From Alphaproteobacteria bacterium (lineage in GTDB: Bacteria; Pseudomonadota; Alphaproteobacteria; JAAXGF01), in the NCBI GenBank assembly GCA_963555825.3, contig CAUVXB020000002.1:1024001-1088000 (forward strand): DNA of 64,000 nucleotides, written 5' to 3'. The notes below the pieces were generated by a model that was given only the letters and a program-made list of their open reading frames with translations, was not told where the DNA came from and did not search any database. A program made the translations under genes and the position numbers. Shown one piece after another: positions 1-64,000 of the stretch (its first letter is position 1; every line of letters begins with the position of its first letter).

Positions 1-384
1 GGCGTGACCGGGGGAATGGGAGAGTGGCACGAACACCTCACGCGACCGAAGCCCCTGCTCACGAACGTAGTCCTTCACGATGGTGTAGCCGCCCGTGAAA
101 CCGTACTCGTCCCGGAGGCGGTCGAAGATGCGCTTCGCAGTGTGCCGTTGCTTGCGGTGGCTGGTCCGATCGTCTTCCAAGATCCGATCGATGATTCCCG
201 TGAACGGACCCAGCTTTGGCCGCCTCGGCGGCGCGCTTCGGCGATACCCTGGCGGCACCGAGAACGACAGCATCTTACGGACCGTCTTGCGGTCTACACC
301 AAACACCCGCGAGGCCTCGCGGGTGCTCATCCCCTCGACATGACACGCCCGCCGAACCCGTGCGTACAACTCCACCCGATACAT
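1..384 (-). CDS. istA: IS21-family transposase IstA, N-terminal part (partial; not in ORF track)
   Basis: Manual translation from ATG 384: MYRVELYARVRRACHVEGMSTREASRVFGVDRKTVRKML...KQRHTAKRIFDRLRDEYGFTGGYTIVKDYV, a typical IstA HTH region. Confidence 0.9.
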   Translation of the reverse strand, partial: MYRVELYARVRRACHVEGMSTREASRVFGVDRKTVRKMLSFSVPPGYRRSAPPRRPKLGPFTGIIDRILEDDRTSHRKQRHTAKRIFDRLRDEYGFTGGYTIVKDYVREQGLRSREVFVPLSHSPGHA

Positions 385-502
385 CCCCCCCGCCTTCCAG
401 TCAGAGCAACCCTGACAGAAGGCTATACGCGGTCCCATTTTGGTCCGCCGCAGCCGGATCGACCGGCCGCTTCAGTGGGGGATTATTGCTCTGCCGTTCT
501 CA
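1..502 (-). mobile_element. IS21-family element, left end (runs off window)
   Basis: The minus strand begins TGAGAACGGCAGAGCAATAATCCCCCAC at 502, a TG...CA-type IS21 end, upstream of an istA ORF. It abuts a truncated host gene at 503. Confidence 0.8.
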
Positions 503-1177
503 GTCGCGCCGCACGACGTCGACGAGGTCATGATGGGCGACATCGCCCAGACCAACGACGCGCATGTTACGCTCTCGATCGAGGCGATCTCGCACACGCC
601 GATCGAACGCATCGACGTGCTCAACGGCGCCGAGACGGTGGCGACGCTGCGCGGCTTCGGCGCGGCGGACCTGGGCCAGCGCATCCGCGTCGTTTGGGGC
701 GGCGCCGAGTACCGCGGCCGCGGCCGCGACACCCACTGGCGGGGCGAAGCGCGCTTTACCGGGGCCCGGATCGCGCGCATGGCCTAGATCAACGCCTGGA
801 ACCACGAGAAGCTGCTCGAGCTGCGCGGCGGCGACACGGTGGCGTGGGAGGCGATCACGACGGGTAATTTCGGCGGCTTCGACGCCTGGCTCGAGCCCGG
901 CGCGGCAGGCCGTCTCGAGATCGAGACCAACCTGGTCTCGGGCGCAGCGGCTCTCGCCGACATCGGCCTCGACGACATCGTCTACGAGGCCGGCGGGCTG
1001 GAGCGGCGCATCGTGATGTTCCGCCTGCCCGAGGACAACCGGTGTCTCGAGCTCAATGAGACGATCACGCTGCCCTTGAAACCCCGAGGCGACAACCCGA
1101 TCTGGCTGCGCGTCACCACCGAGGACGGCTTCAACGCCTGGTCGAGCCCGATCTTCCTCTACCGCGAAGAGGGCTGA
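503..1177 (+). pseudogene. C-terminal remnant of a DUF3604-like protein, IS21-interrupted, with in-frame TAG at 785-787
   Basis: ORFs 440..787 and 839..1177 are in the same frame and read as one protein across the TAG (RIRVVWGGAEYRGRGR...AWSSPIF). Family call is from memory of the motif. Confidence 0.6.
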
Positions 1178-1207
1178 GCGGCGGTAGCCTCACCGCAATT
1201 TTGTAAT

Positions 1208-1293
1208 CAGCCCGCGACTGCGGGCCGCCGACCGTTCGGCGGAAGCATGCGCGGCGATTGAGCGCAGGCCATCTTTACGCAGTAAAGATGGCC
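1208..1293 (-). repeat. ~86-bp two-hairpin intergenic repeat, copy 1
   Basis: The reverse complement matches 53514-53599 and, with an insert, 50576-50690. Confidence 0.85.
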
Positions 1294-1304
1294 GCAATAA
1301 AACT

Positions 1305-1616
1305 CTATCCCAGGCGTTCCTTGACGTCGGCGGCGAAGTCCTCGTAGCGGCGCAGCGGCGTGACGTCGATGTGAACGTGCTGGCCGTGCTCCTGCATGAT
1401 CGGCAGGTCGAACGAGATCTGGTCGAGCATGTCGGGCGATTCGACGTCCACGACAGCGATGACGCGGCGCTCGCCGACGCATTTCCACAGATCGACCACG
1501 ACACCGGCCTCCTTGGCGCCGAGCGCGGCATCGGCCTCGCGCGCCCAGATCGCGAACAGGTCCTTCTGGCTCATCGAGTCCGGATATTCGACGTTGAAAT
1601 CCAGGTGAAACAGCAT
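1305..1616 (-). CDS. Muconolactone delta-isomerase family protein
   Basis: MLFHLDFNVEYP...READAA...LWKCVGERRVIAVVDV...LP...VTPL; ~103 aa; GGAGG RBS. Confidence 0.75.
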   Translation of the reverse strand: MLFHLDFNVEYPDSMSQKDLFAIWAREADAALGAKEAGVVVDLWKCVGERRVIAVVDVESPDMLDQISFDLPIMQEHGQHVHIDVTPLRRYEDFAADVKERLG

Positions 1617-1744
1617 CGAACGCCTCCCCTCATTGATTTTGATTGTTGTCGGCGGCCTACGATGACGGACAGGCGCGCGTACGCGCAAGCCAATTGTGGC
1701 ACACGCCGGGGCGCTGTGGTCTTCTGACGCGGGAGGATGCGCAG

Positions 1745-2755
1745 ATGCCCAATGTCGAGTTCCTGTTTCTCAACCGCGCCGAGGTCGAGGCCCTGGCACC
1801 GCCGATGGCCGAGGTGATCGACATCGTCGAGGCCGGGCTGGCGGCCCACGGCCGCGGCGAGGTGGTACTGCCGCCGAAGAGCCATATCCTCCTGGACGAC
1901 CGCTACAACGGCCATTTCAACGTGCTCGCGGGCTATGCCGGACCGATCGACACGGCGGGCGTCAAGGTGGTCGGCGATTACGTCGACAACTGGCGCCACG
2001 GCCTGCCCTCCGAGGTCGCGCTGCTGACGCTCTACGACCCGCGAACAGGCGTGCCGCGCTGCCTGATGGACGCGACGGTGCTGACCTGGCTGCGCACCGG
2101 CGCGGTGACCGGCGTCGGCGCGCGGCACCTGGCGCGCGCGGGCGCCACGATCGTCGGCCATATCGGCGCGCGCGGCTCGGCGTTCGCCAACATCGCGGCG
2201 ATCGCCGCCAACTTCGACCTCGCCGAAGTGCGCATCGCCAGCGCGCGGCCCGAGACCCGCGAGGCGCTCGCGGCGCGCGTCGAGGCCGAACTCGGCGTCC
2301 CCGCCAAGCCCGTCGAGAGCCCGGCGGAAGCGGCCGAGGGCGCCGACATCGTCGTCGAAGCCACGCGGCTCGAAGAACCGCAGGTGCTCGTCCCCGCCGA
2401 CGCCGTCGCGCCCGGCGCGCTGCTTGTCAGCTACGGCTGGGTCATGGCGGTCGACCCGGCGCTCGCGACCGGCGTCGACAAGCTGGTCGTCGACGACTGG
2501 GACCAATGCACCAAGGGCGGCACCTTCCAGCCGCTGATCGAGGCGGGTGACCTGGCCCGTGCCGGCGTCCACGCCGAGATCGGCGAGATCGCGGCGGGAA
2601 CCAGGCCGGGCCGCGAGAGCCCGGACGAGCGCATCACCTTCTGGCACCGCGGTTTCGCGATCAGCGATATCGTGCTCGGCCACGCAATCCACGAACGCGC
2701 GCTCGCCGCCGGCGCCGGCCAGCGCCTGACGCTGTGGCAGGGTTCGGACGAGTAG
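1745..2755 (+). CDS. Ornithine cyclodeaminase/mu-crystallin family protein
   Basis: GVKVVGDY, LTWLRTGAVTG, IGARGSA Rossmann-like motif, GFAISD; GGAGGA RBS. Confidence 0.9.
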   Translation: MPNVEFLFLNRAEVEALAPPMAEVIDIVEAGLAAHGRGEVVLPPKSHILLDDRYNGHFNVLAGYAGPIDTAGVKVVGDYVDNWRHGLPSEVALLTLYDPRTGVPRCLMDATVLTWLRTGAVTGVGARHLARAGATIVGHIGARGSAFANIAAIAANFDLAEVRIASARPETREALAARVEAELGVPAKPVESPAEAAEGADIVVEATRLEEPQVLVPADAVAPGALLVSYGWVMAVDPALATGVDKLVVDDWDQCTKGGTFQPLIEAGDLARAGVHAEIGEIAAGTRPGRESPDERITFWHRGFAISDIVLGHAIHERALAAGAGQRLTLWQGSDE

Positions 2756-2960
2756 GCGCGGCGCGCCCGGGCGGCTACCATGTCGCCTCGATGCAGGGGC
2801 CGGAACGGACAGCATGGCCGCCAGAGAACCGTCGCGCTTCGACAAGTCGCATCCGCTGCGCATGTTCCCGACCTTCGTCTGGCGGGGCGAGGTCGCGGCG
2901 CAAACCCGCGACCCGCTCAACACGGGCATCGTCGGCGCGCTCGATAGCATGCGCAGCGCC
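2488..2960 (+). repeat. Duplicated segment copy A: OCD 3' end, intergenic DNA and truncated 5' end of the 2OG-Fe(II) oxygenase
   Basis: 2488-2757 equals 6399-6668 (one mismatch seen). 2691-~2945 is similar to 7616-~7870. Confidence 0.9.
2814..2960 (+). pseudogene. Truncated second copy of the 2OG-Fe(II) oxygenase N-terminus
   Basis: MAAREPSRFDKSHPLRMFPTFVWRGEV... matches the ORF at 7739 for ~45 codons, then becomes unrelated. Confidence 0.8.
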
Positions 2961-3034
2961 TTGCCGCCGTCTTGCGATCTGAGTCGACTGTCGACTGGGT
3001 TCGGTCATCTGATTGTCGCGGAGAAGAGTAATGG

Positions 3035-3517
3035 TCATCCCTGTGCTATTTTTGTCTCCAGCGCATCGGTCGGCACCGCGGTCGTCTGTTTGTAGCAATC
3101 TACCGCGAAGAAGGTCGTATACCTTACAACGTCGGGATCATGGTCGAAGAGACGATCACAGACAGACTGGTATTCTTCCATATTGGTAAAATTTCCCAGG
3201 AGAACGGCGTCCACCTCGCCTGTCGTGCCGTAGGCATGATTGATGGCTGCTTCGTTCCGTATCTTTTTCGCAAAGGCTTCTCGTTTCTTCCGTCCATGGC
3301 CACTCGTCACGACGGTGATGATCGCTCTCAGCCCGCGTTCCAGTTTTCTCGGGTCGGCAAGGTAGACACAGCGCTCCAAGTGACCGCTGTTTCTCAGGCG
3401 CCGAACGCGGCGCAAGCAGGTGGAGGGCGAAGATCCGACGTGCTCCGCCAATTCTGACTGTGTCAGGGAACCTTCCCGCTGAAGGGCATCGAGAATTCTG
3501 ACGTCAAGTCGGTCCAT
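3035..3517 (-). CDS. Lrp/AsnC family transcriptional regulator
   Basis: MDRLDVRILDALQREGSLTQSELAEHVGSSPSTCLRRVRRL HTH and TTGEVD; divergent from the decarboxylase. Confidence 0.9.
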   Translation of the reverse strand: MDRLDVRILDALQREGSLTQSELAEHVGSSPSTCLRRVRRLRNSGHLERCVYLADPRKLERGLRAIITVVTSGHGRKKREAFAKKIRNEAAINHAYGTTGEVDAVLLGNFTNMEEYQSVCDRLFDHDPDVVRYTTFFAVDCYKQTTAVPTDALETKIAQG

Positions 3518-3712
3518 GGAGAGACTCCCCAAAAGTAGATCGTTTATGACGAATATCTCCATTATTTCGGAGAATTTGACCACACTTGTCAAGCACATCC
3601 CACTATCCTGCGCGGACGAGACGGTTGAAGCGATGCCGAATTGGCGAGGCGGGGCGTCAACTAGGGAAATTAAGCGGGCTGCATTCACCTATTTTCGAAA
3701 GGATACGTGGGT

Positions 3713-4969
3713 ATGATTGGTTTTCAGGAAGCGGCTCTTGAGCATTCCGCGCGGCGGTTTGCGGCGCTCGACACCTACCTGACAACCGATGAAGTGGTCG
3801 CGCATCTACGCCCGGCAGAGTCGGTCTATTGCATATATCCTGAAGTCCTCAGAAACGCTGCCCAGCGTTTCGTCGCTGGATTCCCTGGGCATGTTCTATA
3901 TGCCGTCAAGGCAAATCCGAAGCCGGAGATTATTCGAGAGCTTTACGCGGCTGGTGTGCGCCATTTCGATACGGCTTCTCTCCGCGAGATCGCGCTCGTA
4001 AAACAGCTCTGCCCGGATGCCCATTGCTATTTCATGGTGATCTGCAAGCTGACTGGGGCCGCGGAAAAGGCATTTTGGGACTACGGTGTTCGCCATTTTG
4101 TCGCCGACCATCGAAGTGAGGTGGAAAGACTCCTTACGTTTGCCGACGTGGACACGACCATCCACATTCGGATGAAAGCGTTCGATCCTGCATCGGTGTA
4201 TGAGCTGTCAAGTAAGTTCGGTGCCGAGAACGATGAGGCGGCCCGCTTGCTTAAACGTGTTGCCGATGCTGGGCTGCGCCCTGGCTTGGCATTCAATGTT
4301 GGTTCGCTCTGCCGGCATCCAGATGCTTACCGTCGGGCCATTGCGGCGGCGAGCGATGTGGCAAAGGCGGCTGACGTCTCAATAGCGTCGATCGATGTTG
4401 GGGGAGGGTTCCCGACCGAGTATCCGGGCCTGGGCTCCCGTCCGATCGAAGAGTTTTTCTCAGCAATACGCTACGAGCTCGAAACTACAGATTGGCCCGA
4501 GGATTGTGTGGTTCTCTGCGAACCGGGACGTGCTCTCGTCGCCGAAGGCCAGTCACTGCTCGTACAGGTCATTCTCATAAAAGAAGACCTCGTGTTCTTG
4601 AACGATGGTGTTTATGGCAGCTTCAAGGAGCTCGATATCTCCGATAACGCCGTCGTATATCCACCAAGAGTCATTCGTCTCATGGGGACACCAGACGAGA
4701 AGACCAAGCCTTATTCAATCTCCGGACCGACCTGCGATTCGCTTGACCTGTTCCCGGCGAAAATAAATCTCCCGGTCGGCCTTGAGGTCGGTGACTGGAT
4801 CGAATTTGGTCTCGCTGGGGCTTACACCAATTCAATGAGCTCCAGGTTCAACGGCCTCTACTCCGATCAGTGGGTCCGTATCGAAGGGGGGCGAGCCGTT
4901 CCGCCCAGCGGGTCACAGTCACGAACGTATGCAGCAGAGGCAGGGGGAATGGTCATGCCGAGAGTTTAG
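3713..4969 (+). CDS. Type III PLP-dependent ornithine/lysine decarboxylase-like enzyme
   Basis: YAVKAN, FDTAS, SKFG, DVGGGF, EPGR, GPTCDS and GAY motifs. Confidence 0.9.
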   Translation: MIGFQEAALEHSARRFAALDTYLTTDEVVAHLRPAESVYCIYPEVLRNAAQRFVAGFPGHVLYAVKANPKPEIIRELYAAGVRHFDTASLREIALVKQLCPDAHCYFMVICKLTGAAEKAFWDYGVRHFVADHRSEVERLLTFADVDTTIHIRMKAFDPASVYELSSKFGAENDEAARLLKRVADAGLRPGLAFNVGSLCRHPDAYRRAIAAASDVAKAADVSIASIDVGGGFPTEYPGLGSRPIEEFFSAIRYELETTDWPEDCVVLCEPGRALVAEGQSLLVQVILIKEDLVFLNDGVYGSFKELDISDNAVVYPPRVIRLMGTPDEKTKPYSISGPTCDSLDLFPAKINLPVGLEVGDWIEFGLAGAYTNSMSSRFNGLYSDQWVRIEGGRAVPPSGSQSRTYAAEAGGMVMPRV

Positions 4970-5060
4970 CCCAGCTAAACTCAGCCGTCAGCAATTTCGT
5001 TTTTCTCCGGCCGCATAAGGGGCCAGAACTGGCCAGGTTCAAGCTTCAAGGTGCGTCGCC

Positions 5061-6308
5061 ATGCCTGTTCAATCAGATCGCTCCCTCCTTTGGCCGTGGT
5101 TTCTCGTGGGCTTCGGGTTCCTGGCGCTGGCCTTGGCCTTCTCCGCCAGGGCCGCGCTGGGCCTGATCATGCCTTTGTGGGACAGCGAGCTGGGCTGGTC
5201 CCGGAGTTTCGTGTCGGGCGCGGGCGCGGCGGCGCTGATCGTGATGGCCGGGATTGCGCCCTTCGCGGGCAGGTTGGTTGATCGATATGGCCCGCGTGTC
5301 GCCCTGACTGCCGGGCTCACGGCCCTCTCGGTCGGCTGCTTCCTGGTGGCGTTGACCAGCGACCGGATCGTCTTCTTGATTTCCTACAGCCTCATCTCCG
5401 CAGCGGGATTCGGGATTCTCGCGACCCACGTGGTGTCGACGGCGGTCGCCCGGACGTTTCGGCGCAACCGGGGTCTGGCCATCGGTGTTGCAACCTCAGG
5501 TGCGACAGCGGGCCAATTCGTCATCGTGCCGTTGATCGCTGCGATTCTGGCCTATGCCGGCTGGCGTTGGAGCTTTGCTGGGCTGGGGCTCGCGTCAATG
5601 CTGTTGGTTCCGATGCTCTGGTGGCTGCTGGCCACGCCAGGGTCAACCTCGGCCGGGTCCGAAAATGACCCAGCTCCGGACACAAGCCTTCTGTTTGACG
5701 TGGTCAGCCTCCTCAAGCGACCCGCCTTCCACGCGCTGTTTTGGAGTTTCCTGCTATGTGGCTTTACGACCACGGGCGTCATCGAGACCCATTTTCTGCC
5801 ATACGCGTCATTCTCCGGCTTCGCCCCGCTGCCGAGCGCAACGGCTTACGGTTTGCTCTCTTTCGTGAATATGGCCGGGATGATCGGGGCCGGATGGCTC
5901 ACCGACCGGATGAATCGACCCCTGCTGCTGGGAGTGATCTACATTCTGAGGGCTCTCACCTTCATTCTGCTGATAAACGTGGGTGCGAGCTTGGAGGCGC
6001 TATTTGTCTTCGCGGCGCTGTTCGGGGCCGTCGATTACGCCACGGTACCAGTGACCGCGAGCTTGGCCGCCAGCCATCTCGGGATCAGGGTCATGGGCCT
6101 CGCCATGGGAATGATCTCGGCCGGTCATTCCATCGGCGCCTTCTTGGGCGGCTACCTCTACGACCTCTACGCACGCTATGACTGGATTTGGATGAGCTCG
6201 CTGGGTCTGGCGGTTCTTGCTGCATTCATTGTGTTCCTACTACGGGATCGACCTGTCGTCATACCTGCTCCCGTAGTCGAGCCAAGAATCGGTGAACCGT
6301 CTGATTGA
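5061..6308 (+). CDS. MFS transporter
   Basis: About 12 hydrophobic segments; GRLVDRYGPR motif A. Confidence 0.9.
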   Translation: MPVQSDRSLLWPWFLVGFGFLALALAFSARAALGLIMPLWDSELGWSRSFVSGAGAAALIVMAGIAPFAGRLVDRYGPRVALTAGLTALSVGCFLVALTSDRIVFLISYSLISAAGFGILATHVVSTAVARTFRRNRGLAIGVATSGATAGQFVIVPLIAAILAYAGWRWSFAGLGLASMLLVPMLWWLLATPGSTSAGSENDPAPDTSLLFDVVSLLKRPAFHALFWSFLLCGFTTTGVIETHFLPYASFSGFAPLPSATAYGLLSFVNMAGMIGAGWLTDRMNRPLLLGVIYILRALTFILLINVGASLEALFVFAALFGAVDYATVPVTASLAASHLGIRVMGLAMGMISAGHSIGAFLGGYLYDLYARYDWIWMSSLGLAVLAAFIVFLLRDRPVVIPAPVVEPRIGEPSD

Positions 6309-6398
6309 ATTCGTCCGCCCTTTCGAGATTTGGCATGTGCCCAGCACCTTCGATCACCGCGAACTCTGATCCGGTAACGCGCTCACGTATGAACTCTG
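6259..6398 (-). pseudogene. C-terminal fragment of an alpha/beta hydrolase
   Basis: AEFIRERVTGSEFAVIEGAGHMPNLERADEFNQTVHRFL; cut at the boundary of duplicated copy B. Confidence 0.65.
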
Positions 6399-6668
6399 CG
6401 TCGACGATTGGGACCAATGCACCAAGGGCGGCACCTTCCAGCCGCTGATCGAGGCGGGTGACCTGGCCCGTGCCGGCGTCCACGCCGAGATCGGCGAGAT
6501 CGCGGCGGGAACCAGGCCGGGCCGCGAGAGCCCGGACGAGCGCATCACCTTCTGGCACCGCGGTTTCGCGATCAGCGATATCGTGCTCGGCCACGCAATC
6601 CACGAACGCGCGCTCGCCGCCGGCGCCGGCCAGCGCCTGACGCTGTGGCAGGGTTCGGACGAGTAGGC
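6399..6668 (+). repeat. Duplicated segment copy B: last ~270 bp of the OCD gene
   Basis: Direct repeat of 2488-2757, offset 3911. Confidence 0.95.
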
Positions 6669-6711
6669 TTGGCGTCAACCGCCCCGTCGCTGCCGCGACG
6701 GCGCGCAACGC

Positions 6712-7170
6712 TCAGCCGCCGCAAGCCGATTTGTATGCCTGCTCGAAAATGATGACCCAACCCGAGCCGTAGCCGCCCCGCATCATCTCGGCCATATCGC
6801 CGAATGCTTCCCAATTGCTGTGGGTGAGTTCGACCCGCGTTCGTTCGCCTTCAAGCGCGGTAAACCGCACTTCAACAAGGCTCGCGTTTTCTGCTGGCAA
6901 CCCCATGTGAAAGTCCATGCTGATCGCGTCGTGCGGGTCGTATGACTTTATCGTGCCCCAATGGTGCTCGGTGTCATCGTGGCCGATCTCCACGATCTTG
7001 CCGCCCTGCTTCGGATCGACACGCAACGACTTGGCGGGCTTGCCGCCGCCCATCAGTGACATCGAGCGCTTGTCCAGCGGCCACCAACTGCCCATTTCGG
7101 TCACGAACACGTCGAATGCCTTTTCTTGGCCGCAGGGAACTTCGATTGTTTTGATAATCGGATCGAGCAC
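6712..7170 (-). CDS. SRPBCC/AHSA1-like domain protein
   Basis: IEVPCGQEKAFDVF...WWP...VEVRF...TRVELTH...GW pattern. Confidence 0.85.
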   Translation of the reverse strand: MLDPIIKTIEVPCGQEKAFDVFVTEMGSWWPLDKRSMSLMGGGKPAKSLRVDPKQGGKIVEIGHDDTEHHWGTIKSYDPHDAISMDFHMGLPAENASLVEVRFTALEGERTRVELTHSNWEAFGDMAEMMRGGYGSGWVIIFEQAYKSACGG

Positions 7171-7179
7171 TGTGTTCTC

Positions 7180-7491
7180 CTATTCGTTCTTCATGGGTCG
7201 CGCAATTTCAGCGCCATAAGCAGCCAAGGCATCCGACCAGAAAGCCTCCAGATACTGCCGCAGTTCATCCAACCCATCGCGCTTGATCGAATACAGGCGA
7301 CGATTACCCTGTGGCTCAACACCGACCAACCTCGCGGCCTCAAGCACCTTCAGGTGTTGCGACACGGCAGGCCTGCTCACTGGCTGGCCTGCCGCCAAAT
7401 CACCCACGGTCTTGGGCTGCGCGCGCAATGCCTCGAAAATATGTCGGCGGGTTGGGTCTGCCAATGCTGTGAAACCTTCTGCGTAAGCCAT
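7180..7491 (-). CDS. ArsR/SmtB family transcriptional regulator
   Basis: FTALADPTRRHIFEAL...VSRPAVSQHLKVLEAARLV; typical pairing with SRPBCC. Confidence 0.9.
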   Translation of the reverse strand: MAYAEGFTALADPTRRHIFEALRAQPKTVGDLAAGQPVSRPAVSQHLKVLEAARLVGVEPQGNRRLYSIKRDGLDELRQYLEAFWSDALAAYGAEIARPMKNE

Positions 7492-7499
7492 GGCTTCCC

Positions 7500-7515
7500 G
7501 TAAGTTTTGACTTAC
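7500..7515. promoter_or_regulatory. Putative ArsR operator palindrome GTAAGT-N4-ACTTAC
   Basis: Perfect 6-bp inverted repeat 8 bp upstream of the ArsR start codon. Confidence 0.6.
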
Positions 7516-7615
7516 CAACATGTCAAGCCGTTTATTCTGGTAGTGGCGAAACGGCTCTTGCTTGCCGAATCCCACCGAGCTCGGCTGCGCGCCAGTATAC
7601 AACGACGGGAGGCGG

Positions 7616-7870
7616 ACGAACGCGCGCTGGCGGAAGGCGCGGGCCAGCGCCTGACGCTGTGGCAGGGTTCGGACGAGTAGGCACGGCGCGCCCGAGCGGC
7701 TACCATGTCGCCTCGATGCAGGGGCCGGAACGGACAGCATGGCCGCCAGAGAACCGTCGCGCTTCGAAGAATCGCATCCGCTGCGCATGTTCCCGACCTT
7801 CGTCTGGCGGGGCGAGGTCGCGGCGCAAACCCGCGACCCGCTCAACGCGGGCATCGTCGGCGCGCTCAAC
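7616..7870 (+). repeat. Duplicated segment copy C: last ~65 bp of OCD, intergenic DNA and oxygenase 5' end (diverged allele)
   Basis: Similar to 2691-2945, offset 4925, with scattered substitutions. Confidence 0.85.
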
Positions 7871-8392
7871 GAGATGAGGGGCGGCGCGCCCGCGCCCGGC
7901 GCGGCGTGGCAATCCGACCAGACGTTGCACGAACACGACGCGTTCGGCGAGCTGGTCGCCTGCGTCGACGAGGCGGCGGCCGCCGCGCTCGCGTACTTGA
8001 AGATCGGCCACGACGGCTTCGCGATCACGGCGTGCTGGGCCAATGTCAACGCGCCGGGCGCCGGCCACGCCATGCACAGCCATCCCAACAACCTGCTGAG
8101 CGGCATCTACTACGTCACGACGCCGGACGGCGCCGACACGGTGAACTTCCACGACCCCAGGCCGCAGGCCGCCATCATACGGCCGCCGGTGACCGAGCTG
8201 ACCGCCGACAACACCGATCAGGTCGTCGTCCGGGTGAGCGCCGGCACGCTGCTCGTCTTCCCGGCCTGGCTGCAGCACTCCGTCGACCCCAACCGGAGCA
8301 GCGAGACGCGCATCAGCGTCAGTTTCAACGTCATGCTCGCGTCCTACGCCGAACAGATGAGCAAGCCGCTCTGGGAGCCCGGCCAGGCTTGA
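7739..8392 (+). CDS. Putative 2OG-Fe(II) oxygenase (TIGR02466-like)
   Basis: WANVN, HSHPNNLLSGIYY, FPAWLQHSV, RISVSFN. Confidence 0.85.
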   Translation: MAAREPSRFEESHPLRMFPTFVWRGEVAAQTRDPLNAGIVGALNEMRGGAPAPGAAWQSDQTLHEHDAFGELVACVDEAAAAALAYLKIGHDGFAITACWANVNAPGAGHAMHSHPNNLLSGIYYVTTPDGADTVNFHDPRPQAAIIRPPVTELTADNTDQVVVRVSAGTLLVFPAWLQHSVDPNRSSETRISVSFNVMLASYAEQMSKPLWEPGQA

Positions 8393-8479
8393 CGGATTGC
8401 GAACGTCTACGATCTCACTTCGGGCGCAAGGAGCGGATAGCGGGGTGCGCTGGCGCGGCCTATCTATCGGGTCTAGACT

Positions 8480-9568
8480 ATGAACCCCGAGGAGAAAACC
8501 GTGACCGATGAGGAACGCTGGCGGGCGACCGAGGCCCGCGACGCCGCAAGCGACGGCGCCTTCGTCTTCGCCGTTTCGTCGACCGGCATCTATTGCCGGC
8601 CGTCCTGCCCGAGCCGCCGGCCGAAGCGCCAAAACGTCGCCTTCTACGCGCTGCCCGAGGCGGCCGAGCGCGCTGGCTACCGCGCCTGCTTCCGCTGCAA
8701 GCCGCGCGAGACGGCCGCCGCCGACCCGCGTATCGAGGCGGTGCGCCAGACCTGCCGCTACATCGAGGACCACGACGAAGGCCCGCCGACACTGGCCGCG
8801 CTCGCCGCGCACGTCGGCCTGAGCCCGCACCACCTGCAGCGCACGTTCAAGCGCTACCTGGGCGTCAGCCCGCGCCAATACGCCGACGCGCGGCGTCTCG
8901 AGCGGCTCAAGGCGTCGCTCAAGGCGGGCGATCAGGTGACCGGCGCGCTCTACGAGGCGGGCTATGGCTCGTCGAGCCGGCTCTACGAGAAGGCGCCGGC
9001 CCAGCTCGGCATGACGCCGGCGACCTACCGCAAGGGCGGCGCCGGCGCACGTATCGGCTACACCATCGTCGAGAGCCCCTTGGGGCGGCTGCTGGTCGGC
9101 GCCACCGAGCGCGGCGTCTCGGCGGTCTGCCTGGGGACAAGCGACGGCGCGCTGGAGGCCATCCTGCGCGACGAGTTCCCGGCCGCCGAGATCGCCCGCG
9201 ACGACCAGCGGCTCGCCGGTTGGGTCGGCGACATCCTGGCGCATCTCGACGGCCGCCGGCCGCATCTCGACCTGCCGGTCGACGTGCGCGCGACCGCCTT
9301 CCAGCGCGCCGTCTGGGAGGCCCTGCGCGCCATCCCCTACGGCGAGACGCGGTCATACGCCGAGGTCGCGCAAGCGATCGGCCGGCCAAAGGCCGTGCGC
9401 GCGGTGGCCAACGCCTGCGCGGCCAACCCGGTCGCCGTCGTCGTGCCGTGTCATCGGGTCGTGCGCGCCGACGGCGCCGCCGGCGGCTACCGCTGGGGCG
9501 CCGAGCGCAAGAAGACGCTGCTCGACGCCGAACGCGCTGCCCACGGCGCGCGGGACGACGCCGCGTAG
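8480..9568 (+). CDS. ada: Bifunctional regulator/O6-methylguanine-DNA methyltransferase Ada
   Basis: CRPSC and RACFRC zinc domain, AraC HTH, PCHRV active site. Confidence 0.95.
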   Translation: MNPEEKTVTDEERWRATEARDAASDGAFVFAVSSTGIYCRPSCPSRRPKRQNVAFYALPEAAERAGYRACFRCKPRETAAADPRIEAVRQTCRYIEDHDEGPPTLAALAAHVGLSPHHLQRTFKRYLGVSPRQYADARRLERLKASLKAGDQVTGALYEAGYGSSSRLYEKAPAQLGMTPATYRKGGAGARIGYTIVESPLGRLLVGATERGVSAVCLGTSDGALEAILRDEFPAAEIARDDQRLAGWVGDILAHLDGRRPHLDLPVDVRATAFQRAVWEALRAIPYGETRSYAEVAQAIGRPKAVRAVANACAANPVAVVVPCHRVVRADGAAGGYRWGAERKKTLLDAERAAHGARDDAA

Positions 9569-9607
9569 AACCCGGGCGCAAGCCCAAGTCGACGGAGGCG
9601 TGAGGCC

Positions 9608-10036
9608 ATGCCCAAGACCGGCGGCTGCCAATGCGGCGCGGTGCGCTACGAGCTGACCGGCGAGCCCTTGCCGGCGATCATCTGTCACTGCACGGAATGC
9701 CAGAAGCAGACCTCGAGCGCCTTCGGCATGACGCTGCCGGTCGCCAAGCGCGATTTCAGGCTCACGTCGGGGTCGCTCAAGGAATGGCGGCGGACGGCCG
9801 ACAGCGGGCGCGAGCTGGCGTGTTTTTTCTGCCCCGAGTGCGGCAGCCGCGTCTATCACTCGTCCTCGCTCGGGCCGGACTACTGGCACCTCAAGCCCGG
9901 CACGCTCGACGACACGAGCTGGCTCGCGCCGGTCGCGCAGGTGTGGACCGATTCGGCGCAGCCCTGGCTCGAGCTCGCCAACTTGGCGTCCTACCCCCGC
10001 CAACCCGCCAATATCGCAGCGCTGCTGAAGCGCTGA
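9608..10036 (+). CDS. GFA (CENP-V) family zinc protein
   Basis: GGCQCGAVRY, CHCTECQK, FCPECGS. Confidence 0.9.
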   Translation: MPKTGGCQCGAVRYELTGEPLPAIICHCTECQKQTSSAFGMTLPVAKRDFRLTSGSLKEWRRTADSGRELACFFCPECGSRVYHSSSLGPDYWHLKPGTLDDTSWLAPVAQVWTDSAQPWLELANLASYPRQPANIAALLKR

Positions 10037-10052
10037 CGCGCCGGTCCCCCGC

Positions 10053-11261
10053 CTAATAGCGGCGCGGGATGTAGCGGGTCAGGTAAGTCAGCAGTACCAT
10101 GGACGCGCCCGAGGCGACGAAGACGGCGGGCAGCGTGAAGACACTCAACAGCGCGGCGAAGACGCCCGGCGCGCCGAGCTGGGCGGCCTCGCGGTAGGTC
10201 GAGAACACCGACGCCATCTCGGTGCGCTCGTGGGGGTGAACGGCGCGGAAGAACAGCGCGTTGCCGGCGGCATCGATCCAAGACGCGCAGGCGGTGCCGG
10301 CGAGCAGCAGGGTGACGCCGAGCCAGGCGACGTCCGACACCGCCGCCACCGCGATCGTCACGCAGCCGGTCGCGAGGTAGCCGACCGCGAGCAGCGCGCG
10401 CAGACCGATCCGGCCGCCCAGCCGGCCCCACAGCGGCACCAGCAGCATCGGCAGCGCCGCGGCGGAGAGCACGATGCCGGCCAATTCCTCGCCCAGGCCG
10501 CTCTGGACGCAATAGATCGGCGTGTAGATGAAGAACATCGTCCACCAGCCCGACCGGCCGAAGGCCAGCAGCCAGGCCAGCCGAAGCCTGGGCTGGCGCG
10601 CGAAGCGGACCAAGAAGCGCAGCGGGTTCGGCGGCCGCCCGCGGAACGCGGTGCCGGCTGGGTGGCTCGAAAACCCGGCGCGGAGCGCATAGGCGCAAAC
10701 CGCGATTGTGAGCACGGCGGCGAGCGCGAAAGGGCTCCACAGACCGAATTGGAGCGAGAGCCAGATGCCGAGCCACGGCCCGACGAGAAATCCGATCGCC
10801 ATGAAGAACATGCGGACCGGCTCGAAGCGGGCCAGCGCGCGCCGCGGGATGCGTTCCATGATCGCGACCTCGAACGCCACGTCGACGCACAGGTAACCGA
10901 AGACACGGAAGGCCAGACCGACGATCAACGGCAGCATCATGCCGAGCGACATCAGGACCGACGAGACCGCCACGCAGACGCCGCCGATCGCGAAAATACT
11001 CCGCCGGCCGGCCAGGTGGACGAGCCAAGGCATGACGAATGCGCCGCCGACGCCGACGAAGCTGACGCCGAAGAACAGCACGCTGACGTTGAGCGCGGTG
11101 CCGAGGATCGCCAGCGCCTCGATCGGGATGACCGCCGACGGCAACACCCAGCAGAGCGCCAGCACGCACTGCATCATGCCGAAGGGCAGGGCGTCGCGCA
11201 GGTCGGCGACGCCGAGCCAGGCGACAGGCGAGAGGCGCCGCGCACGTCCGGATTGGCTCAA
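10053..11261 (-). CDS. MFS transporter
   Basis: Hydrophobic 402-aa ORF with about 12 TM segments. Confidence 0.8.
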   Translation of the reverse strand: MSQSGRARRLSPVAWLGVADLRDALPFGMMQCVLALCWVLPSAVIPIEALAILGTALNVSVLFFGVSFVGVGGAFVMPWLVHLAGRRSIFAIGGVCVAVSSVLMSLGMMLPLIVGLAFRVFGYLCVDVAFEVAIMERIPRRALARFEPVRMFFMAIGFLVGPWLGIWLSLQFGLWSPFALAAVLTIAVCAYALRAGFSSHPAGTAFRGRPPNPLRFLVRFARQPRLRLAWLLAFGRSGWWTMFFIYTPIYCVQSGLGEELAGIVLSAAALPMLLVPLWGRLGGRIGLRALLAVGYLATGCVTIAVAAVSDVAWLGVTLLLAGTACASWIDAAGNALFFRAVHPHERTEMASVFSTYREAAQLGAPGVFAALLSVFTLPAVFVASGASMVLLTYLTRYIPRRY

Positions 11262-12175
11262 GACGCCGCGTGCCCCACTGCGTCGCCGGCCGCCTCGCCG
11301 ACCAGCCAGTCGCGGAAGGCGGCGATGTTGGGCGGCGTGGTGGCGGTCTTCGGATAGACCACGTAATAGGCGAAGTCGTGGTCGACTGTGGCGGCGAAGG
11401 GCGCGATCAGCCGGCCGGTGGCGAGATCGGCGGCGGCCAGCACGGTGTAGCCGATCGCGACGCCGAGGCCGTCGAGCGCCGCCTGCAGCGCCATCGCCGG
11501 GTCGTGCAGGCTAAGCCCGCCCGTGGGCTCGATGCCCGCGACGCCGGCGCCATCGAGCCATAGCCGCCATTCGTCGCCGATGCGCGCGTCGCCGACGTCG
11601 GCGTGGATCAGCGTGTGATGGGCGAGGTCGGCGGGCGCGCGCAGCGGCGCCGGACCGGCGGCGAGCGCCGGGCTGCAGACCGGCGTCATGGCGATCGCCA
11701 GCAGATGCTCGACGGTATGGCCCGGCCAATCGCCGTCGCCGCAGCGCACCGCCATGTCGCAATCCTCGTGCGCCAGGTCGACGAAGCGCAGCGACGGTGC
11801 CAGGCGGACGTCGATCTCGGGATGCTTAGCGCGGAAGCGGCCGAGACGCGGGATCAGCCAGCGCGAGGCAAACGACGGGGTCAGCGTCACGGTCAGGGCC
11901 CGCGGTCCCGGACCCAGCCCGTCGAGCGTCTCGGCGACGCGGTCGAGCGACTCGCTCATCACCGGCAGCAACACCTGGCCCGCTTCGGTCAGCACGACGC
12001 GGCGATGGCGGCGCTCGAACAGCGCGGTACCGAGCGCGTCCTCGAGCGCCTTGACGTGGTGGCTGATGGCGGCGTGGGTGACGCCGAGCTCCTCGGCCGC
12101 GCGGGTGAAGCTAAGGTGCCGGCCGGCGGCCTCGAACGCGCGCAGGGCATTGAGCTGAAGGTCGCGACGATACAT
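11258..12175 (-). CDS. LysR family regulator (GcvA-like)
   Basis: LNALRAFEAAGRHLSFTRAAEELGVTHAAISHHVKALE. Confidence 0.95.
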   Translation of the reverse strand: MYRRDLQLNALRAFEAAGRHLSFTRAAEELGVTHAAISHHVKALEDALGTALFERRHRRVVLTEAGQVLLPVMSESLDRVAETLDGLGPGPRALTVTLTPSFASRWLIPRLGRFRAKHPEIDVRLAPSLRFVDLAHEDCDMAVRCGDGDWPGHTVEHLLAIAMTPVCSPALAAGPAPLRAPADLAHHTLIHADVGDARIGDEWRLWLDGAGVAGIEPTGGLSLHDPAMALQAALDGLGVAIGYTVLAAADLATGRLIAPFAATVDHDFAYYVVYPKTATTPPNIAAFRDWLVGEAAGDAVGHAAS

Positions 12176-12183
12176 CGACTTCC

Positions 12184-12200
12184 TGTAAATTTTTCTAACA
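12184..12200. promoter_or_regulatory. Putative LysR T-N11-A box
   Basis: TGTAAATTTTTCTAACA, an AT-rich imperfect dyad between the divergent genes. Confidence 0.45.
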
Positions 12201-12274
12201 TAATCTGTGCGAAATCGTCGTTTGCGGTCAAGGTGAAACGCGCGTATGCGTGGGACAAGCGAGGGGAACCAGAC

Positions 12275-13060
12275 ATGGACCAAGCCGCGGTACAGCGGGC
12301 CGCCGAAATCCTCAACGACGCGCGCATCCAGCGCCGGCGCATCGACGGCCTGCCCGACGACTGCAAGCCCCAGACGATCGAGGACGGCTACCGCGTCCAG
12401 GACGCGTTGACCGCGTTGCGCGGCATCGAGCCGACGGCCTGGAAGATCGGCTCGACGAGCAAGCAGGCGCAGGCCATCGTCGGCACCACCGAGCCCTTCG
12501 GCGCGCCGCTCGCGGCGGCGATCTGCCACGCGAGCCCGGCAGTGATCCCGCGCGAGACGCTGTTCATGCGCGCGCTCGAGGTCGAATTCGCCTTCACGCT
12601 GGCCGCCGACTTGGCCCCCGACGGCGCGCCGTATTCCCGCGCGCGGGTCATCGCCGCGGTGGCCACGCTGCACCCGGCGATCGAGGTCTCGGATTCGCGC
12701 TACACCGACTGGAGCGCGGTGGGCGCGCCGAGCATCATCGCCGACGGCGGCAACGACGGCGCCTTCGTGCTCGGTGAGGGCATCGCCGATTGGCGCGGCT
12801 TCGACCTGCCGGCGCATGCCGCCGCGCTCTGTGTCAACGGCGCGAAGGCGGCCGACGGCATCGGCGCCCGGGTGCTGGGCGACCCGGTGACGGCGCTGGT
12901 CTGGCTGGCCAACGACCGCGCGCGGCGCGGCGACGGCCTGCGCGCCGGCCAGGTCGTTTCGACTGGCAGCTGTACCGGCGTGACGATGGCCGAGCCGGGC
13001 GACAGCGCGCGCGCCGAGATGGGCAGCATGGGCACGGTCGAACTGACGTTCGGCGATTGA
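12275..13060 (+). CDS. 2-keto-4-pentenoate hydratase (FAH superfamily)
   Basis: WKIGST, EVEFAF, AIEVSDSR, LRAGQVVSTGS. Confidence 0.9.
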   Translation: MDQAAVQRAAEILNDARIQRRRIDGLPDDCKPQTIEDGYRVQDALTALRGIEPTAWKIGSTSKQAQAIVGTTEPFGAPLAAAICHASPAVIPRETLFMRALEVEFAFTLAADLAPDGAPYSRARVIAAVATLHPAIEVSDSRYTDWSAVGAPSIIADGGNDGAFVLGEGIADWRGFDLPAHAAALCVNGAKAADGIGARVLGDPVTALVWLANDRARRGDGLRAGQVVSTGSCTGVTMAEPGDSARAEMGSMGTVELTFGD

Positions 13061-13078
13061 GACTCGAGGAGACACGAG

Positions 13079-14218
13079 ATGACCGACGAACGCATTCTTT
13101 CCGCCGATTCACATATCGTCGAGCCGGCCGACTTCTGGACGCGCCATATCGACCCGGCGTTCGCTGAGCGGGCGCCACGCGCGCACACCGACGACGGCGG
13201 TATCGTCCATTTCACGGTCAATGGCGGCACGCCGCTCGGCTCGGTCGGTGCGCCGTCGCAGGCTGGCGTGCGCTTCGAGAACCCGGAACAGGTGACCTTC
13301 GAGGGCGCCTGGGCCGACGTCCGGCCGGGCTGCGCCGATCCCGGGCCGCGCCTGGCCGATCTCGCGCGCGACGGCGTCTCGGGTGAGGTCGTCTTCCCGA
13401 CGCTCGGCGCGCGCATCTACGGCGTCATCGACGGCGATCTGCGCAAGGCCTGTTTCAAGGCGGGCAACGACTGGCTGATCACCGAGTTCTGCGCCGCCGA
13501 CCCGAACACCTTCAAGGGCATCGCATTGCTCGATACCGACGACGTCGCCTGGTCGGTCGCCGAGTTGGAGCGCTGCGTCGCCGCGGGCCTCGCGGGCGGC
13601 ATGATCCCGACCTATCCGGGCCCCAACCGGCCCTATCACCTGGCCGATTACGACGCCCTGTGGGCGGCCGCCCAGGATCTCGAGACGCCGCTCGCCTTCC
13701 ACATCGCGGCGACCTGCGCCGGGCCCGGCCAGCGCAGCATCTTCACCAGCGAATGGACCAGCCCCGACGCGGCGGCGTATTCGTCAACCCAGGACTATTG
13801 GGTGCGCCGCTCGGTCGGCGAGATGATCTTCGCCGGCGTGTTCGACCGCTTCCCCGGCCTCAAGTTGACGATCGTCGAGCACGAGCTCGCCTGGGCGATC
13901 TACTTCCTCGAAAAGATGGACGCGACCTATACCGAGCTGAGCCAGACCGCGCCCTACCGCTTCAAGGACGGCGTGCTGCCCAGCGACTTCTTCCGCACCA
14001 ACATCTTCCTCACCTTCCAGGAGGACAAGATCGGCCTCGAGGTGCTGTCGAGGATGATCGGCACCGACACGCTGATGTTCGGCTCCGACTACCCGCATGC
14101 CGAATCGACCTGGCCCGAATCGCGCCGCTTCCTCGACGACATGCTGGCCGGCGTTTCCGATGTCGACCGGCGCAAGATGGTGTGCGACAACGTAGCCAGC
14201 CTGTTCAAGTTCGACTGA
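13079..14218 (+). CDS. Amidohydrolase family 2 protein
   Basis: SADSHIVEP, FHI, GVFDRFPGLK, FGSDYPHAES. Confidence 0.9.
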   Translation: MTDERILSADSHIVEPADFWTRHIDPAFAERAPRAHTDDGGIVHFTVNGGTPLGSVGAPSQAGVRFENPEQVTFEGAWADVRPGCADPGPRLADLARDGVSGEVVFPTLGARIYGVIDGDLRKACFKAGNDWLITEFCAADPNTFKGIALLDTDDVAWSVAELERCVAAGLAGGMIPTYPGPNRPYHLADYDALWAAAQDLETPLAFHIAATCAGPGQRSIFTSEWTSPDAAAYSSTQDYWVRRSVGEMIFAGVFDRFPGLKLTIVEHELAWAIYFLEKMDATYTELSQTAPYRFKDGVLPSDFFRTNIFLTFQEDKIGLEVLSRMIGTDTLMFGSDYPHAESTWPESRRFLDDMLAGVSDVDRRKMVCDNVASLFKFD

Positions 14219-14269
14219 TCACGGCGCGCGCGCCGCGTTTCGTCGACATCGAGAAACCCGGAGGCGCCG

Positions 14270-14644
14270 ATGACCAAGATCGTCTATCCGTCCGATCTTC
14301 CCTTCCCGTTCGCCAAGGCGGTGCGCGCCGGCGACTTCGTCTTCGTCTCGGGCCAAATCCCGTTCGGGCCCGACGGCCTGATCGTCCAGGGCACCATCGA
14401 GGTGCAGACCCGCGTCGTGCTCGAGAGCATCCGCAACACCCTGGCCGAGGCCGACTGCACGCTCGCCGACGTGGTCAAGAACACCATCTGGCTCACCGAC
14501 ACGCGCGACTTCGCCGGCTTCAACAAGGTCTACGCCGAATTCTTCGCCGACGCGCCGCCGGCGCGCGCGACGGTGCGTTCCGACCTCATGCTCGACGCCA
14601 AGATCGAGATCGAAAGCCTCGCCTACAAGCCGCTCGACGGTTGA
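14270..14644 (+). CDS. RidA/YjgF family protein
   Basis: FVSGQIP, FNKVYAEFF, PARATV, IEIE. Confidence 0.9.
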   Translation: MTKIVYPSDLPFPFAKAVRAGDFVFVSGQIPFGPDGLIVQGTIEVQTRVVLESIRNTLAEADCTLADVVKNTIWLTDTRDFAGFNKVYAEFFADAPPARATVRSDLMLDAKIEIESLAYKPLDG

Positions 14645-15447
14645 TGCGCGGCCTCGACTCGCTGCATGCGTTCCGCGCGGACCATCCACCGGCCACCGTC
14701 TCGATCGGCGGCCGCGAGTGGCGCTATATCGCGAGCCAGGCCGACGCGTCGGCGCCGGCGCTGGTCATGCTGCCGGGCGCGTTCGGCGCCGCCGAGCTGT
14801 TCTGGAACCAGATCACCGACTTGGGCGACCGGCTGCGCATCGTCGCCGCGACCTATCCGCCGGCCGACGATGTCGGATTGCTCGCCGACGACGTCGCCGG
14901 GCTGATGGACCATCTGGGGCTCGCCTCGGCCAACCTCTTGGGCACGTCACTCGGCGGCTATATCGCGCAGCGCTTCGCCGGGCGCCACGGGGCGCGCATC
15001 GAGACGCTGTTCCTCGCCAACTCGCTGAGCAGGACCGATCAGCTCGCGCGCGACTTCGATCACGCGGCGATCGCGGTGCGGACGGGCGGTGACATCAGGG
15101 CCGGGGTCGAGGCGGGTATCGCGGCCTACGCCGAGACAGACCCGGCGGTCGCCGTGCTCAAGAAAATCCTGGTCGATCACGGCCGGCATTGCCTGACCGA
15201 CGCGATGGTGAAATCGCGCATGCTGGCGCTCGCCTCGCTTACCGAGCCGCCGCCACTCGCCGTGCCCGAGGAACGAATCGTTCTGATCGAGAGCGACGAC
15301 GACCCGGTGATCGCCGCGGCCGGCCGCGTCCACATGCGCCAACGCTATCCCGGCGCGCCATGCCATACGCTGACCAGCGGCCACTTCCCCTATGTCACGC
15401 GCGCCGATCGCTACAGCGCGATCATCGCCGAACGGCTTCTCGCATGA
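14644..15447 (+). CDS. Alpha/beta hydrolase
   Basis: GTSLGG nucleophile elbow and C-terminal GHFPY; TGATG coupling to RidA. Confidence 0.85.
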   Translation: MRGLDSLHAFRADHPPATVSIGGREWRYIASQADASAPALVMLPGAFGAAELFWNQITDLGDRLRIVAATYPPADDVGLLADDVAGLMDHLGLASANLLGTSLGGYIAQRFAGRHGARIETLFLANSLSRTDQLARDFDHAAIAVRTGGDIRAGVEAGIAAYAETDPAVAVLKKILVDHGRHCLTDAMVKSRMLALASLTEPPPLAVPEERIVLIESDDDPVIAAAGRVHMRQRYPGAPCHTLTSGHFPYVTRADRYSAIIAERLLA

Positions 15448-16925
15448 CCGATGAGAACCTACCGTCCGAAACGTGGCGGCTTTCGGCCGTCGACGCCGTC
15501 GACCTCCTGAAACGCGGCGAGGTCTCGCCGCTCGAGCTGGTCGACGCGGCGGCGGCACGCATCGCCGCGACCGACGGCGCAATCAACGCGCTCCCCATCC
15601 TCTGCCTCGACCGCGCGCGCGACCATGCGCGGCGACTGATGGCGAAGCCGCCGGCCGAGCGCGGCCTGCTCGGCGGCCTGCCGATCGCGGTCAAGGACCT
15701 CAACGCGGTCGCCGGCGTGCGCTGCACCCAGGGCTCGCCGATCTTCGCCGACGACGTGCCAGCGCGCTCCGACATCATGGTCGAGACGCTGGAAGAGCGC
15801 GGCGCGATCGTCATCGGCAAATCCAACACGCCCGAGTTCGGCGCCGGCGCGAGCACCTTCAACGAGGTCTTCGGCAAGACGCGCAACCCGTGGAACGTCG
15901 AGAAATCGGTCGCCGGCTCGTCGGGCGGCGCGGCGGCCTGCGTCGCTGCCGGTCAGGCCTGGCTCGCGACCGGCTCGGACCTCGGCGGCAGCCTGCGCAC
16001 GCCGGCGAGTTTCAATTCGGTCGTGGGTTTAAGGCCGAGCCCCGGCCGCGTCGCCTGCGGGCCGACGACGCTGCCATTCAACACGCTCATGGTCGAGGGC
16101 CCGATCGCGCGCAACGCGGCCGACTGTGCGCTGTTCCTCGACGCCATGGCGGGCTGGCACCCGGAAGACCCGCTATCGCTCGCGGCACCCGTGGTGCCGT
16201 TCCTCGATGCGGTACAGGGCGCGCGACCACCGGCTCGCATCGGCTTCAGTCCCGATATCGGCATCGTACCGGTCGACCGCGAGGTCGCCGCGATCTGCGA
16301 GGCCGCCACCCAGCGCTTCGCCGAGATGGGCGCCGAGATCGACGACGCCTGTCCCGACTTCTCGGGCGCCATCGAGTGCTTCCAGACGCTGCGCGCGGCG
16401 GCCTTCGCGGCGGGCATGGAACCGCTGCTGCGCGGCCATCGCGACAAGCTCAAACCCGAGGTCATCTGGAACATCGAAAAGGGCCTGGCGTTGACCGCCG
16501 ACGAGATCGGCCGCGCCGAGCGCACCCGGGCGAAGCTCTATGCCAGCGTCGCCGCCTTCTTCGCCGATCACGATTTCCTGCTTTGCCCGGCGGCGATCGT
16601 GCCGCCGTTCGACGTCGACATCCGCTATGTCGAGGAAGTCGACGGCCAGCGCTTCGACAACTACGTGCACTGGATCGCGATCACCTTCGCGATCACGCTG
16701 ACCAGTTGCCCGGCGGTCTCGGCGCCGGCCGGCTTCACGGGCGCGGGACTGCCGGTCGGCCTGCAGATCGTCGGCCCGCCGCGCGGCGAGGCGGCCGTGC
16801 TCGGCGCCGCGGCGCTCCTCGAGCAGGCGACCGGCATCGCGGGGCGCCTGCCGATCGACCCGATGACCGCCGACGGCACGCGCCTCGTCGCCCGAGCTTC
16901 GGTCGACATCTCTACTAAAACATAA
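15444..16925 (+). CDS. Amidase signature family protein
   Basis: IAVKDL, GSSGG, GSDLGGSLRTPA; its stop codon lies inside an AT-rich repeat. Confidence 0.9.
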   Translation: MTDENLPSETWRLSAVDAVDLLKRGEVSPLELVDAAAARIAATDGAINALPILCLDRARDHARRLMAKPPAERGLLGGLPIAVKDLNAVAGVRCTQGSPIFADDVPARSDIMVETLEERGAIVIGKSNTPEFGAGASTFNEVFGKTRNPWNVEKSVAGSSGGAAACVAAGQAWLATGSDLGGSLRTPASFNSVVGLRPSPGRVACGPTTLPFNTLMVEGPIARNAADCALFLDAMAGWHPEDPLSLAAPVVPFLDAVQGARPPARIGFSPDIGIVPVDREVAAICEAATQRFAEMGAEIDDACPDFSGAIECFQTLRAAAFAAGMEPLLRGHRDKLKPEVIWNIEKGLALTADEIGRAERTRAKLYASVAAFFADHDFLLCPAAIVPPFDVDIRYVEEVDGQRFDNYVHWIAITFAITLTSCPAVSAPAGFTGAGLPVGLQIVGPPRGEAAVLGAAALLEQATGIAGRLPIDPMTADGTRLVARASVDISTKT

Positions 16926-17019
16926 GCAGTATATATTTTCTCGCGGCTTCACAATAATCGTAAGCAGTATACATTTTGCGTATCATCTTCGCACGGAAAA
17001 TGTATACTGCTTACGTTTT
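16917..17019. repeat. AT-rich element with three copies of a ~20-24-bp motif (two direct, one inverted)
   Basis: 16917-16940 AAAACATAAGCAGTATATATTTTC; 16959-16977 CGTAAGCAGTATACATTTT; 16996-17019 is an inverted copy matching copy 1 at 22/24. Confidence 0.8.
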
Positions 17020-17040
17020 CAGGACCACGGAGCGGCGGGC

Positions 17041-18231
17041 TCAAACGATACCCGATTCGCGGAGCGGGCGGCTCTCGATGACGCGCTGATAGCTCAGGCG
17101 CTTGAGGTCGATGGTGACGAAATAGCCGTCGAGGATAAGCTCGGCCATGGCGCGGCCGACGGCGGGCGCCTGTTGCAGGCCGTGGCCAGAGAAGCCGCAG
17201 GCGACGTAGAAGTTCGCCAGACCGTCGCGGCCCGGCCCGTCGAGTCAGGGGCCGATGATCAGGTTTTCGTCGAGCCGGTTGACGTCGTAGAGGCAGGCCC
17301 AAGCCTGGCCGACCTTGAGCGCCTCGAAGGCGGGCACGCGCTCTGCCAGGATCGGCCAGACCGCCGTGTCGAAATAGTCGTAATCGACCTCGAAATTGGC
17401 CCCGGCGGGCTCGTCGAGGCGGCTGCGGCCGCCCAGATAACCGACGCCCTCGGGCCTGAAGTAGACGCCGCTCGGGTCGATCACCAGCGGCATCGGCTCG
17501 ATCTGGCCACGGATATCGAACCCAAACACCATGCGCCGCACCGGCGCGACCGGCAACGGCATCTCGACCATGGCGCAGATCTCGGCCGACCAGGCGCCGG
17601 CGGCGATAATCAGATTGCCGACGATGCGCTCGGCGCCCGATTTCAGGCGCACGCCGTGAGCCCGCCGCGAGTCCGAGGCGATATCGACGACCTCGTCGGC
17701 GATGTATTCGACGCCGAGCGCGCGCGCCTTGCGGCGGTATCCTTGCAGCGCGCCGTGCGGGTCGAGCCAGCCATCCTCGCGGCCGAACACGCCGGCCTCG
17801 ATACCGGCGAGGTTGAGCGACGGAAAGCGCTCGGCGAGTCCGTCGCGGTCGAACATCTCGACCGGCGCGCCGAGTTCGCGCTGGACGCCGAACGCCGCGA
17901 CCATGTCGGCGAGACCCGTCGCGTCGGCCAGGAACAGATAGCCCTGTTCGCGCAAGTCGACGCGCGCGGGATCGCCGTCGACCGCCATCTCCTCGGCGAA
18001 GTTGCGCCAGATGCCGAGCCCATATTGCGACATCTTGATGTTCTCGGGCAGGCTGAATTGCTGGCGCGTGCCGCCCAGCGAACGCGGCGTCGCGGCAAAC
18101 TCGTACGTCGGGTCGCGCTCGATGACGGTGACCTTGCCGGCCCGGCCGTCACGCGCCAAATGGTAGGCGATCGACGAGCCGATGACGCCGCCGCCGATGA
18201 TCAGAACGTCGTCGAGCAGGTGGCCGGCCAT
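17041..18231 (-). pseudogene. FAD-dependent oxidoreductase (DAO/sarcosine oxidase beta-like) with in-frame TGA at 17245-17247
   Basis: IIGGGVIG N-terminus; the frame continues past the TGA as LDGPGRDGLANFYVACGFSGHGLQQAPAVG...GIV* to 17041. Confidence 0.85.
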
Positions 18232-18243
18232 GCGCTGACAGCT

Positions 18244-19725
18244 TTAACCGCCTGACGTCGCGTTGCCGAGCGACTCGATCGCGCTCTCGACGGTGGCGTG
18301 ATCGTCGCCGCCCGGCGGCAGCAGCGCGAGCAACCGCCGCCACAGGCCGCGCGCGCCGTCCATATTGCCGCTCTCGGCCTCGGCGCGGCCCAGCAGCCAG
18401 AGCGCCGAAGGGTTCTCGGCGTCGACGGTGGCGAGCTGGCGCAAGACGACGACGGCTTCCATTGGCACGGTGGCGTCCTCGGGCTGCGCCGCCATGATCG
18501 CGGTCACGTAGCTTTGCAGGATGTCCGGGTCGTCGGGCGACAGCGCGGCGGCCTGGGCATAGGCGTCGCGCGACTTCTGCGGCTCGCCCAGCACGCCGTA
18601 TGAGCGCCCGAGCCGCAGCCAACCATCGAGGTCGTCGGGCTCGTCCTCGAGCCGCTCGGCGAGGCGGGCGACCATGCCGCGGATCATCTCGCCCTGGTCG
18701 TCGGCCGACATCCCGGCGGCGGCGGCGATGTCCTCGGCGGTCGGCCCCGGCGGCGGCGCGGATGGCGCTGCCGACGCGGTGGGTGCGGCGGGCGCAGCCG
18801 ACGCGGTGGGTGCGGCGGGCGCAGCCGACGCGGTGGGCGCAGCGGACGTCAGGCCGGCGACATCGACACCGAGCCCAGCGGCGGTCTCGTCGATGCGCTG
18901 GCGCAACACCGGCAACCAGGGCGCCGCCGGGTCGGAATCGCGCAGCAGCGCGAGCCAATCGTCGAGCGCGCCACGCGCATCGCCGACCTGGTGTTTGGCG
19001 AGCGCCAGGTAGAAGCGCGCCGCGGGGTGCCCGGCATCGCGCGCCACGGCATCGTCGAAGGTCGCCTTGGCCTCGGGCGTGACCACGCCATCGGCGGCGA
19101 ATACCAGGAATTCGCCGAGCATCGCCGTCACGCTGGCATCGCCCTCGGCCAGCATCTCGGCATGCTTCAGGGCGATGACCGCTTCGTCGAAACGCTCGAG
19201 CACGCTGTAGGAACGGCCCAGCATGAGCCAGCCGTCGAGGTCGTTGGGCTGCGCCTTGAGGCGTTCGGCGAGCCCGGCGACCATCTGCTCGACGTCGGGC
19301 ACGCCGCCCTCGGGCATGGCCATCGCGGTCGGCGTCGCGGGGCGCTCGCGCGTCGCGATCGGCCGATCGCCGGCGCCCGGCGCGCCGAGCCACAGATAGA
19401 GGCTGCCGGCGACCAGCGGCAGCGCGACGACGACGGCGAAGGCGGTGATCAGATGCGTTGTGTCGGGTGCGCTGGCCTCCGGCGCAGGCTCGGCGGGCGC
19501 CGCGGCGAGCAGGCGGCGTTCGATCTCGAGCCGCGCGCTGTCGCGCTCCTCGGCGCTGATGACACCGCGCTCGAGGTCGACGTCGAGCTCGCGCAGCTGG
19601 TCGCGGTAGACCTCGACGTCATAGTCGGCGCGCGGCGCGACCGCGCGGTGACGGCGCAACAGTGGCACGGCGACGAGCGCCAGGGCCGCGACCGTCATGG
19701 CGCCGAGAGCGATGAACAGCAGCAT
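18244..19725 (-). CDS. ccmI: Cytochrome c biogenesis TPR protein CcmI/CycH
   Basis: VYRDQLRELD, YLWLGAP, DLDGWLMLGRSY TPR repeats; last gene of the ccm operon. Confidence 0.9.
   Translation of the reverse strand: MLLFIALGAMTVAALALVAVPLLRRHRAVAPRADYDVEVYRDQLRELDVDLERGVISAEERDSARLEIERRLLAAAPAEPAPEASAPDTTHLITAFAVVVALPLVAGSLYLWLGAPGAGDRPIATRERPATPTAMAMPEGGVPDVEQMVAGLAERLKAQPNDLDGWLMLGRSYSVLERFDEAVIALKHAEMLAEGDASVTAMLGEFLVFAADGVVTPEAKATFDDAVARDAGHPAARFYLALAKHQVGDARGALDDWLALLRDSDPAAPWLPVLRQRIDETAAGLGVDVAGLTSAAPTASAAPAAPTASAAPAAPTASAAPSAPPPGPTAEDIAAAAGMSADDQGEMIRGMVARLAERLEDEPDDLDGWLRLGRSYGVLGEPQKSRDAYAQAAALSPDDPDILQSYVTAIMAAQPEDATVPMEAVVVLRQLATVDAENPSALWLLGRAEAESGNMDGARGLWRRLLALLPPGGDDHATVESAIESLGNATSGG
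18770..18843 (-). repeat. 27-bp coding tandem repeat (APTASAAPA x~3) in the CcmI linker
   Basis: GCCGACGCGGTGGGTGCGGCGGGCGCA repeated. Confidence 0.85.
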
Positions 19726-19728
19726 ACT

Positions 19729-20001
19729 TCAGCCTGGATTTCTGACCATGGACAGGCGCGTCATCGCGTCGGGCGGAGCCGATCCGCCAGGAGAAGGCCG
19801 CCGAGCGTGGCCTGGGCCACGGTCAAGGCCTTCGACGCCGCGGGCGGCCCGCCCGGCGCGACCCTTAAGGGCGGCGGATATCGGACGACAGGCAGCGTCA
19901 AAGCGCTTGCCCGATGCGATAGCATCGCGCTGCACACTTTTCCTAGCCTGTCGTCCGATATCCGCCGTGCCGCACCTGTCCATGGTCAGAATTCCTGGCT
20001 A
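19729..20001 (-). mobile_element. 273-bp cruciform MITE-like element, copy 1 (between ccmH and ccmI)
   Basis: ~30-bp terminal inverted repeats and two long internal arms; homologous to 25730-26002 and 27250-27522. Confidence 0.9.
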
Positions 20002-20457
20002 GCCGTCGTCGATCAGTGCGTCGAGGCGGCGCCGCTCGTCGGCGGTGAGCGGTCCGGCCGCCGCGGTCCTTTGCCCCTGGCGGCGCAAGTAAACGGCGGC
20101 GCCGGCGGCGCCCAATAGCAAAATCACCGCCGGGCCGAGCCACAGCACATAGGTCGTCGGCTTGAAGGGCGGTTCTAGCAGGACGAAATCGCCGTAGCGC
20201 GACACGACATAGGCGACGATCGCCTCGTCGGTCTCGCCGGCGACCAGCCTTTCACGCACCAGAAGTCGCAGGTCCTTGGCCAGCGTGGCGTTCGATTCGT
20301 CGATCGACTGGTTCTGGCAGACCAGGCAGCGCAGCTCCTTGAAGATGACCCGCGCGCGCGACTCGAGCGCCGTGTCGTCGAGCTGCTCGACGGCGCTGAT
20401 CGCGAAGGCCGGACCGGCGAGCAGGGCGATCAGCAGGGCGGTGGCGAGCGCCCTCAT
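19999..20457 (-). CDS. ccmH: Cytochrome c biogenesis protein CcmH/CycL
   Basis: LRCLVCQNQSI, RYGDFVL. Confidence 0.95.
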   Translation of the reverse strand: MRALATALLIALLAGPAFAISAVEQLDDTALESRARVIFKELRCLVCQNQSIDESNATLAKDLRLLVRERLVAGETDEAIVAYVVSRYGDFVLLEPPFKPTTYVLWLGPAVILLLGAAGAAVYLRRQGQRTAAAGPLTADERRRLDALIDDG

Positions 20458-20990
20458 CCGCGCAGCTCCTCGATCAGCGGCAGGATCGTCTGCTCGAGAT
20501 CCTCGGGCCGGATCGGGCCGATGTGCTTGTAGACGATGCGCCCGCTGCGATCGATGACGAAGGTTTCCGGCAGGCCGTAGACGCCCCAGTCGATGCCGAC
20601 GCGGCCGTCGTGGTCGGCGCCCGAGCGAACGTAGGGATCGCCCATGCGGTCGAGCCAGCGGCGCGCGTCCTCCGGCTTGTCCTTGTAGTTGATGCCGTAG
20701 ACCGGCACCGTGCCGTCCTCGGTCAGGCGGTTGAGCAGCGGGTGCTCGACGCGGCAAGCGACGCACCAAGAGGCGAAGAAGTTGACCAACCGCACCTCGC
20801 CCTCGAGATCGGCGCTGGCGAGGCCGCGCGCGCGGCCCTCGACCGGGCCGAGCGCGAACCTAGGCACGTCTTGGTCGATCAGCACCGAGGGGATCTGGCT
20901 CGGATCGCGCGTCAGGCCGATGCCGAGGCCGACGGCGAGCACGACGAACAGGCTGAGCGGCAGCATGTAGCGCAGTTGGACCGCGCTCAT
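20454..20990 (-). CDS. ccmG: Thiol:disulfide oxidoreductase CcmG/DsbE
   Basis: FASWCVAC, GVYGLPETF. Confidence 0.95.
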   Translation of the reverse strand: MSAVQLRYMLPLSLFVVLAVGLGIGLTRDPSQIPSVLIDQDVPRFALGPVEGRARGLASADLEGEVRLVNFFASWCVACRVEHPLLNRLTEDGTVPVYGINYKDKPEDARRWLDRMGDPYVRSGADHDGRVGIDWGVYGLPETFVIDRSGRIVYKHIGPIRPEDLEQTILPLIEELRG

Positions 20991-20991
20991 G

Positions 20992-22983
20992 TCAGACGGT
21001 TTGCGGCTTGGCGCCGGCGCCCGCCGCGGCGCGCGCGCGGCGCGGCGCGCCGACCCTGAGCCGGCGATCGGTCAGGCTGACCGCGCCGCCGACGACGATC
21101 AGGATGGCGCCGAGCCAGATCCACGGCACCAGCGGGTTATGGTAGATGCGCACGCTCCAGCCGCCCTCGCCGTCGGGATCGCCGATCACCGCGTAGAGGT
21201 CGGCCAGCCAGGTGGTGTGGATCGCCGCCTCGGTGGTCGTCATGTCCTGTGACGGATAGGTGCGCTTCTCGGGGAACAAACGGGCGATCGGCTCGCCGTC
21301 GCGGGTCACCACGAACTCGGCGCGCAGGGCCGAATAGTTCGGCCCGGCAAGGTCGCGCACGCCCTTGAAGGTGAACGTGTAGCCGGCGACCTCGGCCTGC
21401 TCGCCCGGGTGCATCAGCGCGATATGCTCGGTCCGCCAGACCTGCGAGACGATGATCGCGGCAACGACGACGGCGATGGAGGCATGCGCGATGGTCATGC
21501 CATAGGCCGAGCGCGGCAGGTGGCGCGCGCGATTGAAACTCTCCGACAGGGGCGCGCGGAACAGCTTGATGCGCCCGGCGAACTCGATCACGGTGCCGGT
21601 GAACAGCCAGGCCGCGATACCGAGGCCGATCGCCGGCAGCGGCGAGCCGCCGGTGGTCGCCATCCAGCTGCCGACGAACACCACGGCGGTGACGGCGAAG
21701 GCGAGCTTGAGCCGGCCCAACACGCCAGGCAGGTCGGCGCGTTTCCACGACAGGAACGGGCCGATCGCGGCGACCACCAGAAGCGGCATCATCAGGGGCC
21801 CGAAGGTACCGTTGAAGTAGGGCGGCCCGACCGAGACCTTGCCGAGATCGAGCGTGTCGAGCGCCAGCGGGTACATGGTGCCGAGCAGCACCGTCGAGCA
21901 GGCCGCCGTCAACAAGAGGTTGTTGAGCACCAGGCCGCCCTCGCGCGAGATCGGCGCGAACAGGCCGCCGGCCTTGAGCTTCGGCGCGCGGATGGCATAG
22001 AGCGTCAAGGAACCGCCGATGACGATCACCAGGAAGGCCAGGATGAACACGCCGCGTGTCGGGTCGGTCGCGAAAGCGTGCACCGAGGTCAGCACGCCCG
22101 AACGCACCAGGAAGGTGCCGAGCAAGCTGAGCGAGAAGGCGATGATCGCCAACAGGATGGTCCAGCTCTTGAGCGCGTCGCGCTTCTCGGTAACGATCGC
22201 CGAGTGCAGCAGCGCGGTGCCGGCGAGCCACGGCATGAACGAGGCGTTCTCGACCGGGTCCCAGAACCAGAAGCCGCCCCAGCCGAGCTCGTAATAGGCC
22301 CACCAGCTGCCCATCGCGATGCCGAGCGTCAGGAACGACCAGGCGACCAGCGTCCAGGGCCTGACCCAGCGCGCCCAGGCGGCGTCGACGCGGCCCTCGA
22401 TGAGCGCCGCGACGGCGAAGGAAAACGCCATCGAGAAGCCGACGTAGCCGAGGTAGAGGAACGGCGGGTGGAAGGCGAGGCCGGGGTCCTGCAGCAGCGG
22501 GTTGAGATCGCTGCCCTCGAAGGGCGCCGGATCGAGGCGCAGGAACGGGTTCGAGGTAAAGACGGCGAACGCCAGGAAGCCGACCGCGATCCACGCCTGG
22601 ATGGCGAGCACCCGGGCGCGCAGCGTGGGCGGCAGGTTGCCGCCGAAGAGCGCGACCGCCATGCCGAACAGCGCGAGGATCATGGCCCACAAGAGGATCG
22701 AGCCCTCGTGATTGCCCCACACGCCCGAAATCTTGTACATCAGCGGCTTCGCCGAATGGGAGTTCTGGGCGACGTTCATGACGCTGAAGTCGGACACCAC
22801 ATAGGCGTAGGTCAGGCAGCCGAACGAGATGCCGATGAACAGCATCTGGCCGACGCTCGCAGGGCGCGCCACCGCCATCCAGGCGGCGTTGCCGGTCTGC
22901 GCGCCGATCAACGGAAGCGTGCCCTGGACGAGCGCCACCAGGAGCGCGAGTATCAGCGCGTAATGTCCGATTTCGGCGATCAT
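20992..22983 (-). CDS. ccmF: Heme lyase CcmF
   Basis: [17 protein letters not shown]. Confidence 0.97.
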
Positions 22984-23426
22984 TGTTCGTCGGCGCCTTT
23001 CCACTGGCCGGAGGCCCTGAGCGCGTCGGCGACCTCGGGCGGCATGTAGTTTTCGTCGTGCTTGGCGAGCACCATCTCGGCGGTGAACACGCCATTCGCG
23101 TCGAGATAGCCCTCGGCGACCACGCCCTGGCCCTCGCGGAACAGGTCGGGAAGCACGCCTTTATAGGTGACCGGCACGGTCTTCGACAAGTCGGTCACCC
23201 GAAACGATACCGTGAGACCGTCGGCCAGGCGGGTGACGCTGCCTTCCTCGACCAGGCCGCCGATGCGGAAGCGCCGGCCTTCGGGGATGTCCTTCACGGT
23301 CAGATCGGTCGGGCTGTAGAAGAACACCAGGTTGTCTTCGAAGGCGACCAGCACCAGCCCGGCCGCCGCGCCGAGCAGCACCAGGCCGGTGAGTATGAAT
23401 GTAAGGCGCCGGTGCTTACGCTTCAT
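22980..23426 (-). CDS. ccmE: Heme chaperone CcmE
   Basis: [18 protein letters not shown]. Confidence 0.97.
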
Positions 23427-23601
23427 CGCCCGTCCCCGCATCAGCGCGGCGCCGGCGTGTCTCGAGCGCGTCGAGCTCGGCCTGGCGGGCGCGCAAGGCG
23501 CGCAGGCTCGCGACCAGCAACCCGGCCATCACCGCGGCGGCGCAGAGATAGGCCGGCCAGATGAAGGCGCCGTGACCGCCCATCGCGAGATATTCGCCCA
23601 T
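23416..23601 (-). CDS. ccmD: Heme exporter protein CcmD
   Basis: [12 protein letters not shown]; small TM protein between ccmC and ccmE. Confidence 0.85.
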
Positions 23602-23623
23602 TGTCCCTTGCCCCGTGTCCGCG

Positions 23624-24403
23624 TCAGCCGCCGTCGACGACCGCGGCGCCAGCCCGGCCCGCGTCATGTTCGTCGTGGCGCTGGACCTCGGCGATGTGCA
23701 GCGCGCGCAGCTTACGCGCAACGAGTTCGGCGCGCATGCGCAGGATCAACACCACGACGTAAAATGCCGTGAATCCCGCTGCCATGACCAGCAGCGGCGC
23801 CAGGATCGAGCCGTGGATCGCCGGGCCGTCCATCTTCACCACGCTGGCCGGCTGATGCAGGGTGTTCCACCAGTCGACCGAGAACTTGATGATCGGCACG
23901 TTGACGACGCCGACCAGCGCGAGGATCGCCGCCGCGCGGCCGCCGCGCGACGGGTCGTCGAAGGCGCCGCGCAGCGCCATGTAGCCGAGGTAAAGGAAGA
24001 ACAACACCAGGACCGAGGTAAGCCGCGCATCCCAGACCCACCAGGTGCCCCACATCGGCTTGCCCCAGAGCGAGCCCGTAACCAGCGCGATGAAGGTGAA
24101 ACTCGCGCCGATCGGCGCCGACGCCTGCGCCGCGATGTCGGCCAGCGGATGCTTCCAGATCAGCGCCGAGGCGCTGGCGACGGCCATGCCGGTGTAGACG
24201 AATAGCGCCATCCAGGCGGCCGGCACGTGGATGAACATGATGCGCACCGTCTCGCCCTGCTGGTAGTCGGGCGGTGCGACGAACAGCGCAAGATAAAGGC
24301 CGACGCCGATTAGCGCCGCCGTCGCCCAGGCCGCCCAGGGCAGGATGCGAGCCGAATAGCGCATGAAGCGCGCGGGATTGGCGAGGCGGTGCATGGCGTT
24401 CAT
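23624..24403 (-). CDS. ccmC: Heme exporter CcmC
   Basis: WGKPMWGTWWVWDARLTS, WWNTLHQ. Confidence 0.97.
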   Translation of the reverse strand: MNAMHRLANPARFMRYSARILPWAAWATAALIGVGLYLALFVAPPDYQQGETVRIMFIHVPAAWMALFVYTGMAVASASALIWKHPLADIAAQASAPIGASFTFIALVTGSLWGKPMWGTWWVWDARLTSVLVLFFLYLGYMALRGAFDDPSRGGRAAAILALVGVVNVPIIKFSVDWWNTLHQPASVVKMDGPAIHGSILAPLLVMAAGFTAFYVVVLILRMRAELVARKLRALHIAEVQRHDEHDAGRAGAAVVDGG

Positions 24404-24409
24404 CTGAGC

Positions 24410-25075
24410 CTATTCGAGCGCCAGGCGCAACGCCGCCGCGCTCGCCCAAGGGCAGAGCGGCAGCGCGGCGAGCAGCAGGCCGCCAAGGAGCGACAGGTGC
24501 GGCCCCGCCGCCAGTCCGAAGACCGCGGCGTCGATCGCGCCTACCCCGAAGATAAGCACTGGAATGTAGAGCGGCAAGACGAGCAGGCTGACGAGCACGC
24601 CGCCGCGGCGCAGCGACACGGTGAGCGCCGCGCCGATCGCGCCGACCAGGCTCAGCACCGGCGTGCCGAGCAGCATCGCCGCGACGAGTGTGGCGAAGCC
24701 CTCGGCGCTCATGTTCAACAGCACGGCGAGCAGCGGCGCGGCGACGACCAGCGGCAGGCCGGTGGTCAGCCAATGGGCGAGGCATTTGGCGAGCACCGTG
24801 ACCTCGAGCGGCAGGCGGGACATGGCAATCAGCTCGAGGCTGCCGTCGTCGTGGTCATCGCGGAACAGACGGCCGAGCGACAGCATGGCGGCGAGCAGGG
24901 CGGCGACCCAGATTATGCCCGGCGCGATGCGCGCCAGCATGGTCGCCTCGGGCCCGACGCCGAAGGGAAACAGCGTGACGGTCAAGACGAAGAAGACGAT
25001 GACGTTTGCGCTGTCGCCGCCGCGCTTGAGCGCGAGCTTGAGGTCGCGGCGCACCAGCCACCAGAAGCCGTTCAC
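24410..25075 (-). CDS. ccmB: Heme exporter permease CcmB
   Basis: LFPFGVGP, DGSLE, LPLYIPVLIFG; GTG start overlaps the ccmA stop. Confidence 0.95.
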   Translation of the reverse strand: MNGFWWLVRRDLKLALKRGGDSANVIVFFVLTVTLFPFGVGPEATMLARIAPGIIWVAALLAAMLSLGRLFRDDHDDGSLELIAMSRLPLEVTVLAKCLAHWLTTGLPLVVAAPLLAVLLNMSAEGFATLVAAMLLGTPVLSLVGAIGAALTVSLRRGGVLVSLLVLPLYIPVLIFGVGAIDAAVFGLAAGPHLSLLGGLLLAALPLCPWASAAALRLALE

Positions 25076-25725
25076 GGCGCGGCCCCCTCGATGGCGCCAA
25101 GGTCCAGCGCCGCCGCGTCGGGCACCGCGAGCCCGCCGTGGGTCGCGACGACCGCGAGACCGCCGGCTGCGCGGTGCTCGGCGATCATCGTCTCGATGAT
25201 GGCGACCGAAGCGCCGTCGAGCGTGACCGTCGGCTCGTCGAGCAGCCACAAGGGCGCAGGCGCCGCGACGAGGCGCGCGAGGCCGAGCCGGCGGCGCTGG
25301 CCGGCCGACAGGAGCTGCGCCAGCACGTCGGCCAGATGGTCGATGCCGAGGCGGTCGAGTGCGCGCTTGGCGGCGCCCGTGGCGCCGTCCGGGCTGCCCA
25401 ACAGCCCGGCCCAGAAGGTCAGGTTCTCGGCCACGGTCAGTACCGGTTTGACGGCGTCGAGATGGCCAACATAGCGCAGCCGCGCGTGATGCGCTTCCGG
25501 GTCGTTGGCGACCGGCGCACCGTGCCAGGTGATCGTGCCGGCGGCCGGCGCGAGCAGGCCGGCGAGCAGACGCAATAGGCTCGATTTGCCGCTGCCGTTG
25601 GGCCCGGCCAGCAGCAGCGCGCCGCCCGGCGCGATCGCGAAGTCGACGCCGGCGAAGACGCTGCGCTCGCCGCGTATACAGGCCAAGCCACGTGCCGCGA
25701 GGCCGCTATCGGCGTCCTTAGTCAT
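25072..25725 (-). CDS. ccmA: Heme exporter ATPase CcmA
   Basis: GPNGSGKS, LSAGQRRR, WLLDEP. Confidence 0.95.
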   Translation of the reverse strand: MTKDADSGLAARGLACIRGERSVFAGVDFAIAPGGALLLAGPNGSGKSSLLRLLAGLLAPAAGTITWHGAPVANDPEAHHARLRYVGHLDAVKPVLTVAENLTFWAGLLGSPDGATGAAKRALDRLGIDHLADVLAQLLSAGQRRRLGLARLVAAPAPLWLLDEPTVTLDGASVAIIETMIAEHRAAGGLAVVATHGGLAVPDAAALDLGAIEGAAP

Positions 25726-25729
25726 GGCC

Positions 25730-26002
25730 TTAGCCCGGCGTTCTCACTATGGACAGGCGCGTCATCGCGTCGGGCGGAGACGATCCGCCAGAAGAAGGCC
25801 GCGGCGCGTAGCCTGGGCTACGCGCAAGGCCTTCGACGCCGCGGGCGGCCCGCCCGGCGCGACCCGCAGGGCGGCGGATATCGGACGACAGGACGGCGTC
25901 AAAGCGCTTGCCCGATGCGACAGCATCGTGCCGCGCGCTTTTCCTAGCCTGTCGTCCGATATCCGCCGTGCCGCACCTGTCCATAGTGAGAATTCCGGGC
26001 TA
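25730..26002 (-). mobile_element. 273-bp cruciform MITE-like element, copy 2 (between the CoA ligase and ccmA)
   Basis: Same architecture as copy 1; TAGCCCGG...CCGGGCTA ends. Confidence 0.9.
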
Positions 26003-27250
26003 GGTCAGGTCGCGCTGGTCGTCGATGACCTTGCCGTCATCGGAGAGGCTGCCGGGCGGCACGATCGAGACCCGGCCGCGCAGCTTGCAGACGGCCTGCA
26101 GCGTTTCGATGATGGCGGCGGTGAGGCCATCGGCCGCGCCCGAAACCTCGCAGTGGAGCGTCATGACGTCGCGGCCATCCTCCTGCTCGACGACCAGGCG
26201 GCCCCTGCCGACTTCGGGGTGGCGGGCGAGCACCTGGGCGACCTGCTCGGGGTGGACGAACATGCCCTTGACCTTGGTCGTCTGGTCGGCGCGCCCCATC
26301 CAGCCCTTGATGCGCATGTTGGTGCGCCCGCAGGGGCTCGGCCCCGCGAGCACCGCCGAGAGGTCGCCGGTGGCGAAACGGATAAGCGGGTATTCGGGTG
26401 TAAAGATGGTCACCACGACCTCGCCGACCGCGCCTTCGGCGACTGGCGCGCCGGTGCCCGGCGTGACGATCTCGAGGATCACGCCCTCGTCGACGATCAT
26501 GCCCTCCTTGGCCGGTGATTCGTAGGCGACCAGGCCGAGGTCGGCGATGGCGTAGCACTGCAGGACGTCGATGCCGTAGCCTGCGATCTCGGCGCGCAGG
26601 CTGGGCGGTAGCGCCTCGCCGGAGACCAGTGCCTTGGTAATGCTCGTCAGGTCGAGCCCCGCCTCGCTGCCCCGCTCCAAGAGGACCTTGAGGAACGAGG
26701 GGGTGCCGACATAGGCCTGCGGACGGACGTCGGCTATCGTCTGGAGCTGCTGCTCGGTGTTGCCGACGCCGCCGGGTACGACGGCGCAGCCGAGCGCATG
26801 CGCGGCGCTCTCGAGCATCATGCCGGCTGGCGTCAGGTGGTAGGAGAAGCAGTTGTGCAATATGTCGCCGGCACGGAATCCGGCGGCATGGAGCGCGCGG
26901 GCGAGGCGGAAAAAGTCCGGTCGGTGCGCCGCGGGGTCGTAAATCGGTCCCGGCGAAACGAAGATGTTGGCGAGCGCGCCCGGCGCGACTGCGGCGAGCC
27001 CGCCGAACGGTGGCCGCGCCCGTTGGCGCTCGATCAAGGCAGACTTGCGCGTCACCGGCAGCCGGGCGAGCGCCGCGCGATCGACGACGGCATCGGCGTC
27101 GATATCGGCGAACAATTCGGCGAAGTGCGGCGCCTTGGCCTTGGCGTGGGCGACGTGCGCCGGCAACGCCGCGAACAGCGCGCGCTCGCGCGCCTCGGGA
27201 TCGCGCGTCTCGAGGTCGTCGTAGAACTCGCCGCCCGCGCTCACCGGCAT
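26000..27250 (-). CDS. Phenylacetate-CoA ligase family AMP-binding protein
   Basis: SPGPIYDP, YPLIRFATGD, GRADQTTKVKGMFVHP. Confidence 0.85.
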   Translation of the reverse strand: MPVSAGGEFYDDLETRDPEARERALFAALPAHVAHAKAKAPHFAELFADIDADAVVDRAALARLPVTRKSALIERQRARPPFGGLAAVAPGALANIFVSPGPIYDPAAHRPDFFRLARALHAAGFRAGDILHNCFSYHLTPAGMMLESAAHALGCAVVPGGVGNTEQQLQTIADVRPQAYVGTPSFLKVLLERGSEAGLDLTSITKALVSGEALPPSLRAEIAGYGIDVLQCYAIADLGLVAYESPAKEGMIVDEGVILEIVTPGTGAPVAEGAVGEVVVTIFTPEYPLIRFATGDLSAVLAGPSPCGRTNMRIKGWMGRADQTTKVKGMFVHPEQVAQVLARHPEVGRGRLVVEQEDGRDVMTLHCEVSGAADGLTAAIIETLQAVCKLRGRVSIVPPGSLSDDGKVIDDQRDLT

Positions 27251-27522
27251 CAGCCCGGAATTCTCGCCATGGACAGGCGCGTCATCGCGTCGGGCGGTCG
27301 CCGAGCCGCCAGGAGAAGGCCGCCGAGCGTGGCCTGGGCCACGGTCAAGGCCTTCGACGCCGCGGGCGGCCCGCCCGGCGCGACCCGAAGGGCGGCGGAT
27401 ATCGGACGACAGGCGGCGTCAAAGCGTTTGCTCGATGCGACAGCATCGCGCCGCACGCTTTTCCGAGCCTGTCGTCCGATATCCGCCGTGCCGCACCTGT
27501 CCATGGCGAGAATTCCGGGCTA
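27250..27522 (-). mobile_element. 273-bp cruciform MITE-like element, copy 3 (between the ABC ATPase and the CoA ligase)
   Basis: Perfect 26-bp terminal inverted repeat AGCCCGGAATTCTCGCCATGGACAGG. Confidence 0.9.
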
Positions 27523-27526
27523 GTTC

Positions 27527-28360
27527 CTAAAGCCAGCGCTTGCGGCGCCGGTAATGCTTGAAGTCGCGGTAGCTCTTTCGGCCGGACGCGCTGAGGCCCA
27601 GGTAGAACTCCTTGACGTCTTCGTTGTCGCGCAGCTTCCCGGCGTCGCCGTCCATGACGACGCGGCCGTTCTCGAGGATATAGCCGTAATGCGCGTAGCG
27701 TAGCGCGACGTTGGTGTTCTGCTCGGCGAGCAGGAAGCTGACGCCCTCGTTCTCGTTGAGCTGCTTGACGATCTCGAATATCTCCTCGACGAGCTGCGGC
27801 GCGAGACCCATCGAAGGCTCGTCCAAGAGGATCATCTTGGGCCGCGACATCAGCGCGCGGCCGAGCGCGCACATCTGCTGCTCGCCGCCCGAGGTATAGC
27901 CGGCCTGCGCCTTTCGGCGCTCCCTGAGGCGCGGAAAGTAGCCATAGACCAGATCGAGATCGGCTTCTATCGCGGCCTTGCCGTCGCGCCGGGTGTACGC
28001 GCCGGTCAGGAGATTCTCCTCGACGGTCAGGTGCTCGAAGCAGTGGCGTCCTTCCATGACCTGGATGACGCCGAGCCGAACCAACTCGTTCGGCGTCAGC
28101 GCGTCGACCCGCTTGCCGGCGTATTCGATCGAGCCCTTGGTGACCTCGCCGCGCTCGGCGCGCAGCAGGTTCGAGATCGCCTTGAGCGTGGTCGTCTTGC
28201 CGGCGCCGTTGGCCCCGAGGAGGGCGGCGATGCGCCCCTCGGGAACCTCGAGCGAGACGCCCTTCAACACCAAGATCACGTGGTCGTAGATGACCTCGAT
28301 GTTGTTGACGGCCAGAAGAGGCGCGTCGCCTGCGGCCTCGAGCGCCGCGGGCGCTTCCAT
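27527..28360 (-). CDS. LivF-like ABC transporter ATP-binding protein
   Basis: GANGAGKT, SGGEQQM, LDEPSMGL. Confidence 0.92.
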   Translation of the reverse strand: MEAPAALEAAGDAPLLAVNNIEVIYDHVILVLKGVSLEVPEGRIAALLGANGAGKTTTLKAISNLLRAERGEVTKGSIEYAGKRVDALTPNELVRLGVIQVMEGRHCFEHLTVEENLLTGAYTRRDGKAAIEADLDLVYGYFPRLRERRKAQAGYTSGGEQQMCALGRALMSRPKMILLDEPSMGLAPQLVEEIFEIVKQLNENEGVSFLLAEQNTNVALRYAHYGYILENGRVVMDGDAGKLRDNEDVKEFYLGLSASGRKSYRDFKHYRRRKRWL

Positions 28361-28411
28361 AGGAATCCTCCTAAAGCCGTCGTGACCGGCCGCTCACACG
28401 TTGCGCGGCGG

Positions 28412-29737
28412 TCAGTCGGTGCCGTCGCACTTGCGCGGCGTGATGCCCTTCTCGGCGGCGTAGGCGGCGGCGGCGGCCTCGATCATCGGGCGAACGACGT
28501 CGCGCATCGGCGTGATCCAGTCGCTGACGAACACCCACTTCGAGCCGTCCCACTGCTGGATGCGCACGGGACCGTTGCTCTCGTGGTCCTCGCAGGTGAC
28601 CTTGACCGGGTTGGTGAAGCCGGCGAGGCCGAGCGCGGCCAGCCGATCGGCCGTGAGGTCGAGGTTCTCGAGCCCATACTGGACCTGCTCGCCGGTCAGC
28701 GGCTTGTTGCCGAACTTGCCCATGGCGGTGCTGATCGCCTCGGTCGAGAATACCGCGTTGATCAGGCCGCGGTTGTACAGCACCTCGCCGAAGTTGTTCT
28801 CCTTCGCCTTGGCGAGATCGCCGCCATAGAGACTCGCCAGGATTTCCTGGTGCGCCGGCCAATCGCTGCCGTTGCCGGTGAAGTTAGCGCCCTTGTAGCC
28901 GGTCGCGGCGTCACCCGCCGGCACGACGTCCGCTTCGGACGAAGACCACCAGTTGCCGATGAAGTGATCCATCGGGTAGTTGACCGCGGCGGCTTCCTTG
29001 ATCGCCACCTGGTTCATGACGCCCCAGCCGGACATGTACACCCAGTCGGGTTTGTTGCGGCGGATCTGCAGCCAGGTCGCCTTCTGCTCCTGGCCCGGAT
29101 GGTCGACCGGCAACAAGAGGAGCTCATAGCCGTGCTTCTCGGCCAGGACCTCGAGCGTCGGGTTGGCTTCCTTGCCGTAGGGGCTGTTGTGGTAGACGTG
29201 GGCGATCTTCTTGCCCGCGAGCTTGTCGAGGCCGCCTTCCTGGGCGCCGATGTACTTGATGACCGCCGAGGCCTGGCTCCAATAGGTCGTCGGGAAGTTG
29301 AAGGTCCACTTGAACACGCGGCCGTCGGCCGAAGCGGTGCGGCCGTAGCCCATCGAGTGCACCGGGACGTGGTCGGCCCAGGTCTTCTCGATCAGCTGGT
29401 AGGTGATGCCCGTCGACAGCGGATTGAACACCGCGGCGCCGGTCTCGCCTTCGCCCTTCAGCTTCTCGTAGCATTCCACGCCGACATCGGTCTTGTAGCC
29501 GGTCTCGCATTCGATCAGGTCGATCATGACGCCGTTGACGCCGCCCTTGGAGTTCACGAGCGCGATGTAATCGCGGACCCCGTTGGCGAACGGCGTGCCG
29601 TTCGGCGCATAGGCGCCGGTCCGGTACGTCAGAGACGGAAGCGTCATCGAGCCTTCCGCGAGCGCGGTCGTCGTCGGCGCCAGCGCGGCCACGAAGGCGG
29701 CCGCCGCCGCGCCAAGTATCAGTTTCCTCACAAACAT
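28412..29737 (-). CDS. LivJ/K-like ABC substrate-binding protein
   Basis: Signal peptide, YRTGAYA, GGVNG; operon context. Confidence 0.9.
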   Translation of the reverse strand: MFVRKLILGAAAAAFVAALAPTTTALAEGSMTLPSLTYRTGAYAPNGTPFANGVRDYIALVNSKGGVNGVMIDLIECETGYKTDVGVECYEKLKGEGETGAAVFNPLSTGITYQLIEKTWADHVPVHSMGYGRTASADGRVFKWTFNFPTTYWSQASAVIKYIGAQEGGLDKLAGKKIAHVYHNSPYGKEANPTLEVLAEKHGYELLLLPVDHPGQEQKATWLQIRRNKPDWVYMSGWGVMNQVAIKEAAAVNYPMDHFIGNWWSSSEADVVPAGDAATGYKGANFTGNGSDWPAHQEILASLYGGDLAKAKENNFGEVLYNRGLINAVFSTEAISTAMGKFGNKPLTGEQVQYGLENLDLTADRLAALGLAGFTNPVKVTCEDHESNGPVRIQQWDGSKWVFVSDWITPMRDVVRPMIEAAAAAYAAEKGITPRKCDGTD

Positions 29738-29894
29738 CCCATTCCTCCCTAAGATCGATTGTATGATTGGTGTTCCAACGACGTGACGCTTTGGCGCGCC
29801 ACCGCCGACGGAAACAACGAGCAAGCGTAACACACCGCCGAAGCGGCCGTAAACGCCCCTTCGGGCGCGTCGATCCGGCGCCGGTCCGGCCCGC

Positions 29895-30968
29895 CTAATG
29901 CGGGAACGGCCACAGCCGGAGCTTTTCCTTGGCGATCTGCCAGAGCCGCGCCAGCCCGCGCGGCTCGACGATCAGGAAGAAGATGATCAACCCGCCGAAG
30001 ACCATGAACTCGATGTGCTTGGCGTCGACCGCCTGCATGCCCAGCCCGCCGACGAAGAGATTGGTCAGCATGATCGGCATCAGCACGATGAAGGCCGCGC
30101 CCATGATCGAGCCCATGACGCTGCCCAGGCCCCCGATGATGATCATGAACAGCACCAGGAACGACAGGTTGATGTCGAAGGCGATGGTCTCGACGCTGCC
30201 GAAGTGGAGCATGAACAGCTCGGCGCCGGCGACGCCGCAGACGAACGACGAGACGGCGAAGGCCAGCAGCTTGGTTTGCAGCGGTCGGATGCCGATGATC
30301 TCGGCGGCGATGTCCATGTCGCGGATCGCCATCCAGGCGCGCCCGATGCGTCCGCGCACCAGATTCTTGACCAACACGGCGAACAGCACGAGCATGGATA
30401 GGGCGGTCAGATACTTGACCTCCGGCGTGGCCAGCGCGCCGGTGATCAAGACGCCGAACATCTCGCGCGGCGGCGCGTCGATCGTCCCCGACGGATTATA
30501 GTTGTAAAACCAGGCGACCCGGTTGAACAGCCAGATCAGGAAGAACTGGGCGGCGAGCGTCGCGACCGCGAGGTAGAAGCCCTTGATGCGCAGGCTGGGC
30601 AGGCCGAAGAAGACGCCGACGGCGGCCGCGAAGCCGCCCGAGAGCACGAACACGACGATGATGTTGAGCTCGGGGAAGCCGGTCGCCAGCTTATACGACG
30701 CATAGGCGCCGACCGCCATGAAGCCGCCGGTGCCCAAGCTGAGCTGGCCGGCGTAGCCGGTCAGGATGTTGAGGCCGACCGCTGCCAGCGCGTAGACCAC
30801 GAAGGGGATCAGGATCGCGTTGAACCAGTAGTCGTTGGCGACCAAGGGCACGACGACGAAGGCGACGATCAGCACGGCGGCGACGAACACCCGGTCCTGG
30901 GCAATCGGGAAGATCGCCTGGTCGGCGCCGTAACTGGTCTTGAACTGGCCCGCCTCGCGGTAGATCAC
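29895..30968 (-). CDS. LivM-like ABC permease
   Basis: GLNILTGYAGQLSLG, IIGGLGS. Confidence 0.92.
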   Translation of the reverse strand: MIYREAGQFKTSYGADQAIFPIAQDRVFVAAVLIVAFVVVPLVANDYWFNAILIPFVVYALAAVGLNILTGYAGQLSLGTGGFMAVGAYASYKLATGFPELNIIVVFVLSGGFAAAVGVFFGLPSLRIKGFYLAVATLAAQFFLIWLFNRVAWFYNYNPSGTIDAPPREMFGVLITGALATPEVKYLTALSMLVLFAVLVKNLVRGRIGRAWMAIRDMDIAAEIIGIRPLQTKLLAFAVSSFVCGVAGAELFMLHFGSVETIAFDINLSFLVLFMIIIGGLGSVMGSIMGAAFIVLMPIMLTNLFVGGLGMQAVDAKHIEFMVFGGLIIFFLIVEPRGLARLWQIAKEKLRLWPFPH

Positions 30969-30971
30969 GTC

Positions 30972-31907
30972 TCATACCCTCTCGATGATGCGTTCGCCGA
31001 ACAGGCCCTGGGGTCGGAACACCAGGAACACCAGCGCCAGCATGTAGGCGAACCAGCCCTCGATCGCGCCGCCCAGCGCCGGTCCCCAGTAGATTTCGGC
31101 GATCTTTTCGCCGACGCCGATGATCAGACCGCCGACGATGGCGCCCGGCACCGAGGTGAAGCCGCCCAGGATGAGCACCGGCAGCGCCTTGAGCGCGATC
31201 AGCGACAGCGAGAACTGCACGCCGCTCTTGGAACCCCACATGATGCCGGCGACCAGCGCGACGATGCCGGCGACCGACCAGACGATGATCCAGATCGTCT
31301 TCAGCGGGATGCCGACCGAGAGCGCCGCCTGATGATCGTCGGCGACGGCGCGCAGCGCGCGGCCGATGCGCGTATAGTGGAAGAAAACGGCGAGCACGGC
31401 GACCAGGGTGCCGGCGGTGGCCGCGGCGACCAGCTCGAACTCGTTCAACAGCACGCCGCCAACCTCGAACGGGCTGTCGGGGATGCCGATGTCGAGCCGC
31501 TTGACGTTGCTGCCCCAAAGCGAATCGCCCAGGCCCTCGAGGAAGAAGGCGAGCCCGATGGTCGACATGAACAAGATGATGTGTTCCTGGTTGACCAGCG
31601 GGCGCAGCACGAGGCGCTCGATGGCGAAGGCCAGCGCGACCATCACCGCCGCCGTCAGCACCAGCGCGATGGGTATCGGAACGCCCCACTCCATGATGCC
31701 GACCAACGTCAGCGCGGCGAACAGCGCGAGTACGCCTTGGGCGAAATTGAACACGCCCGAGGCCTTGAAGATGAGCACGAAGCCGAGCGCCACCAGCGAA
31801 TACATGACGCCCGCCGACAGGCCGCCGACCACCACCTCGATGAAGAAGATCGGCTCACCGGCGATGTCGAGGAACGGCGCCACCAGCATGTCGTTGAGGA
31901 ATTCCAT
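30972..31907 (-). CDS. LivH-like ABC permease
   Basis: YSLVALGFVLIFKASGVFNFAQG, RPQGLFG. Confidence 0.92.
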   Translation of the reverse strand: MEFLNDMLVAPFLDIAGEPIFFIEVVVGGLSAGVMYSLVALGFVLIFKASGVFNFAQGVLALFAALTLVGIMEWGVPIPIALVLTAAVMVALAFAIERLVLRPLVNQEHIILFMSTIGLAFFLEGLGDSLWGSNVKRLDIGIPDSPFEVGGVLLNEFELVAAATAGTLVAVLAVFFHYTRIGRALRAVADDHQAALSVGIPLKTIWIIVWSVAGIVALVAGIMWGSKSGVQFSLSLIALKALPVLILGGFTSVPGAIVGGLIIGVGEKIAEIYWGPALGGAIEGWFAYMLALVFLVFRPQGLFGERIIERV

Positions 31908-31918
31908 CGGCTGCCGGG

Positions 31919-32761
31919 CTACGCCTCGTGCGGGACGCCGAGATAGGCGTCGATGACGTTCTGGTCGGCGCGCACCACGTCGGGCGGGCCGTCGGCGATC
32001 TTGCGCCCGTAGTCGAGCACGATGACCCGGTCGGAGATGTCCATCACGACGCCCATGTCATGCTCGATCAGCGCGATCGTCGTGCCGAACTCGTCGTTGA
32101 CGTCGAGCACGAAGCGGCACATGTCCTCCTTCTCCTCGACGTTCATGCCGGCCATCGGCTCGTCCAACAGCAACAGATCAGGCTCGGCGGCGAGCGCCCG
32201 GCCGAGCTCGACGCGCTTTTGCAGGCCGTAGGGCAGACGGCCGACCGGCGTCTTGCGGATCGCCTGGATCTCGAGGAAGTCGATGATGCGCTCGGCGAAG
32301 GCGCGGTGCTCGAGCTCCTCGCGTTTCGCCGGGCCGACGTAGAGCGCCTGCCACAACAGGTTGCGCTTCATCTTCAACAGCCGCCCGGTCATGATGTTGT
32401 CGAGCGTCGACATGCCCCGGAACAGCGCGATGTTCTGGAAGGTCCGCGCGATGCCCTGGGCCGCGGCGTCGTGCGGGCGCATCTGCTGGCGCGTCTTCCC
32501 CTTGTACGTGATCTGGCCGTGCTGCGGGTGATAGAAGCCGTTGATGACGTTGAGCATCGAGCTCTTGCCGGCGCCGTTGGGGCCGATGATCGCCAGGATC
32601 TCGTGCTCGCGGATTTCGAAGCTGACATCGACGAGCGCGGTGACGCCGCCGAACGACAGGCTGATGTTCTCGACCTCGAGAATCGAATCGCCGATCGATT
32701 TTGACGCCTCGGCCGGCGCGTCGATCGCCGTCGCCGCCACTGCTTCCTGGGCCGTCGTCAC
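31919..32761 (-). CDS. LivG-like ABC transporter ATP-binding protein
   Basis: GPNGAGKS, ARTFQ, LPYG, LDEPMAG. Confidence 0.92.
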   Translation of the reverse strand: MTTAQEAVAATAIDAPAEASKSIGDSILEVENISLSFGGVTALVDVSFEIREHEILAIIGPNGAGKSSMLNVINGFYHPQHGQITYKGKTRQQMRPHDAAAQGIARTFQNIALFRGMSTLDNIMTGRLLKMKRNLLWQALYVGPAKREELEHRAFAERIIDFLEIQAIRKTPVGRLPYGLQKRVELGRALAAEPDLLLLDEPMAGMNVEEKEDMCRFVLDVNDEFGTTIALIEHDMGVVMDISDRVIVLDYGRKIADGPPDVVRADQNVIDAYLGVPHEA

Positions 32762-32766
32762 GCCGA

Positions 32767-34740
32767 TCAGCTCGCCATCTTGAGCGCCGCGGGGGCGGCG
32801 TCGAGCGAACGGATCTCGATCTCCGCGCTGGCGGTGCCCTTGCGGCCGTCCTCGTAGGTCACCTCGACCTCGATCGCGGCTCGGCTCGCGTCCGAATACA
32901 GCGCGTCGATCAACGCCCGGTATTTCTCGCCGACATGGCTGCGGCGCACCTTGCGCGTTCGCGTCAACTCGCCGTCATCGGCGTCGAGCTCCTTGTGCAG
33001 GATCAGGAAGCGTCTGATTTGCGAGCCCGCGAGATGCGGGTCGTCGGCGAGTTCACGGTTGACCTGCGCAATCTCGTCGGCGATCAACCCGTAGACCTGC
33101 TCGTGGGCGGCCAGCTCCCGATAGCCGCCATAGGCGATGCCGCGCCGCTCGGCCCAGTTGCCGACCGCCTCGAGGTCGATGTTGATGAACGCCGCGGCGA
33201 AGCCGCGCTGGTTGCCGAAGGCTACTGCCTCCTTGATGTGCTGGAAGAATTTAAGTTTGTTTTCCAGGTACTTGGGTGCGAACATCGTGCCGTCGGCGAG
33301 CTTGCCGACGTCCTTCGCCCGGTCGATGATCTTGAGGTGGCCGTCGTCGTCGAAGAAGCCGGCGTCGCCGGTGCGCACCCAACCATCGGGCGTCTTGGTC
33401 TTGGCCGTCGCCTCGGGGTTCTTGTAGTACTCGACGAACACACCCGGGCTGCGGTAGAGCACCTCGCCGCCGTCGCTGATCTTGATCTCGACACCGTCGG
33501 CCGGCGGGCCGACCGTGTCGGGCTTGATCTCGCCATCGGGTTGCATGGTGACGAACACGCTCGCCTCGGTCTGGCCATAGAGCTGCTTCAGGTTCATGCC
33601 GAGCGCGCGGTAGAAATCGAAGATGTCGGGCCCGATCGCCTCGCCCGCGGTATAGGCCAGGCGAATGCGGCTGAAGCCCAACGTGTTCGTGAGCGGCCCG
33701 AAGACCAGCACGCGGCCGATTGCATAGAACAGCCGGTCGACAAGCGGGACCGGCCGGCGATCGACGATGTCACCGCCGACGCGGCGCCCCAACGCCATGA
33801 AATAGTCGAACAGGCGCCGCTTGATCCAGGCCGCGTCTTCCATGCGGATCATCACCTGGGTCAGGATGTTCTCGAAGATGCTCGGCGGCGCGAAGAAGAA
33901 GCTCGGGCCGATCTCGCGGATGTCGTGCAACACGGTGGCCGCGCTTTCCGGGCAATTGACGCAGAACCCGGTGACGTAGGACTGGCCGAGCGAGAACACG
34001 TTGTCGCCGACCCAGGCCATCGGCAGATAGGCGAGGATATCGTCGTCGACGGTCAGCCGGTCGGCGTTCGCTGCGTTGCGCGCGCTGATGATGACGTTGT
34101 CGAAGCTCAACACCACGCCCTTTGGCTGGCCGGTGGTGCCCGAGGTGTAAAGGATGATCGAGGTGTTCGCGCCGCTGCCCTCGGCGACCGCGGCGTCGAA
34201 GAAGCCGGGGTTGTCGCGGTCGAAATCGCGGCCACGCGCCTGGATCTCGTCGAACGCGTGGAGATCGGGCTCGGCATAATTGCGCATGCCGCGCGGGTCG
34301 TCGTAGATCAACGTCTCGAGCTTGGGACAGTCGGCCTTGATCTCGACGAGCTTGTCGATCTGCTCCTGGTCCTCGCCGACGGCGAAGCGCGCCTCGGAAT
34401 GGTTCATGACGAACTTCAGCTCGTCGGCGACCGCGTCCTGGTACATCGGCACCGGCACCGCGCCGATCACCTGAGCCGCGACCATCGACCAGTAGAGCTG
34501 CGGCCGGTTGTCGCCGATGATCGCCATCTTGTCTTCGCGCTTGAGGCCGAGCGCCGCGAAACCGCAGGCCAGCGCGCGCACCTCGTCGGCGACCTGAGCC
34601 CAGGTCCAGGTCTGCCAGATGCCATAGTCCTTCTCGCGAATCGCGGGGCGCGACGCCCATTTTCGGGCGTTCTCGACGAGCAACTTTGGGAAAGTGTCGA
34701 CGCGCGTCTGATCGGCCTCGGACGAGGTCATCCCGGCCAC
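32767..34740 (-). CDS. Long-chain fatty acid-CoA ligase-like AMP-binding protein
   Basis: YTSGTTGQPKG, YGQTE, TGDAG; start may be 34731. Confidence 0.9.
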   Translation of the reverse strand: MAGMTSSEADQTRVDTFPKLLVENARKWASRPAIREKDYGIWQTWTWAQVADEVRALACGFAALGLKREDKMAIIGDNRPQLYWSMVAAQVIGAVPVPMYQDAVADELKFVMNHSEARFAVGEDQEQIDKLVEIKADCPKLETLIYDDPRGMRNYAEPDLHAFDEIQARGRDFDRDNPGFFDAAVAEGSGANTSIILYTSGTTGQPKGVVLSFDNVIISARNAANADRLTVDDDILAYLPMAWVGDNVFSLGQSYVTGFCVNCPESAATVLHDIREIGPSFFFAPPSIFENILTQVMIRMEDAAWIKRRLFDYFMALGRRVGGDIVDRRPVPLVDRLFYAIGRVLVFGPLTNTLGFSRIRLAYTAGEAIGPDIFDFYRALGMNLKQLYGQTEASVFVTMQPDGEIKPDTVGPPADGVEIKISDGGEVLYRSPGVFVEYYKNPEATAKTKTPDGWVRTGDAGFFDDDGHLKIIDRAKDVGKLADGTMFAPKYLENKLKFFQHIKEAVAFGNQRGFAAAFINIDLEAVGNWAERRGIAYGGYRELAAHEQVYGLIADEIAQVNRELADDPHLAGSQIRRFLILHKELDADDGELTRTRKVRRSHVGEKYRALIDALYSDASRAAIEVEVTYEDGRKGTASAEIEIRSLDAAPAALKMAS

Positions 34741-34895
34741 CTGTATCCGGCGTCTCTCACGTCTTGTTCTCCCTGGCTTTCGAAGCCTCGCCGGGGTGCC
34801 CGTGGCTCCCGATCTGGTTGGCAGCGTAAGCCTCTTTCATCTTCCCGTCCATGTCCAGCGCCTTGACGCCGCGCGCATCGCCGCCCGGGCGGTCT

Positions 34896-36251
34896 TCAGG
34901 GCGTCGATACGAGCCCTTCCGGAGTGCCGACGACGACGACCTGCAGGGCCTCGGGGTCGAGCAGCCGGGCGGCGACGCGGTTGGCGTCGGCGAGCGTCAC
35001 CGCCTCGATATAGCCATTGCGCCGATCGATGTAGTCGATGCCGAGGTCGTTGAGCTGAATGCCGATCAGTAAGTTCGCAATCTTGCCGTTCGAATCGAGT
35101 CGCAGGGCAAACGAGCCGGTCAGGTAGGTCTTGGCGTCGGCGAGTTCATCCGCCGTCATCCCATCATCGCGCATGCGCGCGAACTCGGCGCGGATGACCT
35201 CGAGCGATTCGGCGACCCGCGCATTCTCGGTCGCCACCCCGCCGAAATAGAGAGCGGCGTAGTCGAGCGGCGACAGATAGCTATAGACGCCGTAGGCGAG
35301 GCCGCGCTTCTGACGCACCTCCTGGGTCAGCCGCGAGGTGAAGCCGCCGCCGCCCAGCGCGTAGTTCATCACATAGGCCGCGTAGAACTCCGGGTCGTCG
35401 CGGTCCAGCCCCCGGTGGCCGAAGACGACGACGCTTTGCGGAATGTCGCGGTCGACGACGATCAGACGACCCGGCGCGGCGGGCGCGGTCTTGGCGGCCG
35501 TCAACGGCGCCCCCGTCGCCGGCAGGCCGCCCAACGTCTCGTCGAGCAGCGCGGCGAGCCGGTCCGGCGCGATGTCGCCGACGACGGCGACGACCATGCG
35601 GTCGCGCGCCAGCTGCCCGGCAACGAAGCCGCGGAGATCGGCAACGGTCAGCGCCGCCACACTTTCTTGCGTACCGTCGACCGGGCGGCCATACGAATGG
35701 TCCGGGAAAGCGGCGTCGAACCAGGCGCGGCGCGCGATGCGGTCGGGATCGTCGGCGAGACGCTTCAGCCGCACCTGAAGCTGGCGACGGATGCGTTCGA
35801 CCGGCTCCTCGTCGAAGCGCGCCTCGGTCATCGCCAGGCGCAGCATCTCGAAGGCGGCGTCGGTGTTGGCGGTGAGCGTCTTCAGGCTGGCTTTGAAGGT
35901 GTCGAGCCCAGTGCTGAAGCCGAGGTGGATGGCGAGGTCCTCGAGGCGACTCTGGAAGGCGCGCGAATCATAGTCGCCCGCGCCCTCGTCCAAGAGCGCC
36001 GAGACCATGTTGGCGCGCCCCTCCTTGCCGGCCGGATCGAGCGTCGCGCCGCCACGGAAGGCGATGTTGACCGACAGAATCGGTATCGCGTGCGCTTCGA
36101 CCAGCCAAGCCTCGATGCCGCCCGGGCTGATCACGCGCGTCACCTCGGTCGCCTTGGCCGGCGCCGTCAGTACGACGGCCGCCAGCATCAAGACGAGCAC
36201 CGCGCGCGCCGCAGCCCGGATCGGAGTGTATCGTTCCGTCGCCATCGCCAC
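34896..36251 (-). CDS. M16 peptidase family, non-catalytic partner subunit
   Basis: GIEAWLVE, LGGGGFTSRL, RGLAY; lacks HxxEH. Confidence 0.9.
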   Translation of the reverse strand: MAMATERYTPIRAAARAVLVLMLAAVVLTAPAKATEVTRVISPGGIEAWLVEAHAIPILSVNIAFRGGATLDPAGKEGRANMVSALLDEGAGDYDSRAFQSRLEDLAIHLGFSTGLDTFKASLKTLTANTDAAFEMLRLAMTEARFDEEPVERIRRQLQVRLKRLADDPDRIARRAWFDAAFPDHSYGRPVDGTQESVAALTVADLRGFVAGQLARDRMVVAVVGDIAPDRLAALLDETLGGLPATGAPLTAAKTAPAAPGRLIVVDRDIPQSVVVFGHRGLDRDDPEFYAAYVMNYALGGGGFTSRLTQEVRQKRGLAYGVYSYLSPLDYAALYFGGVATENARVAESLEVIRAEFARMRDDGMTADELADAKTYLTGSFALRLDSNGKIANLLIGIQLNDLGIDYIDRRNGYIEAVTLADANRVAARLLDPEALQVVVVGTPEGLVSTP

Positions 36252-36261
36252 GCTCCGTCGC

Positions 36262-37605
36262 TCAGCCGGTTTCTTCGGGCAGCAGGACGCCGGTCACCGA
36301 GCCCTCGGGCCGCAGCACGGCGCGCGCCGCCTGATTGATCTGCTCGACGGTGACCGCCTCGATGCGATCGGGCCAGGCTTCGATCTCGGCGACCGAAACG
36401 CCCGAGGTCCGCGCCGCGCCGAAAACGCGCGCCGCGGCATACAGGCTGTCCCGCGCGTAGGTCGTCTCGGCGATCAGGCGTTGCTTGATGCGCGCGATCT
36501 CGTCCGCGCCGACGCCGTCGTCGAGCAGGCGCGCGATTTCCTCGTCGATTGCCGCTTCCAACTCGGTGATCTCGACGCCCGGCGACGGCGTCGCGTAGAC
36601 GACGAAGCGCGTCAGGTCGAGCGACACGTCGTCGTACCAGGCGCCGGCCGATGCCGCGAGCTTGCGCTCGACGACCAGTGCGCGATAGAGCCGGCTGGTC
36701 GCGCCGCCGCCCAACACCTCGGCCAGCACCTGCAAGGGATAGGCGTGTTCGGTCGCGCCGGCGGTCAGGCTGGGCGCGATATAGCTGCGGCTCAGCGACG
36801 GCTGGCTGACGCGACCGTCGCGCAGCACGACGCGCCGGGCGGCGCGCTGCGGCGGCTCCTGCGGGCGCAGCCTGGGCGCGATATCTTGCGCCGGGATCAC
36901 GCCATAGTGCTTCTCGGCGAGCGGCTTCAGCTCGGCCATGGTGATGTCGCCACTGACCACCAGGACGGCGTTGCTGGGCGCATAATGGCGCCGATAGAAG
37001 GCGAGCGCGTCCTCGGTCGTCAGCGCGCGCATCTCGTGCTCCCAGCCGATGATCGGCACGCCATAGGGATGCGCCAGATACTGCGCCGCGGCGATCTGCT
37101 CGCCCAACAGCGCGCCGGGTTCGTTGTCGACACGCGAGCGCCGCTCCTCGATGATCACGTCGCGCTCGGGCAACACCACCTCGTCGCGCAGCACCAGGTT
37201 GGTCATGCGGTCGGCCTCGAGCGCCATGACCAGCCCGAGCCGCTCCTTGGCGACCTTCTGGTAGTAGCCGGTGTAGTCTTGGCTGGTGAAGGCGTTTTCG
37301 TTGCCGCCGTGGCGCGCGACCAGGCGCGAGAATTCGCCGTCGGGATAGCTTGGCGTGCCCTTGAACATGAGATGCTCGAGGAAATGCGCGATGCCCGACT
37401 TGCCGACCGGATCGTCGGCCGCGCCGACGCGGTACCACACCATGTGCACCACGACCGGCGCGCGATGGTTCGGCACGACCACGACCTCCATGCCGTTCTC
37501 GAGCGTGAAGGTCTCGGGATTGAAGACCGCGGCGCGCGCGCCGGGCGCTGCCAGCAGGATCAGCACGAGCGCGGCGAACAACCTGCGGAACGCAGGAGAT
37601 GTCAT
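36262..37605 (-). CDS. M16 (pitrilysin) zinc peptidase
   Basis: AHFLEHLMFKGT, NAFTS. Confidence 0.93.
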   Translation of the reverse strand: MTSPAFRRLFAALVLILLAAPGARAAVFNPETFTLENGMEVVVVPNHRAPVVVHMVWYRVGAADDPVGKSGIAHFLEHLMFKGTPSYPDGEFSRLVARHGGNENAFTSQDYTGYYQKVAKERLGLVMALEADRMTNLVLRDEVVLPERDVIIEERRSRVDNEPGALLGEQIAAAQYLAHPYGVPIIGWEHEMRALTTEDALAFYRRHYAPSNAVLVVSGDITMAELKPLAEKHYGVIPAQDIAPRLRPQEPPQRAARRVVLRDGRVSQPSLSRSYIAPSLTAGATEHAYPLQVLAEVLGGGATSRLYRALVVERKLAASAGAWYDDVSLDLTRFVVYATPSPGVEITELEAAIDEEIARLLDDGVGADEIARIKQRLIAETTYARDSLYAAARVFGAARTSGVSVAEIEAWPDRIEAVTVEQINQAARAVLRPEGSVTGVLLPEETG

Positions 37606-37681
37606 CGTGTCTCCTCTACGGCTGCCTGGGTGGTGCGGACCGGTGAACCTAGCGTCATACCGTCGCCACGCGGCATCACAT

Positions 37682-38263
37682 CTAGTTGAACACCCCTTCG
37701 AGGATGCCCTTTTGGCGGCGCTCGATGACCGCCGTTTCGCCCTCGGTCGGATCGTCGCCGAGCGCGGTCGCCTCCTCGAGTCGCTGGGATTCCTTGGTCG
37801 GGTCGACGATCAAGCCGGGCCCCTCCTTGTCGCGCCAGAACATCAGATTGTCGACGAAGGTATCGTCGTCCTCGGCGTAGATCGCGCTTTCCTCGTTGAT
37901 GATCCGACGGATGCTCGGATCGGCGTTGGCGCCGCCGGCGCGGCCGAGCAGCGCCTGTTCGCCGGCCGAGGCGTCGGCGGCCGATAGCGACGGCCCGCCG
38001 GCGCCGAGCAGCGCCGCCTTGGCGATGTCCTGCACGCGTGTTTCCTGCGGGCGTAGCGCGCCCGGTTGGGGCGGCCTCAGCCCGTAGTCGGGCGGCAGGG
38101 TCAGTGGCGCGCGCGCGACGACCGAAAATTCGTCGGGCGCGTATTTGCCCCGGCCCGTTATCTGATCGCTGATTCCCGAGCAACCGGCGACGACCAGGCT
38201 CAGGGCCACGAGCCCCGTTCCGGTCGACACGCGCGACCAGCGGCCATTCTTACGTGAAGTCAT
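37682..38263 (-). CDS. DUF3035-like lipoprotein
   Basis: VAGC lipobox and PDEFSVVARAPLTLPPDY; conserved position after lspA. Confidence 0.8.
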   Translation of the reverse strand: MTSRKNGRWSRVSTGTGLVALSLVVAGCSGISDQITGRGKYAPDEFSVVARAPLTLPPDYGLRPPQPGALRPQETRVQDIAKAALLGAGGPSLSAADASAGEQALLGRAGGANADPSIRRIINEESAIYAEDDDTFVDNLMFWRDKEGPGLIVDPTKESQRLEEATALGDDPTEGETAVIERRQKGILEGVFN

Positions 38264-38269
38264 AGCCTA

Positions 38270-38737
38270 CTATTTAGGCTCTCCACGCCGATTGAGCAAG
38301 CTGTCGATGAGCATCACGGCGACGCCAACCGTTATCGCCGCGTCGGCGACATTGAAGGCGGGCCAGTGATAGCCGCCGGCGTGCAGGTCGACGAAGTCGG
38401 CGACGGCGCCGAGACGCAGCCGATCGACGATGTTGCCCAGCGCGCCGCCGATGATCAGGCCGATCGAGGCGGCGAGCAGCCGTTGCGCGACGCGGGCGAG
38501 CCAGATGACCAGGCCGATGACGACCATTCCGGCGATGCCGGCCATCAAATACGGCGCCAGGTCGGCGTCGCCCAACAGGCCGAAACTGACGCCCCGGTTC
38601 CATACCATGACGAGATTGAAGAATGGCAACACCTCGACGAAGCCGGGCGGTTCGGCGAGCCAGCCGATGATCCACCATTTGACCAGCTGGTCGATCACCG
38701 CGACCGATGCGGCGATCGCCAGGCCAACGCGCAACAT
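38270..38737 (-). CDS. lspA: Lipoprotein signal peptidase II
   Basis: NRGVSFG, GGALGNIVDR, FNVAD. Confidence 0.97.
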   Translation of the reverse strand: MLRVGLAIAASVAVIDQLVKWWIIGWLAEPPGFVEVLPFFNLVMVWNRGVSFGLLGDADLAPYLMAGIAGMVVIGLVIWLARVAQRLLAASIGLIIGGALGNIVDRLRLGAVADFVDLHAGGYHWPAFNVADAAITVGVAVMLIDSLLNRRGEPK

Positions 38738-38743
38738 GGCGGG

Positions 38744-41560
38744 CTATGCCGCGGCCGGCGCGTCGGCGACGACGGTGGCGCAGCGCCGGCACAGCTCATC
38801 GTGACCGGGCACGCGACCGACTTCGGCCAGCACCTGCCAGCAGCGCGCGCATTTCCCGCCCTCGGCGAGACCGACGGTGACCCGCACGCCCGGCACGTCG
38901 TCGTCCGAGAAGGCGCCTTCGAGCGCCGCGTCGCCGACGAAGCTGGCGCCCGAGGTGATGAAGATCTCCGGCAGATCGAGGCCGTCGAGCACGCCGGCGT
39001 ATTCGCTGTTGGCGGCGACGGTGGTAGTCGCCTGCAGGCTCGAGCCGATGCGCTTCTCGCGGCGTTCGACCTCGAGCGCGCCGGTCACCGCGCGGCGCAG
39101 GCGGCGCACCTTGGCCCATTTCTCGGCCAGCGCGTCGTCGCGCCACGCCGCCGGCACCTCGGGGAATAGCTGGAAATGCACGCCGTCTTCGTCGTCCGGG
39201 TAGCGCGTCCGCCAGGCCTCCTCGGCGGTGAAGCAGAGGATCGGCGCGAGCCAGGTGGCGAGGCAGGAAAACAGCGTATCGAGCACGCTGCACGCCGCGC
39301 GGCGCCGCGTCGAGCCGATCGCGTCGCAATAGAGCGCATCCTTGCGGATGTCGAAGTAGAAGGCCGAGAGCTCGGTGGCGCAGAAATTGTGCAGCCGGCT
39401 GAACAGCACGCTGTAATCGTAGTCTTCGCAGGCTTGGCGGACCAGCGCGTCGAGCTTGCTCAGGCGATGCAGTACCCAGCGTTCCAGCTCGGGCATCTCG
39501 GCCGCGTCGAGCCGCTCGGTCTCGTCGAAGCCAGTGAGATTGCCTAGGATGAAGCGCAGCGTGTTGCGCAGCCGGCGGTAGCTGTCGACCTGATAGCGCA
39601 GGATCTCATCGGAGATGCGGACATCCTCGGTGTAGTCCGCGCTGACCGTCCAGATGCGCAGGATGTCGGCGCCGTACTGGTCCATGACGGTCTGCGGCGC
39701 GACCACGTTGCCCAACGACTTCGACATCTTGCGGCCCTCGCCATCGAGCACGAAGCCGTGGGTCAGCACCGTGTCGTAGGGCGCCCGTCCGCGCGTGCCG
39801 CATGATTCCACGAGTGAGGAATGGAACCAGCCACGGTGCTGGTCGGTGCCCTCGAGATAGATCGACGCCGGCCAGACGAGGTCGTCGCGGCTCTCGAGCA
39901 CGAAGCTGTGGGTCGAGCCCGATTCGAACCAGACGTCGACGATGTCGTCGACCTTATGGTAATCGGCGGCGTCGTAGGCATCGCCCAGGAAGTCCTGGGG
40001 GTCGGCGGTGAACCAGACGTCGGCGCCGGCTTCCTCGACCGCTGCGGCGATGCGGTCGAGCACCGCCTGATCGCGCAGCAGCTCGCCTGACGCCTTGTTG
40101 ACGAAGACCGCGATCGGCACGCCCCAGGCGCGCTGGCGAGAGATCACCCAGTCGGGCTTATCGGCGATCATCGCCGTGATCCGGTTGCGTCCGGCACCCG
40201 GCACCCAGCGCACCCGTTCGATCGCGGCGAGCGCGACGGCGCGCAGATCGTTGGTGCTCATCGAGATGAACCACTGCGGCGTGTTGCGGAAGATCAGCGG
40301 CGCCTTGGAGCGCCAGGAATGCGGGTAGCTGTGGGTCAGCTTGCCGCGCGCGAGCAGCGCGCCGGCCGCCGCCAGCGCCTCGGCGACATCCGCGTCGACC
40401 TTGAACACATGGTGGCCGGCGAACAGCGGCACCGCGTCGACGAAGACGCCGTCGCCGTCGACCGTTTCGGGCACCTCTAGGCCGTGCTTGACGCCAGCAT
40501 CGAAGTCCTCGGCGCCATGGCCCGGCGCGATATGCACCAGCCCGGTGCCCTGCTCGAGCGTGACATGCGGCGCGGCCAACAGCGGCACGTCGAAGTCGTA
40601 GCCCTGGCCGCGCAGCGGGTGCGCACAGACCGTGCCGGTGAGCGCCGCGCCGGTCAGCTTCGCGACCACCTTGTGGGCCGTGATGCCGGCCCGCGCGCAA
40701 ACCGCGGCGCACAACGCCTCGCACAACAGGAGCCGCTCGCCGATCACCGCGGCGCTGCCTTCGGCGATCGCCTCGACCTCGACGACGCAGTAATCGAACG
40801 CGTCGCCGTAGGCGATGCCGCGGTTGCCCGGGATGGTCCAGGGCGTCGTCGTCCAGATCACCGCGCTGGCGCCCGCGAGCGCCGCCTCGTCCGTCGCGAC
40901 CACGGGGAAGCGCACGTCGATCGTCGTCGAGGTATGGTCGTGGTATTCGACCTCGGCCTCGGCCAGCGCGGTCTTCTCGACGACCGACCAGAGTACCGGC
41001 TTGGCGCCCTTATAGAGGCCGCCGTTCATGACGAACTTGCCGATCTCGCGGATGATCTGCGCTTCGGCCGGGAACGCCATGGTGGTGTATGGGTTGGCCC
41101 AGTCGCCGACGACGCCGAGGCGCTGAAATTCGGCCGACTGGACGTCGACCCAGTGCTCGGCGAACGCGCGGCATTCCTGGCGAAACTGGACGATCGGCAC
41201 GGCATCCTTGTCGCGCTTGTCCTTGCGGTATTTCTGCTCGACCATCCACTCGATCGGCAGGCCGTGGCAATCCCAGCCGGGCACGTAGTTGGAATCGAAG
41301 CCGAGCATCTGCCGCGAGCGCACGACGACGTCCTTGAGGATCTTGTTCATCGCCGTGCCGATGTGGATGTTGCCGTTGGCGTAGGGCGGGCCGTCGTGCA
41401 GGATGAATTTCTCGCGGCCCGCCGACGCGGCGCGCAGCCGGCGGTAGACGTCGCGCTCGGCCCAGCGCGCCAGCATCTCGGGCTCGCGCTTGGGCAGCTG
41501 CGCCTTCATCGGAAAATCGGTGTTGGGCAGCAACACGGTAGACCGGTAGTCGGTGGCCAT
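38744..41560 (-). CDS. ileS: Isoleucine-tRNA ligase
   Basis: HDGPPYANGNIHIG, KMSKS, C-terminal zinc finger. Confidence 0.98.
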   Translation of the reverse strand: MATDYRSTVLLPNTDFPMKAQLPKREPEMLARWAERDVYRRLRAASAGREKFILHDGPPYANGNIHIGTAMNKILKDVVVRSRQMLGFDSNYVPGWDCHGLPIEWMVEQKYRKDKRDKDAVPIVQFRQECRAFAEHWVDVQSAEFQRLGVVGDWANPYTTMAFPAEAQIIREIGKFVMNGGLYKGAKPVLWSVVEKTALAEAEVEYHDHTSTTIDVRFPVVATDEAALAGASAVIWTTTPWTIPGNRGIAYGDAFDYCVVEVEAIAEGSAAVIGERLLLCEALCAAVCARAGITAHKVVAKLTGAALTGTVCAHPLRGQGYDFDVPLLAAPHVTLEQGTGLVHIAPGHGAEDFDAGVKHGLEVPETVDGDGVFVDAVPLFAGHHVFKVDADVAEALAAAGALLARGKLTHSYPHSWRSKAPLIFRNTPQWFISMSTNDLRAVALAAIERVRWVPGAGRNRITAMIADKPDWVISRQRAWGVPIAVFVNKASGELLRDQAVLDRIAAAVEEAGADVWFTADPQDFLGDAYDAADYHKVDDIVDVWFESGSTHSFVLESRDDLVWPASIYLEGTDQHRGWFHSSLVESCGTRGRAPYDTVLTHGFVLDGEGRKMSKSLGNVVAPQTVMDQYGADILRIWTVSADYTEDVRISDEILRYQVDSYRRLRNTLRFILGNLTGFDETERLDAAEMPELERWVLHRLSKLDALVRQACEDYDYSVLFSRLHNFCATELSAFYFDIRKDALYCDAIGSTRRRAACSVLDTLFSCLATWLAPILCFTAEEAWRTRYPDDEDGVHFQLFPEVPAAWRDDALAEKWAKVRRLRRAVTGALEVERREKRIGSSLQATTTVAANSEYAGVLDGLDLPEIFITSGASFVGDAALEGAFSDDDVPGVRVTVGLAEGGKCARCWQVLAEVGRVPGHDELCRRCATVVADAPAAA

Positions 41561-41592
41561 CGTCGGTACTTTCAGGCTGGTCGCGGCGTTTA

Positions 41593-41854
41593 TACCAGGG
41601 AGCCGTGATAAAGGCCCATAGAGATCGCGTCCGCTTTTCGCCGGTGAGGCAAGGAAGCCGCGGGCGATGCAGCGCATCGGCTAGGCTTCCTGACGCCCGC
41701 CGGCGATAAGCGGCCGCGACCGGGACGGCGGCTTGCCGAGGCTCTCGGACGTCGTTGCGCCCGTCTTGCGATGCGCTGCATCGCCGCGACGGGCGCGCCT
41801 AGCCGAGAACCACGGCAAGCCGTCTCTAGGGGTCTTTATCACTGCTCCATGGTA
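41593..41854. mobile_element. 262-bp MITE with IS630-like ends, flanked by TTA direct repeats
   Basis: ~31-bp imperfect TIR TACCAGGGAGCCGTGATAAAGGCCCATAGAGA / TCTCTAGGGGTCTTTATCACTGCTCCATGGTA; TTA at 41590-92 and 41855-57. Confidence 0.8.
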
Positions 41855-42850
<996 letters not shown>

Positions 42851-43092
42851 ACGCGCGTTTACCGCAAATGGCCGGCGAACTCAACCAAGCGCCGTGCCGG
42901 ATAGTGTTTCCGTTTGAAACTTGACCTGGCCTGAAAGCACGAAGCGCACCCGCATGTCGGCTAATCGTCCGCAAGCGGTCATCGTTCTGGTGCGGCCGTT
43001 GAGTCCGGGTATAATGGGGTGGACGGCCCCACACGGCATCTAGGTGCCAGAAGTGGTAGCTGTTGGCTGATCACGTACAAAGGAGCCGTCCT

Positions 43093-44124
43093 ATGACCGA
43101 GGTTAACACGATCGGACTTGATCTTGCGAAGAACGTTTTCCAGGTTCACGGGGTCGATGTCTCAGGCGAGACCGTGATCCGCCGGCAACTGAGGCGCCGC
43201 CAGGTTGTGCCGTTCTTCAGCAAGCAGCCGGCTTGTCTGGTCGGTATCGAGGCCTGCGCGACGTCGCACCATTGGGCGCGGGAACTCGGGGCGCTTGGCC
43301 ATGAGGTGCGCATCATGCCGGCGGCTTACGTGAAGCCCTACGTCAAGCGCAACAAGAACGACGCGGCGGATGCCGAAGCGATCTGCGAAGCGGTAACGCG
43401 GCCATCGATGCGTTTCGTGGCGGTGAAGACGGCCGCGCAGCAGAGCGTGTTGATGGACCACCGGACGCGCGAACTCCTGGTTCGGCAGCGGACCATGCTG
43501 GTCAACGCGATCCGCGCGCACATGGCGGAGTTCGGGGTCGTCGCCCGGGTCGGGCTGCCGCAGGTGAAGGAACTCCTCGCGGTCATCGCTGATGAGGGCG
43601 ATGAGCGCATCCCGCCATTGGCACGAACATGCCTGGAAGGACTGGCGCGGCAGTTGCTGTCGCTGGAGCGCGAGATCACCACCACCGAGCAGCGCATTCA
43701 TGCCTGGCATCGGGCGAACCAGGTCAGCCAACGTCTGGCGACCATTCCCGGCATCGGACCGCTCACGGCGAGTGCGCTGGCGGCCTCGATCGCCGACCCT
43801 TCGGTGTTCAGATCGGGGCGTGAACTGGCGGCTTGGATCGGTCTGGTGCCCAGACAGATATCGACCGGCGGCAAGCAGCGGCTCGGCCGCATCTCAAAGG
43901 CGGGCGACCACTACCTCCGGTGGCTGCTCGTCGCCGGCGCCATGACGGTGATACGCCACGGGCGAAGATCAAACTTCGAGAAGAACCCTTGGCTGGGCGA
44001 TCTCATGGCGCGCAAATCGACCAAGCTCGCCGCCGTGGCGCTGGCCAACAAGAACGCACGAACCGCCTGGGCGCTGCTCGCCAACGGTGGAACCTACCGT
44101 CAGCCAGCAGTCACCGCCGCTTGA
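43093..44124 (+). CDS. IS110-family DEDD recombinase/transposase
   Basis: GLDLAK, GIEAC, KNDAADA, IPGIG, STGG. Confidence 0.95.
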   Translation: MTEVNTIGLDLAKNVFQVHGVDVSGETVIRRQLRRRQVVPFFSKQPACLVGIEACATSHHWARELGALGHEVRIMPAAYVKPYVKRNKNDAADAEAICEAVTRPSMRFVAVKTAAQQSVLMDHRTRELLVRQRTMLVNAIRAHMAEFGVVARVGLPQVKELLAVIADEGDERIPPLARTCLEGLARQLLSLEREITTTEQRIHAWHRANQVSQRLATIPGIGPLTASALAASIADPSVFRSGRELAAWIGLVPRQISTGGKQRLGRISKAGDHYLRWLLVAGAMTVIRHGRRSNFEKNPWLGDLMARKSTKLAAVALANKNARTAWALLANGGTYRQPAVTAA

Positions 44125-44137
44125 GACAGACGCCTTA

Positions 44138-45312
44138 TACCAGTGAGCCTATGAAATCACCTTCATGATCCATGGATAGGCGCAGAGGGTTCGCATACGA
44201 TCCGGTTCTGCGATGAGGTCGATCCATGCTTGGCAACAGGCGTCGATGATGGCCTCGGTGTCGTCGAGGACGCGGAGCGATAGGAAGCGTTCGCGTAGGT
44301 AGAGCCAAACCCGCTCGACGGGGTTGAGTTCGGGACTGTAAGGCGGCAACAGCGCCAAGGTGACGTTGTCGGGGACGGTGAGGGCGCGCTCGTCGTGCCA
44401 ACCGGCGCCGTCGCACATCATGACGGCGTGCGCATCCTGGTCCAGGGTATCGGCGAAGTGTGCGAGAAACAGGTCCATGACCTTGGCGTTGACGCTCGGC
44501 ATCACCAGGGTGACGTCGTCGCCGGTGTCCGGGCGCACGGCGGAGAAGATGTAGGCCCACTGGTAGCCGATTTGACGCGTCCCGGGGGCACGCTCGCCCC
44601 TGCGCCACCACCGGTGACACACCCGGCCCTTGTTGCCGACGCGCGCTTCATCCTGAAACCACAGCTGTAGGCGCTTGTCGGGATGCGCCGCGGCGGTCGC
44701 CTTCAGGATGTCGCGAAGCCCCCTTTTTTGAAGCGCTCCTGCGCTTCGGCGTCCCTTCGCGGGTGGCTCGGGCGCGCCTTCTGGCGGGAAAATCCCATCC
44801 GCCGTAGAACCCGGGTCATGCTCGAGGGGTGGTAGGTCTTGGCGAAGCGCTCCTCCAGCCAGCGGCACAGATCGGCCCGGGTCCAGGCGCAAACCCCGTC
44901 GCGCTCAGGCTCCGGCCCGGCGATGATGACCGCCGCCAGCGCCGCTTCCTCGTCTGCCGTCAGCCGCCGCGGCGAGTAGCCCTTTGGACGGTCGTGAAGC
45001 CCCTCCAATCCCTTTGCATTGTAACGAACAACCGCGTCGCGAAGCGTTTGGCGATCCATCCCCGCAAGCCGCGCGGCATCAGCCCGGGGCATCTCCTCCA
45101 AAGCATTCGCGATCCCATAGGCCCGCGCCGCCGCTCGACCGTACGATTCCACGCGAGCCCAGCGCCGAAGCTCCAAAGGCGTCAAATCATCCCGTATCTT
45201 GAGTGCTGATCCCATGACATCCCCCACATCTGGTGGGAGACCATAGAATCACAATCCGCCATCATCCGCCATCAATGAATATCCCGAGAGTCAATTCAGG
45301 CGCTCACTGGTA
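44138..45312 (-). mobile_element. IS630-family element (two-ORF, frameshifting type)
   Basis: TIR TACCAGTGAGC/GCTCACTGGTA; TTA on both sides (44135-37, 45313-15). Confidence 0.9.
44149..45215 (-). CDS. IS630 transposase (HTH ORF + DDE ORF joined by probable -1 frameshift)
   Basis: ORF1 HTH ends ERFKKGG; AAAAAAG slippery site at 44723-44729; ORF2 has FQDEARVG, CDGAGWH, LPPYSPELNPVE. Confidence 0.9.
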
Positions 45313-45319
45313 TTAAACC

Positions 45320-45500
45320 CTTTGGCAGGGTGATCGTGAGGTAATGCAAGACCGGTCGAATACCGGGGATCGGAGAAACCCGTCATGGCTAGGGAGCCTC
45401 GAGCTCGTGGGTTTAGTTGGGACCCGATCCCGCGGATCGCATTAGGGCCAGCGGTCAAGAGCACCGCATCAACAGGCCGGACACATAGCCGCACCCGACC
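45320..45500 (+). ncRNA. Predicted bridge/seek RNA of the IS1111-type element (boundaries approximate)
   Basis: Two stem-internal-loop domains (45366-45431, 45432-45492) whose loops match the reconstructed target and donor. Confidence 0.7.
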
Positions 45501-45526
45501 AACTTGCATGACCGTCAAAACAACCC

Positions 45527-45553
45527 TTGCCAAATCGGGGCCGTCCACACATA
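45527..45553 (+). promoter_or_regulatory. -35 half of a circle-junction promoter
   Basis: TTGCCA + 17 bp + CATAAT is formed only when the right end joins the left end through the ATA core. Confidence 0.65.
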
Positions 45554-45657
45554 GCCATGGGGGGTTATTCGGACGCACGCTAGATCTCCGATATTTCCCA
45601 AAATCAGGTTTGCGAGAGAGGCAACGGCTTCCATCGCTGGGATTGTTGCACCAACCC

Positions 45658-48600
45658 TCAAGTCAGGTCGTCGAGCAGGGCCTTAGCCTCTTTCAGATCG
45701 GTGGTGTCGAAGCCCTCGGTGAACCAGTCGTAGACCGGCGCGAGAAGGTCGCGGGCCTCCGACCGCTTGCCCTCGCCTTGCCACAGGCGCGCGAGGCCCA
45801 TAGCGGCGCGCAGCTCCAAGGACCTGGCGCTCTGGCCGAGGGCGATCTCGATGGCCTGCTTGAAGCAGGCTTCGGCCTCGCCGCCGTTGCCGTCCGAAAG
45901 CGACAGCAGCAGCACGCCCTTGAGGCGGTGAAGCTCGGCGTCCCAGAAGACAATTCCGTTGTCCTTGCTGGCGTCGAAGGCGTTCGCGAGGACCGTCATG
46001 CCCTCATCGGCCTGACCGGCCTGTGCGAGCAAATCGATGTAATAGCCCAGTGCATGGGGTTTTTCGTACGCGCGTCCCACCGCCCGCCAGGCCGCGAGCC
46101 CCTCGCGGATGCTGGCAATCGCTTCCTCGAGCCGGCCGCCACCGACCGCGGCCCAGCCATCGACGAACGCCGAGGTCGCGTGTTCCTGGGGGAAGCCATG
46201 CTCGCGCGTGATTTCGACGACCGCCTCGCCCAGCTCCTTCGCCATGTCGACCTCGCGGCGCAACTGGTAGGTCAGCGCGCCCTGCTCGAGGGCCAGCCCC
46301 AGGCTATGTGGATGGTGGATTCTGTGGGCAAGCTCGATTGCCTCGCCAACATGGGCGGCCGCCTGATCGGGATAGCCGAGCGCCCAGAGCGAATGAGCGG
46401 CGGTCGCGTGGCCGCAGACGCAGGGGTCATGCCCGCCGAACCGGAAGGTCTGAGCGTGGTGACGGCGAGCATCGTAGACCGCGATGGCTTGGCTCGTATG
46501 GTCTCGGCATGCGGCGAACTCGCCCAGGTAGAACCGGGTGGTCCATTGTGAGTGATGGGCCTGAAGGGAATATGCCGCGTCGTCCCGCCGTTGCGCCAGG
46601 TCGGACAACTCGTCGGCCAGCGCGAGCGCGCTCGGAATATCGCCGATAACGGTCCTGTATCGCCAAAGTCCCCACAGGGCGGCGAAGCGGTCCGCCGGCT
46701 CGCCGACGTCCCGGCACAGTGCGCGGGCCCGCGTATATGCGCGTTCCACCTCGGGTGCGCCGTCCCAATCAACCGACATGATTCCGACGCCAAGACCGAG
46801 CTGAATGGCGAGTTCCTGCCGCGCCCGGTCAGGCGTTTCGGGCAGGTCCTCTAGAAGCTCTAGTCCCCTGGTCAGGCTGCCCACCGCCTCGGCGTTCGCC
46901 AAGCGCTCGATGGCGCGCTGACCGGCACGCTGCCAATAGTCCACCGCCTGCTCGGTAAGGCCCGCCTCGGTGTAGTGATGGGCTAGTCGCTCGAACTGTT
47001 CGCCCGGGCGGCTGACGGACGCCGCCTCGATGTGCTCGGCGATGGCCTGGTGGAGCTTGCGGCGGCGCTCCCCAAGCAGACTGCCGTAGGCGACTTCGTA
47101 GGTCAGCGCGTGCTTGAAGGTGTATTCCGGGTCGGGGAACAGCCGCGTCTCGTAAACGAACTCGGCCGTCTGCAGTTCGCTCAACCCGCGCCGCAGCTCC
47201 TCCTCGGGCGTCTCGGCGATGGCCAGTAGCAGGTCGTAGGGCACGTCCTTGCCGATCACCGCCGCGGTCTGAAGCAGCCGCTTGTTGTCGGCCGGCAGGC
47301 GGTCGATGCGCGCCGCCAGAACGCCCTGCACTGTCGCCGGTACTTCGACAGTGGCGGCCTCGTCCGTCAGTTGGTAGGCCCCCGGCGCGCCGCTGAGTAT
47401 CCCCGCCTCGACCAGGGTGCGCACGCTCTCCTCGAGGAAGAACGGGTTGCCCGCGGTGCGCTCGATCAGGGTCTCCCTGAGCGGCGCCAGCGCGGCGTCC
47501 TCGCCCAGCATGGCCACCAGCAGCTCGTCGGCGCTTTCCGCCGGCAGCGGGTCGATGCGGCGCTGGCTGTAGAACGTCTTGCTGCCCCAGCCGTGGCTGT
47601 ATTCGGGACGGTAGTTGGCGAGCAGCAGAATGCGCGACGCCGGCAGGCTCTCGACCAGGCTGTCGAGGAACACCTGGGTCTCGCCGTCGATCCAGTGCAG
47701 GTCCTCGAAGACCACGGCCAAGGGCTGCACGGCGCTCTCCCTGAGCAGCAGGGTCTTGACCGCGTCCAGCGTCCGGCGCCGGTGCTGGGAGGGATCGAGC
47801 GCCTGCCAGGCCTCATCGTCCACGGCGACGTCGAACAGGGTGAGGAAGGGCGTAAGCAGCGGCTTCAGGCCCTCGTCCAGGGTCAGCAGCTTGCCGGTGA
47901 CCTTCTCGCGAATCTGCCGGGCGTCGTCGCGGCCCTCGATGCGGAAGTAGGCCTTGAGCAGGTCGATGATCGGCAGATAGGCCGTCGCCTTGCCGTAGGA
48001 CACCGAACCGCTTTCCAGGACCAGCCAGCCCTCGGTTCGGTGGGAATGGGTGAACTCGTAGAACAGGCGCGACTTGCCGACACCGGCCTCGCCGATCACG
48101 GCGACGATCTGGCCGTCGCCGCCGCCGGCCCGGTCGAGCGCCCGCCCCAGGGCCTCGATTTCGGTCTGGCGCCCGATGAACCGGCTGAGCCCGCGCGCCA
48201 AGGCGGCCTGGAAGCGCGTCCGCACGGTCGTCGCGCCGGTCAGCTCGAAGACCTCGATGGGCGCCTCCAGCCCCTTGACCGGGATCGGACCGAGCCCGTT
48301 CACCTGAACGAACCCCTCGGCGAGCTGCAGCGTATCGCCGGTAATCCGGATGGTGCCGGGAACCGCGAGCTGTTCCATCCGGCCCGCGAGATGCGTCGTC
48401 TCGCCGATGGCGTCGTAGTCCATCGTCAGGTCGTTGCCGATGGCCCGCACCACCACCTCGCCCGAGTTGAGCCCGACCCGGACTTGCATTTCGACGCCGT
48501 GCGTCCGGCGAACCTCTTCGGCGCTGCGGTGGATGGCGTCCTGCATGGCGAGCGCGGCGTAGCATGCGCGCACTGCGTGGTCCTCGTGGGCCAGTGGCGC

Positions 48601-49038
48601 GCCGAACAGTGCCATGATGCCGTCGCCCAGCACCTTATTGACCGTGCCTTCGTAGCGGTGCACCGCCTCCATCATGGTGCGGATCGCCGAATCGAGCAGC
48701 TCATGGACGCGTTCGGGGTCGCTACCCCGGATCAGCTCGAGCGAACCCTGGATGTCGGCGAACAGCACGGTGACCTGCTTGCGCTCACCCTCGACTGCAT
48801 CCCGGGCGGTGCGGATGCGGTCGGCAAGGTGCTGGGGCGTGTAGGACTGGGGCGCGGCGAAACTGGCCCGGCCGGTCGGCTCGGCCCCGGCGAGCTCGGT
48901 GCCGCAGTCGCCGCAGAACCGTGAATTGGAAGGGTTGGCATGGCCGCAGGACGGACAGGTCTTGTCGAGGGGCGCGCCGCAACCCCCGCAGAACCGATTA
49001 TCGTCCGGGTTCTCGAACTGGCACCTGGGACACTCCAA
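45658..49038 (-). CDS. Double zinc ribbon + class III nucleotide cyclase + AAA/STAND-like ATPase + TPR protein
   Basis: CPRC/CGGC/CPSC/CGDC, FADIQGS, GDG, GEAGVGKS, FEDLHW, GNPFF, SLELRAA; TTG start inferred. Confidence 0.9.
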   Translation of the reverse strand: MECPRCQFENPDDNRFCGGCGAPLDKTCPSCGHANPSNSRFCGDCGTELAGAEPTGRASFAAPQSYTPQHLADRIRTARDAVEGERKQVTVLFADIQGSLELIRGSDPERVHELLDSAIRTMMEAVHRYEGTVNKVLGDGIMALFGAPLAHEDHAVRACYAALAMQDAIHRSAEEVRRTHGVEMQVRVGLNSGEVVVRAIGNDLTMDYDAIGETTHLAGRMEQLAVPGTIRITGDTLQLAEGFVQVNGLGPIPVKGLEAPIEVFELTGATTVRTRFQAALARGLSRFIGRQTEIEALGRALDRAGGGDGQIVAVIGEAGVGKSRLFYEFTHSHRTEGWLVLESGSVSYGKATAYLPIIDLLKAYFRIEGRDDARQIREKVTGKLLTLDEGLKPLLTPFLTLFDVAVDDEAWQALDPSQHRRRTLDAVKTLLLRESAVQPLAVVFEDLHWIDGETQVFLDSLVESLPASRILLLANYRPEYSHGWGSKTFYSQRRIDPLPAESADELLVAMLGEDAALAPLRETLIERTAGNPFFLEESVRTLVEAGILSGAPGAYQLTDEAATVEVPATVQGVLAARIDRLPADNKRLLQTAAVIGKDVPYDLLLAIAETPEEELRRGLSELQTAEFVYETRLFPDPEYTFKHALTYEVAYGSLLGERRRKLHQAIAEHIEAASVSRPGEQFERLAHHYTEAGLTEQAVDYWQRAGQRAIERLANAEAVGSLTRGLELLEDLPETPDRARQELAIQLGLGVGIMSVDWDGAPEVERAYTRARALCRDVGEPADRFAALWGLWRYRTVIGDIPSALALADELSDLAQRRDDAAYSLQAHHSQWTTRFYLGEFAACRDHTSQAIAVYDARRHHAQTFRFGGHDPCVCGHATAAHSLWALGYPDQAAAHVGEAIELAHRIHHPHSLGLALEQGALTYQLRREVDMAKELGEAVVEITREHGFPQEHATSAFVDGWAAVGGGRLEEAIASIREGLAAWRAVGRAYEKPHALGYYIDLLAQAGQADEGMTVLANAFDASKDNGIVFWDAELHRLKGVLLLSLSDGNGGEAEACFKQAIEIALGQSARSLELRAAMGLARLWQGEGKRSEARDLLAPVYDWFTEGFDTTDLKEAKALLDDLT

Positions 49039-49443
49039 AGCCGCCGTTCCCCGCTCCTTTTGGTTGTTGCGGCAAGGGTGCACCAAAAGCGATGTACTGG
49101 CTAGGGCGCATGCCCCAAGCGGCTTGGGCCTATCAATCCATTGGACGAGTGATCTAATACGCTCGACAGCGACGGCGCCTAATCAACTCGGATTCGGACG
49201 TCGAAAGTCGTCGTTGGTGACGCGCACCTGTCAGTCTGCTCTATCAGGCAAAACTCCGCTTCGGGTCTACCATCGAAATTCAACAGCGGCTGTGCCGATG
49301 ACCGCGCGCCAACGTCTGATGTCGCACGCAACGCAAACATAATCCGCTAAAAGGCCGACGTTCCGGGCGTTGTTTCGACTGAATTTCAAACTGAGACACT
49401 ACACCGTGCCGGATCCGGCATCGGCGCCACGGCGCGGGCCGCG

Positions 49444-49941
49444 TCAGTCGGCGGCTCGGACCATCGCCTCGGGCCGCGCCGGCACCATGACCACGGCGTC
49501 GCCGTCGACCACGACGGTCGCGCCGACCGTGCAGATGGTCTCGAGCATGACGCGACGCCGCTCGGGCGCCAGTTCGGTGATCGTCGCCCGCGCGCGCACC
49601 GTGTCGCCGGCGCGCACCGGCGCCTTGAACTTGCAGTTCTGGGTAATGTAGATGCAGCCCGGGCCGGGCAGCTTGGTGCCGATCACCGTCGAGAGGAAAC
49701 TCGCCGACAGCATGCCGTGGGCGATCGGCCCGCCGAACATGGTGGTCCGCGCGTATTCGTGATCGAGATGCAGCGGATTGGTGTCGCCCGAGATCGCGCA
49801 GAACATATTGATGTCCGATTCGGTGACGGTCTTGGAATAGACCGCGGTCATGCCGATCGCCAGGTCCTCGAAGGCGTAACCCTCGTATTCGGAGACGTCG
49901 AGGGTCGCGGTAACGGCGTGTTGCGAACTGTCAGGCATCAA
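49444..49941 (-). CDS. MaoC family dehydratase ((R)-enoyl-CoA hydratase-like)
   Basis: SGDTNPLH, IAHGML, LPGPG. Confidence 0.9.
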   Translation of the reverse strand: MMPDSSQHAVTATLDVSEYEGYAFEDLAIGMTAVYSKTVTESDINMFCAISGDTNPLHLDHEYARTTMFGGPIAHGMLSASFLSTVIGTKLPGPGCIYITQNCKFKAPVRAGDTVRARATITELAPERRRVMLETICTVGATVVVDGDAVVMVPARPEAMVRAAD

Positions 49942-50109
49942 AGGTTCCTACTCGAATTTTTTATTCAGATTGTGCAACGCACCATAGACGGGGCGGTATT
50001 CTGTCACAAGTCCATTTGGCACAAACGAAAACTTCATGCCGCACCGCATCCTTGCGTTGCAGCAAGAGGCGCCTTGACGCGGCCGCGCCGGGCCGCGAAG
50101 CTCGCGGTC

Positions 50110-50565
50110 ATGAGCGGATCGGCCGATAGCTTGATGGACGCCGCGCTGGCCGAGGCCCGCGCCGCGGCGGCGCGCGGCGAGGTGCCGGTCGGCGCGGTCG
50201 TCGTCGAGGCGGCGACCGGCGCGGTGCTGGCGGCGGCCGGCAATCGCGTCGAGGAGCTCGGCGACGCGACCGCGCATGCCGAGATGCTGGCGCTGCGCGC
50301 GGCGTCGGTCGGGCGCGGCCCGCGGCTCACCGGTTGCGATCTCTACGTCACGCTCGAGCCCTGCCCGATGTGCGCCCAGGCGATCTCGCTGGCGCGCATC
50401 CGCCGGCTCTACTTCGGCGCCGCCGATCCGAAGAGTGGCGGCGTCGAGCACGGCCAGCGCATCTTCGCGCAAGCCACATGCCACCACGCGCCCGAGGTCT
50501 ACGGCGGCATCGCCGAACGCGACGCCGGCGCGTTGCTCAAGACGTTCTTCGCCGCGCGGCGATAA
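50110..50565 (+). CDS. tadA: tRNA adenosine deaminase
   Basis: GEVPVGAV, HAEM, TLEPCPMC. Confidence 0.9.
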   Translation: MSGSADSLMDAALAEARAAAARGEVPVGAVVVEAATGAVLAAAGNRVEELGDATAHAEMLALRAASVGRGPRLTGCDLYVTLEPCPMCAQAISLARIRRLYFGAADPKSGGVEHGQRIFAQATCHHAPEVYGGIAERDAGALLKTFFAARR

Positions 50566-50575
50566 CCTATTGTCC

Positions 50576-50690
50576 GGTCACATTTGGTGACCTGCGCTCA
50601 ATCGCCGCGCATGCCAATCTTTATCCCACAAGGCCATTCTTGATCCCACAAGGACTGGCCGAACGGTCGGCGGCCCGCAGTCGCGGGCTG
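50576..50690 (+). repeat. Two-hairpin repeat, copy 2, with ~40-bp internal insert
   Basis: CCTGCGCTCAATCGCCGCGCATGC ... GCCGAACGGTCGGCGGCCCGCAGTCGCGGGCTG, split by an insert containing ATCCCACAAGG twice. Confidence 0.85.
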
Positions 50691-50726
50691 AAGTAGTTCG
50701 ATCGACCTCATCGATCGCATTATGCT

Positions 50727-51851
50727 CTAGTGTCCCGATTCCGAAGTTCGCATGATTTTCGCCTGCTGTTCAGCGATTTCGATTGTTCGGAGGCAGAAGC
50801 GCTGGATGGCGCCGAGGATGTCATCGGCGGATTTGGTCCATTTGAAGGGTTTGGGGTTCTGGTTTGTCGTGTCGATGTAGTCGAGGATGGTGCGCTCCAA
50901 CTCCTTGGTGGAGCGATGGACGCCGCGCCTGATCTGCTTGTCGGTCAGCAGCCCGAACCAGCGCTCGACCTGGTTCAGCCAGGAGGCGCTGGTGGGTGTG
51001 AAATGGGCCTGCCAGCGCGGCCGTTTGGCGAACCAGTCGCGGATCGCCTTGGTCTTGTGGGTCCCGTAGTTGTCCATGACGATGTGGATGTCGAGATCAG
51101 CAGGGACGTTCGCCTCGACGAGGTCGAGGAATTTGCGGAACTCTCGGGCCCGATGGCGCGGGAAACATTTGCCGATGATCTCTCCCGTGGCGATGTCGAG
51201 GGCCGCGAAGAGAGAGGTCGTGCCGTGGCGCTTGTAGTCGTGGCTGCGCCGCTCCGCCTGCCCGGGGCGCATCGGCAAGAGGGGCTGGGAACGGTCCAGG
51301 GCCTGGATCTGGCTCTTTTCGTCGACACAGAGAACCAGGGCACGATCCGGCGGCGCCAAATACAGACCGACGATGTCGCGGACCTTCTCCACGAAGAAGG
51401 GATCGCTCGACAGCTTGAAGGTCTCCGAGCGATGCGGCTGCAAGCCGAAGGCCCGCCAGATGCGATGAATGGTCGAGGGCGCGTGGCCGCTCGCCCGCGC
51501 CATCGAGCGAAGGCTCCAATGGGTCGCGTCCGGCGGCGTCTCTTCCAGCGTCAGCCGGACCGCTTCCGCGATGGCGTCATCGCCGATTTGACGCGGCGCG
51601 CCGGGGCGGGGTTCGTCGTACAGACCGTCGAGGCCCTCCGCCGCATAGCGGCGACGCCACTTGCCCACGGTGTCCGCGCTCGCCTCGAGACGAACGGCGA
51701 TCTCCTTGTTCTCCAACCCTTCCGCCGCCGCCAAGACGATCCGAGCCCGCCGCGCAAGCCCCTGCGACGTCTTGCGACGACGAGACAGCGCCTCCAATTC
51801 GGCGCGCTCGTCATCGCTCAAAGAGATCGTCACCGCCACTCTCGCCATCAA
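50727..51851 (-). CDS. IS630-family transposase
   Basis: [27 protein letters not shown]. Confidence 0.95.
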
Positions 51852-51910
51852 TCGCGCCTCCTAAAAACAAATAGAGACATAATCATATCAATTTATCGAT
51901 CAGGACACTA
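50728..51910 (-). mobile_element. IS630-family element (single ORF)
   Basis: Ends TAGTGTCC...GGACACTA within CTAG at both sides. Confidence 0.92.
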
Positions 51911-51940
51911 GATCCCCAGACAACAAACCAGGAGCCCGCC

Positions 51941-52231
51941 ATGTTGTTCATGGTCGTCGAGACCTTCCGCAACCAGGACGCCAAGGCGGTCTACCGCCGC
52001 TTTCGCGACAAGGGCCGCATGACGCCCGACGGGCTGAGTTTCATCGACAGCTGGGTCAGCGCCGATCTCGACCGCTGTTTTCAGGTGATGGAATGCGACG
52101 ACGTCGCCGTGCTGCAGCGCTGGACCACCGAATGGTCGGACTTGGTCGATTTCGAGATCGTCCCCGTCCTGCCCGGCGCCGAGACCGCCAAGGCGCTCGC
52201 CGGCCAGCTCGACGGGCCGACGGAGGGTTAG
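51941..52231 (+). CDS. DUF3303-like small protein
   Basis: MLFMVVETF...[18 protein letters not shown]...[12 protein letters not shown]; AGGAG RBS. Confidence 0.75.
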
Positions 52232-53493
52232 CCCCCGACCACACGCCAGGCGATGTCGCGGCGGCAGAAGCCGCCCGGCCAGTCGATCGCGTCGACCGCG
52301 GCGTAAGCCTGCGCCTGCGCCTCGGCGATCGAGGGCGCGGTCGCGGTGACGCCGAGCACACGGCCACCCGTGGCGGTGATATCGCCGTCCACCGCCGTGG
52401 TACCGGCATGGAAGACGGTGACGCCGTCGAGCGCACCCGCCGCGTCGAGCCCGCCGATCACCGAGCCCTTGTCGTAGGCGCCCGGATAGCCTTGTGCCGC
52501 CATCACGACGCAGACGCAGGCCGCGTCGAGCCAACGCAGGGTGAACTTGTCGAGCACGCCGTCGCGCGCGGCGACCAGCGCGGGCAGCAGGTCGGACATC
52601 AGGCGCGGCATCAGGACCTGGGTCTCGGGGTCGCCGAAGCGGACGTTGAACTCGATCACCTTGGGGCCGTCGGCGGTCATCATCAGCCCGCAGTAGAGCA
52701 CGCCCTTGTACGGCGTCCCCTCGGCCGCCATGGCGGCGACGGTCGGGCGCACGATGCGCGCCATGATCTCGCCGGCGGCGGCCTCGTCGACCACCGGCGC
52801 TGGCGAGTACGCCCCCATGCCGCCGGTGTTGGGGCCGGTGTCGCCCTCGCCGACGCGCTTGTGGTCCTGCGCGGCGGCGAGCGGCAGCGCGGTTTCGCCG
52901 TCGACCAGCGCGAAGAAGCTCGCCTCCTCGCCGGTCAGGCATTCCTCGACGACCAGCTCGGACGCCGCGGCGCCGAAGCCAGAGATGAGCGCGTCGACCG
53001 CGTCGCAGGCCGCCTCGACGGTCTCGGCGACGACGACGCCCTTGCCGGCGGCCAAGCCGTCGGCCTTGACGACGATCGGCGCGCCTTGAGCACGGACATA
53101 GGCCTTGGCCGCTTGCGCGTCGGTGAAGCGCGCGTAGGCCGCGGTCGGGATGCCGTATTTGGCGCAGATGTCGTTGGCGAAGCCTTTCGAGCCCTCGAGC
53201 CTGGCGGCCGCCGCGCGCGGCCCGAAGGTGGCGATGCCGGCGGCCTCGAGCCGGTCGGCGAGGCCGGCGCAGAGTGGCGCCTCGGGGCCGACGACGACGA
53301 AATCGATGGCGTGCTCGGCGCAGGCCGCGATGATGCCGTCGATGTCGTCGGCGCCGACCGCCAGGCAGGTCGCCTCGGCCGCGATGCCCGCGTTGCCCGG
53401 CGCGCAATAGAGCGCGTCACACAGCGGCGAGGCGGCGAGCGCCCAACACAGCGCGTGCTCGCGACCACCCGAACCGACCACCAGAACCCGCAT
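52228..53493 (-). CDS. purD: Phosphoribosylamine-glycine ligase
   Basis: [34 protein letters not shown]. Confidence 0.98.
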
Positions 53494-53513
53494 CGCGTTT
53501 GCTCCTTGGTTCC

Positions 53514-53599
53514 GGTCACCTTTGCTGCGCAAAGATGACCTGCGCTCAATCGCCGCGCATGCTTCCGCCGAACGGTCGGCGGCCCGCGGTCGCGGGCTG
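53514..53599 (+). repeat. Two-hairpin repeat, copy 3 (purD/xseA divergent region)
   Basis: Matches the reverse complement of 1208-1293 with compensatory stem changes. Confidence 0.85.
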
Positions 53600-53704
53600 G
53601 CAGAATGCGACCGAGCCCGATCGGAAAACGCGCCAGGCGCTCTGGCGCGATTGTTTCCGCGTCGGCATCTTGTAACATAGCGGCATGGGAAACCAAGCCT
53701 CGCC

Positions 53705-55123
53705 ATGAGTGACAGCCAGCTGCCGCTGGAGAGCGGCGACAATCTGCCGGAATTTACCGTCAGCGAGCTGTCGTTCGCGGTCAAGCGCACCATCGAGGGC
53801 AGCTTCGAGGTGGTCCGCGTGCGCGGCGAGGTCTCGGGTCTCAAGCGCCATTCGTCGGGCCACGTCTACTTCACGCTGAAGGACGAGAAAGCGGTGCTGT
53901 CGGCGATCTGCTGGCGCGGCATGGCGGCAAAGCTGCGCTTCCAGCCCGAGGACGGCCTCGAGGTGATCTGCACCGGCCGGCTGACGACCTATGCCGGCCG
54001 CTCGCAGTACCAGATCATCGTCGAGCGCGTCGAGCCGGCCGGCGAGGGCGCGCTCTTGGCGCTCTTGGAGGCGCGCCGCAAGCAACTCGCCGCCGAGGGC
54101 CTGTTCGACGAGGACCGCAAGCAACCGCTGCCCTATCTCCCCGAGGTCATCGGCGTCATCACCTCGCCGACCGGCGCCGTCATCCGCGACATCCTGCACC
54201 GCCTGGCCGACCGCTTCCCGCGCCACGTGTTGATGTGGCCGGTACGCGTCCAGGGCGAGAGCGCGGCGCAAGAGGTCGCCGCCGCCATCGCCGGCTTCAA
54301 CGGGCTGGCGGCCGGCGGGCCGGTGCCGCGCCCCGACGTCATCATCGTCGCGCGCGGCGGCGGCAGCCTCGAGGACCTCTGGGCGTTCAACGAGGAGGTC
54401 GTCGTGCGCGCCGCGGCGGCCTCCGACATCCCGCTGATCTCGGCGGTCGGCCACGAGACCGACGTGACGCTGATCGACTTCGCCGCCGACCGCCGGGCGC
54501 CGACACCGACCGCGGCGGCCGAGATGGCGGTGCCGGTGCGCGCCGAGCTCGTGATGCGCCTGCTCGAGCTCGAACGCCGGCTGATCGGCGGTGCCGCGCG
54601 GTTCCTCGAAAGTCGCGCCGTCGAGCTGCGCGGCCTTGGCCGCGGCCTGCCCGACCCGCGCAGCCTGATCGAGCCCGCGACCCAGCGTCTCGACAACGCG
54701 GCCGAACGGCTCGCCCAGGCGCTGCGCTTCTGGGTCGAGCGCCAACGCCGGCGCATCCCCGAGCTCAGGCCCGGCCCGCTGCGCGCCGAGATCGCGCGCC
54801 GCGCGGCGACGCTCGATGGTCTGCCGCCGCGCCTCCTGCAGGGGCTCAGGCGCATGCTGGGCGAGGCGACGCGCCGGCTCGAGGCGCAGGCCCGGCTGCT
54901 CGACGGCTTCGGCTTCGAGCGGGTGTTGGCGCGCGGCTTCGTGCTCGCCCGCGACGACGCCGGGCACCCGGTGACCTCGGCGGCGGGCGCCACGCCCGGC
55001 ACCGGCCTCGCGCTCATATTCCACGACGGCGAACGCCACGCCACCGTCGACGGCGCGCAGACGCGAAAGAAGAAGGCTAAGCCAGGCAAGCCGCCGGGCG
55101 ACGCCCAGGGCAGCCTGCTCTAG
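53705..55123 (+). CDS. xseA: Exodeoxyribonuclease VII large subunit
   Basis: [32 protein letters not shown]. Confidence 0.97.
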
Positions 55124-56313
55124 TCAGAATCTCGGTCGAAGCGCGCCCCGAGGTCGAGGCCCAGGTCCGCGGCGCGCTGCTCGACCACCTCGTCGATGAT
55201 TTTACGCATGTTCTGATCCGTCGCGAGCAACTCGCGAAAGTCGTCGCAATCGAGCACCAGCAGGCGGCATTGCGTCACGGTGCGTATCGTGGCGCCACGC
55301 GGCGAATCGTGAAGCAAGGCGAACTCGCCGAAGAAGTCACCGTCGCCGAGCAGCACCGGTTCGGGCTCGATCTCGACACTGACCTCGCCGGTCGCGATGA
55401 AGAACATGTCTTCGGCCGGGTCGCCCTTGTGAAAGATCACGGTCTCCGCCTCGACGACGCGCGCCTGCAGCAGGTTCGTGATGCGAGAGACCGACAGCCC
55501 GTCGAGCCGGGCGAACAGCGGCACCCGCGCGATCATGCTCCACGAGACGACAAAATCGCGGCGGTGGATATCGCTGGCGAAACCGGAAGCCAGGATGCCG
55601 ATCGGCAGCGCGAACATGCCGAGGCCGAAGATCATGACCAGCCCGCCGACCATCTTGCCGAGCGGTGTTGCCGGCACGACGTCGCCATAGCCGACCGTGG
55701 TCAGCGTCGCCAGCGCCCACCACATCGATTCCGGAATGCTGCCGAACTTGTCGGGCGAGACGTGACGCTCGATGTAATAAATCGCCGTCGACGCGACCAA
55801 CAGCATCGCCGCCATGATCAGCAGCGCGCCGACCAGGGCGCGGCGTTCGTTGTGCAACACGCGCCCGAGCGTGGCGAGCGCCGGCGAGTAGCGCACCAGC
55901 TTCAAGAGCCGAAGCAGGCGGAAGACGCGCAGCAGCCTCAAATCGGCGAAGGGCAGGATCAAGGCGATATAGAACGGCAGGATCGCCGCGAGATCGATCA
56001 GCGCGAACGGCGTCGAGGCGAACTTCAGCCGCGCCTTGATCGGACCATCCCCGGCGACCGACAGATGCTCGTCGGAGACCCACAGGCGGAGCAGGTATTC
56101 GACCGTGAAGATCGCCACCGAGGCGACCTCGAAGGCCCAGAACTCGGCCTCGTAGCGCGCGTGGATCGGCTCGACGGTCTCGACCACCACGGCCAACACG
56201 TTGGTGACGATCAGCGCGATCAGCGCCCGATCGATGTTGCGGCTCAGGCGATCGTCGGGATGGGCGACTTCGAGCACCTGGTAGACGCGACGCTTCAATC
56301 CCTGGCTCATCAT
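55120..56313 (-). CDS. Cyclic-nucleotide-gated potassium channel
   Basis: S4 RLLRVFRLLRLLK, TTVGYGD filter, GDFFGE cNMP-binding domain. Confidence 0.93.
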   Translation of the reverse strand: MMSQGLKRRVYQVLEVAHPDDRLSRNIDRALIALIVTNVLAVVVETVEPIHARYEAEFWAFEVASVAIFTVEYLLRLWVSDEHLSVAGDGPIKARLKFASTPFALIDLAAILPFYIALILPFADLRLLRVFRLLRLLKLVRYSPALATLGRVLHNERRALVGALLIMAAMLLVASTAIYYIERHVSPDKFGSIPESMWWALATLTTVGYGDVVPATPLGKMVGGLVMIFGLGMFALPIGILASGFASDIHRRDFVVSWSMIARVPLFARLDGLSVSRITNLLQARVVEAETVIFHKGDPAEDMFFIATGEVSVEIEPEPVLLGDGDFFGEFALLHDSPRGATIRTVTQCRLLVLDCDDFRELLATDQNMRKIIDEVVEQRAADLGLDLGARFDRDSD

Positions 56314-56454
56314 TTCGTCATTTCTGCCCGCGATCCGTGGAGGTTAGCCCATTTAAGCGGCGCGAAACAGACGGCCGATCGATCGACACTCACTTGATCC
56401 GCGCCGGCCGACGGTGCTAGCACCGGTCGGACAGCGACAAAGCGACGGGGTAAC

Positions 56455-57303
56455 ATGCGGTCTACGGCATCGTTCATCACCCGGGCGGCGCTCGGGCTCA
56501 TACTCGCCCTCATGCTCGCCCGTGCGCCACTGCCCGCCACTGCCGGCACGATCACCATCGACGGCCGGACGGTTCAGGGCGGCTTGGTGCGCGGCATTAC
56601 CGAACCCGGCTCGCAAGTGCGTTTCCGCGACCGCCTCGTGCGGGTCTCGCCCGACGGCGTGTTCTTAATCGGCTTCGGCCGCGACGACAGCGGCAAATTC
56701 GCGCTCGACATCCGCCACCCGAACGGCTCGAAATCGCATATCGAACTCGCCGTCGAGGAACGCGAATACGACGTCCAGCGGATCGACGGCTTGGCGCCCA
56801 AGATGGTGACGCCCGGCGAGGCGGCGCTCGCGCGCATCGCCCGCGAAGGCGCCATGATCGCCAAGGTCCGCGCGCGCGACACGCCCGAGGCGCTGTTTGC
56901 CGGCGGCTTCGTGTGGCCGGCCATCGGGCCGATCAGCGGGGTCTATGGCAGTCGGCGCATCCTCAACGGCGAGCCCAAGCGACCGCATTACGGCGTCGAC
57001 GTCGCGGCGCCCGAAGGCAGCGCCGTGGTCGCGCCCGCCGATGGTATCGTCGCGCTTGCCGAGGACGACCTCTACTACACCGGCGGCACGGTGATGCTCG
57101 ACCATGGCCACGGCCTGACCTCGGTCTTCTCGCATTTGAGCGCGGTGACCGCCACGCTCGGCGCGCGCGTCGCCCAAGGCGATCCGATCGGCCGTATCGG
57201 CGCGACGGGGCGCGCCACCGGCGCCCATCTCGACTGGCGCGTCAACCTGTTCACGACCCGCCTCGACCCGGCGCTGCTGGTCGGCCCGATGCCGGAAAAC
57301 TAA
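56455..57303 (+). CDS. M23 family metallopeptidase
   Basis: HYGVD, GAHLDW, N-terminal signal peptide. Confidence 0.9.
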   Translation: MRSTASFITRAALGLILALMLARAPLPATAGTITIDGRTVQGGLVRGITEPGSQVRFRDRLVRVSPDGVFLIGFGRDDSGKFALDIRHPNGSKSHIELAVEEREYDVQRIDGLAPKMVTPGEAALARIAREGAMIAKVRARDTPEALFAGGFVWPAIGPISGVYGSRRILNGEPKRPHYGVDVAAPEGSAVVAPADGIVALAEDDLYYTGGTVMLDHGHGLTSVFSHLSAVTATLGARVAQGDPIGRIGATGRATGAHLDWRVNLFTTRLDPALLVGPMPEN

Positions 57304-57319
57304 AAACAGGGATCGCCAC

Positions 57320-57382
57320 CACAAAGGCACAAAGGCACAAAGGCACAAAGGCACAAAGGCACAAAGGCACAAAGGCACAAAG
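57320..57382 (+). repeat. Octamer tandem array (CACAAAGG) x~8
   Basis: Perfect tandem units starting just after the M23 stop codon. Confidence 0.95.
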
Positions 57383-57385
57383 CTT

Positions 57386-57659
57386 GCTCGACCTGGTTCA
57401 AAGGCGCTGGTGGGTGTGAAATGGGCCTGCCAGCGCGGCCGTTTGGCGAAAGTCGCGGATCGCCTTGGTCTTGTGGGTCCCGTAGTTGATCCATGACGAC
57501 GAGATCGAAAGTCGTGGCTGCGCCGCTCCGTTCGCCACGACGAGGCTCTTTTCATACAGACCGACGATGTCGCACGAAGAAGGGATCGCTCGACAGCTTG
57601 AAGGTCTCCGAGCGATGCGGCTGCAAGCCGAAGGCCTTCGCCAGATGCGATGAATCTAG
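57386..57659 (-). pseudogene. Deletion-riddled fragment of the IS630 at 50728-51910
   Basis: Colinear near-identical blocks matching ~50963-51470, separated by indels; ends at CTAG. Confidence 0.85.
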
Positions 57660-57748
57660 AACCAAACAAAATTACGAATTTTTAGTAAAAATTTACTAAA
57701 ATTATATGGTGTGATCTGCGTGTTTCGGTAGCGCTTCAATATTTTTCT

Positions 57749-57863
57749 TCTGTGTCTCTGTGTCTCTGTGTCTCTGTGTCTCTCTCTGTGTCTCTGTGTC
57801 TCTGTGTCTCTGTGTCTCTGTGTCTCTGTGTCTCTGTGTCTCTGTGTCTCTGTGTCTCTGTGT
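57749..57863 (-). repeat. Octamer tandem array (CACAGAGA) x~14, left of IS256
   Basis: (TCTCTGTG)n on the + strand with one extra TCTC. Confidence 0.95.
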
Positions 57864-59238
57864 GAGCTATTGTCAAAAGTTGTGTATGGGCTGATCATGC
57901 GGCGGCGCGATCCTGGCGTTCTCCATCTACGAATTTGACGCCGCGAATGATCTCGGCGAGATGGTTCGATCCATCGAGTTTTCTCCATTTTCTCTGAGCG
58001 CACTGGCATAGTTTGAAGACCATGGCCATCGCCGTCTTGCGCGACAGGCAGCCCTTGGTCCGGTAGGTGCGCAGACGAACCGTGGCGAACGTGCTCTCGA
58101 TGGGGTTGGTCGTGCGTACATGCTTCCAGTGCTCGGCGGGGAAGTCGTAGAACGTCAGCAGGACGTCGCGGTCCTTGGCCAGGCAGGCCGCGGCCTTGTC
58201 GTACTTCGGCCCGTAGGCTTCCAGGAAGAAGTCGAAGGCGCTCTCGGCATCCTTCCTGGTTTCGGCCATCCAGATGTCTTGCAGGCGCCCCTTGGCTTTC
58301 TTTTGCAGACCCTTGGGCAGCTTGTTCAAGACGTTGCCCGTCTTGTGAACCCAGCAGCGTTGCTCGCGGGCGCCTGGGTAGACTTGGCGGAGCGCCTTCC
58401 AGAAGCCGAGCGCGCCGTCGCCGAGCGCCAGTTGCGGACCCATTTCAAGGCCGCGCCGCTTGAGATCGAGCAGAACTTCGAGCCAGGACTGCTCACTTTC
58501 GCGATAGCCGTCGGCGATGGCGATCAGTTCCTTCTGTCCCTTGTCCGTGGCCCCGACGATCACCAGGATGCACTGCTTCTCTTCCTCCATGCGGGCGCTG
58601 AAATAGATGCCGTCCACCCAGAAATAGACGTAGCGCTTGGCCGTGAGGTCGCGCCGTTGCCAGCGCTCCGCCTCAACCCCCCAGACCTCTTTCAGCCGGG
58701 TGATCGTGGAGGCCGAAAGCCCCGGCGCGGAGCTCCCCAGGAGCGCCGCCAAGGCTTCCCCGAAGTCGCCGGTGGAAATGCCCTTCAGATACAGCCATGG
58801 CAAAAGGTCTTCCAGGCTCTTGGCGCGGCGCAGATAGCGCGGCAGGATCGCCGACGTGAAGCGGATGGCGCCGTCCCCCCGGTCCCGCACACGGGGTTGG
58901 CGCACGCTCACCGGGCCGATCCCGGTCTGGATGAAGCGTTCCGGCAGATATCCATTGCGGACAACCCGGCGGCGGCCGGCGGCGTCAACAAGCGCCGCAT
59001 GGCTACCCAAAAACACGGAGACCTCGGCCTCAACGGCTTGGGCCAACAACTCGCGAGCTCCAGCTTGTAGGACTTCCGTCAACGGATCTTTCTGAAAATC
59101 AGATGGGTTTTGAAAAGCAACAACGGTATTCTCTTTCATGGCGTATCCTTCCTTGGCTTAGCTCAAGTGGTGACATCAACAATCACCAGGATACGCCGCC
59201 TTCATTTCAACGCCGTACACAAGATTCGGTTATGTGTC
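57864..59238 (-). mobile_element. IS256-family element inserted in the octamer array
   Basis: Imperfect IRs GAGCTATTGTCAAAAGTTGTGTA / TACACAAGATTCGGTTATGTGTC; target duplication cannot be resolved inside the repeat. Confidence 0.88.
57895..59139 (-). CDS. IS256-family transposase
   Basis: RNGY, LYLKGISTG, WVDG, GDGALGF, QRCWVH, TTNPIES. Confidence 0.95.
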   Translation of the reverse strand: MKENTVVAFQNPSDFQKDPLTEVLQAGARELLAQAVEAEVSVFLGSHAALVDAAGRRRVVRNGYLPERFIQTGIGPVSVRQPRVRDRGDGAIRFTSAILPRYLRRAKSLEDLLPWLYLKGISTGDFGEALAALLGSSAPGLSASTITRLKEVWGVEAERWQRRDLTAKRYVYFWVDGIYFSARMEEEKQCILVIVGATDKGQKELIAIADGYRESEQSWLEVLLDLKRRGLEMGPQLALGDGALGFWKALRQVYPGAREQRCWVHKTGNVLNKLPKGLQKKAKGRLQDIWMAETRKDAESAFDFFLEAYGPKYDKAAACLAKDRDVLLTFYDFPAEHWKHVRTTNPIESTFATVRLRTYRTKGCLSRKTAMAMVFKLCQCAQRKWRKLDGSNHLAEIIRGVKFVDGERQDRAAA

Positions 59239-59356
59239 TCTGTGTCTCTGTGTCTCTGTGTCTCTGTGTCTCTGTGTCTCTGTGTCTCTGTGTCTCTGTG
59301 TCTCTGTGTCTCTGTGTCTCTGTGTCTCTGTGTCTCTGTGTCTCTGTGTCTCTGTG
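59234..59356 (-). repeat. Octamer tandem array (CACAGAGA) x~15, right of IS256
   Basis: (TCTCTGTG)n ending CTCTGTGGTT. Confidence 0.95.
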
Positions 59357-59376
59357 GTTCGTCTTGGCGACTTCGC

Positions 59377-60276
59377 TCAGTCGGGCCAGCGGCGGTGGAG
59401 CCAGAGCCACTGCTCGGGGCGCGCGCGGATCCAGTCCTCGAAGATCGCGTTGACGCGCCGCATGGTCTCGAAGACGTCGGCCTCGCGGTCGCCCGTGTCG
59501 GGCAATTCCATCGGCGGCTGAAAGGTCAGGCGGAAACGCGCGCCGTCGAGCCGCTCGAGCCGCGCCGGCACCACCGGACAGCGGTATTTGAGCGCCAGCT
59601 GGGCGAGCGCCGGCGCGGTCATCGCGTCGCGCCCGAAGAACGGCACCGCGATGCCGTCGTTGAGCTTCTGATCGACCAGCATCGCCAGGTGCTCGCCGCG
59701 GATCAGCGCGCGCACCAGTTGGCGCGCGCCGGCCGAACCCTTGGGATGGTGGGTGCCGCCGACCGGCGCGCGCAGGCGCTGGATGATCGGCTCGACATAG
59801 GGGTTGTTGGCGGCGCGATAGATATGCGTCAGCGGCACGCCGTTCTGTGTCGCGCCGAGCGAGGGGATCTCCCAGTTGCCGAGATGGGCGGCGAAGAAGA
59901 TGCCGCCGATGCCGTCGTCGCGCAGTCGCTCGACGTAGTGCGCGTCGATCACCTCGACGCGGCCGTCCGCGGCGTGGACGTCGATCTCGCCGAGATGCGG
60001 GTACTCGGCGGCGACGCGGCCCAGATTGTCCCACATGCCGCGGATCACTCGGGCGACCTCGCCATCGGACATCTCGGGGAAGGCGTGGCGCAGGTTGCGC
60101 GCGGCGACCCGGCTGATGCCGGCGTGCGGTCCGATCGTGCGACCGAGCCAGCCGCCCAGCGCCGAGGCGCGGTCGATCGGCAGCGCGCCGAACAGGGCGA
60201 GCGCGAGCCGCGCGCACCAGGCCTGCAGCCGGTACGACGCATCGCGCCAGACGCCGCCGCGCGCCATCGCGCTCAC
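59377..60276 (-). CDS. lpxL: Lipid A late acyltransferase (LpxL/HtrB family)
   Basis: HLGNWE, MLVDQ, VPFFG, PEQWLWLHRRW. Confidence 0.85.
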   Translation of the reverse strand: MSAMARGGVWRDASYRLQAWCARLALALFGALPIDRASALGGWLGRTIGPHAGISRVAARNLRHAFPEMSDGEVARVIRGMWDNLGRVAAEYPHLGEIDVHAADGRVEVIDAHYVERLRDDGIGGIFFAAHLGNWEIPSLGATQNGVPLTHIYRAANNPYVEPIIQRLRAPVGGTHHPKGSAGARQLVRALIRGEHLAMLVDQKLNDGIAVPFFGRDAMTAPALAQLALKYRCPVVPARLERLDGARFRLTFQPPMELPDTGDREADVFETMRRVNAIFEDWIRARPEQWLWLHRRWPD

Positions 60277-61250
60277 CGGCCCTCGAACAGCGGCGCCAGC
60301 AGGCGGTCGAGCCTCGCCGGCTCGGCCCATTCGAGGCGCACGCGCAGGACCTCGATCATCGGCCGCGCCTCCTCGGGCAGGCGGACATGGTCCTTCTCGG
60401 TCGTCACCAGCGCCGCTCCTTCGTCGGCCGCCAATTCGACCAGTTCCATGATTTCGTCGGCGTCGTAGCGGTGATGGTCGGCGAAGACGCGGGTCGCGAG
60501 CGGGCGGCAGCCGAGCGCTTCGAGGGTCGCGAAGAACTTCTCGGGCCGGGCGATGCCGGCGAAGGCGACGACCGGGCGGTCGGCCAGGGTCATCGCCTCG
60601 AGCGTCGGCGCGAGCGTGGCGCGCAGCAGCGCGCGGCCGGTCGCCTCGATCCGCGCCGCGACGCCGGCCCCGTCGGCGCCCAGCAGCACCACGGCGTCGG
60701 CCCTGGCGAGGCCGCGGCGGACGTCCTCGCGCAGCGGACCGGCGGGCATCGGCCGGCCGTTGCCGAAGCCGTAGACGCCGTCGACGACGACCAGCGACAG
60801 GTCCTTGGCGATATGGCCGTTCTGGTAGCCGTCGTCCATGACCACGACCTCGGCGCCGGCGGCCGCCGCGGCGCGCGCCCCGGCGGCGCGGTCGCGCGCC
60901 ACCCAGGTCGGCCGCCCGGCCGCGAGCAGCAGTGGCTCGTCGCCGACCTCGCGCGCGTCATGGCGCGCCGGCTCGACCCGGACCGGGCCGCGCGCGCGGC
61001 CGCCATAGCCGCGGCTCAGGAAATGCACGTTGTGGCCAAGTGCGGCGAGCCGCGCGCCGAGCGCCAGCGCAACCGGCGTCTTGCCGGCGCCGCCGACGAC
61101 CAGATTGCCGACGCAGACCACCGGCACCGGCGCGCGCTGGGCGCTGGCCAAGGCGCGGCTGGCGCGGCCGGCGGCGTCGTAGCTCCAGGCGAGCGGCGCC
61201 AGGAGCGCTGGCAAGAGGCCGCCGCGGCGCCAGAACTCAGGCGCCTTCAC
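60273..61250 (-). CDS. lpxK: Tetraacyldisaccharide 4'-kinase
   Basis: VGNLVVGGAGKTP, SRGYG, MDDGYQ, TTEKD. Confidence 0.96.
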   Translation of the reverse strand: MKAPEFWRRGGLLPALLAPLAWSYDAAGRASRALASAQRAPVPVVCVGNLVVGGAGKTPVALALGARLAALGHNVHFLSRGYGGRARGPVRVEPARHDAREVGDEPLLLAAGRPTWVARDRAAGARAAAAAGAEVVVMDDGYQNGHIAKDLSLVVVDGVYGFGNGRPMPAGPLREDVRRGLARADAVVLLGADGAGVAARIEATGRALLRATLAPTLEAMTLADRPVVAFAGIARPEKFFATLEALGCRPLATRVFADHHRYDADEIMELVELAADEGAALVTTEKDHVRLPEEARPMIEVLRVRLEWAEPARLDRLLAPLFEGR

Positions 61251-62529
61251 GGCGCGCGCCCTCCGGCATGGCGTCGAGATAGGGCGCGATGGCGTCCTCT
61301 ATGGCATCGAGGACGCCGGACTCGGTTTCGGCGACCACGCGGGCCGCCTCGGCGCGGCGGTGGCGCAGATCGGTGTCGTCCAGGAGGCGCGCAACGGCGC
61401 GCGCCAGTGCGCCGCCGTCGGCGACCGGCTCGACCGCGTCGGCCGCGGCGAAACCCTCGGCCACGGCCGAGAAGTTGAACATATGCGGGCCCCACAGCAG
61501 CGCGCAGCCGAGTCGCGCGGGTTCGAGCGGGTTGTGGCCGCCGTGCGGCACCAACGAGCCGCCGACGAAAACGATCTCGGCGAGCCGGTAGAACAGGCCG
61601 AGCTCGCCCAGCGTGTCGGCGAGGTAGACGTGGGTATCGGCGGCGATGGCGTCTTCGCGCGCGCGCCGCGCGATATTGAGGTCGGCGGCGTCGAGCTCGC
61701 CGGCGAGCGCCGCGCCGCGCTGCGGATGGCGCGGCACGATCACGGTGAGCAGGCCCGGATGCGTCCGCGTCAGCGCGCGGTGCGCCTCGGCGACGATGCG
61801 CTCCTCGCCCGAGTGCGTGCTCGCCGCGAGCCACAGCGGCCGATCGCCGACCGCGGCGCGCAGGCGATCTAACGCGGCGGCGTCGGCGGGCAACGGATCG
61901 GCCGCGAATTTCAGGTTGCCGACGGCGCGCACATCGGTGGCGCCCAGCGCGGCCAGCCTGGCGGCCTGCTCGTCGTTCTGTGCCAGGCACAGCGCGAAAC
62001 CGCCGAGCAGCGGCGCGACCAGGCCGCGCAAGCGGCGCCAGCGCTTGAACGACGCCGAGGACATGCGCGCATTGACCATCAGGCAGGGCACGCCGCGCGC
62101 CTGGGTCTCGGCGACCAGGTTGGGCCACAGCTCTGATTCGGCCCACAACGCGAGGTCGGGCTTCCAATGGTCGAGGAAGCGGCGCACCGCGTCGGGCCGG
62201 TCGACCGGCACGTACTGGTGCAGCGCGCCGGCCGGCAGGCGGTCGGCGATCAGCTGGGCCGAGGTCACCGTGCCGGTGGTCATCAACACTCGGGCGTCGC
62301 CGCGGCGCGCCAGCAGGCGTTCGATCAGCGGCAGCATCGAAACCGCCTCGCCGACGCTGGCCGCGTGTATCCAGGCGAGTGGCCCCGCCGGCCGTGGCGC
62401 GCCGGCGTGGCCGAAGCGCTCGTCGAAGCGCGCGGCGTCTTCCTTGCCGGCCGCGCGGCGGCGGCGCAGATAGAGGCCGATTAGCGGCGCGGCGACCGTC
62501 GTCAGGCCGCGGTAAATCTGCGGCGTCAT
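61237..62529 (-). CDS. waaA: Kdo transferase
   Basis: WIHAASVGE, ESELWPN, AASTH, GGHNPLEP. Confidence 0.96.
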   Translation of the reverse strand: MTPQIYRGLTTVAAPLIGLYLRRRRAAGKEDAARFDERFGHAGAPRPAGPLAWIHAASVGEAVSMLPLIERLLARRGDARVLMTTGTVTSAQLIADRLPAGALHQYVPVDRPDAVRRFLDHWKPDLALWAESELWPNLVAETQARGVPCLMVNARMSSASFKRWRRLRGLVAPLLGGFALCLAQNDEQAARLAALGATDVRAVGNLKFAADPLPADAAALDRLRAAVGDRPLWLAASTHSGEERIVAEAHRALTRTHPGLLTVIVPRHPQRGAALAGELDAADLNIARRAREDAIAADTHVYLADTLGELGLFYRLAEIVFVGGSLVPHGGHNPLEPARLGCALLWGPHMFNFSAVAEGFAAADAVEPVADGGALARAVARLLDDTDLRHRRAEAARVVAETESGVLDAIEDAIAPYLDAMPEGARREGA

Positions 62530-63263
62530 CGCACCTCCGAGGGGCTCGCGCCGGCGTCCGGCAGCTCGGCCGGCGCCGGCTCGATGGCGGCGCAGCCGAC
62601 CAGCCGGTCGGCCTCGGCGGTGACCGCGTTTAGACCGTCCTCGAGTCGGCGGCGGGCGGCCTCGCGGGCGGCCGCATCGGCGTGTTTGGGCAGCGTGATC
62701 GGCGCGCCCCAGACGAACACGCCGCGGCTGAACGGCCAGGCCAGGACGAAGCGGTCCCAACTGCCCAGCACCCGGCGCCGCGACGTCGCGAAGGCCGCCG
62801 GCAGGATCGGCACGCCCGAAAGCCGCGCGATGTCGACCGCGCCGCCGGCGGCGCGCATGCGCGGGCCGCGCGGCCCGTCGGGCGTGACGCCGATGCATTG
62901 GCCGGCCTTGAGCGCCCGCAGGATGGCGCGCAGCGCCGCCGAGCCGCCGTGGCTCGTCGAGCCGGCGATGCTGGCGATACCGAAACGGCGAACCGTGCGG
63001 GCGATCAGCTGGCCGTCGCGGTGCTGCGAGATCAGCATGTTGATCGGCGTCGTCCACGGCCAACAGTAGGGCATCATTAGGATGCGGCCGTGCCAGAACG
63101 CCAGGATGAAGGGCGTGCCGTCGCGCCACAGCGCCTCGGGCGCCTCGGCGCCGACGACGCGCCAGCGGCCGGTCGCGTGGACCAGGCGGATGTAGAGCGC
63201 GACCAGGGCGCAGGCGACGCCCTGAAGGGCGCCCGAGCGCAGAATGCGTTTGGCGAGCTTCAC
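62526..63263 (-). CDS. DUF374 lysophospholipid acyltransferase family protein
   Basis: FWHGR, SQHRDG, TPDGPRGP, SWDRF. Confidence 0.85.
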   Translation of the reverse strand: MKLAKRILRSGALQGVACALVALYIRLVHATGRWRVVGAEAPEALWRDGTPFILAFWHGRILMMPYCWPWTTPINMLISQHRDGQLIARTVRRFGIASIAGSTSHGGSAALRAILRALKAGQCIGVTPDGPRGPRMRAAGGAVDIARLSGVPILPAAFATSRRRVLGSWDRFVLAWPFSRGVFVWGAPITLPKHADAAAREAARRRLEDGLNAVTAEADRLVGCAAIEPAPAELPDAGASPSEVR

Positions 63264-63266
63264 CGA

Positions 63267-64000
63267 TCAGGCCCGGGCGCGGGCCATCCCGTCGTCGGCG
63301 CCGGCGGCGTCGGCGCGCTGTATGGCGTAGAGCCGGGCATAGAGCCCGTTTCGGGCGAGCAATTCGCCATGGCTGCCCTGTTCGACGACGCGGCCGTCCT
63401 CGACGACGTAGATGACGTCGGCGTCGGTCACGGTCGAAAGGCGATGCGCGATGACCAGCGTGGTGCGGCCCGTCTTGAGGCGATCGAGCGCCGCCTGGAC
63501 AAGCCGTTCCGATTCGGAATCGAGCGACGAGGTCGCCTCGTCGAGCAGCAGGATCGGCGCGTTCTTGAGCATCGCGCGCGCGATCGCGATGCGCTGGCGC
63601 TGACCGCCCGAGAGCTTGACGCCGTGCTCGCCGACGACGGTCTCGTAGCCGTCGGGCAGCGCCTCGATGAAACCGGCGGCGGCGGCGGCCGCCGCCGCCG
63701 CGCGGATGTCGGCATCGGAAGCCCCGGCGCGGCCGTAGGCAATGTTGGCGCGCACCGTGTCGTTGAACAGACTGACCTCCTGGCTGACCAGGCCAATGGC
63801 GCCGCGCAGGCTGGCGATGGTGACGTCGCGCAGGTCCTGGCCGTCGATCCGCACGCCGCCGCCGTCGACGTCGTAGAAGCGCGGGATCAGGTTGAGGATG
63901 GTCGATTTTCCGGCGCCCGACGGGCCGACCAGCGCCGCGGTGCGGCCGGCCGGCACCTCGAGCGTCACGCCGTTGAGCGCCGGCGCCGCGCCGCCGTAGG
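63267..64000 (-). CDS. msbA: Lipid A exporter MsbA-like ABC transporter, C-terminal part (partial)
   Basis: [27 protein letters not shown]; position upstream of DUF374-waaA-lpxK. Confidence 0.8.

Follow-up and report, generated by a model that had tools for sequence, protein, structure and literature searches.

MITE copies on stop codons and at tight operon junctions of a G+C-rich alphaproteobacterial genome

Described repeat elements and the element reported here

Several small repeats resemble the element reported here, among them the MIRUs, whose primary paper is reportedly Supply et al. 1997. Like the copies of our element at tight stop-start junctions (tight junctions), MIRUs are intercistronic repeats that lie co-oriented in operons. 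The ends of the MIRU ORF abut or overlap the flanking genes; this ORF is thought to limit the effect of the insertion on expression via translational coupling (excerpts of PMC12548453 and PMC3184786). The relay-ORF concept is therefore known, although the original prediction, made for the three copies described below, knew of no description of such an arrangement (excerpts of PMC12548453). According to the same excerpts, MIRUs are 40-100 bp long, often tandem and only imperfect repeats, and their described insertion sites are start codons, with a -4 overlap. Our element, in contrast, is a classical TIR/TA transposon present as single units of 273-582 bp, lands on stop codons, and often has a broken frame without evident harm.

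RUP of Streptococcus pneumoniae, a MITE derived from IS630/Tc1-mariner, shares with our element the small size, terminal inverted repeats, TA target and TA termini (excerpts of PMC2229807 and PMC2170065), as well as the lack of a transposase, the many copies and the stable RNA hairpin (excerpts of PMC2229807). Unlike RUP, our element is longer (273 bp, or 540 bp as a composite with a nested MITE), has a three-arm fold, lands on CTAG and stop codons in a high-G+C genome and is strictly co-oriented at tight operon junctions, and no IS with matching ends was found for it here. ERIC and Correia/NEMIS are likewise TA-flanked MITEs co-transcribed with their neighbours. As RNA hairpins they act on the mRNA of the genes next to them, and for ERIC the orientation is crucial (excerpts of PMC2229807). 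Those effects concern mRNA stability or RNase cleavage and are experimental in the excerpted text, whereas here there is only a genomic orientation rule. The Rickettsia palindromic elements (RPE) are also palindromic, with an open frame tolerated in translated regions (excerpts of PMC2229807 and PMC10969869), but the excerpts place them in frame within genes as part of the protein, whereas our element lies between genes and is bounded by stops. Another MITE, Chunjie of Geobacter uraniireducens, differs in being A+T-rich, in its 9-bp direct repeats and in its transposase type, and the review mentions of it in the excerpts include neither a relay frame nor an orientation rule (PMC10969869, PMC3184786).

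Three copies in the window and the element family

The window, a 64,000-nt stretch of an alphaproteobacterial genome (labelled G000), holds three copies of the repeat, each exactly 273 bp long, all on the minus strand and in one shared orientation, with a mean column identity of 89% in an alignment including 30 nt of flank per side. All neighbouring genes are also on the minus strand, and their identities were taken from Pfam. Copy 1 (19729-20001; census copy #28) lies between ccmH (19999-20457; Pfam CcmH) and a ccmI/cycH-like TPR gene (18244-19725; TPR CcmH/CycH-type). Copy 2 (25730-26002; #29) separates an AMP-binding, phenylacetate-CoA-ligase-like gene (26000-27250) from ccmA (25072-25725; ABC ATPase), the first gene of ccmABC-EFGH. 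Copy 3 (27250-27522; #30) lies between a livF-like ABC ATPase gene (27527-28360) and the CoA-ligase-like gene. Read on the coding strand, all three copies start with TAG, and 15 nt later an ATG at element position 19-21 opens an 84-codon frame that runs to the next gene (minus strand 19729-19983, 25730-25984 and 27250-27504). The TAG is the stop of ccmH in copy 1 and of the CoA-ligase-like gene in copy 2; the livF-like gene has its own stop 4 nt upstream of copy 3. The frame stop is followed by AGT-ATG of the ccmI-like gene in copy 1 (start 3 nt past the copy) and by GGCC-ATG of ccmA in copy 2 (start 4 nt past), and in copy 3 the terminal TGA overlaps the ATG of the CoA-ligase-like gene (TGATG).

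In copy 1, the 5' terminal inverted repeat (19971-20001, minus strand) begins with the duplicated TA and contains CCATGG, which supplies the ATG at position 19-21, and the 3' repeat (19729-19759, minus strand) ends with CTGA just before the ccmI-like ATG (19723-19725); the two pair with each other in the predicted fold. Each copy carries one extra base in a different column: at site C (TTAAGGG) in copy 1, at site B (an extra T, GCCG-T-CCTG) in copy 2 and at site D (GGCGACC) in copy 3. The original prediction had described this layout of co-oriented 273-bp copies, the use of the first TAG as the stop of ccmH and of the CoA ligase, and one extra base per copy at different sites; all of this was confirmed, the last by alignment.

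The three window ORFs had no Pfam match at E<=1, and codon usage of the copy 1 frame was non-coding. In a search of window positions 17000-30000 with Rfam 15, no family was reached (best 24.5 bits against a cut-off of 59, E=0.62). A consensus scan over 19500-27800 gave no promoter-like site and three terminator-like sites, which were not above shuffles and none of which lay within the elements. At the three window loci, contigs of the DNA runs X14 and X17 break inside the repeats; the listed joints of these runs include no empty-site joint, a result that carries no weight.

The genome census yielded 56 loci; 52 were two-ended, 51 of those shorter than 1 kb, and the rest were fragments. Other genomic copies were 86-100% identical to the window repeat, and sizes ranged from 258 to 582 bp. 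With such copies and the strong predicted fold given below, the repeat lies well outside what chance would produce. Short-form lengths were 273 (15 copies), 275 (7), 276 (4), 274 (3) and 272 bp (1); long-form lengths were 540 (5), 542 (4), 541 (2) and 582 bp (2), plus others. In the composite 540-bp form, the element harbours a second, nested MITE. The modal 273 bp (15 of the 52 two-ended copies) is mostly one common haplotype, and the haplotype of copy 3, with its extra base at site D, is the commonest in the family.

Terminal inverted repeats of about 30 nt (AGCCCGGNNNTCTCACCATGGACAGG) were found at both ends of 52 copies. The ends read c-TA-GCCCGG...CCGGGC-TA-g, with TA at both ends in most copies and C preceding TA in 27/35 non-tight copies on one side and 26/35 on the other. 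The predicted RNA is folded into three arms, with a basal helix formed by element positions 1-31 and the final 31 (sense strand -205 kcal/mol, z -14; antisense -197 kcal/mol, z -13). The antisense inner hairpin ends in U4, the sense one in U3. There is no transposase inside the element. The repeats are thus a non-autonomous transposon (MITE) in the style of IS630/Tc1-mariner. The genome has 150 PF13358 (DDE_3) matches above the Pfam cut-off, and one of these many IS630-family transposases presumably mobilises the element in trans. No parent IS with matching ends was found among the five IS types whose ends were compared (four as both ends, one from an unreliable boundary estimate), all of which differ from the MITE repeat, and none of 33 extra repeat-like matches formed an inward pair 0.6-3 kb apart.

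Insertion target and occurrence in other assemblies

IS630-family elements insert at TA and duplicate it (excerpts of PMC2170065). The original prediction had rightly proposed a highly structured mobile element inside operons, and had suggested looking for empty sites in relatives; filled and empty site pairs were found. The contig L109 of a sister organism reads gtc[TAGCCC...GGGTTAG]gcacATG at the filled site, and the empty counterpart in G000 is gtcTAGgcacATG; L111 and L123 gave the same filled/empty pattern against G000, showing the TA duplication.

Insertion takes place at TA, usually within CTAG. CTAG is rare in this genome of 65% G+C (2617 occurrences, where base composition predicts 19375), and roughly one in five lies at predicted stops (545 of 2509 sites outside element copies), so the element lands on stop codons. 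As shown, the left TA and the G of the element rebuild the stop of the upstream gene and the right TA and the old third base leave the original stop a few bases before the next start. Both ends therefore carry stop codons because the insertion hits a stop codon and its TA is duplicated. The stop beside the downstream start simply derives from the original stop codon, whose target TA was duplicated. Altogether, the element provides the stop for a co-oriented gene upstream in 24 copies and for a convergent gene in 10. Apart from C-TA-G, the flanks showed no motif.

In the metagenome, 39 pattern matches were obtained in 38 loci, of which 12 matches were unusable (10 with a contig stopping before the 3' end and 2 with no recognisable 3' end within 700 nt). 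Seven contigs (meta3, 9, 11, 20, 24, 25 and 26) have flanks mapping to different G000 places; they are probably chimeras assembled across the repeat and were excluded when contexts were counted. Three of seven sister-organism insertions (meta1, 2, 4, 5, 7, 10 and 12) lie at tight junctions, all co-oriented; the seven are polymorphic and therefore recent. In two of these three (L112 and L123), the frame from the ATG at position 19 (ATG19 frame) is broken.

The same junction is occupied in G000 (#12) and in another genus (G004, L082), with 273 bp and an open frame in both. Copies group by genome: L081 and L082 are 96% identical, and #12 is closest to other G000 copies (93%). Orthology at this junction was therefore rejected, and we treat the shared occupation as parallel insertion or concerted evolution rather than long-term conservation. 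G000 was also rejected as a clean empty site for the G004 copy L081, the locus being rearranged with a 150-nt unrelated spacer.

Frame and orientation at tight junctions

The different positions of the extra bases had been taken as compensating indels under selection for continuous translation, a claim that was not supported. The three indel sites are polymorphisms common to other copies, and sites C and D showed no negative association (p=0.62). Independent metagenome assemblies agreed in length for #12 (273) and #54 (274) but not for #55 (273 vs 276), so that two of three sites matched. Because indel states recur in other copies and in independent assemblies, the recurring states are real and not the sequencing errors that the prediction had named as a possible flaw. 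We do not read the three window copies as independent frame repairs; they are three haplotypes at indel sites segregating in the family. The 84-codon frame belongs to the G+C-rich consensus of the family, and 273 bp is the length of the commonest haplotype.

Frames are open on both strands in many copies, with non-coding codon usage. A frame of such length was open in 29% of trials with composition-matched random sequence, and a neutral simulation expected 18.5 of 20 frames open (20 observed). Purifying selection against nonsense mutations was tried as an explanation and set aside, since the private substitutions, only 1-8 per copy, were too few and left the test without power.

Lengths not divisible by 3 and broken frames, which the prediction itself had set against continuous translation, were found among the 16 tight co-oriented copies. 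Five have such lengths (539, 542, 542, 274 and 541), and five have no ATG19 frame reaching the next gene, two of them being open in another frame. A frame from near the 5' end to the next start, as predicted, is thus present in most tight copies (13/16) and absent in 3/16: #0 precedes a small ORF that has no Pfam family, #1 precedes sdhA and #49 precedes ftsY, each at a distance of 3-4 nt. Survival at a tight junction does not depend on a complete through frame. The ATG19 frame ends within 12 nt of the next start in 11/16 tight copies, and all seven short-form tight copies keep it open to the next start.

Sixteen of the 51 copies are at tight junctions, all co-oriented with the genes (16:0, with #45 treated as an insertion inside a split gene), compared with 6:7 at loose tandem junctions (p=0.001). 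At convergent gene ends, the stop lies at the element 5' end in six copies and at the 3' end in six. Tight-junction enrichment is about 10-fold, with a copy in 15 of the 264 TA-containing stops there, in 6 of the 1219 at loose tandem junctions and in 12 of the 918 at convergent gene ends. In addition, an ATG-less CCAAGG/CCTTGG subfamily, which differs in both repeats, is absent from tight junctions (0/10 vs 16/41 for other copies, p=0.02). The orientation rule, the enrichment and the absence of this subfamily keep the idea of operon compatibility alive. Gene contexts were assigned with a crude gene caller, and Pfam checks covered the 16 tight junctions and #45, plus the window genes; a Pfam family was found for 25 of 28 flanking ORFs checked at tight junctions and #45. 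Copy #45, which splits its gene, was the only intragenic copy seen.

On operon mRNA, the three-arm fold of about -200 kcal/mol is predicted to bring the upstream stop next to the downstream start through its basal helix. Survival at tight junctions only when co-oriented indicates that some RNA-level property of one strand matters there, likely candidates being ease of translation or read-through, or polarity of the other strand. A replication-strand cause of the bias gained no support; GC skew and gene-strand bias were too weak and scrambled in both contigs to bear on it.

On balance, we favour the explanation of a MITE that lands on stop codons, with a frame inherited rather than repaired, and that occupies tight junctions only when co-oriented. 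What might make one strand acceptable can be viewed in several ways. It is doubtful, though conceivable, that, in line with the original prediction, ribosomes released at the 5' TAG reinitiate at the ATG 15 nt further along, open up the whole structure by translating it, and stop by the next start, keeping coupling and avoiding polarity; selection would then keep start, frame and stop, not the peptide. The frames ending close to the next start, the two tight copies open in another frame and the intact short-form copies are consistent with this, as are strict co-orientation, the missing ATG-less subfamily and the parallel occupation of one junction in another genus with open frames. Moreover, in #13 and #25, which lack the terminal stop or no longer have it in frame, the frame continues to a TGA overlapping the downstream ATG (ATGA), and in #18 and #21 a +2 insertion is accompanied by a change removing the TAG at position 57, so that the new frame stays open. 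Some of the 540-/582-nt composites are open on both strands (random expectation 0.6%). These composites, the intact short-form copies, the frames of #13, #25, #18 and #21 and the missing ATG-less subfamily agree better with a selected relay frame than with a mere by-product. An AGG-AGA-AGG stretch of very rare codons and an AGGAG run in the antisense frame might hamper its translation. RNA-library contigs run from upstream genes into the element, by which co-transcription with neighbour genes is only hinted at, and MIRUs provide a precedent (excerpts of PMC12548453). However, neither intact through frames (tight 13/16 vs elsewhere 21/35, p=0.20) nor lengths divisible by 3 (11/16 vs 18/35, p=0.36) were in significant excess at tight junctions, the frameless #0, #1 and #49 and the broken sister-organism insertions are tolerated there, and shared haplotypes account for the indel pattern. 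With an open antisense TAG-ATG frame in 25/51 copies (manual count), frame openness alone cannot yield 16:0, and the ATG-less subfamily may just have another history or target habit.

A purely structural coupling seems unlikely. Here the helix of the two terminal repeats would hold the upstream stop codon opposite the final bases preceding the downstream start; on reaching that stop codon, a ribosome would melt the helix base and free the initiation site, so no ORF would be needed, and antisense copies would be purged from operons as that strand terminates, is cleaved or stalls expression. The pairing of the element ends, the broken-frame copies before sdhA and ftsY, the restriction of the rule to tight junctions, the U4 rather than U3 on the antisense strand and the orientation-dependent RNA effect of ERIC repeats in Yersinia (excerpts of PMC2229807) point in this direction. 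Yet the helix is identical in both orientations and alone does not explain the bias. The consensus scan gave no terminator- or promoter-like site within the elements, and no C vs G strand asymmetry (a Rho-loading proxy) was seen. Genes also start 10-12 nt from the 5' end of #4 and #26, on the antisense view of the element, indicating that the antisense strand does not block initiation as such. Finally, transposition itself might favour stop-start junctions in one orientation, making the enrichment and the rule an insertion bias rather than the outcome of selection. The occupancy figures and the recent sister-organism insertions at tight junctions would fit, but we regard this as very unlikely: the CTAG target and the repeats are symmetric with no further flank motif, orientation is unbiased at loose tandem junctions and convergent ends, and Tc1/IS630 insertion is symmetric at TA (excerpts of PMC2170065).

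It is also conceivable, though less likely than not, that this MITE lineage has adapted to tight stop-start junctions by rebuilding the upstream stop, being tolerated only in the translatable or read-through orientation, and handing ribosomes on via the ATG relay frame and the terminal helix. If so, the transposon would carry its own adaptor for translational coupling, comparable to MIRUs but independent and thus a second case beside them, and would illustrate the way in which mobile DNA gains a foothold even at the most constrained intergenic sites of a compact genome; the adaptor would also account for the 16:0 orientation and the enrichment. Such a hand-over would make the element a natural portable adaptor, placing 273 bp of very stable structure between coupled genes without silencing the downstream one. 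If there is no hand-over, the case still illustrates cleanly a general point: TA/CTAG-targeting transposons in G+C-rich genomes are funnelled onto stops and automatically gain stops at both ends. An element bounded in this way can look like a small conserved gene and so lead annotation astray. The junctions concerned include neighbours of ccm, sdh, ftsY and tilS.

MITE copies inside the ccm gene string

The three 273-bp copies on the minus strand of the window (copy 1, 19729-20001; copy 2, 25730-26002; copy 3, 27250-27522) are real as originally described: they are co-oriented, each opens with TAG on the coding strand and contains an ATG at element positions 19-21 followed by an 84-codon frame, and each has one extra base in a different column. 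The next start lies 3, 4 or -1 nt beyond the end of the frame. Based on Pfam assignments, the opening TAG is the stop of ccmH (19999-20457) in copy 1 and of an AMP-binding CoA-ligase-like gene (26000-27250) in copy 2, and in copy 3 it lies 4 nt past the stop of a livF-like ATPase gene (27527-28360) at the end of a liv-like ABC transporter. Additionally, a TPR CcmH/CycH-type gene (18244-19725), ccmA, ccmB, ccmC, ccmE, ccmF and a thioredoxin-like ccmG were found as neighbours of the copies. The ccm genes apparently form one long co-oriented string behind the transporter and the CoA-ligase-like gene (17245-32761, minus strand), in which the three MITE copies are the only spacers longer than a few bases.

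Family structure and insertion at stop codons

A blastn search identified 56 element loci in the source genome (two contigs, C1 and C2; 6.04 Mb, 65% G+C), 52 of them with both ends; 33 additional repeat-like matches have the appearance of remnants or other small elements. The ends are inverted repeats of ~30 bp with the junctions c-TA-GCCCGG...CCGGGC-TA-g. Short forms measure 273 (15 copies), 275 (7), 276 (4) or 274 bp (3), with single copies of 272, 258, 260, 279, 309 and 316 bp, and long forms measure 540 (5), 542 (4), 541 (2) or 582 bp (2), with single copies of 539, 536 and 553 bp. Census copy #17 (C1:2279585-2281323) carries a 1.47-kb insert near its middle, probably an IS. The long form (for example, C1:820848-821387) consists of the short form plus a second, nested MITE of ~267-270 nt occupying the first arm's apical loop, with its own repeats (AGTACTCCCTTGCACGATTCCACGG...) and two free copies elsewhere (C2:934429-934695 and C2:1833069-1833336). 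Once formed, this 540-bp composite was mobilised to at least 16 sites, and the two 582-bp copies contain a further 42-nt insert. Both strands are open in some copies of the 540-nt and 582-nt forms, compared with 0.6% expected for random sequence.

The element RNA folds into a basal helix from the two terminal repeats, two long arms and a mini hairpin (sense, -205 kcal/mol, z -14; antisense, -197 kcal/mol, z -13); no Rfam family was matched by the element. Between C1:1895282-1895554 and locus L082 of another genome, G004, three base pairs of the arm-2 stem are strand-swapped (CGGGCGG/CCGCCCG to CCGCCGG/CCGGCGG), and in both G004 copies a G-C pair of arm 1 has been replaced by C-G, a compensated change, indicating that the hairpins are maintained, via selection or template switching within the palindrome. 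Another MITE family of ~270-330 bp (boundaries approximate), with repeats starting TAGTGGATAGAATCCAACATATGG... and ends in CTAG, occurs at C1:829334-829661, C2:233561-233888 and ~9 more sites, and its core is 75% identical to that of the nested MITE. G002, a further genome, and G004 contain more MITE families with different repeats and a common core module (GGGCGGGCCGCCCGCGGCGTCGA...), so the interiors are mosaics of modules that move from one family to another.

Metagenome contigs searched with a 28-nt pattern yielded 38 loci from a sister organism, with flanks ~90-96% identical to the source genome, and several were filled where the source genome is empty. The clearest pair, at L109, reads gtc[TAGCCC...GGGTTAG]gcacATG when filled and gtcTAGgcacATG when empty, indicating insertion at TA with TA duplication, the hallmark of IS630/Tc1-mariner transposition (PMC2170065). 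At least 150 DDE_3 matches above the Pfam cut-off were found in the genome. The MITE repeats were not found at the ends of the five IS types compared, of seven types, so we can only infer the mobilising enzyme. The element is an IS630-style MITE, and the stops at its ends arise incidentally when TA is duplicated at a stop codon. IS630-family IS are massively expanded genome-wide, including at ~44248-44667 and 50898-51335 (both minus strand) in the window; they comprise several types, each ~1.17-1.19 kb long and ending in TA/CTAG, whose copies are near-identical and in part arranged in tandem.

CTAG is strongly avoided in this genome (2617 sites vs 19375 expected, 13%), and 545 of the 2509 sites outside elements lie at predicted stop codons. 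When a TA-duplicating element hits the TA of a stop codon, TA joined to G gives the upstream gene another TAG, and the original stop is kept at the far end of the element, in its old place only a few bases ahead of the next start. In 24 copies the 5' TAG terminates a co-oriented upstream gene, and in 10 the 3' CTA terminates a convergent gene. Duplication of TA at a stop codon accounts for this part of the originally described pattern without selection on an ORF. TAG is the stop of 1637 of the 5394 predicted genes (30%), a large share for a bacterium of 65% G+C, and TA-duplicating elements supply part of this usage.

Origin of the open frame

Gene contexts were taken from our own gene caller, and the flanking ORFs of tight junctions, besides the window genes, were checked by Pfam (25 of 28 with a family). 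A junction counted as tight if the upstream stop lay inside the element or at most 5 nt from it, with the downstream start at most 10 nt away. Sixteen of 51 copies met this definition, all co-oriented with the genes. The frame from the ATG at 19-21 runs up to the next start in 11 of the 16, including #13 and #25, where its terminal TGA overlaps the ATG, and #18 and #21 are open in a different frame. A through frame is lacking in three: #0 (uvrA/small ORF), ending 36 nt short; #1 (sdhD/sdhA), with a nonsense codon at codon 18; and #49 (MiaB-like/ftsY), 541 nt long. A sense through frame was present in 13/16 tight copies and 21/35 others (p=0.20). Three new tight insertions in the sister organism were all co-oriented, with the frame from that ATG intact at L109 and broken at L112 (539 nt) and L123; a fourth insertion, L136, has an intact frame and a start at +15. 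Broken frames and lengths that are not multiples of 3 thus occur at tight junctions themselves, the outcome in operon-internal copies that the original prediction had named as refuting it.

In an alignment of 33 short copies, indels recur at four positions: A (+GC), B (+T), C (TTAAGGG vs TT-CGGG) and D (GGCGACC vs GGC-TCC). Copies 1, 2 and 3 carry the haplotypes C-only, B-only and D-only, respectively; among these copies, D-only is commonest (11, against 3 C-only and 1 B-only), 7 combine C with D (274 bp or more) and 2 lack both. The supposed compensating indels are sites that recur in the family, with no negative association between C and D (Fisher p=0.62) and no significant excess of lengths divisible by 3 at tight junctions (11/16 vs 18/35 others, p=0.36). 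The TAG frame was open in 29% of 273-nt sequences from a first-order Markov model of element composition, and with so few private substitutions neutrality predicts 18.5 of 20 frames open, compared with 20 observed. The frame shows non-coding codon usage (13-24 of 84 codons under 5 per thousand), and an equivalent TAG-15 nt-ATG frame on the antisense strand is open in many copies. We conclude that the family consensus is the source of the frame; compensating indels and selection for continuous translation, as originally proposed, are not supported.

Orientation bias at tight junctions

Tight junctions showed a 16:0 orientation (binomial p=3e-5), plus three further cases in the sister organism, vs 6:7 at loose tandem junctions (Fisher p=0.001). 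The sole apparent antisense case, #45 (C2:2370846-2371118), lies inside a DDAH/amidinotransferase-like gene that appears to be split by the element, its flanks being a 120-aa ORF that matches a DDAH-type profile in its N-terminal part and a 180-aa ORF that matches an arginine-deiminase-type profile further along. TA-containing stops were occupied at 15/264 tight junctions vs 6/1219 loose tandem (p=8e-8) and 12/918 convergent ends (p=1.5e-4). A subfamily with CCAAGG/CCTTGG in both repeats lacks the ATG; it was absent from tight junctions (0/10 vs 16/41 for the rest, p=0.02) and enriched at convergent sites (6/10 vs 5/41, p=0.004). The UPF0262/LMW-phosphatase junction is also occupied in another genus of the family (L082 in G004) by a co-oriented, open, 273-bp copy (flanks 75%, element 86% identical). 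Element copies cluster by genome, so this shared junction reflects parallel insertion or concerted evolution.

The strict co-orientation and the enrichment at tight junctions are real and replicated in the sister organism. Because ends, flanks and fold are symmetric, the orientation bias must arise in the interior of one strand. From the sequence, candidate asymmetries are two runs in the antisense frame, AGG-AGA-AGG (rare codons) and AGGAG, and an inner hairpin end with U4 on the antisense strand vs U3 on the sense strand. Since sloppy deletion cannot remove an element from a tight junction, retention bias could contribute to the enrichment, but it cannot explain the orientation. Co-orientation and enrichment also keep possible a relay or coupling function, which we hold to be rather unlikely.

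The element shares TA flanks, a stable hairpin and an open frame with Correia, ERIC, RUP and RPE, which are well known MITEs of this kind, and an RNA effect that depends on orientation has been reported for ERIC (PMC2229807). The concept, of which the original prediction knew no description, is in print for MIRUs, mobile intercistronic repeats with an ORF coupled to the neighbour gene and low-cost insertion (the 2025 review PMC12548453, and PMC3184786). In open-access text, no TIR-type MITE with a stop-to-start relay frame and no strict orientation rule for a MITE at tight junctions was found described.

In two RNA-library runs of one study, contigs at 25933-26265 and 27476-27714 link the genes upstream of copies 2 and 3, respectively, to the 5' part of the element. 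They are compatible with co-transcription, and possibly with DNA carry-over, and break in the repeat. The organism is a deep-branching alphaproteobacterium with relatives mostly among metagenome bins (top CcmH match 67% identical), and near-identical sequence occurs in host-labelled and in marine-sediment or sponge-labelled runs.

Follow-up and report, generated by a model that had tools for sequence, protein, structure and literature searches.

The locus lies in a window of 64 kb, by which we mean the whole stretch of DNA that was analysed, and it holds an insertion sequence of the IS1111 group (the element proper, 43014-45551) that encodes an intact DEDD transposase of 343 aa and, on its 3' side, a two-loop RNA, and that has subterminal inverted repeats of 12 bp (Table 1). 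A second insertion sequence, of the IS630 family, is nested within it in the opposite strand, beginning 12 nt past the stop of the transposase gene (tnp) and therefore lying between tnp and the RNA gene. Taken together, the features described below make it very probable that the span belongs to the IS1111 group within the IS110 family, with a DEDD recombinase gene followed by a structured guide RNA gene of ~145 nt in the long right non-coding end. Every motif string quoted in the initial annotation of this DNA was found where it had been placed.

Table 1. Features of the element, its nested insertion and its flanks, numbered from the first letter of the window.
Feature	Position	Strand	Basis or remark
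Left target, end of a dispersed genomic repeat (...GAGTCCGGGT, then A or G)	42898-43011	+	supplies the left target half
Left junction	43003-43019		GTCCGGGT-ATA-ATGGGG
Core dinucleotide TA, left copy	43012-43013	+	left junctions of five copies: ATA, TTA, ATA, GTA, ATA
Left end, 79 nt	43014-43092	+	extension ATGGG (5 nt), 43014-43018, then subterminal inverted repeat GTGGACGGCCCC, 43019-43030
Transposase/recombinase gene (tnp), 343 aa, intact	43093-44124	+	Pfam PF01548 and PF02371
TTA duplication	44134-44136 and 45313-45315		flanks the nested IS630-family element
IS630-family element, 1176 bp (HTH and DDE_3 ORFs)	44137-45312	-	Pfam
Bridge/seek RNA gene (predicted)	45354-45500	+	covariance model and independent RNAalifold consensus
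RNA closing stem	45354-45358 with 45496-45500		GGTCG with CGACC
Target-binding domain (domain 1)	45366-45431		closing stem GGGATCGG, 45366-45373, with CCGATCCC, 45424-45431
Target guide, 5' strand: CATGGCTA	45384-45391	+	complementary to top strand TA-GCCATG (core and right target)
Target guide, 3' strand: GGGTTTA	45409-45415	+	same sense as top strand GGGTATA (left target and core), 6/7; GGGT at 45409-45412
Donor-binding domain (domain 2)	45432-45492		
Donor guide, 5' strand: CATTA	45440-45444	+	complementary to TA-ATG (core and left-end start)
Donor guide, 3' strand: ACACATA, then GC	45481-45489	+	same sense as right-end tail and core; ACACATA at 45481-45487
-35-like hexamer TTGCCA	45527-45532	+	17-nt spacer, then CA+TA+AT (CATAAT) across the circle junction: predicted junction promoter
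Right subterminal inverted repeat GGGGCCGTCCAC and 3-nt extension ACA	45537-45551	+	
Right junction	45545-45560		CCACAC-ATA-GCCATGG
Core TA (right copy) and right target GCCATG	45552-45559	+	right flanks of five copies

The family assignment is given first of all by the protein, in which the Pfam domain DEDD_Tnp_IS110 (PF01548) covers residues 7-146 (E 1.1e-12; score 48.4 bits, cut-off 29) and Transposase_20 (PF02371) the C-terminal part (E 1.1e-27). The transposase is also similar to the recombinases of IS621 (8wt6, 3.6e-7) and ISCro4 (9t56, 5e-7), and its stretch GLVPRQISTG aligns with GLTPRRYESG in the IS621 serine region; for the motif GL-P----(S/T)G we follow the definition in PMC11187229. 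The tnp frame is open in all five copies of this subfamily in the genome (group A, c1 to c5), with 4-6 residues different from c1. When the plasmid collection was queried with the protein, no match exceeded 63% identity and all bore the generic label "IS110 family transposase"; a cluster look-up came back without informative names.

The ends of the element agree with the protein. The two subterminal repeats, GTGGACGGCCCC and GGGGCCGTCCAC, pair perfectly over 12 bp, within the 7-17 bp that the consulted sections of PMC11208160 give for the IS1111 group, and the non-coding region is longer downstream of tnp than upstream, the right end measuring ~248 nt once the nested IS630 element and one TTA are subtracted. 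In most relatives, too, a TGGACGG-type repeat finds its partner in the right end; the conserved motifs TGGA(C/T)G and TCCA served as anchors for the ends, a first automatic search having picked unrelated repeats in some loci. The initial annotation took ATA as the core, which is not borne out: between the left and right junctions of the five copies only TA is common, and the shared core is this dinucleotide because other copies read TTA or GTA on the left versus ATA on the right. All five group-A copies sit at TA-GCC (right flanks TAGCCATG in three of them, TAGCCGAG and TAGCCAAT in the others), so that insertion is site-specific and oriented, with TA at both junctions, GCC on the right in 5/5 copies, and a target duplication limited to the shared core. 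The Pfam domains, the inverted repeats and the long 3' non-coding end support the earlier identification as an IS1111-type element.

The proposal of a two-loop RNA encoded in the 3' non-coding end is likewise supported, by a covariance model and by covariation. The model (R1), built from nine in-genome sequences, gave 82 matches in 78 of the 80 relatives' loci (Tnp identity 50-76%), 81 of them on the tnp strand and as a rule ~80-110 nt downstream of tnp. Pairing was kept in 93.2% of cells, compared with 26.7-40.4% with slid partners, and 18 of the 28 pairs showed changes on both sides, values attained by 0/500 shuffles, with the reservation that the 93.2% and 18/28 counts lean towards the modelled structure because the alignment was fitted to that model. 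RNAalifold, applied to 22 sequences aligned independently with MAFFT, recovered the same helices and the closing stem, with 15 of 30 pairs compensatory, and the non-coding end can be said to carry a structured, covarying RNA, as in bridge RNA and seekRNA systems. Single-sequence folding energies were not better than those of shuffles (z = -0.93 and -0.80), so it is on comparative evidence that the structure rests, and the minimum-energy fold also pairs parts of both target-guide strands with each other. Against Rfam, positions 42500-46000 gave no relevant family at E up to 1, the only hit being a chance-level snoRNA match on the other strand.

With this structure in hand, the loops can be read against the DNA, as the initial annotation had done for the element's own target and donor. 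On the right side the target guide is exact, while on the left the match is weak (4/7 plus the core). The CATGGCTA 8-mer occurs three times on both strands of the 64-kb window (the guide, the target itself and one unrelated place) against a shuffle mean of 0.62, which by itself is only suggestive, and the GGGT match by itself is trivial; the significance of the guides comes from the fact that the relatives' guides covary with their flanks, and not from the 8-mer. This was scored on the 63 of 82 rows having both flanks (53 distinct guide pairs), the other 19 having been dropped beforehand for lack of one flank or of the typical left-end head. The left target matches its guide at 4.53 of 7 positions versus 2.11 when permuted, and the right target at 3.91 of 6 versus 1.95, each attained in 0/2000 permutations; the latter value is an underestimate because the 5' target guide was scored in a fixed register, which is off by one in some relatives and in group C.

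The donor guides behave in the same manner, and here too the earlier reading stands for the most part: ACACATA and CATTA match the two donor halves, with one mismatch just beyond CATTA, where the guide has C and the left end G (guide ATGC, left end ATGG). This mismatch at position 4 is present in all group-A copies, and group A is exceptional in having it. Among the relatives, the right-end tail is matched in 67/67 rows (in three variants) and the left-end head in 68/74. The GC that follows ACACATA corresponds to the first two bases of the right target, in a handshake-like manner, and among the relatives the dinucleotide that follows the core in domain 2 matches the right target at 1.67 of 2 positions versus 1.11 when permuted (0/2000).

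Within the genome, the flanks of the other copies, which the initial annotation had named as a check, agree with the guides on the right side, where the five group-A copies match their own guides at 6, 6, 5, 5 and 5 of 6 positions (27/30 right-target positions), and disagree on the left in c3 (2/7) and c4 (1/7). Three subfamilies could be distinguished, A, B and C (B with 77% and C with 71% DNA identity to A), having the cores TA, TG and AG, respectively, with guides that differ and flanks that match them, with the qualification that in group B only the right flank of b4 matches its guide well. In the target and the joined ends alike, both DNA strands are matched by loop strands that covary with them, with exceptions at the left flanks of copies c3 and c4 and, in group A, at position 4 of the left end. 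One could suppose instead that the guide matches are coincidental, the protein itself picking the genomic repeat while the RNA is a mere scaffold or an unrelated conserved element, given that the 8-mer is not decisively rare (three in the window versus 0.62 expected) and that left-side matches are weak in several copies. This reading, already disfavoured, is in our opinion very improbable: over 53-54 distinct guide sets each of the four loop strands varies together with the flanks or the ends, no permutation attains the observed values, and the three in-genome subfamilies pair different guides with different sites.

The left target half belongs to a dispersed repeat, since the left flank has 12 further matches in the genome. 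In the 11 places shown of this repeat family, three are occupied by group-A copies (c1, c4 and the c5 left end), two are followed at a distance of 11 nt by a group-C copy, and six are empty paralogs ending in ...GTA|GCC.., ...GGA|GCC.., ...TCA|GCC.. or ...GTA|AGC..

Several further arrangements were observed among the copies. One guide strand varies between sibling copies, and certain flanks are better matched by the guide of a sibling than by that of their own copy, as in c3, whose left flank fits the guide of c4 at 5/7, and in g3 and g4, whose right flanks are swapped relative to their guides; this is the pattern expected from RNAs acting in trans between copies. Beside group-B copies, outside the window, there are tandem arrays of right-end pieces with every joint at the core TG, and several of these joints fall exactly after GCTTATG, inside the DNA encoding the left-target guide. 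Group-A and group-B elements are also found tail to tail, perhaps because each right junction resembles the other's right target. It is conceivable, although we consider it rather unlikely, that the genome keeps in this way a natural record of guide-RNA-directed recombination beyond simple transposition, with RNAs working in trans between copies, the element's own guide gene serving as a pseudo-target, and tail-to-tail insertions; if true, it would show which off-target and self-target rules IS1111-type bridge systems follow in vivo.

On the preferred reading of the loops as guides, CATGGCTA of domain 1 would pair with the top strand TA-GCCATG and GGGTTTA with the bottom strand of GGGTATA, and domain 2 would apply its donor guides in the same arrangement to the joined ends ...ACACA-TA-ATG... 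If the element behaves like IS621 and ISEc11, the complex of recombinase and RNA would excise it as a circle, whose junction would create the promoter TTGCCA-N17-CATAAT, and the circle would then be inserted at TA in sites resembling GGGT(A/G)-TA-GCCA(T/A)G, which here are the ends of the dispersed repeat. RNA expression, RNA-protein binding, circle formation and activity are all steps that we infer. A TTGC-type hexamer is present at the same offset in most of 50 distinct relatives, where the -10 formed at the junction would be CATGAT in 35 and TATGAT in 9.

The initial annotation called this a complete recombinase-RNA-target set, and in doing so it overlooked that in this copy an IS630-family insertion keeps tnp and the RNA gene apart. 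Insertion sequences abound in the genome, and here one has landed inside another. The nested element has 65 full-length copies in the genome, with the flank consensus GTC-TWA-GAC, and three of the five group-A copies (c1, c4 and c5) hold it at the identical TTA, whereas c2 and c3 are uninterrupted and read GACGCC-TTA-AACCC at that site. The shared position might suggest that the IS1111-type element and its nested IS630 form a 2.5-kb composite that moved as a unit to three places, which we judge improbable, because relative to the host element the nested one is inverted in c1 versus c4 and c5, and there must therefore have been at least two independent IS630 insertions. Even c4 and c5, where the orientation is the same, have right ends only ~90% alike and tnp genes 97.0% alike, and the shared TTA is explained by a hotspot, given that GCC-TTA-AAC resembles the strong flank consensus of the 65 copies.

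The autonomy of the interrupted copy is doubtful, because the IS630-family insert stands between tnp and the RNA gene and a promoter for the RNA was not found, a simple hexamer scan of 42900-45700 having given no sigma-70-like site. This copy could be a non-autonomous or disabled relic, its RNA gene uncoupled by the insertion from the transcription of tnp, and able to move only with RNA (and perhaps protein) supplied in trans from c2 or c3; we give this a little less than an even chance, and it is compatible with the family assignment, since it disputes only the completeness of the set. The insert just past the tnp stop, in the opposite strand, and the outcome of the scan speak in its favour, as do the reports, in the parts of PMC11187229 used here, that for ISEc11 no promoter was found besides the circle-junction one and that its seekRNA derives from a long transcript, and, in the parts used of PMC13626964, that IS621 excision needs transcription through the element. 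On the other hand, the tnp frame is intact and so are the two ends and the two flanks, a hexamer scan is too simple to rule out a promoter, among them one pointing outward from the IS630 end, and the two papers state that the ISEc11 non-coding region functions in trans (PMC11187229) and that IS621 recombination in vitro still took place with long read-through transcripts (PMC13626964). Probably, the interrupted copy relies on read-through transcription or on RNA in trans from the uninterrupted copies.

Contigs from RNA libraries (four runs of three studies) by their nature cannot show transcription, ends or binding. In those of one study the tnp 3' end was joined to the RNA region of an uninterrupted copy, and over the RNA region the contigs came from uninterrupted c2-type copies only, at a depth of 3-9 that shows neither presence nor absence of expression. 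In the four runs, no contig with the guide variant of c1 and c5 (A at 45385, G at 45392) covered 45322-45515 and none spanned the IS630-to-RNA junction of this copy, which again shows neither presence nor absence of expression; the circle junction was not seen among the contigs, and this is no evidence of absence.

RNA-guided IS110/IS1111 recombinases are under development as programmable DNA-insertion tools. The IS621 bridge RNA system is reportedly also the subject of Hiraizumi et al. (2024). The description of our element as a candidate programmable ortholog is reasonable, though not distinctive, the same RNA being present in 78 of 80 relatives' loci. The element adds one natural recombinase-RNA-target set with a TA core. 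More useful is the clade of ~80 relatives, in which all four guide strands and the handshake-like dinucleotide are readable against the flanks, and which supports the view that, for this clade of IS1111 elements, both loops would have to be changed for retargeting and the left-side guide tolerates several mismatches.

The element is a further member of the bridge RNA and seekRNA systems known since 2024, and is biologically ordinary. Among the closest known elements are ISEc11, ISKpn4 and ISPa11, which, in the portion of Siddiquee et al. (2024; PMC11187229) drawn on here, share with it a recombinase in the range of 330-350 aa that has the motif GL-P----(S/T)G, inverted repeats in subterminal position followed by short terminal extensions, a long non-coding region downstream of tnp, a circle-junction promoter (here predicted) and a repeated genomic target, and in the IS1111 seekRNAs of the same source the top-strand match lies 5' of the bottom-strand match and overlaps it at the core, as here. 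The present element differs from these in its guides, its target GGGT(A/G)-TA-GCCA.. and its host, in being known from sequence alone, and in that the donor-binding domain and the handshake-like dinucleotide are deduced from covariation. With IS621, as presented in the consulted sections of Durrant et al. (2024; PMC11208160), it has in common two loops, for target and donor, with one guide per strand around a dinucleotide core, and dinucleotides after the core that match the exchanged partner. The IS621 C-terminal domain is detectably homologous (PDB 8wt6, E 3.6e-7), with query residues 203-332 as the only ones that align; on the other hand, the IS621 RNA is described as lying in the left end, upstream of the gene, versus the right end here, the inverted repeats here are long (12 bp), and the core is TA compared with CT in IS621 (from the part of PMC13626964 used). 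Finally, ISPpu9 and ISPpu10 of Pseudomonas putida (PMC12288879) are also IS110-family elements in dispersed repeats with separate tnp and small-RNA modules and with solo RNA modules, the small RNA of ISPpu9 being reported there as not required for transposition, whereas in our genome the extra modules are the tandem right-end arrays beside the group-B copies.

The element at 43014-45551 of the window (G000:C2:1024001-1088000), an intergenic insertion sequence of the IS1111 group, encodes a recombinase (tnp) that matches the Pfam families DEDD_Tnp_IS110 (E 1.1e-12) and Transposase_20 (E 1.1e-27), resembles in its C-terminal part the solved recombinases of IS621 (E 3.6e-7) and ISCro4 (E 5e-7), and aligns its motif GLVPRQISTG with the serine-containing GLTPRRYESG of IS621. 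The element has terminal extensions of 5 nt and 3 nt, a left end of 79 nt and a right end of about 248 nt, and amounts to about 1359 bp without a nested IS630-family element, which the initial annotation overlooked. Guide RNAs were established in 2024 as the means by which IS110/IS1111 elements select their targets (PMC11208160; PMC11187229), with a bridge RNA predicted in 93.0% of catalogued IS1111 elements (PMC11208160). At the level of sequence, the present element shows all the defining features of the IS1111 group and of its bridge or seek RNAs that are testable here. The closest annotated proteins in a plasmid collection are at most 63% identical and bear the sole label "IS110 family transposase", and the catalogued elements tabulated in the same two papers may already include this one or a close relative of it. 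The 1142-aa neighbour also has a weak MalT-like TPR match, under the Pfam cut-off.

Positions of the host element's features, its nested insertion and the neighbouring genes in the window
Feature	Coordinates	Strand	Method
Bifunctional riboflavin kinase/FAD synthetase	41855-42850	-	
Subterminal inverted repeat, perfect, 12 bp	43019-43030 with 45537-45548		
tnp ORF, 343 aa, intact	43093-44124		
IS630-family element, 1176 bp, HTH and DDE_3 ORFs	44137-45312	-	Pfam
Closing stem of the RNA, GGTCG with CGACC	45354-45358 with 45496-45500		RNAalifold
1142-aa protein; double zinc ribbon, adenylate/guanylate cyclase, AAA_16	45658-49086	-	

The left part of the host element has 33 matches in the genome, and the copies fall into group A (five copies, c1 being that of the window, with at least 98% identity), group B (seven full-length copies and one partial, 77% identity) and group C (six copies, 71% identity). 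The tnp frame is open in all five group-A copies, c2 to c5 each lying 4-6 residues away from c1. Copies c2 and c3 are uninterrupted, c4 is interrupted by an IS630-family element, and c5 (C2:525397-530212) carries such an element and is in addition broken twice at the left. Its left end there lies in three pieces about 1.1-1.2 kb apart whose c1-matching parts overlap by 2 and 8 bases; these breaks are read as two further putative insertions with 2-bp and 8-bp duplications.

The left junctions of the five group-A copies are ATA, TTA, ATA, GTA and ATA, and the right junctions are ATA throughout; only TA is common to both sides, and therefore the core is TA and not the ATA that had been proposed. 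On the right, three copies are flanked by TAGCCATG, one by TAGCCGAG and one by TAGCCAAT; on the left, c1, c4 and c5 are flanked by members of one dispersed repeat ending GAGTCC(G/A)GGT(A/G)-TA, of which six more copies are unoccupied, most of them going on with GCC and one reading GTA followed by GCCAAG. The natural target is thereby identified as the end of a dispersed repeat, the usual place of insertion for this family (PMC11187229). This repeat of about 60-110 bp (...GCGGTCATCGTTC.GGTGCGGCC.TTGAGTCCGGGTGTA) stands at 42898-43011 and at about 11 other places in the genome, and its window copy has no match in Rfam; the group-C copies g1 and g2 are located 11 nt past a copy of it.

The nested element is flanked on both sides by a TTA duplication of the 3-bp TWA type, where the uninterrupted sister copies read GACGCC-TTA-AACCC, and its 65 full-length copies in the genome (that of the window and 64 others) have flanks with the palindromic consensus GTC-TWA-GAC. 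Three of the five group-A copies have the insertion at this TTA, which lies between tnp and the RNA gene, and both orientations occur. Spreading of host and nested element as a composite unit was considered and rejected: the nested element of c1 is inverted relative to the other two, which argues for independent insertions at a hotspot. Contigs from RNA libraries cover the nested element far more deeply than any other part of the stretch (depth 80-640 vs. 3-60).

When groups A, B and C are aligned over their right ends, conserved stems appear with variable loop strands between them. A covariance model made from nine in-genome sequences and a hand-drawn structure of 28 pairs gave 37 matches in the genome itself and 82 among 80 loci from other genomes (recombinase identity 50-76%), where 78 loci had a match and 81 of the matches had the orientation of tnp, usually lying about 80-110 nt past its end. 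In the model-fitted alignment, which is biased toward the modelled structure, 93.2% of cells were paired, vs. 26.7-40.4% with partners slid by 1-3 columns, and 18 of the 28 pairs had changed on both sides, values reached in 0/500 shuffles. As a check, 22 extended sequences were aligned with plain MAFFT and folded with RNAalifold, which returned the same six helices and the closing stem, with 15 of 30 pairs compensatory. Single-sequence folding energies were without significance (z = -0.93 and -0.80), and the RNA gene had no match in Rfam.

The guide strands of this RNA, two for the target in domain 1 and two for the donor in domain 2, were compared in a fixed register with ends set from conserved repeat motifs, independently of the RNA; both flanks were present in 63 of the 82 rows, giving 53 distinct guide pairs. 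The 3' strand of domain 1 matched the 7 bases left of the core at 4.53/7 (permuted 2.11, sd 0.18), and the reverse complement of its 5' strand matched the 6 bases right of the core at 3.91/6 (permuted 1.95, sd 0.15), the latter score being conservative because some rows are shifted by one position in register. In domain 2, the two bases of the 3' strand past the core agreed with the first two of the right target at 1.67/2 (permuted 1.11); each of these three scores was reached in 0/2000 permutations. In 67/67 rows this 3' strand is identical to the final five bases of the right end (ATACA, ACACA or ACATA), and in 68/74 the four bases that open the left end (ATGG, ATGT or ATGC) are those specified by the 5' strand.

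For c1 itself, all the strings quoted in the initial annotation are present where it placed them. Its right-target guide matches at 6/6 plus core and its left-target guide at 4/7 plus core (GGGTTTA vs. GGGTATA); the 3' donor guide ACACATA matches exactly, and the GC after it equals that of the right target. The 5' donor guide matches TA-ATG with a mismatch at the next base, being of the ATGC type, against ATGG at the left end of every group-A copy. The guide variant CATGGCTA is limited to c1 and c5, with CTTGGCTA in c2, c3 and c4.

The flanks of the other copies had been proposed as a test of the guides, and the right side bore this out, but the left flanks of c3 (C2:1013043-1014401) and c4 (C2:2450450-2452987) fit their own guides poorly, at 2/7 and 1/7. 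The left-target guide of c4 is B-like, with core TA, and the left flank of c3 fits it at 5/7. In group B the right flank fits the guide well in b4 only, and that of b6 fits the guide of b7 instead of its own; in group C, g3 and g4 have right-target guides that differ by one base, and each has the right flank that would suit the other's guide. RNAs acting in trans between siblings, or else exchange between copies, would explain these mismatches. Some siblings among c3, c4, g3, g4, b6 and b7 differ in one guide strand only.

Tandem arrays of right-end pieces occur by b1 (C2:2097600-2099660) and similarly at C1:169597-170053 and C1:2233730-2234566. The array by b1 holds 15 right ends in 2 kb, among them three complete 296-bp units of the RNA gene. 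The joints are all at the core TG, and three recurrent ones follow GCTTCTG (in the tnp 3' end), GCTTATG (within the DNA that codes for the left-target guide) and CTCTTG (close to the right end). The arrays have the look of footprints left by guide-directed recombination at pseudo-targets, one of which would be the element's own guide gene. Two relatives' loci, L071 (2618-3441) and L061 (2612-2968), have two or three tandem RNA-model matches 3' of one tnp, and therefore such arrays are not peculiar to this genome. Group-A and group-B elements also stand tail to tail (C2:524031-530212 and C2:1017000-1017033), with just TGGCTA between the right ends of b4 and c5, and c2 adjoins a B-like right-end remnant in inverted orientation; on the other strand, the right junction of either group resembles the core and right target of the other.

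A scan of 42900-45700 found no promoter-like site. In ISEc11, the circle-junction promoter is the only one that the authors report seeing, and the non-coding region is active in trans (PMC11187229). The circle-junction promoter elements predicted here are TTGCCA, 17 nt and CATAAT; relatives have a TTGC-type hexamer at the same offset, and among 50 distinct ends their junction -10 is CATGAT in 35 and TATGAT in nine. In the window copy, tnp is separated from the RNA gene by 1.18 kb of antisense IS630. This copy is possibly, at somewhat under an even chance, unable to supply its own RNA. One RNA-library contig, from a single study, joins 44134 to 45313, linking the 3' end of tnp with the right end of a c2-type copy, and is compatible with co-transcription in uninterrupted copies, although contigs cannot prove transcription.

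More is to be gained from the roughly 80 relatives compared and from the oddities within the genome than from the single element. Its guides follow the order of the published IS1111 seekRNAs, with the top-strand match 5' of the bottom-strand match and an overlap at the core (PMC11187229), and the match of the dinucleotide after the core resembles the handshake guides described for IS621 (PMC13626964).
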